A stretch of DNA of 64,000 bases, taken from NCBI GenBank assembly GCA_026770705.1, contig JANJGN010000001.1, positions 137,020,001-137,084,000 of the forward strand, read 5' to 3'. The translations under genes and the position numbers were made by a program. Positions 1-64,000 of this stretch are shown piece by piece. Each line of letters begins with the position of its first letter. The first letter of the stretch is position 1. The notes beneath the pieces are model-generated. The model was not told the DNA's origin. It did not search any database and saw nothing but the letters and a program-made list of their open reading frames with translations. The DNA is from Isurus oxyrinchus (lineage: Eukaryota).

Positions 1-2936
1 CAAGCTACGTCTTGGTGCTTGTTGGAAAGTTCTGGCGATGAGGCATTCTGCCAAATGACTTTGTCAGTCTGCTCAGGGAACCATCCCACAGGATCCACCC
101 TCTCCTTTTCCCTCAGGGCCTTTAAGACGTTACGTGCCGACTGGTCAAAGGTGTTTCTCTGCATAAATTTTCCCACGAGGGACAGGTGGTACGGCATGGT
201 CCAACTACTTGGAGCGTTCCGCGGCATCGTGGCCAGACCCATCCTTCGTAACACCGGTGACAGGTAGAACCTCAGCACGTAGTGACACTTGGTGTTTGCA
301 TACTGAGGGTTTACGCACCGCTTGATGCAACCGCACACAAAGGTGGCCATCAGTATGAGGGCGATGTTGGGCATGTTTTTTCCCCCTTTATCTAGAGGCT
401 TGTACATCGTGTCCCTGCAGACACGATCCATTTTCGACCTCCAGATAAAGCGGAAGATGGCTCGGGTGATCGCCACCACACAGGAGTATGGAATGGGCCA
501 GACCTGTGCCACGTACAGCAACAGCGAGAGTGCCTCACACCTGATGACCAGGTTCTTACAGGCAATGGAGAGGGAGCGTCGCTCTCACATGCCCAGTTTC
601 CTTTTCACCATAGACACTCGCTCCTTCCAGTTTCTAACGCGTGCCCTGGTCCCTCCGAACCATATCCCCAGCACCTTCAGGCCATCAGCCCTGACAGTGA
701 AGGGGACAAAGGATCGGTCAGCCCAGTTCCCAAAGAACATGGCCTCGCTCTTCCCACGATTTACCTTGGCTCCCGAGGCCAGTTCGAACTGGTTGCAGAT
801 GTGGATCAGTCTGTGCACCGACAGCGGATCCGAGCAGAAGACGGCGACATTGTCCATGTACAGGGAGACTTTGACCTGAGTGCCTCCACTGCCTGGGATC
901 GTCACTCTTCTTATACCCGGATCCTTCCTGATGGACGCAGCAAAGGGTTCTATGCAACACACGAAAAGAACAGGCGAGAGAGGGCAGCCCTGCCTGACTC
1001 CAGATTTAATAGGAAAGCTATCTGATTCCCACTCATTGATTGAATCTGCATTACTGATGTTAGTGTAGAGCAGTTGAATCCAATTGCGAATTCCCTCCCC
1101 AAACCCCATTTTGGAGGGCACATCCACCATGTAGGTGTGCGATATTCTGTCAAAGGCCTTCTCCTGATCCAGGCTGATGAGGCAGGTATCCACACCCCTG
1201 TCCTGTACATAGGCAATCGTAACCCTGAGCAGCACGAGGCTGTCAGAGATCTTCCTGCCCGGCACAGTGCAGGTCTGGTCAGGGTGGGGATCACCAATTC
1301 CAGAGCGGATTTGACCCGATTGGCAATGACCTTGGACAGAATCTTATAGTCCACATTTAACAGTGAAATGGGTCGCCAATTTCTAATTTCCTCCCTTTCC
1401 CCCTTGTGCTTGTAGATGAGGGTGATGATGCCTTTCCTCATGGATTCTGACATACTGCCGGCCAGGAGCATACTCTCGTACACTTCTAGCAGGTCCGGGC
1501 CGATCCAGTCCCACAGAGCTGAATACAACTCCGCCGGCAAGCCGTCGCTTCCAGGAGTTTTACTCTTCTCGAAGGACTCAAGGGCCTCAGTCAGTTCGTC
1601 AGGAGTTAGCGCTTTGTCCAGACTCTCCCGTGTACTGTCGTCTAAGACCTCTGTGATAGAGGACAGGAAGGACTGGGAGGCCGTGCTGTCTGTGGGCTTC
1701 ACGTCATACAATCCGGCATAAAAGGATTTGCTGATCCTCAAAATGTCGGACTGCGATGACTTTACTGAGCTGTCTTCTTCCTTCAGGCTGCTGATCACAG
1801 AGCTCTCTCTGTGTACCTTTTGGAAGAAGAAACGTGAGCACGTCTCATCCTGCTCCACGGAGCGGACTCTGGAACGGAAGATGATCTTGGAGGCCTCCGA
1901 GGCAAAGAGTGAGGCTTGCTGGCTCTTCACCTCTTGGAGTTCCTCCTTGATATCAACCCCCATCGACCGCAGCCAGAGCAGATTCTGCATGTTTTTCTGG
2001 AGTCGGGACATTTCCCTCTGTTCCTTTCTAGCTTTCTGGGTGCCTTTGAGGACAAAAAACCTCTTGACGTTTCCCTTGATCGCTTCCCACCAGTGTGTCA
2101 AGGACTCAAAGAGGGGTTTCATGGTTCTCCAACCTTTGTAATCCCTCTTGAGCTCCTCAATATTCTCTGGGGTCAGCAGTTGCATGTTTAGCTTCCATAC
2201 CCCCCTGCTAACCCTCTGGTCCTTCTCTAAGTGGCAGTCAGCCAGTAGGAGGCAGTGGTCAGAGAAGAACACCGGCTTGACGTCGGTGGATCTGACTGCA
2301 AATAGGCGGACACAAACAGGAAGTGTATCCTGGAACAGACGGACCCATCAGGCCGCGACCAGGTGTATCTATGCTGCGCTCCATCTGCAGGTTGCTGAAG
2401 ACGTCGTGCAGCTTGGCATCCTTTACTGTTTCCATCAGGGATCTGGACGTAGCGTCCAATCTGCTGTCGGCCCTGCCGGATCGTCCAGCCGCATCGATGA
2501 TGCAGTTGAAGTCACCGCCCAGAATGACCGGCCTGGAGGTTGCCAGCAGCTGTGGGAGCTGCTGAAAAACCTCCAGCCGCTCAGCCCCTTGTGACGGGGC
2601 GTAGACGTTAATTAACCGGAGTGGAGCATTCTTGTACATTAAGTCTGCTACGAGGAGGCACCCGCCCACCACCTCCTTAACCTGGGAGACGGTGAAGTTG
2701 CCTCCCCGCAGCAGAATACCCAGGCCAGAGGAACGAGAGTCGTTTCCTCCCGACCTGATCGATGGCCCATGGGACCACCATCGTGACCATTGCCTGTAGG
2801 AGCTGAGGTGCAGTATCACACACTCCTGCAGAAACAACAGGTCAGCTTTGACCTTGGCAAGGTAGTCCAAGGTCGCAACACATCGCGTAGTAGATTTAAT
2901 GCTACGCACATTTATGGATACAATCTTTACACCCAT
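1..2936 (-). pseudogene. Tx1 ORF2 endonuclease-reverse transcriptase, split by frameshifts
   Basis: EN motifs SINVRS, LQE, INVYAP, GGDFN, SDH (ORFs 2259-2936, 950-2272). RT motifs PGSDGLPAELY, NWRPISLLNVDYKI, LDQEKAFDRI, GVRQGCPLSP. The catalytic YxDD reads YMDN. Confidence 0.9.
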
Positions 2937-2946
2937 TTTAAAGCAG

Positions 2947-4492
2947 TTAGTCGCTTACCAAAGCTGTTGTCTCTGAGAGTTCCTTCATGCCCGTGGTGTG
3001 CTCAAATTGCTTCACTTGGGATGGGCTGAGGAAAGCGTCCTGAACCTCCCCATTGGCGGTGTTCTGCTCGGGTGGCATCTGGGGGTCCGTGCAGAGAGCG
3101 GGGTTTGAAATGTCCTCTGTTGGAGAAGCTTCTCCAATCCTCTCCCGCTCTGGGTCGTTGCTGCTCCCAGCTTCCCGGAGCTGGGGTGCGTTGAGCGCCT
3201 CACTGTTCCCAGATTCCTGGGGTTGTGGTACACTGGCCTCGTCGGGTTGTGGGCCAAGTTGGGGTGCGCTGGTCTCCTCATTGTCTCCAATGTTCTGGAG
3301 CTCGGGTGTCTCGTCCTCCAACTCCCTAGCGTTTTGCCGCTTCTTCTGTTGGCGCCGCCCTGGCACTTCTTCGTCCGAAGAGCTGCTGCTCTTGTTATCC
3401 GTGTCGGATAGGAGACGCCTCTTGACTCTTGTCTGGGAAGTGGCTTGGTTTCTTTTTAGCCCCTTCTTCCTTTTGGCTCTCTTCACCAGCTGCCACTTCC
3501 CCTGCTGCTTTCCCACTGCTGCCTCCTCCTCCTCCGTTGATTCGCTCTCCTGAGGAGTGGGAGGTTCAGGGGGCAGTGCTGTTGATTGGCTGTCTGCTGC
3601 CTCAATTTTTTCCTCCACCTTGTCTCTCTGTGTGTCCTCCTTTGTCCTGTTGTTCTCCCTGGGGTCCTTGGTAGTCGGAGTGACACGAGGCATTTCTTCT
3701 GCTTCCCCCTCGTTGGCTTTGGCTGCCTGTGTATAAGTACGGCAACGTTTGGGGCAGGTCTTGTAGAGGTGACTTGCCTCGCCACACAGGTTGCAGCACT
3801 TAGCCTGTTTACAGCCTTTTGTCTGGTGCCCTTCCTTTTTGCAGTTCTTGCGGAGGACAGCGCTGCAATTGGCCGCCACATGACCAGACTTGCCGCATGA
3901 GCGACAAAGTTTGGGTTGCCCAGCGTAGACAAGGTAGCCACGGCTTCCCCCGATAGCGAATCTGGAAGGGGGGTGGGAAACAGCTCCCTTACCGTCGGTC
4001 TTGAGCGTTACCTTAACCTGGCGGTTACATGTCCAGATCCCCAAATTATCTTTAACTTCAGTGCAGCTCCCAACCTTATCGAAGTACCTGGTAAGGAAGG
4101 TGAGCACGTCAGCGACAGGGACGTAGGGATTGTACAGATGCACCGTCGCAACCCGTTCACGGTGCAACGGTAGGGCAAAGAGTGGCTCCGCCGCCAGGAT
4201 CTTCATTTCTGGCAGGTCTTTCTTTTCCTCAAACACCTTCAGGAGTTTGACGCAAGCTGCCACGTGCTTGAAGGTCACATCAAAGAAACCAGCGCTGGGT
4301 GGTGGTGGTGGGGGGGGGGGGTGTGAAATCCTGTAGGCAGTAGATCTCCGCAGCCTCGAAACCACACAGCTTGAGTAGGATCCTCTTAGTGAAGAAGGTC
4401 CGAACCATTCCTGTTCCTTGCTCGCTGCCCTTCACCATGACTCGGATGGTGTTAGGTACCCCGTGGTGAGGGGTTTGACGGGTTATAGCCAT
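2947..4492 (-). pseudogene. Tx1 ORF1 (ZCCHC3-like CCHC zinc-knuckle protein), frameshifted
   Basis: ATG at 4492 (MAITRQTPHHGVPNTIRV...EIYCLQDF). The frame shifts in a (GGT)n/G-run at ~4297-4324 and continues SAGFFDVTF. Knuckles: CRSCGKSGHVAANC, (R)KNCKKEGHQTKGC, CNLCGEASHLYKTC. Confidence 0.85.
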
Positions 4493-4519
4493 TGCTCTTT
4501 CCCTGGCAGAAACCACTAG

Positions 4520-4733
4520 CTTGCTACCATTAATGTCACCTGTTAGCACATTCCTGAGCTAATATCACCACCTTCAACACCTCTTTGTCCTTTTGTCTGT
4601 GATAATCTTTTAAATGAAAACCAAATCAACAAAATCGGGATAAATCAGGCACAGCCCCTAATTCAGGTCAGCTGTAAAACCTTTTGTCTGTGATGCTGCC
4701 AAACCTGCTGAGTTTGTCCAGGTATTTTCATTT
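4520..4733 (+). mobile_element. Degraded Penelope-like element 3' remnant
   Basis: ttagcacattcc...atcaccaccttcaacacctct...ttttgtctgtga and gatgctgccaaacctgctgagtttgtccagg match the Penelope tail at 23008-23320. Confidence 0.65.
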
Positions 4734-4889
4734 GGGTCTCTCTCTCTTCTCTCTCTCTCTCCTCACCCCCAGGTGCTCACAGACCCCAGTGCTAATTGGC
4801 TGCACCTGGCATGGGCGCCGCCCACAACCAGCCCATGATTGGCTCGGTCCCCCACCTCCTTTTAAGAGCCAAGCCATGAATGGTTCGGA

Positions 4890-5400
4890 TGGACTGTCAG
4901 TCGCCGGCTGGTTGGGCGGATCTTGCCATTGTCCCGCCCACCACCACCCCCCCCCCCCCCCCGGCTCCCTGGAAAGGAACGGTGATTGGTTTAAATGACT
5001 GTCAGTCGCCGGCTGGTTGGGCGGATCTTGCCATTCTCCCCCCCCCCCCCCACCCCCCACCCCCGCTCCCTGGAACGGAGATTGGTTTAAATGACTGTCA
5101 GTCACCGGCTGGTTGGGCGGATCTTGCCATTCTCCCGCCCCCCACCCCCCACCCCCGCTCCCTGGAACGGAGATTGGTTTAAATGACTGTCAGTCACCGG
5201 CTGGTTGGGCGGATCTTGCCATTCTCCCGCCCCCCCCCCCCTCCCTGGAACGGAACGGCGATTGGTTTAAATAACTGTCAGTCACCGGCTGGTTGGGCGG
5301 ATCTTGCCATTCTCCCGCCCCCCCCCCCCCCCCCCCCCCCGCTCCCTGGAACGGAACGGTGATTGGTTTAAATGACTGTCAGTCAGTGGCGGATTGGCAG
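4890..5400. repeat. Tandem minisatellite, ~88-101 bp unit, ~5 copies, containing CCAAT, TGACAG and GC-box motifs
   Basis: GATTGGTTTAAATRACTGTCAGTC recurs at 4984, 5080, 5172, 5260 and 5361. Each unit also has GGGCGG and a variable poly-C run. Confidence 0.9.
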
Positions 5401-5409
5401 GATTCTTGA

Positions 5410-5543
5410 TAAAAATCAAAACGGGATGCTGGAAATCTGAAATAAAAACAAAACCAGCTGGAAAAACTCAGCAGGTCTGACGGCCTCTGCGGAGAGGGCG
5501 ACAGTTAACGTTTCGAGTCTGTAATAGCTCTTGATCAGAACTG
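5410..5543 (-). mobile_element. Short Penelope terminal remnant with hammerhead-like motif in the PKD2 promoter
   Basis: gatgctggaaatctgaaataaaaac...gaaaaactcagcaggtctg. The minus strand reads CAGTT-CTGATCA-A-GAGCTATTACAGACTC-GAAA-CGTT-AACTG. Confidence 0.75.
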
Positions 5544-5544
5544 A

Positions 5545-5877
5545 CGTGGCAGCCTTGATCCCGCCCACCTCCCCACAGCCGGGTCCTGATTGGTTCAGGT
5601 GGCTGTCAGTTACGGGCTGGGCCTGCAGTGGGGCCGTGGCCTGGATTTAACGGGGGTCCCCAGTTTGTTGTGTTTTTTTTTTAACTTGCCCGGGAATGTG
5701 AGGGCGGCCTCCGCCCCGCGGTCTGTCCGTGTGGGGATGGCGGGCGTGGACTGGGAGCCTCTGTGAACGGAAAAGGCGGGCGGTCGAGAGAGAGAGAGAG
5801 AGTGGGAGTAGGTGAAGCCTGCGGCCTGCTCGGTTGCCAAGGTGACGCGCGGCCTGGGGCGGTGGGGGGGCCTAACA
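5545..5877 (+). promoter_or_regulatory. PKD2 GC-rich proximal promoter / 5' UTR (CpG island continuing through exon 1)
   Basis: Dense CpG, GC boxes (CCCGCCC, GGGCGG), inverted CCAAT at ~5588 and a (GA)n run directly before the PKD2 ATG. The TSS cannot be determined. Confidence 0.65.
5833..5846 (+). promoter_or_regulatory. Putative RFX X-box
   Basis: GTTGCCAAGGTGAC resembles the X-box palindrome GTTGCCATGGCAAC and ends 31 nt before the ATG of a ciliary gene. Confidence 0.6.
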
Positions 5878-6304
5878 ATGAGCTCCCGGGTGCGGCCTCA
5901 GCAGCAGCAGCAACAGCCGGGCCGGTTCACTCCGGCCACCGGGCCCCGGGCCCAGGGAGCCGAGCAGCTGGAGATGAGGCGGATCCGGGCTCCAGGCCGC
6001 GGCGGCGGCGGCCCCGCTTCCTCCGCCTCAGCCGCCGCCGCCGCCTCCTCCCGCCAGGCCTGGAGCCGGGAGAACCCGGGGTACGAGGCCGGGGAGGAGG
6101 AGGAGGAGGAGGAGGAACTGGACATGGAGCTGGACTGGGCCGGGATCAGCCCCGGACGCCGCTCGGTCTCCAGCAGCGGGGCTGGGGGCGGCGGCGGCGC
6201 GGGCGGGGGGAGCCGGGCAAACCCCGGCCTGAGCCCCACTCCCAACCCGGAGAACCAGCAGCTGAGAGCCGGCCTTCCCCGCAGCGTCCTGCAGAAAATC
6301 CGAG
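5878..6304 (+). CDS. PKD2: Polycystin-2 exon 1
   Basis: MSSRVRP (RVxP ciliary motif)...SRQAWSRENPGYE...LQKIR; donor CGAG/gtgagt. Confidence 0.92.
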
Positions 6305-6344
6305 GTGAGTGTGAGAGCCGCACTGCGAAACACTGAAATAACAC

Positions 6345-7235
6345 AGACCCCCCCCCCCCCCCAGCACAGCCCCCAGCCCCCAACACAGCCCCAAACCCCC
6401 CCCAGCCCAGCCCCCAGCCCCACCCCCCCCCCCACAGCACAGCCCCCACAGCACAGCCCCCAGCCCCACCCCCCCCAGCACAGCCCCCAGCCCCACCCCC
6501 CCCCCCCCCACAGCACAGCCCCCAGCACAGCCCCCACAGCACAGCCCCCAGCCCCACCCCCCCCAGCACAGCCCCCAGCCCCACCCCCCCCCCCACAGCA
6601 CAGCCCCCAGCACAGCCCCCCCAGCACAGCCCCCAGCCCCACCCCCCTCCCAGCACAGCCCCCAGCCCCACCCCCCCCAGCACAGCCCACAGCCCCCAGC
6701 CCCACCCCCCCCCAGCACAGCCCCCAGCCCCCAGCACAGCCCCCAGCCCCACCCCCCCCAGCACAGCCCCCAGCCCCCAGCACAGCCCCCAGCCCCAGCC
6801 CCACACCCCCCCCCACAGCACAGCCCCCAGCCCCACCCCCCCCCACAGCACAGCCCCCAGCCCCACACCCCCCCCCACAGCACAGCCCCCAGCCCCCCAC
6901 CCCCACAGCACAGCCCCCCCCCACAGCACAGCCCCCAGCCCCAGCCCCCCACCCCCACAGCACAGCCCCCCCCCCCAGCACAGCCCCCAGCCCCCCACCC
7001 CCACAGCACAGCCCCCAGCCCCAGCCCCCCACCCCCACAGCACAGCCCCCAGCCCCCCACCCCCACAGCACAGCCCCCAGCCCCCCACCCCCACAGCACA
7101 GCCCCCCACCCCCACAGCACAGCCCCCAGCCCCCCACCCCCACAGCACAGCCCCCAGCCCCCCACCCCCACAGCACAGCCCCCAGACCCCCCCCCCCCCC
7201 CAGCACAGCCCCCAGCCCCAGCACAGCCCCCAGCC
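6345..7235. repeat. C-rich compound satellite (CCCCACAGCACAGCCCCCAG-type) at the start of PKD2 intron 1
   Basis: About 900 bp of CAGCA/CAGCC/Cn permutations, with almost no T on the + strand. Confidence 0.95.
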
Positions 7236-7371
7236 CGTCCCCAACAGTAATCCGGCCGGGAGGGGGGAAAGGTGTTTTCAATCAGGGTCTGGGATCCGCC
7301 TGAGAGGCAAACTCAATTCGACTCTTCAAGAGAGAACTGGGTGATTACTTCCCAGAATTGCAGAGGGACCG

Positions 7372-7835
7372 AGCATTTACACAGCGCCTTTCACAGTCTC
7401 CGGATGGGATTCCCCAAAGGCCTTCCCAGCTAATGAAGTGATTTTTTAAATTTGATGTCTAGTCGCTGTTGCAATGCAGGGATCGTGACAGACAATTTGT
7501 ATGCAGCAAGATCCTGCAAACTGATGTGATGACCCAGATAATCTATTTTTTTTTGTGTGTGTGAGAGATTGGTTGAAGGATAAATATTGGTCAGGACACT
7601 GGGAAGAACTCCCCTATCCTCCTCCCAAAATAGTGCTATGGGATTCTTTTTACATCCACCTGAAAGAGCCCACAGAGCCTTGGTTTAATGTCTCATCTGA
7701 AGGATGGTGACTTCGACAGAGCAGCACTCCCTCAGTATTGCACTTGAATTGTGTACTCAAGTGTCTGAAATGGGACTAAAACCTGCAACTCTCTGACTTG
7801 GGTGAGAGTTCTACCAGCTGAGCTATGACTGACAG
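7372..7835 (-). mobile_element. tRNA-derived SINE, Deu-domain-like (related copies ~9380-9530, 13765-13970, 30360-30455, 55350-55670, 57245-57610, 58840-58978, 62520-62720)
   Basis: Recurrent blocks gcatttatatagcgcctttca / ccaatgaagt...tgtagtcactgttg / cagcaagatcccacaaac. The family name is from recall. Confidence 0.6.
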
Positions 7836-7985
7836 ATTAATCGGATAGCCCATTCAAAGAGCTAGCACAGACATGGGCTGAATGGCCTTCTGTGCAGCAT
7901 GTTTCTATGATTGACATTCTCCAGCCCTTTCCTAGCTGGTCTCCCACCTTCCATTAAATTTCAGCTCATCCAAAACTTTGCTGCC

Positions 7986-8737
7986 TTTCATGAAGCTGTT
8001 AGTGTGTATAATATTATTGGAAAATATTTTTCTTTTAAAATAGAGGCTTAGTCTGTGGGTGTGTCTTAATTGGATGAAAGCCAGCTAGTCTGGGTGCTTT
8101 GATGTGCACTAGTTTTGCGATGTAAGAGAGGTAGAGTGTATTTGCATTTTTTGAATAGAGTATTCAAGAAGGCGAGTGAAATCTGGCACCTAGCTAGCAG
8201 AGACCAAGCAATATTTTTATATTACTAATAAAATTGGTACTATGATAGGGGTTTTATTGTTAGAAGAGGCAGGTGATACAATGAAAATTTACATTCAATG
8301 AGCTGTGCTAGGTATAAGGATAGTGGTTTGTGTGCGTAGGGCAGAGGCAATGTATGATCAAAGCAGCTGTAAGCCTCCAACTATCTCCACAGGAACCAAA
8401 GTGAAAGGAACCTCATTTTTAATTTATAAGGTGAAAATGCTTTGCCTTTTGTGTGGTTAGGTCTATGGGCTACTGTTGCCTTATAGGAGATTGGTTTGGG
8501 AATTTGTTAAAAGTTATGATAGTAGTAATTAGTAGCTATGTGTATGTATTTAACTTGTGTAAGTTAATATGTTTCATTTAGTTTCATTTAAAACCTCTCA
8601 AGAACTGGTGGTCTGATTCCTGAATTTAGAGTTCCATCTCAAACATACCACTTAAAAATATAGGTTATGACAGTTGTTTAATGTTTCCCTCTGGGATTTT
8701 TAATAACTCAGCTTTACCAAAAGGCTGTCTTATGACA
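7986..8737. mobile_element. Possible solo LTR
   Basis: Imperfect inverted ends (tttcatgaag...cttatgaca) with flanks ctgcc/atgcc; interrupts an older LINE-like fragment. Confidence 0.35.
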
Positions 8738-11654
8738 ATGCCCACCTCCACCCTGTCTGCTTTGGGCATTGGCTAAAGCGTTCATCAATGTCTTTGGTAC
8801 TTGATTATTCTAATACCCTGCAGCCCTCCCAAACTCCATAAACTTCAGCTCATTCGAAATTCTGCAGCCCTTTTCCTAACTGAAACCAAATTCCGCTCTC
8901 AGTCACCCACTGTGCTGGCTGACCTACATTGGCTCCTGAACTAAAAACTCCTTGGTTTTTAATCTTCTCATCTTTGAATTCAAGTCTACCCACGCCGCTA
9001 ACCCAAGGCAACCCTCCGATATCTCTGTGCTCCTTCAATTCTAGCCTCTTGTGCATTCCTTCAGTCCGCCCTTGTTGGTTTGCCTTCGGCTGTCCTTTTT
9101 CCTTCCCTAACCCTCTCCACCTCTATCATCTCCTCTGAGATCCTCCATTGAAACCTGCAGCTTTGATAAAGTTTTTGGTCACCTGCCTTAATATCACCAA
9201 AAGTGGCTCAGTCTCTGATTTATATCTGATAATCCTCCGATAAAGCCCCTTGAGCAATGTTACTGTGCTGTAGGTGCTATATAAATACAAGTTATTGACA
9301 TGCATAAAGTTCATCAGCATCTGTAATAAGAGATGTTTGAGTTTTCAGCTATACTCCTTATTAAATGAAGCATAGAAATACTTGTATTTGTATAGTGCCT
9401 TTCATGACCACTGGACATCTCAAAATGCTTTGGAGCTTTGGTTTATTGTCTCATCACTTCTTCAGCCCTTCACTGGAGTGTCAGTCTGGATTTTTGTGTT
9501 GGAGTCTTGGAGTGGGGTTTGAACTCAGAAACAACTCTTTGAGCATTTACTTCATGTGCTAACTATCCACTTTGCACATACAACAGTGACTGATGGTAAA
9601 AGAACCCCTGGTCCTGGTCCAACCAGTTTGTCGCACATAACTGTGAAGACATGTTCATCATAATATAGACGTGGCTTTCAGTTGGCGTGCCAAGTATAAG
9701 TTCTCAAGTGAGGTAGAAAAACTAATAGCCCAGGCCGATTATGGAACAGTCCCTTTAGGCGATGGAAGCTATTCCAGGTAACCACTCTGGCCCTGATTAA
9801 CAGTAGCAAGGTACCTGCCTTTTATACAAAGTGTTCCTCATGCCAGCAAGAAACAGCTCCAGCTCTCATCAATGTCCACTTCTGGGAGGAAGACCACCTC
9901 CTAAAACTTAATCTCGTTCTCGCCTTGTTTAAGTTGATTTAGTTGAAACAAACTCTACACAAACACAATCTGTACCCTTCATTTTATAAACATAATTCAA
10001 ATCTCCTTTCGTCCACATTTCCCTGAAGTGCAGAACCCCAGATCTTTGAGTCTGTCTTGGCAGATGCTGAGGGACCCACTGTTTGTTTTCAGCTCCTCCC
10101 ATTAAGTGAATTAGGCACAGATAAGGTTAGAAAGTGTTATATTAATGGGTCAACTTTGCCCTTGTATTTCCCCAAAGCAGATTGAAATTTCAGAAACAGC
10201 GTGGTTTAATTTGGGAGATTTCAGGATCTTTCTGGATGGATGAAATAAGTTGGCTGATCTGTAAATATCTTGTGATCAATCCTCTGTTCTCAAGATGTCC
10301 GCAAGCAGTGTGCTGAGACTTTCCAGATGGGATACAATCCTCTGGCTATTATGTTTAGTGACAACATAAATACATTAAAATGGGTTTATAATTCCTCTGC
10401 ACCTAAAACTTGGTGGAAATCTCTCCTGGTGTCATTGGGAATTATGACAGTCTGCTTTATAACAGAGCGCCTGAATCAAACTGTCCATGTCATGCAGACT
10501 GTGAGTTAGAATGGATGTTAGAATGGAACTGAAAGGCAGAATTACCACACTTTGAATTCATGGCCCTCCTTTGGTAGCTATCCACATGTGCTTCCTCCAT
10601 GCTGATACTGAAATGGAAATGAGAATGAGTTGAAGGGACCATTGACAGGGGAAGCTGACAGCATATTAGCAATGTGGGAGGCAAGGCTACGCCTGAAGGC
10701 TTGTTTTCACTTAGTGCATTGGATTGAGTGTACATTAAATATCTAATGATAATGCTAAGAATGAGAAATCCATACTCATTTGGGACAAAAGGAAAGCCTG
10801 AACTGGGGGGCTGATTTTTTGATCATTTATCCTGAAGCCATCACTTTGACCAAGTCTTACGCAATTGCTGATGAATAGGAAAAGCTTGAAAAATAGTCTG
10901 CATCTTTCATTCTCCACCCCCCACCCCCACAACAAAATTCTCAAATAAATTGGCGTGATTAGTGCTGTATTGCAGTGACAGTAAAAGGATTCCAACAGCC
11001 TTGAGTGCTGGACAAGCCTCTTATACACGGGGATTACTTGGTAATCTTTTGGCTTTCATGCATTACTGGACATCTTTTATTAAAAGTTTCTTTTAAAAGA
11101 AACCATTGCTCATCCAAATTATTCTTATGCATTAGATGGATCAATTTCAGGTCTGGCCTTTTTTAAGCTTTTTAGCTGGTATTAGGCCATGGAAGGAATC
11201 AGACATAACCAAACTCAGACCCAGGAAGGAGGAGGATGCTGGGAAATGCAGCCAATTCTGGCACCAGCATTGCAGAATAAACAGTTCTTGTTACTCTACC
11301 CAACAATGCATCTCAACCGTAGCATCAGTGGAATGCACATTAGGTCATTGTGGCCTTTCTTCATTTCATATCCAGTTATTGGTGTGGCCTCAAGTTGCTG
11401 AGTTAGTCTATTTTTATGCGGTAGCCCCATGATCATTAGGGAGTTGAGTAGAGAGCACTTGACCTCATGTTACACACAGCCATTGTAGGCAATAAACAGA
11501 AGAGCCTGAATTTGTACCAAGAATTTGTGTAATAATGAAGGTAATTTTAACTGTTGGTGATGGTGTAAAATGGTTGATATTGGGTCAGTCGTTTGTTATA
11601 AGCCACAGAGCACTTTCCTTGGCATTGAAGTCAATAGTTACTCCAAACTATAGA

Positions 11655-11765
11655 TGCTCTAAAGAAGGGTCATATTGACTTGAAACGTTAACTCTATTTC
11701 TCGCTCCACAGATGCTGCTCGACCTGAGTTTTTGCAGCATTTTCTGTTTTTGTTTCAGATACTCC
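11655..11765 (+). mobile_element. Old Penelope terminal remnant with decayed hammerhead-like motif
   Basis: CTAAAGA-A-GGGTC-ATATT-GACTT-GAAA-CGTT-AACT, then gatgctgctcgacctgagtttttgcagc. Confidence 0.65.
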
Positions 11766-14700
11766 CTTTGTTCAAATTCCAATCTTTCATGTGAACCTAC
11801 ATACAGATAGTGAGTGTTAGTGGGCTGTACTGCTGATCTGCTTCTCAGCCCACAAGTCAACCTTACCCAACCCAGGGTCTGATTATAGAATCATAGTGGT
11901 TATGGCACAAGAGGAAACTATTCAGCCCAACGCTGCTAGACCTTTGAAGGAGCAACTCATCTAGTCCCACTCCCCTGCCTTTTCCTCTTAACCCAATTTC
12001 TTTTTGAATGCCTTGATTGAACTTGCCTCCACCACACTCTCTGGCAGTGCATTCCAGGTCCTAACCACTCGCTAGGTGAAAACTTGTTTCTTCATAAAAC
12101 CATAGAAAAGTTATGGCACAGAAAGAGGCCGTTCAGCCCATTGTGTCTGTGCCAGACCTGCTGCGTTTTTCCAGGTAATTCTGTTTTTATACCTAACACT
12201 GATGTTTGGGGGAACCCCACTATAAACCTTCCTGCAATCCAAAAAAAACTGTTCACCACTATTCTGTTTCCTGTCACTTGGCCAATTTCGTTTCCATGTT
12301 GCTACTGTGCTTCTATTCCATGAGTTCTAACTTTGCTCACAAGTCAGTTGTGTGGCACTGTACCAAACTTTTTGGAAACCTAAGTTCATCCCATCAGCAT
12401 TATTCTCATCTACCCTCTCTGATACCTCGTCAAAAAACTCAAACCAGTTAAACATGATTTATCCATAACAAATCCCATGCTGGGTTTCCTTAATTTGCAT
12501 TTATCCAAGTGACTATTAATTTGGCCCTCAATTACCTAAAAGCTTCCCTACCCCCAAGGTTAAACTGACTGGCCTATAGTTGCTGGGCTTATTGTTACAC
12601 CTATTTTTGAGTAAGGGTGTAACCTTTGCAATTCACCAGTCCTCTGGCACTTGCCCTGATTCTAATAAAGCTTGGAAAATTGTGGTCTGTGCCTCCACTC
12701 TCTCTTCCCTCAGATGGATTTCATCTGGTCCTGGTTTCTTATTAACTTGAAGTACAGACAGCCTAACCGATACTTCCTTGCCAATTTTAAACCCTTCAAG
12801 TGTCTAAACAACTACCTCTTTGACTATGATCTGAGGAGGAACTTCTTCCTCAGTAAAGAGAGATGGAAATTATTCATTTAATAATCTCAGCCTGGCCCCA
12901 AGTATAAATCAATTTTTTAGCCCCTACACCCCACTACTCCTTTTAACCACTCCTCTACTATTTATATGTACCCTTTTCACTACCCTAGCTAGCTCAGCCA
13001 CATCAGCATTTGAACTTGGGATTTTCCTATTTTCTATCACTCAGTTCCACACTAGGCATTGAAATTCCCAATTGAGTCATTGGTCTGCCTCGTAATGTGA
13101 GTGTTTTGTTGAAGTACTTGATTGGAATTAAAACTAGTTATATAAATTTGTTCAGCAAAATTTTGACTTTTAAACCAAATTGTAATCAAGAGTAGTACAT
13201 TAAAATTCTTCCCTTTATACTTTAGATTTTAGTATATGCACTACTTGTGCAAGAATGCTTCCCCACCCATCCACATCTTTGAACAAGAACCCAGTTTTGG
13301 ACCTGAGGGATTTTAAAACGTGGCCAAAGGTGTAACTTGCATAGCATTTTCCCTATTGAATTTGCTTTTTGTATAATTGGTCCAACCTGTTGATTAACAC
13401 AGTACATAAATGTGATCTTAAGTATAAATACGTATTAGTACTTTTCAAAATTAAATTGAATGTTGATGTGTTGCATCAAGTAGGTTTTAATCTAGAATCA
13501 AAATTCACTGTTTGCAGTGTTAACTGTGAAGATTTCCACAAGCATGCACAATAACATTGTTAAACTTAGAAAATCAAGAAGTAGTTGAAAATCTTATTGT
13601 GAATTGGTTTTTAAAAGCTGTGCTGCAGGTTTATGGGATAAAATTCCCCAGTACGTTAAAAGTTCCAAGCAAAGAATCTGGAAATGTGATCATTGTGCCT
13701 GGTCTCTTATTAAAGGAAGAGTTTTTCATGGTTATATTACCTTTTTATGTTTCAGAATGTCCCAAGGAACTTTGTTTACAATGAATTACTTTAACTGCAA
13801 TCACTCTTTGTTATGTAGCAGAATTTCATAAACAGAAGCAAGACTAATGACCAGTTAATCCATTTTATGTGGTGACCGTTGAGGAAAGAATGTTGGCCAA
13901 CACACTGGGAAAGCCTGAATGGACAGGCTGGGCCTCAGTTTAACTTCGAAATCCAAAGGGCGGCACTTCCTCTGTTACAGGAGATAATGTGTATTCTGAG
14001 CAGTCAAAGAGAATGCCCCATGTGTGGATTTGTTAGTAGCCTGGTTTAGGAACACTTCTGCACAGCAACAGGGTTCTGTACATGTCAGGTGCCTGGATGT
14101 TGAATTAGAGATTTTGGTGTTTGGATTAAAAGTTATAGCTTTGAGCTCCCATAATCTGATTACATAATGTAGGCTGCTCCAGTGTAGAGAAGAAAGATTG
14201 CTCCATTGTTGAACAAGACCTTGAAGTAGGTACCCACCTGCTTATTCATTGAATTTAGACGGTTAAAGGGTGATTTGATATTAAGGGGAGCAGCTAGAGT
14301 AGAGAGAGAGAGAGAGAAACTGTTTCTGTTATTGGGGTGTCTAGGACTAGGGGTATAGTCTAAGGACAAATGATGGTGAAACAGAAAGAAGAGCTAGGAA
14401 ACACCTACATCTACTTGGAGCAATGATTTGTTTTACTATCATATACAGAAATGAAAGTACAAACCTCCAAAGCATAATTAAATGTGCCAAGTAGAGGTGA
14501 ATGTGAGAAACCCATTAGTAATTTGCACTTCATGTATGCTCACATTGGTCATGTACAACAGTGCCATCTGTGTTCAGAAATCTTTCAAAATTCTAGCTGC
14601 CATTTGTTTCAAAGATTAATGTTCTACATAACAGCATAAGAATTATTCTGATTAACTATCAAAGAGACATATACACGGTTATCCAGGCTGACTCTGAGAT

Positions 14701-16883
14701 GACTTGGCAAGTATTCTGTTGTTCCACAATCTGTTCTTCCAACTCAAGACTCTAATGTTACTTGACCTATGGCAGCAGATGCTGGTTTTGAAACCTGGTT
14801 TACAAGTTGATTCCAGCCTTTAGTTCTTGAATGTGTTGGTCTTTGCTTGATGAACAATGGGGCACTATTGTAACGTTTGTGTAGGTAGCACTTTTGTTAA
14901 AGATGTAGAGATATATTCACCATGATCTGACATCAGTTTATCTATATATGACAAATCATGATGTAATATGGCATTCTGATTCAGCATTGTAAGGATTATT
15001 TTCACTAGTGGTGCCTTCTGCAGAAAGTGAGAAAAACTACACTTGTTCCATTAATTTTTGAGCCAGAAAATCTTACATTCTACCCAAGGAATTATCCTTA
15101 CAGCTGAACGTTTCAGATATTAGTGCAACAGTGATTTCTGCTGATTTGTTTTCTGGTGTTTACAGTGAGAATAATTCAAACTTTCACTTAATGTGAATTT
15201 CAAGCTTTTGCAATATATTTTCATGAGAGCTGGATGCCTAACTTCTGGAGAAAAGCTTCAGATGCTGAGAGTTATAAAAATGCAATGCAACAGAAAGAAT
15301 AACATGGAAAGTGAGGGCCATGAAATGTAGGAAAAAGCATAACTGTGTTCAAAAGGTCAGGCTTAAGGCTGGGACAGTCATCTACTGGCCTGACTGCATT
15401 TATATGGTAAATGTTGAGACAAGTATTGCAGACAGTTGAATTTTTTGAATGATAATTTATTAAAATTTGAACTAAAACCTCTAACAATCATTGTTAAACT
15501 GTTAGGTCGTCAACATGTATTAGAAATGCATTTGGTTCCACAGGAAAGAGTTTATTCTGTCTAGCTGGTGGGATTGAGATCTCTTAATGTAAACTTGTGC
15601 TTAAAATTTGTGACGTTGCTTTGTTGCTAAGTCCCTGTCACAGCTGTGTAACTGTACACTTAGATTGGATCTTCATTTTCCCCCTAAATAAAACATGGAA
15701 CTCTCCCAAAAAGTATCTTCAGTTTGTAACAATGAACTCATTTAAATTTTTATAAAAATCCTCTTCGAAAAGCAGTGATTGAGGTGGTTGGCGCATGTCC
15801 TGATCCCTTTCTCAGGCCATTTGGTTGGGTTACAAGAGTGGGTCAGGGCTCTTTGTCAGTTTTATTCCCCTCGTTTTATTATACGGAAGTATGTGGCCTG
15901 TGCTCCAAGTGCCCTGCAATCTCCTTCTTGCCTACCCACAAGGTGATAAAAATCCAAATTAGGAATTTGGCTCATACAAATTACAGATGCAATTTAATAG
16001 GAGTATCAGAACTGCAAAGCTTAATAGTTTTCGTTTTAAACATCTAGCCGTGAATTTCTGTGCCCTGCTGCAATAATCCTAATACTGCTGTATCACATTG
16101 TGGAATTTTATAAGGGCTTACGCTAATTCAATAAAGTTCCAATTCATTTTTTGGAATATCTTATGAACAACTTGCTTGCACATACATCTATAAATATGCG
16201 TATATATATGTGACAAAGATTATTTTGGCTAACATCGCTGCATTTATGCAGAACTGGTGATTTTTCATTCTGAGGCCTTTTCTGCCAATCCGACCATAGG
16301 GGCAGGTTGGGAGATGTGGTCTTCGTATCGTTGTCGTCTGTTTGTAGTGCAATGTAAACTGCAGCTGATGGAACATTGATAGCTATGTGACGCCTTTGAA
16401 TGGTCTTGCAATTCTCAAAACAAGAGCAAGTTTGATACCATTATGTCATGCATTATTTATTTAGTGTATGAGTAGTCACAGAGCCAATCAATAGCCTTGT
16501 CAGTGGTTAGATGGAGTTCTTTAAGCCCACCTTCAAACTTAGTCAGCAAACCCTCCTCGACAATGTGATTATTGTTTGGACTGCACCACAGCTGCAGCCT
16601 GGATGGTCTTGGTGACCTCACTGATGTTGGGTGGCTACACAGAGGCCCTGGCCAGTGTGGAAACAGTTTAAAAGGCTCAACGCATCATGCATTGATTGGT
16701 TTGGTGCGAAACTTGCTTCTGTAATGATATATGTCAATTAATGGTAGTTATAGAATTATTTTAAATCTCATGAAATTTGATTTGTAAACTCTATTGGTCT
16801 ATGTAGCCTATAAATGTTTGATTTTTACTGTTTGATGTTGTTTCAAAAGTCCATGTCATTACCCTCTTTTATTCTTTCTTAAG

Positions 16884-16997
16884 CTTTATGGGGGACACGT
16901 CTGACTGTGGATCAAGCTATTAGTAGAGAAAGATACCTGAAGAACATGCTGCGAGAGTTGGTGACATACATCATTTTCATGGTGATTCTGTGTATCT
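16884..16997 (+). CDS. PKD2: Polycystin-2 exon 2 (not in ORF track)
   Basis: ttaag/ LWGTRLTVDQAISRERYLKNMLRELVTYIIFMVILCI /gtaagt; 114 nt. Confidence 0.95.
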
Positions 16998-17689
16998 GTA
17001 AGTGCGATCTCCAGCTTCTTAACTAGACAAAGGGAATAGTGGTGTTTATTTTATAACAGGTGCTGTTCTACACAATTTATTAAGATGCAAGTATAATCGG
17101 TAAACCATGTAAGTTGGACCTGCTTTAAAGAGGAGAATGCTCATTGTATTGCATTAATGTGTAATAGATGGGATGATTAATATTTCAAATACAGTATAGT
17201 CTTTATCACAATTAGACAGAAGACTGATAGGCTCCTCATACAAGTGACCAAATCACACTGTGTGCAATAACATCACTCCAAGAGTCAGATGTGTTAACTG
17301 CTGTAACAAAACATACAGAACTGGATAGTACATTCTTGACTTTGGCCATCTACTTGATTCTCTCAAATCTGGTATGAAGCTTTGCTCTATCAGTGTCGCC
17401 TGCTCGTTATTTGGCCAAGTTGGATATGGATTGGAACTATTAGTAAGTTTGTGAATGAAGCAGCAACAATATCGAGCAGCCATTTTAAAATCTTTTTACT
17501 ATTCAACGGTAATTGTGATTCTTGAGCATGTTCCTCACTTTGCAGAATGCAGTTGTGCTGTTGAAGACAGATGGTAGTTGGTGTATTTGTGAAAAGACTA
17601 GTTCTACTAACATTAGCAATGGGGAATCCAATAGAGTTCATATCAGCTGAGATAATTCATCTCAGGCTATGTAAACAGCTCATCAGGTC

Positions 17690-18910
17690 TTTGCTAGCTC
17701 TCAAAGAGCTATCCAATCAGCCCCACTCCCCTGCTTTTTCCCCATAGCCTTGTATTTTTTTGCTTTTAACACTGACATCCAAATTCCTTTTGAAAGTTTT
17801 TCTATTGGATCTGCTTCCATCACCCTTTAAGGCAGTGCATTCAAGATCGCAATAACTAGGTGTGTTTTTGAAGAGGAAAAAAATCTTACTTCCTTTCTGG
17901 CTTTTTTGTTAGCTATTTTAAATCTGACACCTATGATTACTAACCTACTGCCCACGAAAAGTTTGTACCATCGACTCTATCCAAACCCGCATAATTTTGA
18001 ACACCTTTATTTGATCTCTCCTTGATTTTTCCCTGCTCTAAAGAGAGCGATCTTAGCTTCTCCAGTCTCTCCAAATCAACTGAAGTCCCTCATCCTTAGC
18101 ATTCGATAGCTTTTCTCTGTACCGTCTCCAAGGCCACGACCTTATTAATAAAGTGTAGTGCCCAGAATTGGACACAGTTCTCTGGCTGAGGCCTAACTGC
18201 TGACTTTGTAAAAGTTTAGCATACTTTCCTTGCTTTTGTATTCCATTCCTCTATTTATAAAGCCCAGGGTCCCATATGCTTTTTTAATAGACTTCTTAAC
18301 ATGCACTGCCACTCTAAACAATTTGTGTATTTTCACCCCAGGCGTCTGTGCCTTTGCATCCCTTTAAAAGTGTACAGTTTAGTTTATACTGCCTGTTCTG
18401 GGCACCACATTATAGGAAGGATGTGAACACATGGACAGAGTGCAGAAGAGGTTTACAAGAATGGTTCCAGAGATGAGAAGCTTCAGCTATGGGGATAGGT
18501 TGGACTGTTCTCCTTGGAGAGAAGATGCTAAGAGGAGATTTGATAGAGATGTTCAAAATCATGAGGGAGCTGGACAGAGTAGAGAGGGAGAAGCTGTTCC
18601 TGCTCATAAAAGGATCAAGAACGAGAGGGCACAGGTTTAAAACGATTTGCAAAAGAAGCAAATGTGACGTGAGAAAAAACTTTCACACGAGTGGTTTGGA
18701 TCTGGAATGCACTGCTTGGAAGTGTGGTGGAGGCACGTTCAATCGAGGCATTCAAGAGGGCATTAGATGATTGTTTCCATTCAGATAATGTGCAGGGGTA
18801 TGGGGAAAAGGCGGGCCAATGGCACTAGGTCATAATGCTTATTTGGCGAGCTGGTGCAGACATAATGACCTGCGTGGTCTCCTTCTGTGCCATTAAAATT
18901 CTGTGATTCC
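17690..18910. mobile_element. Two CR1 LINE 3' fragments back-to-back (- 17690-18393; + 18394-18910)
   Basis: CR1 ORF2 C-terminal peptides (RVQKRFTRMVP, LRGDLIEMFKIM, RTRGHRFK) on +; reverse-complement CR1 sequence on the left. Confidence 0.75.
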
Positions 18911-20299
18911 TCAATCTTCAGACCAGAATGAATTACTTCACAGTTCTCTAAATTTCATCTGCCTTGTGTCTGCTCATTTCACCAGTCATCCTGAGGTCTT
19001 ACTCATTCTTTACCAGTTTTTTTTTGGATGTTGATTTCGTTGTTTTTGGATTGTCGAAATCTTTTACTGGGGATGAAACTGATGGCTGGCTGTAAATTTT
19101 GGTTATATTTCCTGTGGCATTACTCACATTAACTCTGAGGTTTTTGTAAGAAACAGGGGCTGTTATGCCAGTTAACATGAGCAGGGAAACTGACATAACT
19201 GGGGGGAGGCCTTTGGGCCAGTGCAAGCACTTGAAAGGGCCCCTGAGTCAGTCGATACTAGGCTTGAGGCCTTGGAATCAGGAGCATAGAAAATGGTAAA
19301 TGTATCTTTGTGCTCTGCTGGTGAATTTGTTGAGTTTATGTTTACTAAAGATTGTATAAATTTCCATAAATTACATGGTGAAACACACAAGGTCATTGTA
19401 TGTGCAGTTTTCTAAGTTTATATATAAAATTTCCTCAAGCCTGAAAGAGTTCAGGGGAGATTTTTAACTTGACATAAAACCAATATCGAGGTGAATGACC
19501 AAAAAATAATTCTGTCAACAATCTCTATCTTTCTTCCTATTACTAAAGAAGCCAATGTGACTGCTGTCTGTCTGAACAGTTTATAATAGAAAATAATATT
19601 TAGCACTAACTGTAATTCCTCGCTTGAAATAACATTTTGGAATTCAATCCCAAGTTTGTTTTTTTTTTGGAAAGAGCTAAAAAATTCTTGAATTCTCACA
19701 GGGTGCTCATAATTCCTGTTGATACAGACTGCATGCTGCAAACTGCACATGCTCTTACAATGGCCAAATATGTCTGAAAGCGCTCTTAACTGTCAAGGTA
19801 AAAATAGCTATTTGTCATCTAGGCTTTTGAGATAGGCTTGAAGTTAAAAAAAATAGAAATTAAAGACCATTGAATGGGTAAATTGAATTCTTATATCTAA
19901 TTCTTTGCATTTTTAATTTTATTTTAAATTTTGTTTGGAATTATAAATTTCAGTTGTTGAGGGAATAAATGCTGAATGAAAATCTTGTGAAAAACATTGA
20001 GTGGTTTAATTGCTTTATCCACAAACCAGAATAATGAAAGTTACAATAGTCGTTGATAGCACAGAGCAAGTATTGCTGAAAAAAGAGACATGCTGTTTGG
20101 CTTGCACTCATCAGGACAGATGCAAAGGGAGCAACAGTGTATACTGCATGAGAAGATGGAGCTGATTGGTTGGCAAGTTGACCCTGGTTGCGGGCATGCT
20201 GTGGAGAACACACCAGTGAATTATTGTCCCCCAAGCTTTTGCTTAATGTTTAAAAAAAAAAGGCGCAGTGCAAGATACTAAGGGCAGAAGGGATTTGGG

Positions 20300-21920
20300 C
20301 TTCCAGGAAGAAGGAGGGGTGAATATTAATGATCTAGATCTTGGTGTGCTGGGGACAATTTCAAAGTTTGCGGATGTTACGAAGCTTGGGAGTGTTGTAA
20401 ACTGAGGAGGACGGTGTAGAACTTCAAAAGGACATAGACAAGTTGGTGGAGTGGGAAGATAGGTGGCAGATGAAGTTCAATGCGGAGAAGTGCAAAGTGT
20501 TGCATTTTGGTAGGAAGAACATAAACGATATAAAATAAGGGGTAAAATTTTGAAGGGGGTGCAGGAGCATAAAGACCTGGGTGTTTATGTGCACAGATCG
20601 TTGAAAGTGACAGGACCATTGGAGAGAGCAGTTAATACAGCATATAGTATCCTGAGCTTCATTAATAGGGGCATACAATCCAAGAGCAAGGAGGTTATGC
20701 TAAATTTATATAAGACATTCATTAGACCTCAGCTGGAATATTGTGTACAGTTCTGGGCGCCACATTATAGGAAGGATGTGAACACATTGGAGCGAGTGAA
20801 GAAGAAGTTTACAAGATGTCTACTGCATTCGTTGCTCCCAATGCGGTTTCCTCTACATTGGAGAGACCAAACGCAGACTGGGTGACCGCTTTGCAGAACA
20901 CCTTCGGTCTGTCCGCAAGCATGACCCAGAGCTCCCTGTCGCTTGCCATTTCAACACTCCACCCTGCTCTCATGCCCACGTGTCCGACTTGGCCTGCTGC
21001 ATTGTTCCAGTGAAGCTCAATGCAAACTGGAGGAACAGCACCTGATCTTCTGACTAGGCACTTTATAGCCTTCCGGACTGAATATTCATTCAACAATTTT
21101 AGATCATGAACTACCTCCTCCATCCCCACCCTTTTTTTTCCAATAATTTATATATATTTTTCTTTTCCTATCTATTTCCATTATTTTTAAATGTATTTCC
21201 ATCCATTGTTTTATCTCTACCTTTTAGCCTATTTCGATCCCTTCCCTTCACCTCATCCCACCCCCACTAGGGCTATCTGTACCTTGCTTGTCCTGCTTTC
21301 TACCCTTAATTAGCACATTCCTTAGATAATCTTTTCTACTTTTACTTAGTTCTGTTGAAAAGTCATGAGGACTCGAAACGTTAATTGTGTTCCTCTCCGC
21401 AGATGCTGCCAGACCTGCTGAGTTTTTCCAGGTACTTTTATTTTTGTTGGAGGTTTACAAGAATGGTTCTAGGGATGAGAAACATCAATGAGGTTGATTG
21501 GAGAGGTTGAGACTGTTCTCCTTGGAGAGAAGGCAGCTGAGAGGAGATTTGATAGAGATGTTCAAAATCATGAGGGGGCTGGACAGAGTAGATAAGGAGA
21601 AGCTGTTCCCACTCGTACAATGATCAAGAACAAGAGGGCACAGATTTAAAATGATATACAAAAGAAGCAATTGTGACGTGAGGAAAAACTTTTTCACACT
21701 ACGAGTGGTTCGGGTCTGGAATGCGCTGCCTGAAAGTGTGGAGGAGACAGGTTCAATCGAGGCATTCAAAAGGGCATTAGATGATTATTTGAATAGAAAT
21801 AATGTGCAGGGGTACGGGGAAAGGGCAATGGCATTAGGTCATAATGCCCATCGGGAGAGCTGGTGTAGCCATGATGGGTGGAATGGCCTCCTGTGCCATT
21901 AAAATTCTGTGAATCTGTGA
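20300..21920 (+). mobile_element. CR1 LINE 3' fragment interrupted by a Penelope insertion
   Basis: KDLGVYVH...LYKTFIRPQLEYCVQFWAPHYRKD up to 20816; resumes at ~21450 and ends in a CR1 tail (attctgtg). Confidence 0.85.
20817..21448 (+). mobile_element. 5'-truncated Penelope-like element (GIY-YIG C-terminus, tail and hammerhead motif)
   Basis: Homologous to 25980-26309 (YCIRCSQCGFLYIGETKRRLGDRFAEH). Near-perfect TSD GA(A/G)GTTTACAAGA at 20804-20816 and 21450-21462. Confidence 0.85.
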
Positions 21921-22432
21921 AAATTGGTGGCAAAAGAGGCAGGGAAAAGGAGTGTTTTTACAGAGCTCTCTTCTACATGTGACTCACGTGGCTAATCTGG
22001 ATTCAAAGTGAAACTAATTATTTTTGAAGCTGTGTTCAAGTCATTGTCAGGGATTCAGTCATCCACAACGGATTAATAATTAACATATTGTGCATCTTTT
22101 GCCCTATCCACAGTGCTCCATGATAACCAAACATTGTGGTAGAAATTGAGGTATACAAAGTAGAAACAAGAAGCCATCTCGTACAAGCACCCTGGCAGAA
22201 TCTGCATTTAGGAGGGTGCAGAAAAGGTTCATGAGAATAGTTCCAGGGATGAGTAACTTAAGTTAAATAGATTGGCCATTCCTTCATTGTCGCTGGTTCA
22301 AAATCCTGGAACTCCCTCCCTAACAGCACTGCGGGTATACCTACACCACATGGACTACAGCGCTTCAAGGTAGCTCACCACCACCTTGCCAAGGGCAACT
22401 AGAGATGGGCAATACATGCTGGTCTAGCCTGT

Positions 22433-23322
22433 AATAAAAACAAAAAAACTGCGGATGCTGGAAATCCAAAACAAAAACAGAATTACCTGGAAAAACTCAG
22501 CAGGTCTGGCAGCATCGGCGGAGAAGAAAAGAGTTGACATTTCGAGTCCTCATGATCCTTCAGCAGAACTAGGTGAATGCAAGGAGAGGGNNNNNNNNNN
22601 NNNNNNNNNNNNNNNNNNNNNNNNNNNNNNNNNNNNNNNNNNNNNNNNNNNNNNNNNNNNNNNNNNNNNNNNNNNNNNNNNNNNNNNNNNNNNNNNNNNN
22701 NNNNNNNNNNNNNNNNNNNNNNNNNNNNNNNNNNNNNNNNNNNNNNNNNNNNNNNNNNNNNNNNNNNNNNNNNNNNNNNNNNNNNNNNNNNNNNNNNNNN
22801 NNNNNNNNNNNNNNNNNNNNNNNNNNNNNNNNNNNNNNNNNNNNNNNNNNNNNNNNNNNNNNNNNNNNNNNNNNNNNNNNNNNNNNNNNNNNNNNNNNNN
22901 NNNNNNCTGCCACTGCTCTTCAAGAAATGCCTACCTTGAAGTTCTGTTCGTCTCTGCGACAAGATTTCCGTATCTATACCTTGAGTGCACTACCATCCGT
23001 TCTTAATTAGCACATTCGTTTAGATAATATCACCAACTTCAACACCTCTGTGTTCTTTTGTTCTTTTGTCTGTGACATCTTTTGATGATCTGCTCCTATC
23101 ACTGCTTGCTTGTCCCTACAACCACACCACCCCCCTCCACTTCTCCTCTCCACCCCCACCCCCCGCACACACCTTAACACCTTAAACCAGCTTATATTTC
23201 ACCCCTCTCCTTGGATTCATCTATTCTGTTGAAGGGTCAAGAGGACTCGAAACGTCAACTCTTTTCTTCTCCGCCGATGCTGCCAGACCTGCTGAGTTTT
23301 TCCAGGTAATTCTGTTTTTGTT
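22433..23322. mobile_element. Young Penelope-like element with inverted termini, spanning an assembly gap
   Basis: The left ~150 bp is the reverse complement of the right end. Perfect 14-bp TSD CTGGTCTAGCCTGT at 22419-22432 and 23323-23336. Inserted into a LINE/SINE 3' tail. Confidence 0.85.
22591..22906. other. Assembly gap (316 N)
   Basis: Run of n. Confidence 1.
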
Positions 23323-23374
23323 CTGGTCTAGCCTGTGATGCCCACACACCCTAAATGAATATAAAAATTGGCGA

Positions 23375-23790
23375 ATTTGGGATTATTTTCCTTGGAGAAG
23401 AGAAGGGTGAGAGCAGGTTTGATAGAGGTGTTCAAAATCATGACTGGCCTAGACAGAGTAAATAGGGAGAACCTGTTCCCATTGGTGGAAATATTGAAAA
23501 CAGAAGGCACAGGTTTAAGGCATTTGGCAAAAGTAATGGTGACATGAGGAAAAACCTTTTCATGCCATGAGTGGTTAGGATTTGGAGCGCACTCCCAGAA
23601 TGTAGTGAAGGCAGCTTCAATCGAGGCATTCAAGAGGGTATTGCATTATTATCTGAAAATGAAGAGTGTGCAGTGTTACAGGGTGAAGGTGGAGAAATGG
23701 CACTAAGTGAATTGTTTCTTCAGAGAGCTAGCACAGACATGACAGGCTGAATGGCCATCTCCTATCTTGCAACCATTCTGTGATTTTGTG
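23375..23790 (+). mobile_element. CR1 LINE 3' fragment
   Basis: ttgatagaggtgttcaaaatcatg...gaatggcc...attctgtgatt tail. Confidence 0.75.
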
Positions 23791-24470
23791 TCTGGCTTGG
23801 GATAGTTGGTTGAAGTGACACTGGAGTTTGGTGACAGCTGTACAATATTACAGCACCACATCACGCAGACACAAGGCTGAATTTTGGTCTTGTTGACAGG
23901 ACAGATGAGACATAGTATGGAAGTCACAAACTCATTATGTTAAGGAAAATATCAGAAAGAGAGGGTTTGAAACTCTGGCTTTTGATTAGATGTTTATATT
24001 TCTACTCAGCAGCAAATCCATTTTGAGTGCCTTTAATTTATACGGTGATCCCCTTTCTTCTGCATGCTGAAAGAATGATTGATAGAGGAAATTGAGGAGC
24101 TGCCCCCTTGCACCCCCCCCCCCCCCCCCCCCCCCCGTTCTAGCTGGGACTTGTGGTGTAACTGTAGGCAGCTTTTAAATTAGGCCAGGGCCTCTGTAAA
24201 ACTCCAACCTGGAGTCCAATCAATGAGATCAGCCATGATCTTGATTGGCAGAGCTGGCTTGAGGGAGTACAAGGTTTACACCGCATTTATTATGTCCTGA
24301 TGTTGAGCCTCTAAAATACTACAGTTCAACAGACCTAGTCACTTAACCTTGCTTTCACCTGCAATGTCCGGAGGATCCCACACACTGGTTGACAATGTCT
24401 CATCTAGTTTAAAAACCCAGAATGAGCATTAAAACAAAGTTTCTATTCACTACTTTTATTTCTGTTACAG

Positions 24471-24604
24471 TGACCTATGGGATGGTCAGCTCCAACATGT
24501 ACTATTACACCAAAGTCATGGCCAATCTGTTCCTAGATACTCCTTTCTCTGAAAACGAGAAAACCAACTTCAGAAGCCTGTCCAACATGGATGATTTCTG
24601 GAAG
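24471..24604 (+). CDS. PKD2: Polycystin-2 exon 3
   Basis: [24 protein letters not shown]...MDDFWK; ag/gt borders. Confidence 0.95.
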
Positions 24605-25440
24605 GTACAGTTGCAGATTAAATACTTTAAAATTAATGAGTGAAAATGTAACCACAAAAGGGCAGTGGGCTATATAAATTAGTAATCCATATCCTCGTGT
24701 GTGTTTATTTATTTAGTACTTATCCTATGCCCTTAGTTGGATGCATCAAAATCTTCAGTTATTGCAAGAAGACTAGCAATAGACACGTTTCGAAGTGCAG
24801 TTGTCGATAACCAGGAGAGTTTTTGTTCTTGTAGGAAGTGGGTTTGGAGCAGGTTAGGGAATGTTTGAGGAGAAACATGTAGAGCAGAGTTAAAGAATTC
24901 AAATAGCAAAGCCTATGGCTATTTGGAGAATAATTTTTATGCAGTACGGGCTAAAGAATTGGGAGATGTAAAACTGAGACACTACAGTGCTGCCACTGCT
25001 GGGAGGGTATAGTTGCCTTGTGGCAAATATCAGTTACAAATGTAGACAACATGGAATTTATATTGGAAAATGTTGACACAAATGCTTGATAAATATGACA
25101 TTAGGAAGATTTGAGGGTGTATTAGGATGTATGGTTTTCATTTTAAATAGAAAGCTTTAATAGAGTCCACAACAGATTAGATTGTACAAGGTCTGTGGAA
25201 GGAGTAGACTCTTAAGCCAAATGGATCCCATCTCCAGTCTGTGGCTAAAGAAGCAGCTCTCAAATCTGTTCCTGGGTATATTATTCAAGGGGGAGAGGGA
25301 GAAGAACAAACCCAGTGAATATTGCCCAACCCAATGGGATAGAATGGATAAAAACCTTGTTTAAATTTGTGGGGGGGGAAGATAGTTCATTTAAAAAGAA
25401 ACACTCATACAGCTTGCAGAATGTTGTTTAGATGTTGGCA

Positions 25441-27108
25441 TAAAGGCAGAATACTGTGGATGCTGGAAATCTGAAACAAAAACAAAAAAATGCTGGAAAA
25501 ACTCAGCAGGTCTGTGGAGAGAAAGACAGTTAAACTTTTGAGTCTGTATGACTCCTTCAGGGCTAAAGAAGTAGAAATATGGTGAAATATATACTGTTTA
25601 GGGAGGGCAGAACAGATAAAGCTGGATAGAGGGCCAGCGATAGGTGGAGGCAAAGGAGAAATTGCGAAAGATATAAACAAAAGGTCAAGAGGTTGTTAAT
25701 AGTGGTAGTACTGGCTAAAGGAGGTGCTAATGGTGACATTGAGTGGAAAGCAGAATGTGATAATGGCAGATGGCTCTAGTGGGGGTGGAGTGGGGTGAGG
25801 GGACGGTGTGGGGAAAAAAGATCGAAAAGGTTAAAAGCTGGGGATAAAACAATGAATAAAAATGGAAATCAATTTTTAAAATAATGAAAATAAGTGGGGA
25901 AAAAATTAAATAAAAATTAAAAAAATAAAAATGAATAAGATAAAAGGGATTAAAAAGGATTGGGGATGGAGGAGAGAGTTCATGGTCTGAAGTTATTGAA
26001 CTCAGTGTTAAGTCGGGAAGGCTGTAAAGTGCCTAGTCGGAAGATGAGGTTCTGTTCTTCCAGTTTGCGTTGAGCTTCACTGGAACATTGCAGCAGGCCA
26101 AGGACGGACATGTGGGCATGAGAGCAGAGTGGAGTGTTGAAATGGCAAGCGACAGGGAGGTCTGGGTCATGCTTGCGGACAGACCGAAGGTGTTCCACAA
26201 AGCGGTCACCCACTCTGCGTTTGGCCTCTCCAATGTAGAGGAGACCACATTGGGAGCAACGAATGCAGTAGACCAAATTGAAGGAGGTGCATGTAAAGTG
26301 CTGCTTCATCTGAAAGGAGTGCTTGGGCCCTTGGGTGGTGAGGAGGAGGGAAGTAAAGGGGCAGATGTTGTACCTTCTGCGATTGCATGGGAAGGTGCCG
26401 TGGGAGGGGTTGAGGTATTGGGGGTGATGGAGGAGTGGACGAGGGTATCCCGGAGGGAACGATCCCGGCGGAATGCTGACAGGGATGAAGGGAAGATGTG
26501 TTAGGTGGTGACATTATGCTGGAGTTGGCGGAAATGTCGGAGGATGATCCTTTGAATGCGGAGCCTGGTGGGGTGAAAAGTGAGGACAAGGGGGACCCTA
26601 TCATGGTTCTGGGAGGAGGAGGAAGGTGTGAGGGCGGATGCGCAGGAGATGGGTCGGATATGGTTGAGGGTCCTATCAACCACCGTGGGCGGAAAACCTC
26701 AGTTAAGGAAGAAGGGAGACATGTCAGAAGCACTGTTTTGGAAAGTGGCATCATCGGAACAGATGTGACAGAAGCGAAGGAACTGAGAGAATGGGATGGA
26801 GTCCTTACAGGAAGCGGGGTGTGAGGAGCTGTAGTCGAGGTAGCTTTGGGAATCGGTAGGCTTGTAATGGATATTGGTGGACAGTCTTTCACCAGAAATT
26901 GAGACAGAGGTCAAGAAAGGGTAGGGAGGTGTAGGAGATGGACCATGTGAAAGTGATGGAGGGGTCGAAATTGGAAGCAAAATTGTTAAATTTTTCCAGG
27001 TCCAGACAAGAGCATGAAACGGCACTGAAACAGTCATTGATGTACCAGAGAAAAGAGTTGTGGGAGGGAGACTGAGTAGGACTGGAACAAGGAATGTTCC
27101 ATATATTC
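25441..27108 (-). mobile_element. Penelope-like element: RT C-terminus, GIY-YIG endonuclease and tail
   Basis: ISGERLSTNIHYKPTDSQSYLDYSSSHP...IPFSQFLR; FTCTSFNLVYCIRCSQCGLLYIGEAKRRVGDRFVEH...VACHFN. TSD GTTTAGATGTTGG at 25426-25438 and 27109-27121. Confidence 0.92.
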
Positions 27109-27186
27109 GTTTAGATGTTGGTAGATTTTATGGACAATTGGGAATAACCCGTTGTGCATTTGTTCACTAAATGTCTTCCCTCCTAG

Positions 27187-27437
27187 TTCACAGAAGGCCC
27201 TTTGTTGGATGGGCTTTATTGGGATCTGTGGTACAATAATGAAACACTGGCTGAGAACAAAAGTTTCATTTACTATGAAAATCTGCTTTTGGGAGTGCCT
27301 CGCGTTAGGCAGCTAAAAGTGAAGAATGAATCTTGTAAAATACATGAAGATCTAAAAGATGAAATCAAGGAATGCTATGATGTGTATTCAGTTGCAAATG
27401 AAGATACGGCACCATTTGGCCTTATGTCTAAAACCGC
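27187..27437 (+). CDS. PKD2: Polycystin-2 exon 4 (TOP domain)
   Basis: [12 protein letters not shown]...[20 protein letters not shown]...ECYDVYS. Confidence 0.95.
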
Positions 27438-28504
27438 GTATGTATCATTTTACTTTTACTTCTGCTATAGTTCTATGAAAATAATTTATAATGAGTGATC
27501 ATGTTCTGCACATTGGAAAATAAATTCTTAAAATTATATTGATAGTCTGTGCCAGGCAGCAGAAATGGGGTTGTTTGGATCTTGATTTTTTTTTTTCCTT
27601 ACTGGAACATTTGCCCATTGTATGATGGTACCACTGTGATTGTTTGCTCCTTTGTCATTCTCCTGCATGTGAATTTTTGGATTAAGGCTATGAATTTAGT
27701 TTTGTGCTTTGACTGCATTTATAACAAAATGGGTTGGCATTGACCATTGAGATCTTGCTTCTCACCCTGAAAGACTTCGAGAAGGAAATACAGGGTAATT
27801 CTGTAATCCATGTTCATGAGATGCATGAGTCAGAGAATTGGGTTTACTGTGTTGTAGCCCCTATCTTTGATCCACCTCTCTAATAGTGTAGCTTCTGGTG
27901 GGAGCAGTGATTCCAATTTCAGCTTCCTGTGTGGATCTAAACCTGGGCTACACTGGTAATTAGGTTCCATTCTACTGTTGCCTATCAATTGGTTCTAGTT
28001 GTTGCTCAATTCTAGTTGATCACATAAGATAATTTGTTGTATCATTATCAAATGATTCTCAACTCCTTTGATAATCAGAGTTGGTTGCCACAATGAAGTG
28101 TCGTTCTAAGCCAAACAGACTCGGGCTACCAGTTTTGATTCCTGCTCTATGCTGAGTTAGCTGCCCTCAGCCAGGCTGTGAGTTGAGGTGCTGTAAGTTG
28201 CCATAGTGATGATGCTAAAAGTGGTTAGAGGACCTAAAATAATCAACCAATATTGCTGCTCTTGATTGGTATTTAGTGACTCTAGGAATGAGTGCATATG
28301 TGACAGTCAGTTGAAGATAGCATTAGGTTCGATTGTGATGTTTTCTGTAGCCAAATAGCCTGGAACATTCATTCTCCTTGGTCACTTAGAAAAAATGACT
28401 GCTCGCACTAACTCTGAACCATACTCTAGAGCTTTGCATCTTCAGCCATGGGCAGAAACATTTTCCGAGATGATTATTTTTCTTCTCTTTTCAAATTAAA
28501 CCAG

Positions 28505-28729
28505 CTGGATTTATACAAGCGAGAAAGATTTGAAAGAGACCAGCTACTGGGGATTAGTCGCTACATACAGCGGAGCTGGATATTACCTGGACCTGGCAAG
28601 GCATAGAGATGAGACAGCAGCAAAGTTAAAAGTATTGAAGGAGAACCTCTGGCTTGATCGAGGCACCAGGGTTGTGTTTGTTGATTTCTCTGTCTACAAC
28701 GCCAACATTAACTTGTTTTGTGTGATCAG
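28505..28729 (+). CDS. PKD2: Polycystin-2 exon 5
   Basis: WIYTSEKDL...[10 protein letters not shown]...[26 protein letters not shown]. Confidence 0.95.
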
Positions 28730-29966
28730 GTACGGCCAGTTTTAAATGCTTCTTTGTTCGTCACTGTGTTTGAAACCTCAAACTCACTGGCTTTTCTTTT
28801 TTAAAAAAAAATGCTGGCTTTCCATGTTTGTGACAGCCTGCAGTGGCTTGGGATAGGAAGATGTGATTGTACCTGTAGGTAAGGTACTGCCATAAAACAG
28901 CAGTTAGCAGTTCTGTTTTATTTTGCTTGAAAAACATTGGGATAATTTACTATTAGGAATTTTAATCCAACACAGGAGACTAGTTTTGCGCAATTTGAAT
29001 TATAATTGAGTGATGAGGGATATACATCATTGTTAACTTTCTGATGGGAGGGAGGGGACAATTCAGAATTTGGACCTTTCTTTTAAAATGAGACAATTCT
29101 AAACTATAATGAAATTTGCCACCTGTATGTAAAGGGATTAAAATTGGTCTAAGCACAGAATAGTTATGGGACCTGATGTAAGTACTAAAGACAATGTATG
29201 AGTAATCAGAAAGCGACAGATGTGTAGATGAATCCAGGTCTAAGGAACATGGAGCATCGGTAAAGAAACCCAAAGAAGTGAATGTACGTGAAGCACCCAA
29301 ACAGCTGGGATCCAGGCTGGAATCTCGACGTGACTAAAAATGTTGACGAAGCTGTGTTGCGTGTTTCTTGGGTGCTTTGTAGATGGAAGGATTGTCTGCT
29401 TCTGTCAAATTATTGAGGATGGACAAATGAGGCTGTGGCTCCTACAAAACAACATGACCTAGAATTTCTGCAGGAGTTTCCTGATTTTCTACAGCTTCTG
29501 TAGAACCTCTTGGAGAAGTGACTGGAAATGACTTGGGGTGCCATTTTTCTGGAATTGCTGTAATCTCTCATTGAAAGTACAACACAGATTGTGACATACC
29601 CCCTCCCCCTTTTTTTCCACTCCCCACTCCCCCAACCTCCAAACAACAGTTCTTCAGGCATGTCTCTCTTAAACTGAAACCAGTGAACAATATTCATGGG
29701 AAATGCTTTGGATTTCATGTGGACAATGAACCTAATCACAGATGACCGCACTGAAGTTAGAGAATGTCTTCTTTCAATTAAGCTTATGTAATTATTCGCC
29801 CTTCATCACACACTGTGTGATGTATCTTGATGTATATGATGTATCTTGACCATGTAATATTTGTATATATTTTATGTTTTAGTGGATTCTTTGTTAAGTC
29901 AGGAATTGGCTCACGTTATTCCTATATTTTGGTCATTGACCGTTTATTTCTGTCCCGATTGGATAG

Positions 29967-30195
29967 GTTGGTGGTCGAGTTCCCAGCAACAGGAGGTGCT
30001 CTTTCATCCTGGCAGTTTCAGACAGTGAAACTTATTCGCTATGTATCCTCATTTGACTATTTCCTGGCAGCCTGTGAAATTGCATTCTGTATTTTCATAT
30101 TTTACTACATCATTGAGGAGATTCTGGAGATCCATATTCACAAACTGTATTACTTCAGGAGTGTGTGGAACTGTTTGGATATTGTGATCATTGTG
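29967..30195 (+). CDS. PKD2: Polycystin-2 exon 6
   Basis: [10 protein letters not shown]...KLIRYV...[10 protein letters not shown]. Confidence 0.95.
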
Positions 30196-30703
30196 GTAAG
30201 TGTCTAACAGTGAGGTGAATGCAATTATTTTGTTACATTATTTTTGGAGGTTTAACCTACCATCAGAAAGGAGGTTTCTGCAAATACAGACTGATTTTAG
30301 CATTCAGCGGAAGAACTCGAAGAGGCGGCATCTTTTATATAAAAGATAAACAAATGGGCATTTCTAGAACACCTTTCATGACCTCAGGAGGCCCTGAAGC
30401 ACTTTACAGCCAGTGAAGTACTTTTGAAGTGTAGTCACTTTTAACGTAGGAAATTTTGGGCAGTGTTAGTTTTCCAGGCCTTTATCTCTGGGGCTTGGAG
30501 AAGTGTATTTGGTAGTCTTGTGCATCTTCTCTTCACCCTTACTCAGTATTGCAGCTTAAAGCCATTAGCTCCTCCTCTCACTTCAGCAACTTTCCCAACT
30601 AGTGATTCTGTAGGCTTGTGCTTCTGGTTGGTGGACTTAGTGGGCATTCCTGCAAGATCTGATTCTAGGCTGTGGTACTCTCCTCCTAACCCCAACTAAA
30701 CAC

Positions 30704-31815
30704 TGTTATGACCAAGTCCAGAAGCATGAATAAACTCCTCTCTTTTCTACCCCTGAGATTGGCTGTAATAGAGTTTGAATTTTTTTAAATTATGATTATC
30801 TTTTATTCAATTCAGGCTGCACTTGACCATATGTAAAGCGGTATGAAGAAATAAACCAGCCAGGTCTCTTGAGTTAACAAGTAAGCAGTTAGTTTTATTG
30901 TGTAAAAGTCCACCCAGGTAAAAATGTAAGACTTATTAAAAAGGTAAAAGCACATCCCGAAACCCGCAACATACACACAGAACACGTTATTGGGTGTAGG
31001 GGGTGGAATTAATGAGTTAAAGTCTGTGAGAGAGAGAGAGAGGAAATACATGCTCTGATGTTCTTTTGGGTGTCTTGAAATTCCAGGTGTTGTAGCCGAT
31101 GTAAGTTGGTTATTTTGCTGGAAGCAATCCCTTTTAAATTGTAATTCGTCTTCCTCCAAAGTGGATGTTATGGTACTTAGAAGTTTCTTTCGATTTAAAT
31201 TCTCCATCTCTGTTTCTGTGATGTATTCCAGATGTAACAGATGTAGGGTCCTGAATTTGGAAATTGAAGGTAGAGAGAGATGATGTTACAGGTCCATTCT
31301 GCAGACTCCTTATTTTCTGATACTAGCAACTTGTGCTGCCCTTTTCACACTTGGCAGTAAAGATGTCTGCTGTCATGCTGGCGTTCAAATTGCACTGTCG
31401 TTGGTTCCCACTGGCAGTGAAATTCTCTCTCCTGTGTTAGAAGTCTTTCAGATCAACAGTGGCCTCCTACAGGTCAGACAGTTTTTTTTGTGTATCCTGT
31501 CAGTCATTGTGGTAGCCAGAGGTGATTGAATATTAATGTCTCAGCTATTAACTCCTTGAGTGGTCCATTTCCCTCTTGATAATGTGGAGAAGGGCTTTTA
31601 CACCTCCAAGGGAACGCCATTGTTTCTCTGAGGGTTCCACAGAGTTGTTGACTCCATGATGAGGAATGTGGCTTTCACAACTGTAAATTAGCAACCGTTT
31701 TAACTCGGTGTCTTTTCTTTGCAAAAGTCCTTTTAAAGATATTCAGTATATCTCTGACCAGCCAATGAAATTAAAGAATAGCACTCCAATTTGCACATGA
31801 TACATCGTAATGACA
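30704..31815. mobile_element. Solo LTR (Gypsy/ERV-type)
   Basis: TG...CA termini with an imperfect inverted repeat (TGTTATGAC / GTAATGACA) and a 4-bp direct repeat ACAC on both flanks; no internal coding sequence. Confidence 0.65.
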
Positions 31816-31895
31816 ACACTGCTCAACCCAAGTAGGACAACCTTGTGTTGTTGATTCAATGGAAGTAGTAATTGTTTTACTTTCTTGTTTTCCAG

Positions 31896-32066
31896 CTTTC
31901 CTTGGTAGCAATTTGCATCAATCTGTATCGTACATCAATAGTCACTGAATTACTCGGAGAGTTACTTGAGAACCAGAATTCATACCCCAACCTCGAGTCT
32001 CTGGCATATTGGCAGATTCAGTTTAACAACATGACTGCAGTGGTTGTATTTTTTGCATGGATTAAG
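31896..32066 (+). CDS. PKD2: Polycystin-2 exon 7
   Basis: [13 protein letters not shown]...[10 protein letters not shown]...FAWIK. Confidence 0.95.
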
Positions 32067-32409
32067 GTATATTTATAATTAAACTATATAACTTGAACAT
32101 TCAGATTAAGTTCCTTGTTTAAGCCTTCAAACTCCAAACTTTTGCTGAATCCATTTTTTTTTGATTAAGCCACAATAAGGCTTAAAGTTTATATGTATAT
32201 AGTGAACAGCATGACAGGGTAGGAATAAGGTCGTAATACGCAAACAGCTACAAACTCTGGCGCACACATTCAGACACTACTCTCAATGCTTGAAAAGACC
32301 CGTTCTGCCACTCATGTCAGTAGGCTGTTAGTCCAGTGCTTGGCTATGCCTTCATTAGTGCAGGAGTCACTGCTACTGAAAGAGTAGCTCATGACGTAGG
32401 AGGAATATT

Positions 32410-32770
32410 ATATAGACGAATAAGGGGTGATGTAATTGAGCTGTTTAAGATGATTAAATTATTTGATAGGGTAGCTAGAGAGTAGTTGAGTCCAGAACAA
32501 TGGGGCTGAACCTTGGGTTTAATTTTAAGGATGAAGCCAGGAAGCCCTGCTTCACACACAGGTTAGTGGAAGTATGGAACTCTCTCCCAAAAGTGTTGAG
32601 GCTGTGGGTCAATTATAATTTTCAAAACTGAGACTGATAGGTTTTTGTTGGGTAAGCGCATTAAGAGTTTCAGAATGAAGGTGGTTAGATGGGGTTAGGA
32701 TACAGATCAGGCGTGATCTGATTAAATAATGGAACAGGCTGGTGGGGCTGAATGGCTTCCTCCTGTTCCT
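32410..32770 (+). mobile_element. Degraded CR1 3' fragment
   Basis: Typical CR1 end ...tggaactctctccc...gggctgaatggcttcctcctgttcct. Confidence 0.6.
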
Positions 32771-32894
32771 CCTGTGAAATGCCCTGCCAGGACCCGCAGT
32801 TAATAATGCGGAGGTGCCATTTAAGAGTTGAGATGCACTTTAGTTAAATTAGGAAGTAAAGTTGATTTATGACATGAAACTTTTATTTTCACAG

Positions 32895-33076
32895 ATCTTC
32901 AAATTTATTAGCTTCAACAAGACCATGACCCAGTTGTCTTCTACCATGTCTCGTTGTGCCAAAGACATCATAGGCTTTGCCATCATGTTTTTTATTGTTT
33001 TCTTGGCTTACGCTCAGCTGGCATACCTTGTCTTTGGCACTCAGGTTGATGACTTCAGCACTTTCCACACCTGCAT
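32895..33076 (+). CDS. PKD2: Polycystin-2 exon 8 (S4-S5 linker, S5)
   Basis: [24 protein letters not shown]...[22 protein letters not shown]. Confidence 0.95.
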
Positions 33077-33689
33077 GTAAGTGTCTTTTTGGTGGGGATG
33101 GGAATTTGAACCTCACTTGGTTGGAGTGCTTCAGAATTATTATTCTTTATTTTGTCCATAATTATGCTTTTTGTCTCTGTGCGTAGTCACATCCAGAAAT
33201 GCAATATAGTAACCTTGGGTTTATATGTATCTTTTTCCTCATATGTGCACACCAGATCTCTGTTTTATTTGTCATTTGTTTGCTTTGCACTGGTCTGCAT
33301 GCACTCACCAGTATCAAGTAGTGCCTTTATTCCCCTGTTGTTTAATTCATTTTTTTATGTTGGTATGTAGCTCTCCTTAGTTCCTTGAGGCAATGCATTT
33401 AGTGCTTACGCTGACTCAGTGTCAATTGGCCCAGAGGAAAGTGCTTGATGACATTTTATTCCACTGTTTTGTTTCTTGGGTCCTTCAGGTTTTCACCCTT
33501 TCCCACCTGGAACTAGCTATTTGTTTCTGTCCATAAATCTCTGCTGTGAGAGGCAGAAAATGAAAGATGAAACTCCTGCCTGCTCCTTCTCAATCATTTG
33601 AAAGAAGGGTGGATGTTTGAGATAGCTGCGACTTGCTGTAGCATTCCCTGGCACTTCAAGAGTTGGGTTAGACAGAAGCACTGCACGTG

Positions 33690-34660
33690 GGATGTTTCTG
33701 TGGCTGGAAGCCTGTTTCCTGTGGGGTTCTGCAGGGCTCGGTACTGGGGCCTTTGCTGTTTGTGGTGTACATAAATGATTTGGACTTAAATGTAGGGGGG
33801 ATGATCAAGAAGTTCGCAGATGCCACGAAAATTGCTAGGGTGGTAAATAGTGAGGAGGATAGCCGTAAACTGCAGGAGGATATCAATGGACTGGTCAGGT
33901 GGGCAGAGCAGTGGCAAATGGAATTCAACCCAGATTCAACTTGGGATTACACCATATTTGGTAGAACCCTGGGAAGGACTGAAGATCACAGGGATCTTGG
34001 TGTGCATATCCACAGATTCCTGAAGGCAGCAGGGCAGGTAGATAAGGTGGTTAAAAAGGCATATGAGGTACTTAACTTTATTGGCCGAGGCATAGAACAC
34101 AAGGTTATGCTGGAACTGTATAAAACGCTGGTTAGGCCACAACTGGAGTACTGTGTGCAGTTCTGGTCACCACACTATAGGAAGGATGTGATTGCAGAGG
34201 AGATTTACCAGGATGCTGCCTGGGCTGGAGGGCCTGAGCTGTGAGGAAAGATCGAATGGGCTGGGGTTGTTTTCCTTGGGGCGGCGAGGGTTGAGAAGGG
34301 ACCTGATAGAGATTAAGAGGGGTGTAGATAGGGTGGATAAGAAGGCACTTTTTCCATTAGTAGAGGGGTCAATAACTAGAGGGCATAGATTTAAGGTAAG
34401 AGGTAGAATGCTAAGAGGGGAGTTGAAGAGAAATTTTTTCACCCAGAGAGCGGTGGGAGTCTGGAACTCACTTCTTGAAAGGGTGGCTGAGTCAGAAACT
34501 CGCATTACATTTAAGAAGTATTTAGATATTCACTTGCGTTGCCATAGCCTCCAGGGCTATGGGTCAAGCCCTGGAAAATGGGCTTAAGTGTAGTCAGATC
34601 TTTGTTGCCTAGCGCAGACACTATGGGATGAATAGCTGCCTCCTGTGCTGTAAACATCTG
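33690..34660 (+). mobile_element. CR1 LINE RT/3' fragment
   Basis: GVLQGSVLGPLLFVVYINDLD...KFADATKI...LYKTLVRPQLEYCVQFWSPHY; TRGHRFKVRG. Confidence 0.9.
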
Positions 34661-34938
34661 AGTCTACATGCTTATGCAGCCTACATGGATGTATAGATTG
34701 GAATGTTTGTCACAGTGCCCATTTTCAACTCTGCATTAATCAGTTCTTAATTTTGAGTGCTTATTGGCTAAAACTCATTGTACAAGCAAACTACAACCAA
34801 TGGAGATATTGTCTCCCTTATTAAGATATTCTCTCACTTATGGATTAAACTCTATTATATTCCTCATTAATAACAAATTTGGATAGAGGTGGCAGATTGT
34901 TAACAAGTGGCCTTACTTTTCCTCTTTCCTTCTTGTAG

Positions 34939-35059
34939 CTTTACTCAATTTCGCATAATTCTGGGAGATTTTGACTTCACCAAAATTGAAGAAGCTGACC
35001 GGATTCTGGGACCAATTTATTTTGTCACTTTTGTGTTCTTCATTTTCTTCATTCTCCTG
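34939..35059 (+). CDS. PKD2: Polycystin-2 exon 9 (pore, S6)
   Basis: [40 protein letters not shown]. Confidence 0.95.
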
Positions 35060-35726
35060 GTGAGTAATGAATGCAGTCATCTCTGCAGGAGAAATTTTAA
35101 AAATCCATGCACAATACTTGCAGCATAGTTGATTCCCCCATTCCCGGTTACTGCCACTATTTTCTGTTGCTATGAGACTCAGCATTTCAGATGTGTCTTT
35201 GAGTGTTTAGTCCACTGACGTTGGCTGAAAGAGTGCCAGTGTGTGGCTCTTGGCTGCTGATTAGGTGATGTTTCAGTCGACAAAATTCAGTTGTGGTCAA
35301 GTGCATGGTAACCATAGTTCCATCCGGATTAACACTTATTCCAAATCCAGGGGAATCGAGTGCAATTCTGTCAGCAACTTGAATTGTACCTGGTCTTAAG
35401 CTTGAAACTCCAAAAAGGGAAGTCCTGTCTTAATACCTCTAATTTTGTAAACCAGCCTGGTCCCAAGGTTGACCTCTTAGTCAGGACTGTGTTTCTGCTG
35501 TTTGAAAGGGAATGGGTAGCAGTTTTATGTTCAGAAATGTTCAGACCCGTAGGAGAGCACTGTTTAGAACACCCCTATCTTATAAAAATAGCTAATCCTC
35601 TAACTCTCCGTGACCAATACCACAGATCTGCTAATGTTTTGTAAAACAATTATTTCCTCGTAAAATCCTGCTTATTTCTACTTGAGATTTGTTTTTCTTT
35701 CCAATGATTTCTGTTTATTTCACCAG

Positions 35727-35825
35727 AACATGTTTTTGGCCATCATTAATGACACCTACTCTGAAGTGAAATCTGATATGGCTCAGCAGAAAAGTGAGAT
35801 GGAACTCGCTGACCTTATTAAGAAG
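35727..35825 (+). CDS. PKD2: Polycystin-2 exon 10 (not in ORF track)
   Basis: [33 protein letters not shown]; 99 nt, ag/gt borders. Confidence 0.95.
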
Positions 35826-37256
35826 GTATTGATTTGATTTTTTATCATAAATTGGTTTTGCTCTTGTAGAAAGCATTGCTGATTGCTTTGCATATGCATA
35901 AAATATTTTTGATGGGTAGAGTTGTGGTTCAGTTTATGGTTGCAATTAAGTGTCATTTTACCATTTCATATCTTGCTGTCTATGATATGTACCAGTTTAT
36001 AATCCTACCAATTTATCAAATTCTTTACTGCAATCATGCTTTGCATTTCTGGCTAATAGTTATTAGTCAGATTTGGTGGCAAATGCCTCAGACAAAATGT
36101 TTAATTGCCATGGATGATGATTATTCTCAGTTAAGTATTTCACATGGATGGAAGGTCCATAGCTGGCAATTTGGCACTGACACGAAGAGCTCCAAAACTG
36201 CATTCCTGATTCAGCTGCTGAATGTTCACTCTTAGATCAGTGCCATTGATAGTTGTCATGTTGCATTCCTTGTTTCTGATCTTTAGTGCTGTGACACACT
36301 GACACAATTCCATACCATTGCTGTTCCACATGTCTAATTTGAAGATTGTTTGGATTTATCTCCAAAGATTTGGGTTTTGTTATTTGGTTATTATTTTGCC
36401 ATTTTATGTGAATTCTTGTTTGTGTAGTTGGTGACTTTGGATACCTGAAATAAAGGTGCTCACCATTTAATTCACCCACAACTGTTTACAGCTTTGTATC
36501 GAACAAGAATGCATTACCTGGCCCAGCGTTAAGATGTGTTATAGTAGTCTTGTCTTGAATCTGTTCTAAACACAGTGGCTAACTCAGCCATTAATAGAAA
36601 CACTTGCTAATTTCATTAATGGCTCTCTCTGTTCCAGAGCTCTTGGAATTGTTCCCACATCCCTCTGTTTTCTCAAGCAATTACACTTTTCTTAGCTTTT
36701 TTTTTGACAGTGAAGATCCACATGCATGCATTTCTCCTTCCTATCCCCACAGACACCTGCTTTGCATTCTATCTCTGCACAATTAGCAATGTTTCCACAG
36801 GCTCAGCACAATTCCGAATGTTAGTGCCACCACAACTAAAGTGCATCCTGAATTCAGTGAGTGACTTAGCATGACCTAATTACAAATGTTGGGCCTGTGT
36901 TAATGAAGAGTTTTAGTTCAGATGTTTTCAGGCCTCCATCTTGAGCAGGCATGCCTAACAGCGCAGAGTTCCTGCTAAGCTGCAGATGTGCACAGCTGTG
37001 CAGGAGACTGGAAAACACAGTACATCCTAGTTCCATGATAAATATCACTCATGCATACAAAATTTAAGTCTACAACATGTGGGGAAAAAACTGGCCCCAC
37101 ACAACGAAATTTTATGGAAACTTTTGAGTATAACACTTGTCTGATTACCAAAGTACCAGCTGCTTATAAAGATTTTTCAATATGATTGTTTTCCTGCTAG
37201 TTAACTTGCCTTAGCCGATAACAGCTCATCCTAGCTACCACGTTTTCTTTAACTAG

Positions 37257-37378
37257 GGGTGCAGCAAGGCCATGGTGAAACTCCGGCTGAGGAAGACAAC
37301 AGTAGATGACATCACAGAGAATCTGCGTCAAGCTGGAGGAAGACTAAATTTTGATGAGTTACGACAGGATCTGAAGGG
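37257..37378 (+). CDS. PKD2: Polycystin-2 exon 11
   Basis: [40 protein letters not shown]. Confidence 0.93.
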
Positions 37379-37465
37379 GTACAGTGAAATTTTGTTGAAG
37401 TATTTATTTTCATGTCGGTATAAGTTAATTAAAAAAAAAACCGATACACGTTGCTCACTCTGTAG

Positions 37466-37583
37466 GAAGGGTCATACTGATGCGGAGATAGAAGCAATCT
37501 TTGCCAAATATGATCAGGATGGAGATCAGGAACTAACAGAACATGAACGTCAGCAGATGAGGGATGACTTGGAGAAAGAGCGG
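37466..37583 (+). CDS. PKD2: Polycystin-2 exon 12 (EF-hand)
   Basis: [27 protein letters not shown]...LEKER. Confidence 0.95.
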
Positions 37584-38874
37584 GTGAGTTAGCGATCAGA
37601 TTGGTTTTGTTTATGTAAGTTGCGGAGTGCTTTGTACAATTCATTAATTTGTTAATCGGTCTACGGTGCTAATAAATGTAAGTTCTTTGTAAATGTGTGT
37701 GGTTGGTTGAATCTCATCCAGATGATGGATTAATGAAGTATTACATAGTGTTGGTGGTATAAACACAGTCTCCATTGACTAATTTTTATTTTGAATGTTA
37801 ACCAATATCATGGAAATGAAATCTTCTGGTAGTTTTCTTAATACTGCTGTAAGTGGAGGCTTGGAATCTAATTAATCAGTCACAATTAAAGAATTTATAT
37901 CCTATCTTGTTGTACCCCTAAAAGCTCATTCAGTGAATTGTTTTTCAGTTATAGCTAGTTAGGTAACAGAATGAGGTTAGCATAAGAAATACTGATGAAG
38001 CAGTGTAAAGATGGTGGCAAAATGGAACTTTGTACTGAATTTTTGAGCAGATATTATGTACATAAGTAATATCACATCAACAGAAAGCGTATCCATTCAA
38101 CAGGTGAGCTGTCTAGGAAATAACCCCTTCAGCTATAAGTTTGTTTTGACCTGCACAATGATGGCCTGAGGTGTTTGGTTAATTGTTATTTACAGTCCCA
38201 AACATCTTGTCCTATTATCAATGATTGCCCACATTGTTCTTCATGCTGCCAGATGCTGTTTGCCATATTCCATTCATTTTCCCTCCTGTGGTACATGGAC
38301 AAATTATGAAATTTCCCTAGTCTCACATTGTAAGGTCATAATTAAAGGACAAGCTTCAGCAGGATCCTTGAATTATTAGAGCCCTGTGCAGTTAACAACT
38401 CGGTGGACAGAGCCTCCATCTTGAAGGATCCTGTTGGCATTTAACAGGCAGTCTTCAGTCATGACATTCAATGATTGAAACTCGAACCACCAGCTGAAAG
38501 GCTGGAGGCAACTTAGCCAGGAGAACCAAAGAATGACACAGGCCAACAAGAAGTCATTTGTTCCATTGTTCCTGTGGCAAATTTAAGCTAGTGAAAGCCT
38601 ACAATATGCGTACACCTGTGTTTAAAATCTGTTTCGAGAGAAAGCATAAAGACCGTAAGACATAGGAGCAGAAGTAGGCCATTCGACCCATCAACTCTGC
38701 TCCGCCATTCAATGAGACCGTGGCTGATTTGATAATCCTCAACTTTTCCTGCCTTTTCCCCATAACCCTTTTCCCTTACTGACCAAAAATCTGCCTGTCT
38801 TCGCCTTGAATATACCCAACGAACTAGCCGTCTACGATAGTTTTGCTTCATATGTCAAGGAGTGTAGGGAAATT

Positions 38875-39230
38875 TATTTTTTCTTTCTTGGAATGTAAGC
38901 ATCACTGGCAAGGCCAGCAATTGTTGCCCATCCCTAATTGCCCTTGAACTTCAGAGGGCAATTAAGCGTCAACCACATTGCAGTGGGTCTGGAGTCGCAT
39001 GTAGGCCAGACCAGGTAAGGGTGGCAGATTTCCTTCCCTAAAGAACATTAGTGACCCAGATGGGTTTTTAAGGCAATCGATTGTTTAATGATCACCATTA
39101 CTGGTTTTCAACTCCAAGTTTATTAACTGAATTTAAATTCCACTAGTTGCCATGGTGGGATTTGAACCCATGTCCCCAGGACATTAGCTGGTCCACGAGT
39201 CCGGTGACATTACCACTATACCATCATCTG
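38875..39230 (-). mobile_element. tRNA-derived SINE whose 3' tail is shared with a LINE
   Basis: Reverse complement of the SINE at 48375-48785; tail gggcaa...tgctggcc...gtgatgc. Confidence 0.65.
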
Positions 39231-39610
39231 CTGTAGCTCACTATGTTAAACTTTATATTAATCATTTTCATCTATCTTGTGTAAAGGGGAATTCATTTGA
39301 CAAATTCTAGTAGACTGTGTATCGAATAAGGGTTCTCTAGCAATCCCTGGGTTATGCTGTCGTTACCTGGACACCAGGTAGGAAATTCTGAACCCCAGAT
39401 CCTGAAGAGTATGAGGTCCACTTGTGAGAGTGACTAGTGATGTTGAAGCTGAGAAAGTATCTCGTGAAATAACACAGCGATGTGATGTTTTTAAAGTAAT
39501 CTATTGAAATGTGAAATGGTCACTTATTTACATGTGTAAGTAGAGTGCTGCACTACATCAACTTACAAACTGGTGTAAAATTCAAGAAAGTAATGAAGCT
39601 TACGCTCCAT

Positions 39611-40281
39611 GGGCAGCATTTGCCCTTGTCCAGGGTGCTCAGCGGGGTCGGGTTGGGAAGCTGACCGCCACCCACAATCGACTCCGCACCGCGATTTCAC
39701 ACAGGCGGCCAGTTAAGGCCTGCCTAGCGGGGAGGGCAAGCAGTAGTGCTCGGGGTGGGGGGGGTGAGTGGGCCTAGTGTGATCTTCGCGCACGCGTGTG
39801 AAAGAGAGCTTCAATCTCCCTGAGGTACGGAGCTGCCTCGGAGATGAAGCGCTGTTTTTAAAAAAAAATAAAGGAAATAAAATTGTTATAAAACATGTTC
39901 CCTCTGACTCTGTAACAAGAGCTGGGACGTGTTTTTAATTCAAAAATAAAACTTTTATTTGATGTTTATTTGCTTTAGGAAACCTCTTCCTACCTGTGGA
40001 TGAGGTTTTCTAAAAGAAATGTAAAGGCCGCTTGGCCCTTTTGCCTGTCCACCAATCGTTTGTTTGGACGGGTAGCGTAAATTTGAATTTAATTAGCTCT
40101 TAAAAGCCTTTAATAGGCCCCTTTAATTGTCGGTGAGTGCGCAGCTGACTCTACCACGTGTCAGCCCACCAAAATATCGCAAGACTGCAAGATGACGTTA
40201 GGATGCTCGCCTGACATCGCGCATCATTTTACGCTCAAGCATGTCGGGCACGTGTCCACACACCAAGCGCAATATTCTGTC
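39611..40281. mobile_element. Non-autonomous DNA transposon (Harbinger-like MITE), degraded
   Basis: Ends gggcagcattt... / ...aatattctgtc resemble inverted termini; CpG-rich internal palindromes in an AT-rich intron. Confidence 0.4.
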
Positions 40282-40396
40282 ACTTGTTTTGTTAAGTGTG
40301 TGTGTGTAAAGTTTATACGTTTGTATGATTCCAGTTCCGTCGGAGTAGGAGTGATCAATGCGAATTCATCCCCTAAGTAAGGATTTTGTTTTAAAG

Positions 40397-40560
40397 GATG
40401 ATTTGGACTTGGATAGGAGCTCATTACCTCGGTCAGCTAGTGGCCGAAGCTTCCCACGGAGTATGGATGATTCTGAGGAGGAAGATGAAGAAGACAGTGG
40501 TCACAGTTCAAGGAGGAGAGGCAGCAGCTCCAGCGGGGTATCCTATGAGGAGTTTCAAGT
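40397..40560 (+). CDS. PKD2: Polycystin-2 exon 13 (acidic cluster)
   Basis: DDLDLD...[33 protein letters not shown]. Confidence 0.95.
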
Positions 40561-40689
40561 GTAAGCATTCAGATTAGAGCTTCATTTCATTCACTCCCTA
40601 GAAGGTAACGACTCACATCCAGAGGATAATTTCCAAGTTTACGGATGATATAAAACTTTGAAACGTAGTAAACGTTGAGGTGAATAATA

Positions 40690-41355
40690 ACAAGATTTCA
40701 GGAGGGCACAGACTGATGGAATGACTAGATGAAAGCTCATGCAGCGGAGTGATGCAGTCTGATTGGGAGAATGAGGAGAGGCAGTAACTAAATAGTACAA
40801 TTTAAAGGGGATTCGGGTTGGTTAAACCTCATTTGGAGTAAAGTGCTCAATTCTAGGCAGTGCATTTTGGGTAGGATGTCAAGACCTCGAAGAGGGTGCA
40901 GAGAAGATTCATTGAACGGTACCAGGAGATGAAGGGCATTAGTTATGTGGAGAGACTGGAGAAGCTGGGATTGCTCTTAGGGCAGAGGAGTTAATAGAAG
41001 ATCTGATAGAGCTGCTCAAAATCACGAATGCCTTTGATAGAATAAATAGGAAACTGCTTCCGGTGGCAGAAGGGGCAGTGACCAGAAGATACTGATTTAG
41101 TGATTGTCAAAAAAAACCCAGAGATGACATGAGGAAATTTTTACACAAGTTATGATCTGGAATCCACTGTCTAAAAGCACAGTGGAGGCAGATCCAATAA
41201 TACCTTTCAAAAGAGAATTGGATAAATACTTGAAGAAAATTTTGCAGGGCCATGGGCAAAGAGTAGGGAAGTGGAATTAATTTGATAGCTCATTGAAAGA
41301 GCCAGCATAGGCATGATGGGCAAATGGCCTCCTCCTCTGCTCTGTGATTCTATGA
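40690..41355 (+). mobile_element. Degraded CR1 3' fragment
   Basis: CR1-like blocks and tail gggcaaatggcctcctcctctgctctgtgattctatgatt. Confidence 0.65.
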
Positions 41356-42065
41356 TTTCTGCTGGGCACAGTTTCACATGTGTCAGCTTCCTTCAGTACC
41401 TCACCTAAGTAGGTATTCTTTGTATGTGATCGTGGACAGTGAGTGCTCTAAGCCTGCTGACTGGGAGGTGTCGGAGCCCAGCATGGTGATGTTCTCACCC
41501 ATTATCCTCAGCCTGCAGAGTTACTGCCAGGGTTAGTAGTTGCTAATTAGGCGTGGGGGCCTTGGCTGATGTGTATGTGCCTCCCTTGTCTGAAAACAGA
41601 TGCCAGTTTGTGATTACAGCAGGGATCAGCTGGTTCAACAAAGGCAGGTTTCTAACCTTACACGCTCACCTATGGAGCAGCCAGAGTATTGGTGAGAGAC
41701 CACGCTCAATTTTAGAAGAAATTCAGTAAAAACATTGTAGAAATTGCTGTTTAAATCCTAAAATGTGTTAAGTTAAATGTTTTAAAATCCATGTCCAGAA
41801 TGTTTAATCTAGTTATTTAATCAGTTTGGGAATAATAAATGTATTTAATGGGTAAGAATACAAGGCAGAAAGGATTAGAAGGAAATGCTGGTGGGGACAT
41901 GAAGTGGGGGTGGGAGGAGGTTCATGTGGCGCATTAATAATGGCTGTTAGGTTAAATGGCTGTTTCTGTGCTGTAGATTCTTCTGTTTGATAAAGAGGCT
42001 ATGTCAAGCACCTGGTATGATAAATAAACTGGCCAATGGATAGAAATCTGGTTTAAAACTAATAA

Positions 42066-42287
<222 letters not shown>

Positions 42288-44154
42288 TAGTTTTGAAGTC
42301 ACTATTTATTTTTATTCATTCATGGGATGTGGGCGTCGCTGCCTGGGTAAGCATTTATTGCCCATCCCTAATTGCCCTTGAGAAGGTGGTGGTGAGCTGC
42401 CTCCTTGAACCGCTGCAGTCCCTGTGGTGTAGGTGCACCCACAGTGCTGTTAGGAAGGGAGTTCCAGGATTTTGACCCAGCGACAGTGACAGTAACAGGA
42501 TTTTTCAATTCACTAAGCCAGCCCCAAAATAAACAGTTTTAAGTATTTAAAATTGAACAATGCAAATGTGAGCGTGGATGTTTTTTTTAACGTTTTGGGG
42601 TATATTGTATTATTCTGTAAAGAATGGGGGTGTGTGGTTTAATTAAGCTGGGCAAGAGTTTGCTAGGAGTCAGGTTGTCTGGGGCTTTGGAAACATGAAA
42701 AGGGTAGAGGTGTTAAGTTGAGGCACAGTTTAAGGTTGGATCTAACAATTGCATTTTTACATAAGTTGAGAGGTTGTTAGAATTTCAAGGGGGAGTCAGA
42801 GTTACCAAGGAGAATGTTTGCACCTTGCAGGAATCCATAGGTAAATAAGTAGCTGTGGGGATATAATATTTGTATTGCCCAAAAGTAAGGGCAAGATAGA
42901 AACATGAAAGATCTTATATTTGGAAGGATTTGAGTTTCAAAGGGATGTGAGAACAATGGGAATGAGATGAAAGGGGGGAAAGGTATATTAAGAGTTACTG
43001 TGGATAGCCGATTTTTAGCTGTTGAACTGGAGAGATGGCTGGAGCTGTTGAGAAGCCTTGGGCTGCAGCAAGCAGTTTTATTCTGAAGTGGATTCCACTG
43101 CAAAGGGGAAGAGGGTAAAGGTCATGTGGTACACCTTTATTAAAGCAGTTGGCTTGTGTAATGTTACTGGATTTTTCATATTTAAACATCTATAAGGAAG
43201 TGAGTGTTGCCTGGAAGGTGTTTACTTGCGGATTTGACAAAGCAGAGAGTTTTGGGGGGGAATGTTTTGTAAGACTAACCTTCATTGTGTAACTGTAATC
43301 TTGTGTGCTTAAGTAGTTTATTTTTGTTAATAAGACTTTTAATTTTTAAAGACCCTAACGTGTTACTGGACCTTTTTGCTGCTGAGATCAGTGCATCATC
43401 TTCTCGTTATCAGAATACAAAGAGGGTATGGCCCGTAAGCCAAGTTTCCCTGTGGAATTTGGTTTGTGCAGCTGTGGTCAGAGTGTAAATGGCCTAGCGA
43501 ATGCTTTGTTTTTGTTGGCAGTTGATTTGTTTTTTGGAATTTTTATTGAATGGTTTGATGTTTCAACAAAGAGTGTTTTGATAGAGGAGATGAAAGAAAA
43601 AAATATCTCCTCTGCTGGAGGAGTCCAGAAGAACGAGGTGTAACCTTAAAATTAGATAAAGGCTGTTCAGGGGTGCACTTCACACAAACACTCGTGGAAA
43701 TCTGAGACTCTCTTCCCTAAAAAGCTGTTGTGGCAGGAGGTCAATTGAAAATTCCAGAACGGGGATAGGTTTTTGTTCGAGGGTTATGGAACCAAGGCGG
43801 TTAGACACAGATGAGCCACAATCAAACAGACATGAGGGACTGAATGGCCTCCTTCTGTTCCAATGTGCCTATGTTCAGAAAATGTCATTTAAGAAGTTTT
43901 AAAAAAAAATAATGTAAAGGAATTGAATTAATACAATCAACTCTAAACAGTCTACTTACACCTGGTGAGTGGATCACCAAATTACAGTTTTCACACCTAA
44001 ATAATGTGTCTACCAAACACAGGAGGTAAGAAATGGAACCTAGATAACAATGTTGATTGTTTTTTTTGTTACCTGCTGGGGTGCTGACACTAATAACGTC
44101 TGTTCTGTAACAAGACGCTATATGAAAATAAGGAAATATCCACTTTTCCCACAG

Positions 44155-44382
44155 GATGAGCGACTGGGTCGTGACAATGACATTCACCGAGAGCAAATGG
44201 AGCGTTTGGTGCGAGAGGAGCTGGAACGCTGGGAGTCCGATGAGACGGTGTCACAGCTCAGTCAGCACCTCGGAACGCCTCTGGGAATAAATGGCAGATC
44301 TCGGTCCCGCAGCTCCCGCCCATCCTCGTCTCAGTCTACTGATGGCCTGGAAGCTGGGGGGCTAGGAGGTAGTCATGTTTAG
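44155..44382 (+). CDS. PKD2: Polycystin-2 exon 15 (terminal coding exon)
   Basis: [29 protein letters not shown]...GGSHV*. Confidence 0.95.
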
Positions 44383-45285
44383 TCTATTAATGCCATAGGC
44401 AGTAGATCCTTCACATATATCCATAAATGTCCATTGTCATGACGGCTTGACAGCTCATCAGTATTTTTACATTATTTCAAATCTTTTTCACCCAGATGTG
44501 CCTTGATCCGCAGAGCTTGAATGATTGCGCACACTTTGGGATGAATTACAAAACATGCAAACGTGCATTTTAGTAAACTCTCTTATTTGCATGGAATGAA
44601 GGAATTGACTGTTTAATGCACATTTCACCAAGGAATTCAAAGAATGTTTCAGCTTTGGAAGCATCAGAGTATTTTAATAAGGCCTCTCTTAACAACGTTT
44701 CTGGCAAAGCTTAAATTGGGAACTGTAATTTGCCTGTAACTATAAGATTAATTGGCCAAAACTATTTCGTACAAACTTGTGACCTTACAACTTTCATACA
44801 AGATTGAATCACTGAGGAAAAGTTTTAAAACTGTTCATATTGAGCCTAGTTTGTAAACAAGTCTCTGAGGGACTTTCCTTTTAGTGCCTTTATCACACCT
44901 CAAATGTACAATAAGATCCTTCATCTCCCAGCTTCTTGGATGGCAGGAATTGTATGTAAGCAGTCCAAGTAAACATGTTACATGAGTGATGCTTAAAAAA
45001 AATTATTTGGAAACTTTTTTTGAAATATCCATTGAACACAAATGTTTACTTCATCAGATTAAGAGCAAAGAATTTCCAAGTAGCCTGTGCAGAGAACCAA
45101 ACGCATCTAACTCTGTTTTTCAAAAAAAACAAATTGTATTTAAATGGTTACATTTTCAAATAGGGAAGGAAAGTGCATTTGCCAAATGAAAATCTTGTAA
45201 GAATATCTTTTTACCTATTGTATACGTTTTCCTGAATAGCCTAGGTTTTTGACATTACATAATGTTGAACCAGAATTTACTTGTA

Positions 45286-45464
45286 GATAAAAACAAAAAA
45301 CTGCGGATGCTGGAAATCCAAAACAAAAACAGAATTACCTGGAAAAACTCAGCAGGTCTGGCAGCATCGGTGGAGAAGAAAAGAGTTGATGTTTCGAGTC
45401 CTCATGACCCTTTGACAGAACTGCCAGACCTGCTGAGTTTTTCCAGGTAATTCTGTTTTTGTTA
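45286..45464. mobile_element. Mini Penelope-derived insertion with a 43-bp perfect inverted repeat, in the putative PKD2 3' UTR
   Basis: AACAAAAACAGAATTACCTGGAAAAACTCAGCAGGTCTGGCAG (45322-45364) and its reverse complement (45421-45463). TSD AGA(A/T)TTTACTTGTA at 45272-45285 and 45465-45478. Confidence 0.85.
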
Positions 45465-45827
45465 AGATTTTACTTGTACCTATTAATGCATCACACAATT
45501 TTCATGAACCAAATAAAGCCAATAATATGTGATGTGTAGGAACTTTTAACAAACTTCATTTTGAAGTGCATAATTTCATGGGGTATCCATGTTGTGTCTT
45601 GACGCTGTGCGTGCCAATGCATAAAGTGTGTAGTTTTGTAGAAATTGGGTTTTTATATTTCCTATGTTTTATAATCTCATCAAATATTCAGCTTCAATTT
45701 AATTATCTATTCATGTGTAATGAAACTACTCATTTAGCTTTTAGAACTGTGGTAGAGGCGCAACTTCTGATAGATTGCAAGTCTTCCATTGTGTGGATCT
45801 TATAGGTCACAGGCCTGTTGTATTCAA

Positions 45828-45844
45828 GCACTTTACTTAATAAA
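45828..45844 (+). promoter_or_regulatory. miR-17-family 8-mer site (GCACTTTA) followed by a candidate poly(A) signal AATAAA
   Basis: GCACTTTA at 45828-45835 and AATAAA at 45839-45844. Other AATAAA at 45512, 45920 and 45997. Confidence 0.55.
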
Positions 45845-46649
45845 GAATATCATTTTCTGCAGAATTAATGGTTTTTCTGTGTTTTTCTCACAACCAATTT
45901 AAAGAGGGTATGAAGCAGGAATAAATTTTCTGAAGTATTATAGCCAAAGAATGTCATGTACCAATGAAACTGTTTCCTGAGGTTGCCCTTATTTTAAATA
46001 AAATCTGTAATGATGTTCTTACCAGCACAAATTTTCAGTTTTTTTTTGCTTTGAGGCAGCAACTCAGTAGCCATTTGTTTGTTTAGATCTTATGTAAGTT
46101 GGTGCTTTGGAAATTTTTCAAACCATCTGCTGGTTTGTGATTGAAAGATTCCAACCTGTCCATTTCTGAGCCAATGTTTAACCAGCTAAATGTGATGGAT
46201 ATTTTGCTGATGTGACATACTAAGTATGACATTTAACATGTTGGTGCTAAATTAGGACACATGATGTAGGTTTTCTCTTGAGCTACAGGCTGGGTGATCT
46301 CAGAAATCCAAGCGCCTGGTGTGTGTTGCAGGTAAATTTCTAAATGTTAAAAGACAGTCATTTAGACATAAGACATTTAGTGTTGCCGGGTAAATTTCTA
46401 TTGGTAGCATATATTGCTTCCTTGTAATTAATAACTTTTAATGATTTATAGCCATGTAGATTATCAAATTCAGCTTAAATATTTCATCTGTTGTTTCCTT
46501 ATGTAGATTCAGTGAGAACTTGCCATGTTTATTTTTGTTTAAAATCCCGGCAGGCAGTGGCTGAGAGATGGTCTTCAACCCCTTGGTTATGGCTGGTTGT
46601 GTTTTATCTCTCTGCCTCTCTCTTTGCCTGAGGCCCATATCATCTACTC

Positions 46650-47040
46650 TAGTCTGGTTAATGATTGGCTAGCTAACAGGAAGCGGAGAGTCGGCATAAA
46701 TGAGTGGTGTGCCCCAGGGATCAGTGCTGGGGCCTCAACTTTTTACAATTTATATAAATGACTTGGATGAAGGGACCGGGGGTGTGGTGGCTAAATTTGC
46801 TGATGACACAAAGATGGGTATAAAAGTAAATTGTGAACAAGACATAAGGAGGCTGCAAAGGGACATAGATGGCAAATGGAGTATAACATGTGAAATTGTC
46901 TATTTTGGCAGAAAGATTAAAAAATAAGCATATTATCTAAATGGTGAGAGATTGCAGAGTTAAGATTCAGGGACCTGGGTGTTTTAGTGCATGAATCACA
47001 GAAGGTTAGTATATAGGTACAGCAAGTAATTAGGGAAGTT
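46650..47040 (+). mobile_element. CR1 RT fragment
   Basis: SGVPQGSVLGPQLFTIYINDLDEG...KFADDTK. Confidence 0.85.
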
Positions 47041-47369
47041 AGAACCTTTATTTATAAAGGTGGCTCTCGTCAAAACCGCACAAAGTTATGGCCAAAATAA
47101 ATGTATTTATTAATGTACAAGTAAATCATTTTAAGATGATGAAGCAAATTTCTGTTTGTCACTCCTGTGGAATTTTGATAGCTTGAGTGAATACGTACAT
47201 AATTTTCAGCCTTTTAGACTATCTCAGAGGAACCTTTCAAAGAAACCCAGCATTGAGCCCCTGATTTTAATTCCTCTCCCTCCCCTGCCCCATCTCCAAA
47301 CATCATCAAATGGATCATGTGTGTCACACTGTTGAACTATAGAAGGAAAGGTAGTTTTCAACATACAGC

Positions 47370-47513
47370 TCATGAAAGCTTCTTCATACAGAAGAGTTTC
47401 AAGTATGCAGTGCTTAGGAAGAAAATAGAACACTTAGTCCCAGATGATTCTGCCACAGATCCCATGCGATTGTGCCAATGCCCATGTCCTCAAGGTGCTG
47501 AACTCCTGTACAT
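47370..47513 (-). pseudogene. ABCG2: ABCG2 terminal exon 16 remnant, frameshifted
   Basis: tacag/ CTGVQHLEDMGIGTIAWDLWQNHLGLSV [~4-nt deletion] IFFLSTAYLKLFCMKKLS*. Confidence 0.88.
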
Positions 47514-48165
47514 CTGTAATGAAAAAAAAGAATCAAAAGGCATTAAACAAAAGAATTTTACATCTAGCAGCATTTACAGCACAAATTGGCCTATTGGCAT
47601 ATGGGCTGTTTCTACTCTTCACAAGCCTCACTCCACCCCTCTATCTCATCCTATCAGCATATCCTATTGCTTACTCCCTTGTGTTTATCCAGCTTCCCCT
47701 TAAATGTATCTGTACTATTCAACTCCCTGTGGTTGCAAGTTCCACATTCTGACCACACTCTGGGTGAAGATATTTCTCTTGAATTCCCACTGGATTTGTT
47801 GATGCCTATCTTATTTCTGGCCCGAGTTCTGAAACATTTGCCTATCTTATTGAATCCTCTTTGTATTCCGAATGACGTCTATCGTTAATATTAGATTCAG
47901 TGCTGGTCACAGACAATTAAGTCGAATAGTGTCAATAACATGATATGCATCAGGATTAAATTCTCGAGATAGTGTTCAGGGCCTTCTCTTCCCCTGAGGG
48001 AACGAGGCCAGCCTGTTCCATCTTCCTGGACACAATAAATGTCTCAGTCCTGGTATCATTCTAGTAAACCTTTTTTTTTTGCACCTTCACTGTTCCTCTC
48101 CATCCTTTTTATAAAATGCAGTTCAGAGCTGTGGCTAGCACTGATCAATTATAATTAATACTTAC

Positions 48166-48266
48166 AAGATCTTAATTGGGATAGGATTTGAGCAGTGACA
48201 GCCTTTCCCTGTATTTGACACGTTATAAGAAAAGTTCAGGCCGACAAATTCATTAACTATGAGATC
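48166..48266 (-). pseudogene. ABCG2: ABCG2 exon 15 remnant (extracellular loop 3)
   Basis: aacag/DLIVNEFVGLNFSYNVSNTGKGCHCSNPIPIKI/gtaagt vs ALQHNEFLGQNFC; phase-2 end. Confidence 0.78.
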
Positions 48267-48374
48267 CTGTTAAATCAAACCGATGATTACAAGTTACAGT
48301 AGGAGCCAGGACTAGGATTCACAGCACAGAATGACATTACTTTATTCATTGCAAACAGCCACTGAATACTGGAA

Positions 48375-48785
48375 ATGGTAGCATCATGGTTATGTTACTG
48401 GGCTCATAAACCAGGGGCCTGGATTTAGGAGTTGGGAAGATAAATTCAAATCCCACCCTGCCTTTTGGGGGATTTTTAATTTGGTTAATGAAATCCGGAA
48501 TAAGAAGGTAATGTCAGTAATGGTGACTGTGTAACTATTAGATTGTTGTAAAAAAAAACCCATCTGGTTCACCATTGTCCTTTAGGGAAGGAAATCTGCC
48601 ATCCTTGTCTGGTCTGGCCTATATGTGACTCCGGATGCACAGTAATGTGGTGAACTCTTAACTGCCCCCTGAAATGGCCTAAAGCTGGTCAAGAAGGTAG
48701 CTCACCAAAACCTTGGGCAATTGGAGATGGGCAGTAAAAGCTGGCATTGCAGGCAACACCCATATCCCATGCCTGAATAAACAAA
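48375..48785 (+). mobile_element. tRNA-derived SINE
   Basis: A/B-box-like head (ggtagcatcatggttatg...ttcaaatcccacc) and a tail shared with the LINE at 49920-50545. Confidence 0.65.
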
Positions 48786-49409
48786 ACTACAGTGCCTTGT
48801 CACTCAGCACACAGTTGTTATTTATATTCGTTCACAGGATGTGGGCTTCGCTGGCTGGGCCAGCATTTATTGCCTATCCTTAGTTGCCCTTGAGAAGGTG
48901 GTGGTGAGCTACCCTGCAGTCCCTGTGGTGTACCTACAGTGCTGTTAAAGGAGGGAGTTCCCAGATTTTGACCCAGCGACAGTGAAGGAACAGCAATATA
49001 TTTCCAAGTCAGGATGGTGAGTGGCTTGGAGGAGAATTTTCACGTGGTGGTGTTCCCATGTGCCTGCTGCCCTTGTCCTTCTAGATGGTAGTGCCTATGG
49101 GTTTAGAAGGTGCTGTCTAAGGAGCCTTGGTGAGTTCTTGCAGTGCACCTGCAGCATACAGTCTGCTTTAGCTATGCCAGTGGGATCTTAATATTCATTG
49201 CACTAACTTCCAGCAAGTGCTTACTTTATTCAGCTTCTAAATGTCATGAATGTATTACAGGAGAGATTGATATGGCACTTAAGTTTTCTTATGATGTCAT
49301 ACATCAATAATGTTCCCACAATAACTTAAGTGCCTAAGGACAAAGTGGATATCAACTAATAAAAGACATTTTATATTTGATTGTGTTGGCCACACAGACA
49401 ACTAAGTTG

Positions 49410-49800
49410 AATGGGATGTGGGATGTTATCTTATGAGGAAAGGTTGGACAGGTTGGGCCTGTATCCATTAGAGTTTAGAAGAATGAGGTGTGACCTTATT
49501 GAAACATGAGATCCTGAGGGGACTTGACAGGGTGGATGCTGAGAGGATGTTTCCCCTTGTGGGAGAGACGAGAACTAGGGGACATGGTTTAAAAGTAAGG
49601 GATTTCCCATTAGGCTGGCGATGAGAAGTAATTTTTTTCTGAGGGTAATGAATCTTTGGAACACTTTCCCAGAGAGCAGTAGAGGCAGGGTCATTGAATA
49701 TTTTTAAGTTGGAGGTAGATAAATAAGTTCTTAACTAACAAGGGAGTTGAAGGTTATCGGGGGTAGACGGAAATGTGGAGTTGAGGCCACAACCAGATCG
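49410..49800 (+). mobile_element. CR1 3' fragment
   Basis: ttatgaggaaaggttggacagg...gagtttagaagaatgagg...actagggg blocks. Confidence 0.7.
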
Positions 49801-49919
49801 GACTCCTGGCTAAAGATGGTAGTTTTGTGGAGTTTCTTCCACCAGTTAGTTGTTTAATTTTCCATCATCATTTATGACTGCATATGGCAGGACTGCGGAG
49901 CTTAGTTACCATTGACCAG

Positions 49920-51300
49920 ACACAGAACTGGCCAAGTCATATAAATACTGGGGTTACGAGAACGGGTCAGAGGCTAGGAATTCTGTGGCGAGTAACTCAC
50001 CCACTGACTACCCAAAGCCTGTCCACATTCTACAAGGCACATGTCAGGAGTGTGATAGTATACTCCACTTGCCTGGATGAGTGCAGCTCCAATAACACTC
50101 GAGAAGCTTGACACCATCCAGGACAAAACAATTTGATTGGCACCCCATCCACAAACATTCACTCCCTCCACCACTGATGCACAGTAGCAGCAGTGTGTGT
50201 ACCACCTACAAGATGCACTGCAGAAACTCACCAAGGCTCCTTAGGCAGCATCTTCCAAACTCTTGACTGCCAACATCTAGAAGGAAAAGGGCAGCAGATA
50301 CATGGGAACACCACCACCTGGAAGTTCCCCTCCAAGCCACTCACCATTCTGATTTGGGAATATATTGCCATTCCTTCACTGTTGCTGGATCAAAATCCTG
50401 GAACTCCTTCCCTAACAGCACTGTGGGTGTACCTACACCATATGGACTCCGGCAGTTCAAGAAGGCCGCTCACCCCCACCTTTTCAAGGGCAACTGGGGA
50501 TGGGCAATAAATGCTGGCCCAGCCAGTGAAGCCCACATCCCATAAATGAACTTTTAAAAAATATGATCTGGTTGTGGAATTGCTTAGCTCCATCTATCAC
50601 TTGCATCTTACGCTGTTTGGTATGCGAATAGTCCTGTGTTGTAGCTTCACCAGGTTGATACTTCATTTTTACGTATAGCTGATGCAGCTTCTGGCATCCC
50701 CTCCTGCACTCTCCATTGAACCAGAGTTAATCCCCTGGCTTGTTGGCAATGGTTAAGTGGGGGTTATGCTGGGCCATGAGGTTACAGATTGTGGTTGTAT
50801 ATAATTCTGCTGCTGATGGCCCACAGCACCTCATGGATTCATGGTCTCAAGTTGCTAGATCGGTTCGAAATTTATCCCATTTAGCACATGGTGGTAGTGC
50901 CACACAACACGATGGAGGGTGTCCTCAACGTTATGACGGGTCTTCATCTTCATAAGGACTGTGCGGTGGTCATTCCTACCGATACTGTCATGGACAGATG
51001 CATCGCGGCAGGCAGCTTGGTGAGGATGAGGTCCAGTATGTTTTTCCCTCTTGTTGGTTCCCTCACCACCTGCCACAGGCCCAGACTAGCAGCTATTCTT
51101 TTAGGGCTCGGTCGGTAATGGTGCTACCGAGCCACTCTTGGTGATGGACATTGAAGTCTCCCACCCAGAGTACATTTGTACCCTTGCCTCCCCCCTCGGT
51201 GCTTCCTCCAAATGGTGTTCAAAATTGAGGAGCACTGATTCATCAGAAAGAGAACCCCAGTAGGTAGCATTGAAAATGCTTGGGACAGTGAGATGAGTGT
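49920..51300. mobile_element. LINE fragments: 3' end on + (49920-50545) and endonuclease-region fragment on - (50575-51300); tail copies also at ~22278-22430, 42300-42490, 48825-49150, 54515-54840
   Basis: QRLGILWRVTH...STFYKAHVRSV; SFTVAGSKSWNSFPNS; tail gggcaataaatgctggccc; DSIGRNDHRTVL on -. Confidence 0.75.
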
Positions 51301-51329
51301 GATGGAGGAAGGCTCCATGTGTGTGGGGA

Positions 51330-53400
51330 GAGTGCTTACACGAAGCTCTGAAAGGCCCTGTCACACACACACACACACTTCTCCTTCCAGAATCCCTCGT
51401 GGTCTGGCTGCATGCAGTGGGGGTGGGGGTGGGGGATGCAGTGGGAGAACCTGCGAAACCTGTCAATGAAGTTGAAAGACAACATTACACATTATTCAGT
51501 AAAAGTGAATATATTTTCAGATTATAAAGTGACAAAATGTGTTCACCCGTGCAACCACTTGTGATCAGAATTTCTTAACTTTTCTAGGCCGATCACTTCT
51601 AGGTGCTGCCCTGACATCTGCAGCAGGGGTGGAGACAGCCTGTGCAGTGATTGGCCCTGTTGCCTCTGATGACTTCAGTATGCATCCTCTGGAAAGCTGA
51701 GGCCTTGAGGGTCCTGGCTTGCTTTGGCTGCCTTCCTGTGGGCCAGCTGCTCCCTCTGTGGTGACAGAGGATGAGGTTGACACAGGCCATAAGCAAAGGG
51801 GACTCGGAGGGAGAGACCAGCCCCTGAGTGGATGACCCAGGGGTGTGCAGCTGCCACCCCTCATCCCTTCGGGTGCCCAGGGACATCGGCCTGACTCTTT
51901 GAGGGGAAGGAGCACCTGAAGGGACATCGAGGTGCCCCGTTTCCCTCATGTGTTGCCGCAGCAGGAACTCACCCATAGCTCCCGCGATGGAGTGTGAGTC
52001 TGCACACACCTCCATGTTCTGCTAGACCAGGGTCACCATGGTATCCACCATCCTCCCCATGGAGACCTCCATACACCACTTCATCCGAGAGCAGGCGGAC
52101 ACACTCCTCTGCCTCACGTGCCACTCTATTGAGGGCTTCCAACAGCTCTGCGTGATGTTCTCTCACCTTCTGCTGACTCTCCACGATGAGTTGGAAGGCC
52201 GAATCCAGAGGCTCGTCATCTGACTCAGCCCTCCGAGTGCCAGGGAGCTCAGCTGAACCTGCCTCCTCCTGCTGCGGACACCAGATTGTGAATCCACCAA
52301 GCCTGATCTAGGTCCTACTGAGGTGTGTGTCTCTGCGCTGGTGCAGGGTGTGGGTAAGCGCTGTGATGGGTCTTCCAGGCTGCTTATTTCCAGCTCTCCA
52401 ATGGAGGAGGTGTCCTCTTTGCTGGAGGTGAGGACCTGGATGGAGCTGAGGGACTCTCTGGCTGAGGGTGTCAGTCACCTCAGAGCTTCCTGTGAACGAA
52501 AGTAGAGATATTGAGTGCATGGCAGCAGAGTCAAAAGCAGGAGAGAGAGAGACACTCACAGTTGTGTTGAGAGAGGGATGATGTGGTGCAGGATCCTCAC
52601 GTGAGTGTTCACTGCCGACCTCACCATCCCCACAGGCACAGTCCACACCCTCACCGGTCAGAGCGATGGCACACTGCTCAAAGTGAGTGAGGGGTCTCAT
52701 GTGGATCACCCCCTGGTCTGGGACCTCTCCCTGCTGTTGTGAGGCAGCTTCTCCTGCATGAAAACAGATGGAGAGAGTGTGAGCAGGACACATGGCACTG
52801 AGGGGAATGTTTGTGTGGTGAGCGGAGACATGGACAGGATGAGGACACGAGCTCTTTAGGGTATGAGCCTGATGGAGAAGTGAGGGTGTGTGTGAGAGTT
52901 AGTCGTGTTGTCCCTTGAGATGTGAGATCCGTGTGGGTGTGTGATGGGTTTGTGAGTGTGAGAGTTGAGAGTGATGAGGTGGTTGACTTACCCTGGGGAA
53001 CGGATGAGATCATTCATCCTCTTTCTGCACTGGATGGCTGACCTCCTCTGTCTCCGGTGGAGCTGACAGCTGCCGCCACCGCCTCCCAGGCCGGATTGGT
53101 GACTCTGTGGACCTCCTGCGGCCAGAGTGGGGGTGGAGGACATTGTGATGGCCTTCCACTGTGTCCAGCAGGCACCCCAGAGCCGTGTCACTAAATTTGG
53201 GATCATGTGTCACCTGGAGCAGTCCTGGTCTGTAGACAGGAAGCTCTGGCGTATATTTAAATATGGGGCCCGGAGTGAGGGAACACTGAGATCACGGCGT
53301 GGCAGAAAAATCTGAGCCTGCCCGCCAGCGATCCAGAGTGTTTCCCGTGAACGCATTATTAAAAAGGCGGGAGCTGCCGGAAATGGGATGGTAACGTCCT
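51330..53400 (-). mobile_element. PIF/Harbinger transposon remnant with a spliced Myb/SANT-like (trihelix) gene, decayed
   Basis: PKFSDTALGCLLDTVE...RRSAIQCRKRMNDLIRS, gtaagt donor at ~52991, next exon cag/EKLPHNSRERSQT at ~52755; TATA-like tttaaatat; stops and frameshifts. Confidence 0.7.
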
Positions 53401-53754
53401 GTGTCTTGATGGAGGTCTTTAAGGGGAGAGGGTGGTGGGGGAGCTTTGTCAAGGAATGATTTAGGAAGCCGAAGAGAGAGCTGCTAACGTGGGGCGTGGG
53501 GACAGGGAATAAACAGGACACCACAGTCAGAGGAAGCGGAAAGGATTTAAATACCAGGATGGGGAATTTGGAATTTGGAATCTAGGAGCAGGAACCAAAG
53601 TAGGTCAATGAATTTAGGGATGATGGGTGAAAAATAGGAGTGTCCTAAGGAAAAGTAAAATGAATGTTAGGTGAATCCAACATCCCAACCAGTGAAAACA
53701 GGTCAGGTCAGAATTTGGATTCCATAGTCCTGGATCTTTGATCTGAGTTTCCTC

Positions 53755-53819
53755 AGGGTACAGTTCCCACTGGCAGAGCAGGAGAGGGGGGTTACTCAAC
53801 ATCCAAAATCCCCGAACAT
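53755..53819 (-). pseudogene. ABCG2: Possible ABCG2 exon 14 remnant
   Basis: tatag/ATGTTCGGG..., reading MFG(G)F...QWELY if a 1-nt deletion is assumed. W and Y fall where expected, but similarity is weak. Confidence 0.3.
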
Positions 53820-53918
53820 CTATAAAAGCTTTCCCGCTTTTTTAATTCTGTCTAAATAACTCGGAAAGTTTCTGGTCTCTTTTTGTAAAGACAAACTAGG
53901 TCGTTGCGATATACTCAC

Positions 53919-54002
53919 AGTCATCAGGACAAAGATGAGCGACAGGATGATAGTTGCAACGTCCACTACATTCCCTCCAGCAGCTACAGCCAAGGTCAAA
54001 GC
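53919..54002 (-). pseudogene. ABCG2: ABCG2 exon 13, 3' half only
   Basis: ALTLAVAAGGNVVDVATIILSLIFVLMT/gtgagt vs MALAIAAGQSVVSVATLLMTICFVFMM; the 5' side is replaced by SINE sequence. Confidence 0.8.
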
Positions 54003-54849
54003 TTTATTAACTGAATTTCAATTCCACCAGCTGCTGTAGTGGGATTTGAACCTCGCTGATAGTCGATTCCATGGAATACATCCTAAGACTGTATAATCTC
54101 TCCTTGTAATATTAGCTCTTGGAGTACAGACCATTCTGATAAATCTGAGCTGCACTCCCTCTAAAGCCAATATATCCTTCTTGTGTGTGATCCAGGATTA
54201 CTCACAGTACTCCAGGTGCAGTTTAGCCAGAACTCTGTACAGTAAGGGAACTTGCAGGTGGTGGTGTTTAAGAATGAAATTAGGAAACCCTTCACCACAC
54301 AAATGGTGTTAGAAGTTTGGAACTCTCTTCTACAAACAGCAATTGATGCTAAATCAATTGTTAATTTTAAACCTGAGATTGATAGATTTTTGTTAACCAA
54401 AGGTATTAACAGATATGGGGCAAAAGTGGGTTTAAAGAATTAGGTCACAGATCAGCCATGATCTCATTGAATGGTGGAACAGTCTCAAAGGGCTGAATGG
54501 CCTCTTTTTTTACATATTCATTCACAGGATGTGGGTGTTGCTGGCTGTGCCATCACTTTTTCCCCATCCCTAATTGCCCTTGAGAAGGTGGTGGTGAGCT
54601 GCTGCCTTGAACTGCTGCAGTCCATGTGGTGTAGGTACACCCACAGTGCTGTTAGGGAGGGAGTTCCAGGATTTTGACCCAGCGACAGTGAAGGAACGGT
54701 GATATATTTCCAAGTTAGGATGGTGAGTGACTTGGAGGGGAACTTCCAGGTGGTGGTGTTCCCATCTATCTGCTGCCCTTGTCCTTCTAGATGGTAGAGG
54801 TTGTGGGTTTGGAAGGCATTGTCTAAGGAGGCTTGGTGAGCTCCTGCCC

Positions 54850-54960
54850 AACAGGCTTGAGGGGCTAAATGGCCTCCTCCTCTTCCTGTATAACATGCTT
54901 GAGGGGCAGAATGGCCTTCTCCTGTTCATGTATAACAGGTTTGAGGGGCAGAATGGCCAC
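54850..54960 (+). repeat. Three tandem copies of a ~42-bp CR1 tail unit
   Basis: (g)cttgaggggc..aatggcc...tataaca repeated three times. Confidence 0.75.
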
Positions 54961-55167
54961 ACATCATATTGATTTGGAAATAAATCACGATTCCTTTCAT
55001 GATTGTTGGGTCAAAATCCTGGAACTGGAGATAAGATACACATCTACCCGTCCGTATCCTGCTCCTTTATTCCATTAGCCTTTCTGATTATTTTTTTATA
55101 CCTGCCTATGACATTTGAGTTATTAATTTATATTTATATATATATAAATATATGGAATCATACTGAC

Positions 55168-55250
55168 CTGTTGTGAATCCCAATATGATTGGTTCTCATT
55201 AAGAAAAACACACACGCCAAAATCAGGCACAGGATCATTCCGATTGTCAC
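55168..55250 (-). pseudogene. ABCG2: ABCG2 exon 10 remnant (TM1)
   Basis: tttag/VTIGMILCLILACVFFLMRTNHIGIHN(R)/gtcagt; 83 nt; cf. ...GIQNR. Confidence 0.8.
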
Positions 55251-57723
55251 CTAAAGCCGAACAAGAGGAATCAGTTCACACGGATCTTTCAAGACAACCT
55301 AAATAAATAATAACAATCCCCAAATCTATATCCAATTATTATTAAAACCCCCTTTTCGGGTGAGATGTCAGACGGAGGCCCTGTCTGATCTCCTCAGGTG
55401 GATGGAAAAGACCCCATGGTCACTATTTGAAGACATGTAGGGAGGAGTTCTCCCTGGTCCAGGACAATATTTATCCCACCAACCAACCCAGATTAGAAAC
55501 AGGTTACCTGGTCATCATCATGTAACTGTGGGAGCTTGCTGTGTGCCAATTGGTTGCTGCATTTCCTGCATTATAACAGCGACGACACTTCAAAAGTATT
55601 TCCTTGGCTGTAAAGTGCTTTGGGACATCCTGAAGTCATGAAAGGTGCTAATAAAATGCAAGCCTTTCCTTACATTTGGTGTGTACTGCTGTCCCTCCTT
55701 CGAAAGTCCTAAACCAGCAATGTTATTTCAATGTTAATTCTTTCCAAATCTGGTGCTGCTGGCTCATGCGTTCACTGGGATGAACACATTAATGTGGGGC
55801 TAGAATACTTTAAGAACTCTCTTTGGTTCCCTTGCAGTTCCACACCCTAGTCACTGGTTGACACTGTGGAGCAGTAGAACCCTCACTGGTTTCCAGCTGT
55901 GTGAGAGCAAACTATGCATCTGAAAGTACTAGTTTAGTTGAATTGTAACTTGTTAATTATTTTTCACTATAAATATCAAATTAACTATTGCCATTCACCA
56001 CTAATTAGGAACTGGAGCCTAAAAAGTTCTTGCACTAAACTAATGCTAAGGAATCTTTTGGAAACAGCATGAATTACAAGTTGAGGTACAGGAGAGTTTC
56101 CACCAGTTTCCATCGCTCCACTATTGGCAGCTGTGCCTTCAGTTGCTGAGGTCATTAGTTCTAGCCCTTAGTTCTAAATTCTCCAAATCTCTCCACCTCT
56201 ACTTCTCCCCCCACCCCACCCCCACCCCCACCCCCACCACCTCTCTTTCCAAGATGCTCTTTAAATCCTACATCTTGAACCAAGCTTTTGGTCACCTTTC
56301 CTTAAATCTCCTTTTCTGTCTTGGTGTCAAATTTTGTCTGATTCCGCCCCTAGAGTGTCTTGGGATGTTTTACTATGTTAGAGGGCGCTCCATAAAGTTA
56401 TTGCTGTGGCCCAGAAGCCTCCCTCTGAAAGGCAGCTATCCAACGCCTTGTGGTCAGGCAAGATCCTGACATACCTTTGGGGAGCAGAGTGTCTAATGTA
56501 AATAGATCTAATGCAAGTGAGTCGCCAGTATACACAAGAGAATTGTTGGGTTGTTGGGCAAAGAGAGTGTCAACAAAAATCTTCTATCATGCCCAGTTTC
56601 AAGGGCTTTGGCTCAGAGATCATGCAGAGGGAATAAGGCAGAAATCCGCGGGTGTGTAAAGTATAGTCAAGAAATTATTATTTGCTTTGTTAATGTACTT
56701 AGAAAAGATTAACATGTTTCAATGACAGGCATCTAATATTTCAATGTTTGTTAATCTGTTTAAAACAATTTAGGTTAATGGATCAGTTAAAATAGCAAAG
56801 CATGGGAGGAAAAATATGAAGCATTCACGTATGACTCATGTAAATATTAATTTGCAGCTCATAATACCTTTTCCTTAAGTTTAAAAATGCCTTCTATTCC
56901 AAGCAGGCTATACCTTAGAGACTCAGCATGCAAAGGTTTTCTCTTCCTGGCCGAATTTTGTGACCTGAATTTCAATGGAACACAACAAGGGAGTGGAAAG
57001 TTGGGTATTGCTCTCTGTGAACACTGCCAATTAGAACATTTTTTTTTAAACTATTCATGTGCCCATGGTTAGGAACTCTTTTAATAGTTATCTACAACCG
57101 CTGCTGAAGAACAGGAAACAAGAACAGAAGCAATCTAATAGCGTCTCAGCTTTATCATCATCATTAGTAGCAATGTGACACCTTTCCAGAGCGGCATTAA
57201 GAGAGATGAACAAGTTGATTTTCTGAACATTGACTTGAAGAAAGTCCTGCATTTACACATCACCTTTCACCACTTCAGGGTGCACCAAAGCACTTCACAG
57301 CCAATGAAAATACTTCTGAAGTGTAGCCATTGTTGGAACATAGGAGATATGGCAGGTAATTTGCACAAAGCAAGATCCCACAAACAGCAATGTGCTAATG
57401 GCCACACAACCTGTTATGGGATTGTTTGTTCTTCGAATATCGCCAAGGGATCTTTCACATCCATCCGCGAGGACAGAGGGCACCTTGATTTAATGTCTCA
57501 TCCAAAATGCAGCAGTGCAGGGCTCCAGCAGTACTGGAGAGTCAGCCTTGTCTTTGTGCCCATGTCTCTGGAGTGGGGCTAAAGCCCACAATATTCTGAC
57601 TCAAAGGCAAAAGAGTCACATTTCCAGCTTTTATATGAAGTCAAGTGTGGCTGGCGCTGCTGCAAACAGTCTGCTGGCTCAGATAGACCTCTATTAAACA
57701 CAAGTAATCTCCCTGAGCCTTAC

Positions 57724-57970
57724 TGTTAAAATAGGGACACGGGCGTCACCCAGGCGTTTCTTGAATATTCGCTTGCATAACCACTTCAGCTGGTGGGAGA
57801 ATGATGTACATGTGATTTGTTGCTGGGAGAGTAAAACCAGTTGCAGCCTGCTATAACTTAACAGCTTTTCTAATTCTTACAGCAGCTCACTGAAGTACGA
57901 TGATGCACGATAAGCACAGACTAAACTGTCACAGCAGTGGGAGCACTCTGCTGATCAGTCATTCCGAAAT
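57724..57970 (-). pseudogene. ABCG2: ABCG2 exon 9 remnant with premature stop
   Basis: AYRASSYFSELL*ELEKL...ITCTSFSHQLKWLCKRIFKKRLGDARVPILT/gtaagg; TAA at 57879-57877. Confidence 0.82.
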
Positions 57971-59914
57971 CTACATCGACAGGTTGGGAAAGAATTAAGT
58001 AAGTTACACTGAGTTTTGCGTTTCATAGAATTGGACAGCACAGGGAGGCCAAGTGATCCATTGTGTCTCTGAAAGAGCAATGCAAGTAGTCCACCTTCCC
58101 CCTGCTCTTTGAGCCTGCTAATCTTCCCTTTTCCACGTTTTTATCCAAATCCCTTTTGAAACTCATTATTGAATCCACTTCCGCTGCCTGTTCAGGCAGT
58201 GCACATAGTGCTCACAAAAACCTACTGCCTGAACGTCTTTCTTGGTTTTGAAACTATTCACCAGCTGAGCACCCACATCTCTCCGCGATAGAGAATTCCA
58301 AAGATTCACCACCCTCCGAGTCAAAAAAAAGCCACCTCACCTCAGCCCAAAACGGCCACCCCCTTATCCTGACACAGTGAACCCTGGTTCAAACTCCCCC
58401 AGCCCATATAGTCCTTGTAACAATATAGTAACGTGAGAAGTTTCTGGCTACCCTGTAAATAACCTGCAGCCTCAAGGTGCACTTCATTACCTTCCGATGT
58501 GTAGTTTAAGTGAGAATTCCCTTAAGGAGGTACCTGCCCAGTGTAAGAGTAGGAAGGGTGCCTGGCTGTTATTATCTGATACAAGTATTGTCACCAGTTT
58601 TAGATTGCAGCTTCTGTGCCCATGTGTTTATTGAGTAAGTGGGTGCCCTCTCCTACTTTACTTTTGTCCATAATACCCCGGACATGGCCATGGGCTGAAT
58701 GGAGGGATGGGCCAAATTTACCTCCGTGAACATACAAACTGATACCTGACGATCATGTGTCGTGTCAAACACCAATACAGCACCATCAGTGCAAAGAATG
58801 TCCCAGTGCGTGTGTTTGAAGTGCCAGATCATGTTGGTAGCACTCCCTGTCTCTGAGTCAAGGGGTTGTAGGTTCATGTCTCAATCCAGGGCTTGAGCAC
58901 AAAAATCAAGTTCTTCATTGGCTGTAAAGCACTTTGGGACATCCAGTTGTCATGAAAGGTGCTATATAAATGCAAGTACCCCCGTGTTTTCCCAGAGGAG
59001 GCAGATGTGAAGGTTTTGTTGGGAGGGGGTGAGTTTTTGTGAAGATGTTTGAAAGGTGAGCAGTGTATCATTGGAACAGTATGCAGATAGAGACTCTGAG
59101 CACCAAGTCAGGGCATCTGAGTTAATCTATTATGGATACCCCAAAAGCATGTTTTCAATCACTTATCTTTCATTTTGGAACTGTAACAGTGACTGGCCTC
59201 AGGCATTGGGTGCAACTTGTGAAGATCTTGAAAAGAGGTTAAGAAAATAAGAAAACATTGACAAGAAATGGCTATTTACCCAACAATTTCAATTCAAAAT
59301 TTCAAAACTAAGATCAATACAATCGTTGTTTTAGGCAAGGGTATTACAGGATTATGGAGGCAAAGAGGGTAACTGGAGCTAAGACACAGATCACTCATGA
59401 TTCAATTGATTGGTGAAACAGGCTGAAGCGGCTGAATGGCCTCCTCTTTTTCCTGTGTTCTTAATTCTGTCCAGTCTGCTCCACGATAAAACTCTATTCC
59501 ACCAATGTAATCTTCTTAAGAAAGACTATGCAACAATCCCACTGCCTTTAAGCAGAATACATAACTCAATCCCACAACATATTCACATTCCTGGAAGTAA
59601 AGCCGACATCATGTTTCATATCACGTTGAACTTTCTTTGTATTTACCATTAACCCTGGAATATTCAGTTAGCTCTTTGCAGAAGATCAGGCCACAGAAGG
59701 ACTTGAAACAAGAATGAGAGTTTTAAAATGCAGCTGTGGTTGGACTGGAAGCCAATGTAGTGAGCACATTCCACATTGAACTCATACAGTCAGCAGACAG
59801 AGTCCATAGGATAGATTTGAACCTAGGTTCAAAAGGTGTTGAACTGCACTGAACTACATCCAGCTCCCTCTCTGTTAGTCAGGATCAAATGAATGAGAGA
59901 ACACAAACAGACTC

Positions 59915-60045
59915 AGTGGGGGTGGGGTGATGGTGGGGGGGGGGGGGGAATGGTGCTGGGGTGGGGATGGGGGGGGAATGGGTCTGGGGTGGGGATGGGG
60001 GGGAATGGGGCTGGGGTGGGGATGGGGGGTAATGGGACTGGGGAT
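59915..60045. repeat. G-rich simple repeat
   Basis: GGGGTGGGGATGGGGGGAAT-type units. Confidence 0.85.
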
Positions 60046-60119
60046 TATTTTCATGCAGCACCAGCAACAATACAGTGAAGCATTAAACAAATGATTGAAT
60101 TCCGTTGGATGTTAGATGG

Positions 60120-60197
60120 TGACCTGCACACATACTGGTATCAGTTTGATATCCATAAGGACATCAACAGGGTTGTTATGTGAGTGAAATTTGTATC
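60120..60197 (-). pseudogene. ABCG2: ABCG2 exon 8 remnant
   Basis: catag/ (G)YKFHSHNNPVDVLMDI vs ABCG2 GYHCEAYNNPADFFLDI; the 3' border is uncertain. Confidence 0.7.
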
Positions 60198-60594
60198 CTA
60201 TGTTGCTGAAAGAAAACGTATATTAAAGTATCAGCACTGAAAGACAGCTGATTAAGTAGAAAATGCTGGGTCACCCAAGTTGCTACCATATACATTTGGA
60301 AAATACTTTACCTTTACAGTAAGAAATGTTATTTTTTTCCGATATGCTCTTTGCCACTTATCTTTTCCACAAATCCTGCAGCCAAAAGCAAAATAAAAGA
60401 CCCATTTGCTTTTAAGGGGGAAACTGGAGAAACACATGAAGTAGAAATGGATAGAGGGATATGTAGATAGGGTGAGGGGAGACCTGTGGGGAGCAGGACC
60501 CTGTCGAGCTCAATGGCCTGTTTCTACGCCGTAACTTGTATGTAAAATAAAACAAAGGCCGGAATTATCTGGTCCCATTGCCTTCGGGTGTCAT

Positions 60595-60815
60595 AGGGGG
60601 CTGGGGGTGGTGGAGGGTAGGGGTGGGCTTTGGGGGGCAGGGGGTGCGGGGGTGGGGCGGGGGGGGAGGGTGGGGGGCAGGGGGTTGGGGGCGGGGGTGG
60701 GTGGGGCGGGGGAGGTGAGGGTGGGTGGGGGCGGGGGGTGCGAGGTTGGTGGGGGTGAGCTGTGGTGGGTGTGGGCTGGGGGGGGGTGGGGGGTGGGTGG
60801 GGGCGGGGGAGTTGG
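60595..60815. repeat. G-rich low-complexity tract
   Basis: Dense G-runs. Confidence 0.85.
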
Positions 60816-60899
60816 GTACAATATGGTGAGAAGGTCAAAGACGGTTTCACTCTGTGGTGAAGCCGGTTTGTGATCATTGGCTCCACCCGTCAATGTCGG

Positions 60900-61990
60900 G
60901 GCCGTGTTTCCTGCTGCTGCACCTCGGGAACCTCATTTCAATACTTTAGCGTCTCATCATAAGCCCTGCTCACTGGTATCAGAGCCCCTCGCTGGGCTGT
61001 CTGGGCACATCGGTGTGATTGCACGTCAACACATTTCACACTGTACATAAACCACGTGTGCCTGGTGAGCTGCACTTCACTCGGGACTTCGAGGTTTGTT
61101 TGCCGACCTTGCTTCAATGAGCGCTCACAGTCACCAGCCCCAGGCTTCACAGGCAGCACCACATCACTTTTCGGGGAGTTGATGGGCAGGTCTCTACCTA
61201 CCAGGTGGGGGTGGCTTTTCAATGGCTGCAGGGCTGGTGTTCATTTGGGGAGTGGGGAGAAGTGGCCTCAGGCAAGGGAAGAGGCTGCAGGGTGAGGGCT
61301 GTACTGGGAAAGGGGGGTATCCCAGAGTGTGTGTGGGGGTCATATTGATCTGTGCAAGTGGCCTCGTGAGGACTGAGGAGGCAGTGTCCAGAGGAGATGA
61401 GGCCAGATGGAGATGTGAGGGTGTATGTGAGAGAGTGAGTGGTGATGCCCCTTGAGCTGGCAGTGAGTGAGATGGGCTTGTGAGGATGTGAGTTTAGAGT
61501 GATGAGATGTTTGTCTTACCCTGGCGGTATGGGTGAGATCATTGATCCTCTATCTGCACTGGTTGACCTCCTGTGTGCAGCGTTGGCCACCACTGTCACC
61601 ACCTCTGCGGCCAGTAGAGGAGTAGAGGACATGGCAGCGGGCCTCCATAGCATCCAGAAGTCATCCCAGGGATGTGTCACTGAATCGGGGAGGGGGGTGG
61701 GGGGGTGGGGGGGTTGCACGCTTCTTGGCTTTTGGGGCCATGTCTTCACCCTGGGCTGTAAACATGGAGAAGTGTGCGCGCGGCTGCAGTTTAAATATGG
61801 TGCCCTGTGTGAGGAAGCAGTGAGGTAACAGTGTGGCGGGCAATTCAGAGGCCACCAGCCAGCGAGATGGTGTGTCTCCTGTGGCTACATAAGTAATGAG
61901 GCTGGAATGGGGTGATATGGTGCGAAAACCCATCATTGCAGCCAGCGGGTAAAATGAGTCTTTCCCTGCCCTGGGACGATTCCGCCCAAA
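60900..61990 (-). mobile_element. Second, diverged Harbinger Myb/SANT remnant
   Basis: MAPKAKKR...PRFSDTSLG*LLDA...QC.*RINDL with a gtaag donor at ~61519; ends at ...gattccgccc (TIR-like). Confidence 0.6.
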
Positions 61991-62916
61991 GTATCTGCGC
62001 CCTTCATCAATCCTAAAATACTCCCAACACTGGAAATTTCACATTCAGATTCCAACCATCTTTATTATTTGAACCACTGATCTGTCATCCATCATGTGGT
62101 GAGCACACAAGCCCGATGATTGCTAAATGTGCTTGCAGATATCTTCCAAGATGAACACTTCTAACTTCACTGTGTAGTCAATGAGCCTAAATGTTCAGTG
62201 ATGGACGAGTTGCTTACACCGGGACCGAGGGGGAGGGAGAGGGGGAAGAAGTATCCACTCAGGATGCTCCAGTAATCAGGAGTGTAGGGTAACAATATGG
62301 CAAAATGCACCAATCCACAATCCTACTGTGTGACATTCCACTATCACTTCCCCTAAATTTCCACATTTTCATGCTGATAACACATGATTGATATTCGTGA
62401 TTCTGGATAAACCTCAACAAATTGAAAATGTCTATCAACCATTACAAACCATTTGCCACAATACATCTCTCCCTTAATTATAAGTAAAGGATTAATACTC
62501 TCCTATATTGAAGGAGAGCAGGGTTGCTGTCCCCAGTGTCCTGGCCAATGTTTATTCCTTAGCCAGCATAAAACAGATGATCACACTGCTGTTTATGGGA
62601 TCTTACTGTGCACAAATTGGCTGTCACATTCCCTGCATTACAACAGCAAGTACACTTCAAAAGTGCTCCGCTGATTGTGAAGCGCTATGGGTTATGAAAG
62701 GCGCTATAGAAATGCAAGTTCATTTTCAAATCAGATGCTTCATGAAATATAATAATTATTTTCTTTTCTCTCAATTCCAGCTGTTCAGTTGGTTGGTTGA
62801 TTAATCTCTGTTTGGAGCTAGCTATACAGTCTGAAAGTGAATGACTAGCAGAAAAGCACTTAACAAACTCACAGAAAATATATACATTTCTATGCAGATT
62901 CATTCAAGATGCTTAC

Positions 62917-63061
62917 CAGTTGCTTTAAAGTGATCAATCGAATTTTTGGCAGTTGCATTAGTTTTCCATTGGTTAACAGTGTTAAGGAATCAAATTGCTT
63001 AAACATTGAATATCGTGGCTGGTGAACTGAGATGATGACAGTTTTCCCATGTCTTGCCAAC
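62917..63061 (-). pseudogene. ABCG2: ABCG2 exon 7 remnant (H-loop), frameshifted
   Basis: LARHGKTVIISVHQPRYSMFKQFDSLTLLTNGKLM, then a shift to TAKNSIDHFKAT/gtaagc. 145 nt; ~7 nt lost at the (F/Y)HG codons. Confidence 0.88.
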
Positions 63062-63432
63062 CTGAGAAGAACATACAACGAACATTTTTAAATATTAATG
63101 CCAAAACATTCTGAAACATTACCAGAATATAAACAGGTTAGATAAAGAAAGCCAGAGTTAAATTATACTGCTACATAATCTCTGGAACAGGCACACATTG
63201 AACAGCTCTTTGCAGCACCTGGCACTGGCATGACAGACTGAATGACCTTCTTCTAAATTTGTCCATCAATATGTATTAAAAATCTTGCATAAAACACATG
63301 TTTTCCATCCATAAACATTTATCACAAGATTTGGTCACACCTTTGTGTCAACAGTTACCACCTGTCAACATTCCCTATTCAATTTTACTATGTCAACAAT
63401 CACAATGTAGTTACAGACTCTGGCCAGTAGAT

Positions 63433-63582
63433 GTCACTGCAACACTGGGGATGAGTCACTACAACACTGGGGACGAGTTACTGCAACACTGGGGACGAGT
63501 AACTGCAACACTGGGGACGAGTAACTGCAACGCTGGGGATGAGTCACTACAACACTGGGGACAAGTTACTGCAACAATGGGG
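63433..63582. repeat. 22-bp minisatellite, ~7 copies
   Basis: GTCACTGCAACACTGGGGAYGA-type unit, head-to-tail with no spacers. Confidence 0.9.
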
Positions 63583-64000
63583 CATGGATAAATATGGATA
63601 AATATATTATTCTACATTTTCTCTCTACACGGTTAGGTTTTCTCTTCATATTTTTGTCACATATTTTATCTCAACTCTGTTGCGTTTGAAAGCCTTTAGC
63701 TCACATTTATTATGGTTGAATTTTAGTGAGCTGGATTTTTTTGATAAAATGCTAGCAGATGCTGTTTTCATACTTAGAGTTACTGGCAATTTTATTGGCC
63801 ATTTCATCCTTTATCAAGCAGTGCAAAAAATGTCAGGTGGAATGTGTTACTGAGGAAAATTGGAGGCTTTCTTCAATCTGCAAATGGTCATTGACCAGGA
63901 AGCAGTGAATCGCTGTGAGTGGTGAAGTGCTGCAAGGCTCTGTAAGCAGAGACAAAAGCCATTCTTGTCCCCAATCTCCTGCAGCTGCTCTCTGTACTGA

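Follow-up and report, generated by a model that had tools for sequence, protein, structure and literature searches.

A hammerhead core with U at position 6 in an abundant Penelope-like retrotransposon of Isurus oxyrinchus

Within and around the PKD2 gene of Isurus oxyrinchus there are several copies of a hammerhead ribozyme motif in which the conserved A at core position 6 has been replaced by a pyrimidine. This raises the question of whether these are local copies that have decayed from a canonical ribozyme, or whether a retrotransposon has multiplied with an altered core, and in the latter case whether the ribozyme still has a role. The window, by which we mean the whole stretch of DNA analysed, is 64,000 nucleotides long (contig JANJGN010000001.1 of assembly GCA_026770705.1, positions 137,020,001 to 137,084,000), and coordinates are those of the window unless a locus is named. 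An initial annotation had described four main motifs and three older copies, all in Penelope termini inside PKD2. The four main motifs were recovered letter for letter and the three older copies are also present. The features are given below, with subfamilies running from S1 (oldest) to S6 (youngest) and with the bases at positions 6 and 7 written in the form U6U7.

5502..5542, minus strand: older A6 copy with G8>C, upstream of likely PKD2 exon 1
11656..11694, plus strand: decayed copy of the oldest type (S1), A6 kept, G5>A
16880..16990 (approximate limits), plus strand: PKD2 exon that precedes the motifs, likely exon 2, located with short motifs; gene identity from PKD_channel and polycystin-2 matches
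20818..21459, plus strand: 5'-truncated Penelope copy with the endonuclease end of the ORF, 3' UTR, hammerhead and 3' end; 77% and 84% identity to the young unit
21348..21386, plus strand: hammerhead motif of intermediate S3/S4 type with U6U7 and a private G10.1>A; lies in PKD2 intron 2 in sense orientation
22419..22432, plus strand: left copy of a 14-bp target-site duplication flanking insertion 22437-23322
22437..23322, no strand assigned: S5-type insertion with two hammerhead ends, from sequence comparison with the young unit
22532..22570, minus strand: hammerhead motif in the inverted pseudo-LTR (pLTR) of this composite insertion; its private changes are C6, C15.2>U and a mismatch in stem II
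23222..23260, plus strand: hammerhead motif at the 3' end of the composite insertion; U6U7, rest of core whole, sense to PKD2
23323..23336, plus strand: right copy of the 14-bp target-site duplication flanking insertion 22437-23322
24470..24605 (approximate limits), plus strand: PKD2 exon that follows the motifs, likely exon 3; gene identity from PKD_channel and polycystin-2 matches
25525..25563, minus strand: decayed S1-type copy, A6 kept
45384..45422, minus strand: hammerhead motif, U6C7, private G8>A and G16.2>A, in a short fold-back insertion (45289-45463)

PKD2 is identified as the host gene by PKD_channel exons on the plus strand at 30037-35059 and by an exon at 27187 that matches polycystin-2 (E 6.5e-35) better than PKD2L1 (E 5.9e-31). 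The exons near 16880 and 24470, which are likely to belong to PKD2, bracket the motifs at 21348, 22570 and 23222, so that these three are likely to sit in intron 2. The placement of the motifs inside PKD2 therefore stands for these three but not for the older copy at 5502-5543, which lies upstream of the likely first exon (~5878) and so outside the gene. As the initial annotation had it, the plus-strand motifs at 21348 and 23222 are both sense to PKD2. Since both carry further damage, it is unlikely that the PKD2 pre-mRNA is affected or cut by them, and for PKD2 itself they are ordinary intronic repeat content. The window also contains a 1.2-kb minus-strand fragment of the same Penelope ORF and 3' UTR (25874-27106, 85% identical to the young unit), which ends 80 nt before a PKD2 exon. 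A LINE-like element with several broken frames occupies 585-4431 on the minus strand, ~1.4 kb upstream of the likely first exon of PKD2; judged by its motifs, it would include a zinc-knuckle ORF1, an APE-type endonuclease and RT. A G/C-rich tandem array at 6340-7300 directly follows likely exon 1.

The four main motifs represent three insertions, not four. Those at 22570 (minus strand) and 23222 (plus strand) are the two ends of a single insertion with a 14-bp target-site duplication and are thus not independent. This insertion consists, in order, of an inverted pLTR with tail (22570-22437), a masked stretch, a 5'-body piece (22907-22975) and the 3' UTR with pLTR (22974-23322). Because the end at 23222 has U6, the C6 of its partner most likely arose after insertion; the 23222 motif has itself lost the two outer pairs of stem I. 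The first base of the fold-back insertion at 45289-45463 is the first base of stem I. All four motifs have U6 or C6, as had been claimed for the four youngest-looking copies, but the one at 21348 is of an older, intermediate type, only 77-84% identical to the young unit.

Across 464 kb of contiguous genome a strict hammerhead descriptor matched 12 times, whereas none of 20 shuffles contained a match, so that chance does not account for the motifs. None of the four main local copies passes this descriptor, owing to private lesions beyond U6 in each. An Rfam scan of the window and of one full-length unit returned no match to a hammerhead family, and its Plastid-psbJ match is merely the fold-back at 45.3-45.4 kb. 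Neither Rfam nor the descriptor scan found a second, canonical ribozyme elsewhere in the unit.

To decide between local decay and a family-wide change we turned to the 4.98-Gb genome. Searching it for the young motif, with positions 6 and 7 left open to any base, yields 87,523 exact matches, compared with 0 for a reversed-pattern control. A6 is present in 171 of the 87,523, which rules out the explanation that the local copies were mutated from a canonical consensus; U6 is the state of the family and not local decay. Among the 100 matches listed, positions 6-7 are U6C7 in 79, U6U7 in 18, C6U7 in two and U6G7 in one, and A6 does not occur. A more general core pattern gives 106,398 non-A6 and 9,647 A6 matches genome-wide, an approximately tenfold excess of U6 over A6 in exact matches that is confounded with copy age. 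By the same counts, a descriptor search that insists on CUGANGA would overlook some nine-tenths of the copies matching the exact pattern in this genome.

The A6 groups diverge from their consensus by 10.2% in S1 (A6A7, n=8), 6.7% in S2b and 5.6% in S2 (A6U7, n=9 each). Divergence in the U6 groups is 4.8% for S3 (U6U7, n=37, a set that takes in S4 copies while its majority consensus stays S3-type), 3.0% for S5 (n=10) and 1.3% for S6 (U6C7, n=44). As read from these consensuses, A6 changed to U6 at subfamily S3 and U6 was then kept through S6, the youngest at 1.3% divergence. For the non-A6 pattern combined with the old loop there are 3,691 exact matches; of the 100 listed, nearly all are U6U7 and none has C7, which for S3 rules out the idea that all U7 results from CpG decay.

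An unselected sample, comprising 1.064 Mb not chosen by motif and 118 copies anchored downstream, was scored at position 6. Young copies have U in 62 cases, C in one and A in none (12 did not reach the position), S3 copies have U in seven and A in one (three did not reach it), and old copies have A in 20, G in one and U in none (11 did not reach it). The proposal that a recently mobile subfamily spread with a variant core is thus upheld in that young copies have U6 and old copies A6, but the change spans S3-S6 and is not confined to one subfamily. Two further changes, stem II A-U to G.U and U17 to C, arise in parallel in the A6 and U6 branches (S1, S2b, S4-S6), for which either convergence or recombination between subfamilies could account.

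The frame, domain and linker evidence agrees with the initial assignment to Penelope termini, placing the motif in the pLTR of a Penelope-like retrotransposon. Two full-length units, ~3.33-3.34 kb long, each hold a U6 motif at either end, sense to the open 926-codon frame that separates them. The Pfam domain RVT_1 was matched in unit L042 (E 7e-8, passing the cut-off) and in L044 (3.4e-6, under the cut-off), and GIY-YIG in L042 only (E 9e-4, under the Pfam cut-off). The 926-codon protein has DKG and YIDD motifs and two cysteines within the GIY-YIG motif, and its CX4CxxC linker falls within the CX2-5CxxC pattern that the excerpted text of PMC8557442 gives for Neptune/Nematis. By these features the element is classed as a Neptune-type EN+ Penelope-like element, a clade placed by motif and not by tree. 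Pseudo-LTRs, partial tandems, an inverted 5' copy and an optional tail are all present in the family, together with near-identical head-to-tail tandems at ~3.34 kb spacing. We also considered a non-LTR retrozyme, which by the available part of bioRxiv 10.64898/2026.07.22.740005 requires short non-coding tandem units with a type I hammerhead, and rejected it, as the units here are 3.3 kb long and coding.

The hammerhead lies ~180 nt upstream of the first ATG of the long ORF. It has the minimal type I architecture that had been proposed for it, matching the published form down to the extra base between A9 and G10.1 (PMC4209133, from the portion describing these ribozymes). The subfamily consensuses contain stem I, stem II with G10.1-C11.1, the extra base 9.1, a palindromic 15.2-16.2 and an NUH triplet, with 94% of cells paired. 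The core consensus C3 U4 G5 A6 N7 G8 A9 ... G12 A13 A14 is broken at A6 alone, which is U6 in S3-S6. Around the motif, young subfamilies have CAG/GTAATT ~55 nt past the cut site (L042:614-650) where the oldest have CAG/CATTTT, possibly a splice donor gained in the 5' UTR; the assembled contigs of sequencing runs contained no splice joint at this site. Two short upstream ORFs begin within and right after the hammerhead.

From S3 to S6 the ORF diverged with a dS of 0.17 and a dN of 0.028 (374 codons), while the 39-nt motif changed at N7, at two loop bases, in one stem II pair (A-U to G.U) and at U17 (to C). All five changes are at sites that a hammerhead tolerates (chance 0.002-0.008), and none is disruptive where ~4 disruptive changes would be expected at dS 0.17 (P 0.010-0.016), the set of "tolerated" sites having been drawn up with the data in view. 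S3-S6 retained every other core base as well as G10.1-C11.1 and a cleavable triplet (GUU, later GUC, never with G17), and the flanks changed heavily over the same span. In the genome there are 68,619 exact matches, to which freeing five loop sites adds 9,951 (2.9% per site, loop II) and freeing eight non-CpG core sites adds 3,784 (0.69% per site); G8 and G12, both in CpG, were excluded from the core count, and a small number of amplified variants (8 and 2 among the 100 matches listed) underlies the loop excess. Since later changes are limited to tolerated sites, and variation per site is 2.9% in loop II against 0.69% in the core, the hammerhead fold seems to be still under selection.

Alternatively, what is left could be an unconstrained vestige, A6U having hitch-hiked in one master element whose remaining motif has not yet decayed. 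Only five changes were fixed, and for these 39 nt neutral evolution at dS 0.17 would predict a similar number, ~6.6. In addition, two-sided stem covariation, whose absence the initial annotation had named as a refuting result, was found in none of nine pairs, with two pairs one-sided, in an alignment that offers a handful of changes among 12 closely related rows. However, the confinement of all five changes to tolerated sites, the fourfold higher frequency per site of loop over core variants and the heavily changed flanks make this explanation highly improbable. Constraint need not mean catalysis, as a 31-nt block downstream of the hammerhead is nearly as invariant across subfamilies.

Stem II pairing predicted for 45-nt transcripts of single copies drops to 0.43 in the youngest subfamily from 0.83-1.00 in S2-S4, which counts against a fold that is still selected, but it is 0.07 in S1. 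Upstream of stem I, at L144:1345-1358 and homologous S5-S6 sites, a near-copy of the 3' strand of stem II with GAA was assembled stepwise from S4 to S6. Through this duplicate a type II circular permutation might arise, or an anti-hammerhead hairpin in which it pairs with the motif's 5' half; predicted folds of single copies did not agree with one another.

The positions at which copies begin give no sign that self-cleavage shapes insertions. Among S3-S6 copies of the unselected sample, 30 of 69 at risk have their 5' end where stem I begins, 30-44 nt ahead of the cut; for the interval +5..-4 around the cut the figure is two of 86. Of 30 loci with 5' body, some of which belong to the same array, 22 run through the cut site, eight start 60-110 nt past it and none starts at it. 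Junction loci fall at the cut in five of 30 cases, compared with five and six at two other offsets, and there was no 5'-end peak at the cut site among 88 informative rows (~7-8 by eye, against a mean of ~7 per position). The older A6 families have the same 5'-end peak at the start of stem I, and the boundary data therefore say nothing specific about U6. All groups have a TATA-like box 27-32 nt ahead of stem I.

As the 5' ends cluster where stem I begins and not at the cut, uncut RNA is likely to be the template for insertion. The simplest reading would place the transcript start at stem I and have the uncut RNA copied from a priming site within it; many of the 5' ends are fold-back points, which pausing of the reverse transcriptase could also give, and re-ligated circles would restore an identical sequence across the cut. 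In four two-pass insertions with an internal jump (L117, L119, L135 and L143) both starts lie within 1-6 nt just 5' of stem I, which suggests that the reverse transcriptase reached the same RNA end twice. Contigs from 23 sequencing runs, most of them merely guessed to be RNA, contained no credible circular joints, starts or ends at the motif, and their table of variants has no entry in the motif's 5' half, where at least CpG decay would be expected.

These ends also bear on the possibility that U6 is fully competent in vivo, through the element protein, a dimer or Mn2+, with cleavage and re-ligation giving unit-length circles that template the tandems. The constraint on the remaining core and the near-identical head-to-tail tandems ~3.34 kb apart would fit such a cycle, and excerpts of the literature provide precedents in the protein-assisted cleavage of the Poseidon_Ac hammerhead (PMC11167929), the rescue of A6C by Mn2+ (PMC7151607) and the circle model proposed in PMC4209133. 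Yet most short copies end at the start of stem I, upstream of the cut, and require a leader-bearing RNA; read-through transcripts also yield tandems, and catalytic mutants of the Poseidon_Ac hammerhead had no effect on insertion in vitro (same excerpt of PMC11167929). We therefore consider full activity unlikely.

How far U6 would reduce catalysis can be estimated from related mutants. In the accessible portion of PMC9901934, single and double mutants of the CUGA turn have low activity, with the exception of the C3G/G8C swap. A natural A6C hammerhead shows slow but detectable cleavage, being slow in Mg2+ and rescued by Mn2+ (excerpts of PMC3088659 and PMC7151607). By analogy with these, U6 is likely to slow self-cleavage greatly.

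It is possible, although we hold it to be clearly short of an even chance, that the ribozyme has been catalytically dead since S3 and that its sequence or fold is retained in a non-catalytic role, for instance as a site bound by the element protein or as an initiator with a downstream promoter element in the DNA. The low activity of CUGA-turn mutants fits this, as does the drop in Mg2+ rate by orders of magnitude that A6C caused in a fast hammerhead (PMC7151607, as excerpted). Minimal Penelope hammerheads are already weak with A6 (PMC4209133), and Naiad elements thrive without canonical hammerheads (PMC8557442), both according to the sections available. Ends are not in excess at the cut, and the 5' strand of stem I occupies the place expected of an initiator. 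Against this, the other core bases, G10.1-C11.1 and the cleavable triplet were all kept through S3-S6, and a plain DNA element is not expected to vary just at N7, loop II, the wobble and H17.

The explanation that we favour, at about an even chance, is a damped ribozyme that is dispensable for insertion and would clip a capped leader. Judging from the DNA, transcription would start at the first base of stem I, 29-32 nt downstream of the TATA-like box, so that the hammerhead would form the capped 5' end of the RNA. With internal priming by the element protein 65-110 nt beyond the cut site, the reverse transcriptase would copy back through the uncut motif. Cleavage, which probably requires a second hammerhead or the element protein, would clip the capped 35-nt leader and so remove the RNA from use, acting as a brake or as a late processing step. 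With U6, a slow residual activity would persist and remain under selection. A more far-reaching version, which we regard as doubtful, is a self-limiting switch at the capped 5' end of the transcripts, in which A6U, by turning cleavage down and not off, released the largest burst of the family in this genome; this would be a selected, working U6 core variant in a vertebrate.

The element class and its hammerhead are already known; what appears to be new is a U6 core fixed in an active vertebrate lineage, which did not appear in our literature search. That search returned no report of a U6 Penelope hammerhead; one may already be included in a 2017 study by Lunse, Weinberg and Breaker, which reportedly deals with small variant hammerheads from Penelope elements. 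The series described here is dated within one lineage, with older A6 families and younger U6 families that have open reading frames and more than 100,000 copies. An abundant, recently multiplying element with an altered core is a natural test of the need for the ribozyme in Penelope elements, and the availability of matched A6 and U6 RNAs and proteins makes this need directly testable. The role of the hammerhead in EN+ Penelope elements is stated to be unclear, perhaps that of a parasite of the element, in the part of PMC8557442 concerned with it.

The comparisons that follow draw on excerpts of the papers cited. The closest counterparts are the hammerheads in the pLTRs of metazoan Penelope elements (PMC4209133; Cervera and de la Pena 2014), with which the motif shares its pLTR position, its orientation sense to the ORF, a 4-bp stem I, the extra base between 9 and 10.1, G10.1-C11.1, the palindromic 15.2-16.2 and the absence of loop 3; in both cases copies are mostly solo and truncated. 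It differs from them in having U6 as the family state and a 5-bp stem II, and in a copy number of >100,000 versus thousands. The variants named in the excerpt of that paper are U3-A8 and stem variants, not A6 variants.

Poseidon_Ac of Anolis (Frangieh et al. 2024, PMC11167929) is likewise a vertebrate, endonuclease-bearing Penelope with tandem units, an optional tail, two 3' end points and no sign of ends at the cut. It belongs to a different clade from the present element with its CX4CxxC linker, and its hammerhead overlaps the ATG of the ORF, which here is ~180 nt further on. Ribozyme activity has been demonstrated for Poseidon_Ac and is a prediction for the element described here. The hammerhead of phage Bcep176 (PMC3088659, PMC7151607) also has a natural pyrimidine at core position 6, and it cleaves slowly but detectably. 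The phage example has C6 at one locus and is monomeric, unlike the U6 motif, which is minimal, of the dimer type and amplified by a retrotransposon. Lastly, the Neptune/Nematis EN+ elements (Craig et al. 2021, PMC8557442) resemble this family in their single ORF with RT, CX2-5CxxC linker and C-terminal GIY-YIG, and in their partial tandems, inverted 5'-truncated copy and tail. What sets the Isurus element apart from them, with its clade placed by motif and not by tree, is a non-canonical hammerhead core in an active lineage.

Follow-up and report, generated by a model that had tools for sequence, protein, structure and literature searches.

In tetrapods, ABCG2 belongs to an ABCG2-PKD2-SPP1 block (available part of PMC7362505). 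The third extracellular region of the transporter, ECL3, holds a C592-C608 disulfide, and in ABCG5 the signature reads ISTGE and is part of an inactive site (both from the accessible text of PMC7756502). Rodents have an ABCG2 duplicate, Abcg3, which is restricted to them and of uncharacterised function (accessible text of PMC10221359). The shark locus analysed here, within a window of 64,000 nt (the whole stretch of DNA under study), shares both family and PKD2 neighbourhood with human ABCG2/BCRP and canonical shark ABCG2. It is very likely a non-processed pseudogene in a lamniform shark, represented here by its 3' half and derived from a divergent ABCG2 duplicate that we call "ABCG2-like", the name used in NCBI shark annotations.

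PKD2 occupies positions 5878-44382 of the plus strand, with 15 exons and a 2733-nt coding sequence (910 aa) free of internal stops and frameshifts, and is identical to Carcharodon PKD2 at 896 of 904 positions (support of 99 in the tree), which identifies the host as a lamniform. It converges with the pseudogene, the stop codons being about 3 kb apart (44382 on the plus strand, 47370 on the minus strand), and the tail-to-tail arrangement proposed by the sequence-only reading is confirmed by the presence of this intact neighbour. Neither pkd2 nor abcg is mentioned in the accessible part of PMC9122587.

On the minus strand, eight colinear ABCG2-type exon remnants totalling 926 nt extend from 63061 to 47370, numbered here after the exons of human ABCG2. 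Profile scores are 36-115 bits for exons 7, 8, 9, 10, 13 (3' part), 15 and 16, against at most 10.4 bits for the best off-target in the whole window, which agrees with the seven clear colinear exons recognized beforehand. Exon 7 (62917-63061; 145 nt, 80 bits), encoding the end of the NBD with the H-loop, has intact AG/GT sites and matches ABCG2 best (PDB; E-value 1.2e-10 versus 7e-4 for ABCG5, 3e-3 for ABCG8 and 1e-2 for ABCG1). It is followed by exon 8 (60136-60197; 62 nt, 36 bits), by exon 8b (59167-59226; 60 nt, phase 1-1, 27 bits), an extra exon of the shark ABCG2-like clade that recurs in the models of Scyliorhinus, Heterodontus and Heptranchias, by exon 9 (57724-57970; 247 nt, 115 bits), and by exon 10 (55168-55250; 83 nt, 57 bits), which encodes TM1 and is open with intact splice sites. 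The 3' half of exon 13 (53919-54002; 84 nt, 46 bits) precedes exon 15 (48166-48266; 101 nt, 73 bits), an open ECL3 exon with an N-F-S motif, and exon 16 (47370-47513; 144 nt including the stop), which encodes TM6 and scores 64 and 25 bits in two frames. Splice sites, earlier described as intact, are so in exons 7 and 10 and at the exon-13 donor, but the exon 8b donor reads AT and exon 13 is without a proper acceptor. Two poly(A)-signal-like hexamers (47111 and 47052, within 47047-47111), on the same strand and 3' of the stop, are motif matches only. The NBD-then-TMD order of a reverse half-transporter is seen for exons 7-16; the window ends at 64000, and exons 1-6, of which 2-6 encode the NBD, lie beyond it. 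Rfam gave no matches in the whole window, and Pfam no families in five intronic GC-rich frames.

Frameshift-aware alignment reveals deletions of 7 nt in exon 7 (near 62954), 1 nt in exon 9 (near 57935) and 4 nt in exon 16 (near 47428), the first and last of which had been claimed, as had the in-frame TAA of exon 9, found at 57879-57877. Exon 8 measures 62 nt instead of the 84 expected from its orthologue P0003, and the corresponding deletion of about 22 nt near 60147 was placed by eye from the length of the exon and from the residues past the break, T-D-T, the frameshift aligner having ended at 60148. The in-frame donor of exon 8b is ATAAGT, with GT changed to AT. The first premature stop of the spliced exon 7-10 read falls in exon 8 at 60143-60141, where the reading of any spliced transcript would end, upstream of the first TM helix. 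A rescue of the frame by compensating deletions (-7, -22 and -1, summing to -30) was rejected, the stop at 60143-60141 staying in place with or without exon 8b.

Exons 11, 12 and 14 and the 5' half of exon 13 reach at most 4.2 bits when the whole window is searched with profiles in six frames (exon 14: 3.6 bits at best, with a local alignment score of 32 versus a shuffled mean of 35.7), and in local alignment to 47370-63100 the missing exons stay at shuffled-query level, against 99-118 for control exons. They are not concealed by a gap, since the sole N gap of the window lies at 22591-22906. The loss previously claimed for exons 11, 12 and half of 13 is thus substantiated by both searches and extends to exon 14, the lost exons being those for TM2, TM3, the greater part of TM4 and the re-entry helices that follow TM5. 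At the break, exon 13 abuts a repeat cleanly and without Ns: a dispersed repeat fragment on the minus strand (54003-54054), presumably SINE-like, ends exactly at the start of the exon-13 fragment and matches 39119-39168 with 88% identity over 50 bp, the match ending at 54003. The 54002/54003 boundary is probably the junction of the deletion that took exons 11 and 12 together with the 5' half of exon 13; a single event would have removed exons 11-13a and joined a repeat lying in an intron to the middle of exon 13, and a short CTT-GA look-alike on either side of the break suggests microhomology repair. With introns kept and several independent disabling lesions, pseudogene status emerges more strongly than originally claimed.

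Over covered columns, the remnant is 66-74% identical to the eight rows of the ABCG2-like clade (P0002-P0009: Scyliorhinus canicula, S. torazame, Mustelus asterias, Heterodontus francisci, Rhincodon typus, two of Chiloscyllium, and Heptranchias perlo), but just 41-44% to three canonical shark ABCG2 sequences (P0016, P0088 and P0031) and 35-44% to 27 bony-vertebrate rows. The maximum-likelihood phylogeny unites it with the Mustelus and Scyliorhinus like genes (98/93) in a like clade supported at 100/100, and a 39-row tree places it likewise; as sister to the carcharhiniform like genes, it takes a position fitting a lamniform. Grouping the remnant with canonical shark ABCG2 is rejected (delta lnL 283, p-AU 0.0099). 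It resembles the like genes further in exon 8b, in the Cys-less N-F-S and the C-H-C of ECL3 and in linkage to the PKD2 chromosome (2/2 species), and differs from them in being frameshifted, stopped and without three and a half exons. Judged from sequence, the remnant is thus a member of the divergent shark ABCG2-like clade and not a canonical ABCG2 orthologue, and its initial designation as an ABCG2 gene stands for subfamily descent, to which the best match of exon 7 testifies, and falls for canonical orthology. The duplicate appears so far only in sharks, and the 88/95 support for a shark-specific origin, coming from a tree without outgroup, neither establishes nor rejects it. The serine at the C592-equivalent of ECL3, earlier counted as a lesion (NFC to NFS), is dismissed as such, N-F-S being the normal state of the clade: the position is S, T or F in all six like-clade rows covering it and C in all 29 other covering ABCG2 rows.

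The like gene and canonical ABCG2 are found on equal-sized contigs in both comparable species (Heptranchias, 198,562,713; C. plagiosum, 45,129,243), as are the like gene and PKD2 in the two comparable for that pair (Mustelus, 202,110,868; S. torazame, 385,912,898); equal-sized longest contigs are here taken as one chromosome, adjacency not being implied, and all three genes are listed together in no species. The like gene and canonical ABCG2 are probably tandem duplicates. Of the two origins first offered for the remnant, the favoured one is that of a dead tandem-array member, as the like clade is distinct and lies on the chromosome of canonical ABCG2 in both Heptranchias and C. plagiosum; loss of the syntenic ABCG2 orthologue is not favoured, as the remnant falls in a separate clade. 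It is therefore very unlikely that the shark lost its sole syntenic ABCG2 (BCRP) orthologue and was left without a PKD2-linked efflux pump, even though the remnant occupies the position of tetrapod ABCG2 relative to PKD2 (as given in the available part of PMC7362505) and no lamniform canonical ABCG2 appears among the best 120 of 3466 matches. This absence says little, because canonical ABCG2 of four other shark genera (Scyliorhinus, Mustelus, Heterodontus and Rhincodon) is likewise absent among the same 120, which hold just three canonical shark sequences; exclusion of the remnant from the canonical clade, at 41-44% identity, and the canonical gene on the like-gene chromosome in two of two sharks weigh against such a loss.

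It is extremely unlikely that the gene is intact and only its assembly or consensus faulty. The window does contain an N gap, a read error could account for the 1-nt deletion, and of the eight like-clade models from other sharks four are incomplete, so that assembly or annotation of the locus may be difficult. However, the lesions are varied (deletions of 7, 22 and 4 nt, a stop, a donor change and two multi-exon losses), the junction at exon 13 is clean, and four frameshifts, one stop and one dead donor lie in the 926 nt of the remnant versus no lesion in the 2733 nt of the adjoining PKD2; under uniform errors, all four frameshifts would fall in the remnant with a probability of 0.004. The Carcharodon like protein was also not found, and no lamniform like protein occurs among the seven matches of one search or the best 120 of 3466 of another, while Carcharodon PKD2 is present in the searched database. 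The same absence speaks weakly against the remnant being a dead partial copy, or a dead additional copy, of a like gene surviving intact elsewhere in the genome, which is highly improbable given that the remnant is PKD2-linked and branches where the single-copy lamniform orthologue is expected; consistent with such an extra copy are the fused two-copy ABCG2 models of Chelonia and Ophiophagus, the four zebrafish paralogues (accessible text of PMC8696203) and an amino-acid divergence of the remnant no higher than that of intact orthologues. At the protein level, the branch ratio to carcharhiniforms is 0.87-0.93 for the remnant versus 0.43-0.57 for lamniform PKD2, a relative excess of 1.6-2-fold; at outgroup-invariant sites no excess indicative of relaxed selection was found (20/177 changed in the remnant versus 23 and 24/177 in intact catshark genes and 16/130 in Mustelus). 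The like clade was not recovered in seven of the nine chondrichthyan genera with PKD2 found, which hints at repeated loss among chondrichthyans.

The living ABCG2-like genes belong to the ABCG2 family (P0003, E-value 1.6e-196), keep Walker A and the Walker B Glu, and have TMDs 73-80% identical between orders; in Scyliorhinus, Heterodontus and Rhincodon the model stays open all the way from the NBD to the C-terminus. The Q-loop Gln is lost in all eight models, and so is the signature Gly, as scored on orthologues, the corresponding exons of the remnant lying outside the window; among the other rows, Gln is present in 29/30 and SGGE in 30/30. The clade's signatures read ISDGE, VSDGE, VSEGE, VSAGE or LAAGE, and equivalents of Q126, G188, C592 and T435/N436/F439 are wanting. 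Full-length models carry an N-terminal extension of about 150 residues, of low confidence, and the low-confidence AlphaFold model of an intact catshark orthologue (pLDDT 56, pTM 0.37) served for helix positions only; residues 1-190 of P0003 match solely unnamed or generic ABCG clusters in the ESM Atlas. The BCRP-type export of xenobiotics, urate and porphyrins initially attributed to the locus probably does not apply, since living orthologues are without two nucleotide-site consensus residues.

Like ABCG5, the like-clade genes are altered at the third signature position, but they are ABCG2-derived, also miss the Q-loop Gln and have no known partner subunit. Rodent Abcg3 is likewise an ABCG2 duplicate, reportedly with an "unusual ATP-binding domain", as the title of Mickley et al. 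2001 is said to put it, and presumably lies near Pkd2 in mouse, although its origin is probably separate from that of the shark clade (the trees are built without Abcg3). Going by these residues, the like gene might, tentatively, be a weakened or non-hydrolysing subunit, a partner or regulator of canonical ABCG2 and not a pump, an old paralogue lost in lamniforms; if so, the case would parallel Abcg3 of rodents and provide a natural test of ABCG2 as an asymmetric heterodimer. The literature searched yielded no description of an ABCG2 paralogue of sharks whose nucleotide site is doubly degenerate and, for white shark with ABCG2 or gene loss in Lamniformes, nothing on the PKD2-adjacent locus.

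The duplicate would have arisen before the Hexanchiformes/Galeomorphi split, probably beside canonical ABCG2 on the PKD2 chromosome, and would have diverged fast before dying in the lamniform lineage, a loss possibly tolerated through redundancy with canonical ABCG2. The pseudogene may be tens of millions of years old; its sequence predicts that it makes no transporter and is most likely inactive now, any transcript probably being directed to nonsense-mediated decay. It is most likely a case of ordinary duplicate-gene loss and does not demonstrate that a relative of the white shark lacks BCRP-type efflux. Orthology at the shark PKD2 locus is nevertheless corrected, the PKD2-proximal gene being a divergent paralogue. 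The lesions, where shared, could mark relationships among lamniform genomes, and the shark paralogue, with two degenerate motifs in its nucleotide site, may interest ABC-transporter biologists.

The exon-7 translation of the decayed minus-strand ABCG2-family remnant (63061-47370), used as a protein query, gave 7 proteins out of 11 candidates, every one of the 7 a shark 'ABCG2-like' protein, and a catshark ABCG2-like query added Heterodontus to this set. Profiles built exon by exon from seven of the eight like orthologues (Heptranchias excluded) and run over the whole window in six frames recover eight colinear minus-strand pieces (27-115 bits, 926 nt in sum), i.e., exons 7, 8, 8b (an extra exon of the like clade), 9, 10, the 3' half of 13, 15 and 16, which we take to follow human ABCG2 numbering. 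The same search gives at most 4.2 bits for exons 11 and 12, the 5' half of exon 13, and exon 14, which in a second test score no better than shuffled queries; judging by helix positions in a catshark protein model of low confidence, these exons would encode TM2, TM3, most of TM4 and the re-entry helices.

The surviving exons carry multiple lesions. Frameshift-aware alignment shows deletions of 7 nt in exon 7, 1 nt in exon 9—together with an in-frame TAA at 57879-57877—and 4 nt in exon 16, while exon 8 measures 62 nt against 84 expected, by eye a probable 22-nt deletion. Exon 8b requires a phase-1 end, where the donor is AT, not GT, and exons 7-10 spliced as they stand run into a stop at 60143-60141 with or without 8b. 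The exon-13 fragment starts at 54002, immediately behind a repeat piece (88% over 50 bp to a copy at 39119-39168) whose alignment ends at 54003, and 54002/54003 is a clean deletion junction. The substituted ECL3 cysteine, counted as a further lesion in the sequence-only reading, is none, S, T or F being found in all six like-clade rows covering the site.

Other elements interrupt the remnant's introns. Intron 6 holds a 22-bp unit in tandem (6.8 copies, 63433-63582), and intron 7 a 64-nt minus-strand stretch (60312-60375) flanked by good AG and GT, which matches none of the ABCG2 orthologues tested and whose splice-like flanks are probably due to chance. Two related GC-rich insertions (~51500-53400 in intron 13 and 60900-61950 in intron 7; 70-77% identity in part), one of them within the interval lacking exon 14, have broken frames without a Pfam match, which presumably resemble the Myb-like gene of PIF/Harbinger transposons.

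The convergent PKD2 gene serves as a control for assembly error. The gene is complete (5878-44382, plus strand; 15 exons, 2733-nt CDS, 910 aa, no internal stops), with GT-AG in 14/14 introns. Of 904 residues that align with Carcharodon carcharias PKD2, 896 are identical, apart from small in-frame indels in exon 1; the two group with support of 99 in a tree of 11 rows, which makes the host a lamniform that is near the white shark but apparently distinct from it. PKD2 shows no lesion across its 2733 nt, and were errors uniform over both coding regions, the probability of finding all four frameshifts in the remnant would be 0.004. Consensus error would also not typically produce deletions of several bases, a stop, an altered donor and the loss of multiple exons at two places, and the only N gap of the window lies at 22591-22906. 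The PKD2 C-terminus (44370-44382) agrees with Mustelus; the different end of the Carcharodon isoform X2 model (P0123) is possibly a splice or model difference. GC-rich minisatellites lie upstream of PKD2 exon 1 (4947-5385, a 92-96 bp unit repeated ~4.5 times) and in intron 1 (6349-7236, ~900 bp), the degenerate 12-bp unit of the latter being a source of long spurious ORFs. Head-to-head with PKD2 is a decayed minus-strand LINE (1-4431), which we assume to be of L1/Tx1 type, with ZCCHC3-like RNA-binding domains (E 3.7e-25) and a zinc knuckle in ORF1 (2950-4431) and an ORF2 broken across several frames with a weak RVT_1 match.

For phylogeny, 36 of the 121 proteins from the two protein searches were picked by name for lineage spread, with unnamed matches excluded; two fused models were divided and two model tails cut back. 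Identity of the remnant to the like-clade rows is 66-74%, as against 41-44% to three canonical (BCRP-type) shark ABCG2 sequences and 35-44% to bony vertebrates (27 rows). Both the 39-row tree (support 92) and the 21-row tree (98/93) place it as sister to the like genes of Mustelus and Scyliorhinus, where a lamniform orthologue is expected. The AU test rejects a tree that forces it together with canonical shark ABCG2 (p-AU 0.0099), and canonical BCRP is not its identity. The remnant belongs to the ABCG2 family by descent and is orthologous to the genes of the shark ABCG2-like clade. In the 21-row tree, which has no outgroup, the like genes and the canonical genes of sharks share one side of a branch (88/95), a result compatible with a shark-specific duplication. 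The Chelonia and Ophiophagus models (P0010, P0014) are two ABCG2 copies fused; their second halves cluster with other turtle copies outside the shark like clade, pointing to a separate sauropsid duplication.

In Heptranchias and C. plagiosum, the like and the canonical gene have longest contigs of equal size (2/2 species with both listed), as do the like gene and PKD2 in Mustelus and S. torazame (2/2), which indicates a common chromosome but not adjacency; the gene order may be PKD2, like, canonical. No lamniform canonical ABCG2 occurs among the best 120 of 3466 matches, an absence of little weight since these also lack canonical genes from four other shark genera. Among the matches listed, the like gene was unrecovered in seven of nine chondrichthyan genera with a listed PKD2.

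The branch ratio relative to carcharhiniforms is 0.87-0.93 for the remnant and 0.43-0.57 for PKD2, i.e., 1.6-2 times higher in the remnant; however, 20 of 177 outgroup-invariant sites are altered in it and 23 and 24 in intact catshark genes, which counts against faster change. With 4-5 indels and assumed indel-to-substitution ratios of 1:8 to 1:15, 0.035-0.08 substitutions per site would have accumulated since its death. Shark substitution rates are slow, and the gene would at a rough estimate have died tens of millions of years ago. We found no paper on a shark ABCG2-like paralogue or its loss in a search covering few subscription journals; ABCG2 duplications and losses are described for birds, turtles and teleosts in the parts consulted of PMC7362505 and PMC8696203. 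Very probably, the remnant is a genuine non-processed pseudogene left by a duplicate gene, and an ordinary one.

In the living like genes (models P0002-P0009), the Q-loop Gln (human Q126) is replaced in 8/8 (His in five, Tyr in three), as is the signature Gly (G188; Asp in five, Ala in two, Glu in one), whereas among the remaining 30 rows Gln is present in 29 and SGGE in all. None of the 8 models has lost the Walker A Lys or the Walker B Asp-Glu, and 7/8 have the H-loop His; the models also differ at the TM2 equivalents of T435, N436 and F439. Judged from these residues, the like-clade ATPase may be weakened. Transmembrane-domain identity of 73-80% between shark orders suggests constraint. Full-length models carry an acidic N-terminal extension of ~150 residues, predicted with low confidence. 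Half of the models (4/8: Mustelus, both Chiloscyllium and Heptranchias isoform X3) are incomplete. The gene may have low expression or poor annotation, or it may be undergoing decay in several lineages. In the portion consulted of PMC7756502, the degenerate ABCG5 signature ISTGE, altered at the same position as in like-clade genes, is part of an inactive site, and in that of PMC10221359 rodent Abcg3, an uncharacterised ABCG2 relative, is cited for its unusual ATP-binding domain. It is a tentative and rather unlikely idea that the degenerate like paralogue acts as a partner or regulator of ABCG2; if true, it would be more interesting than the pseudogene.
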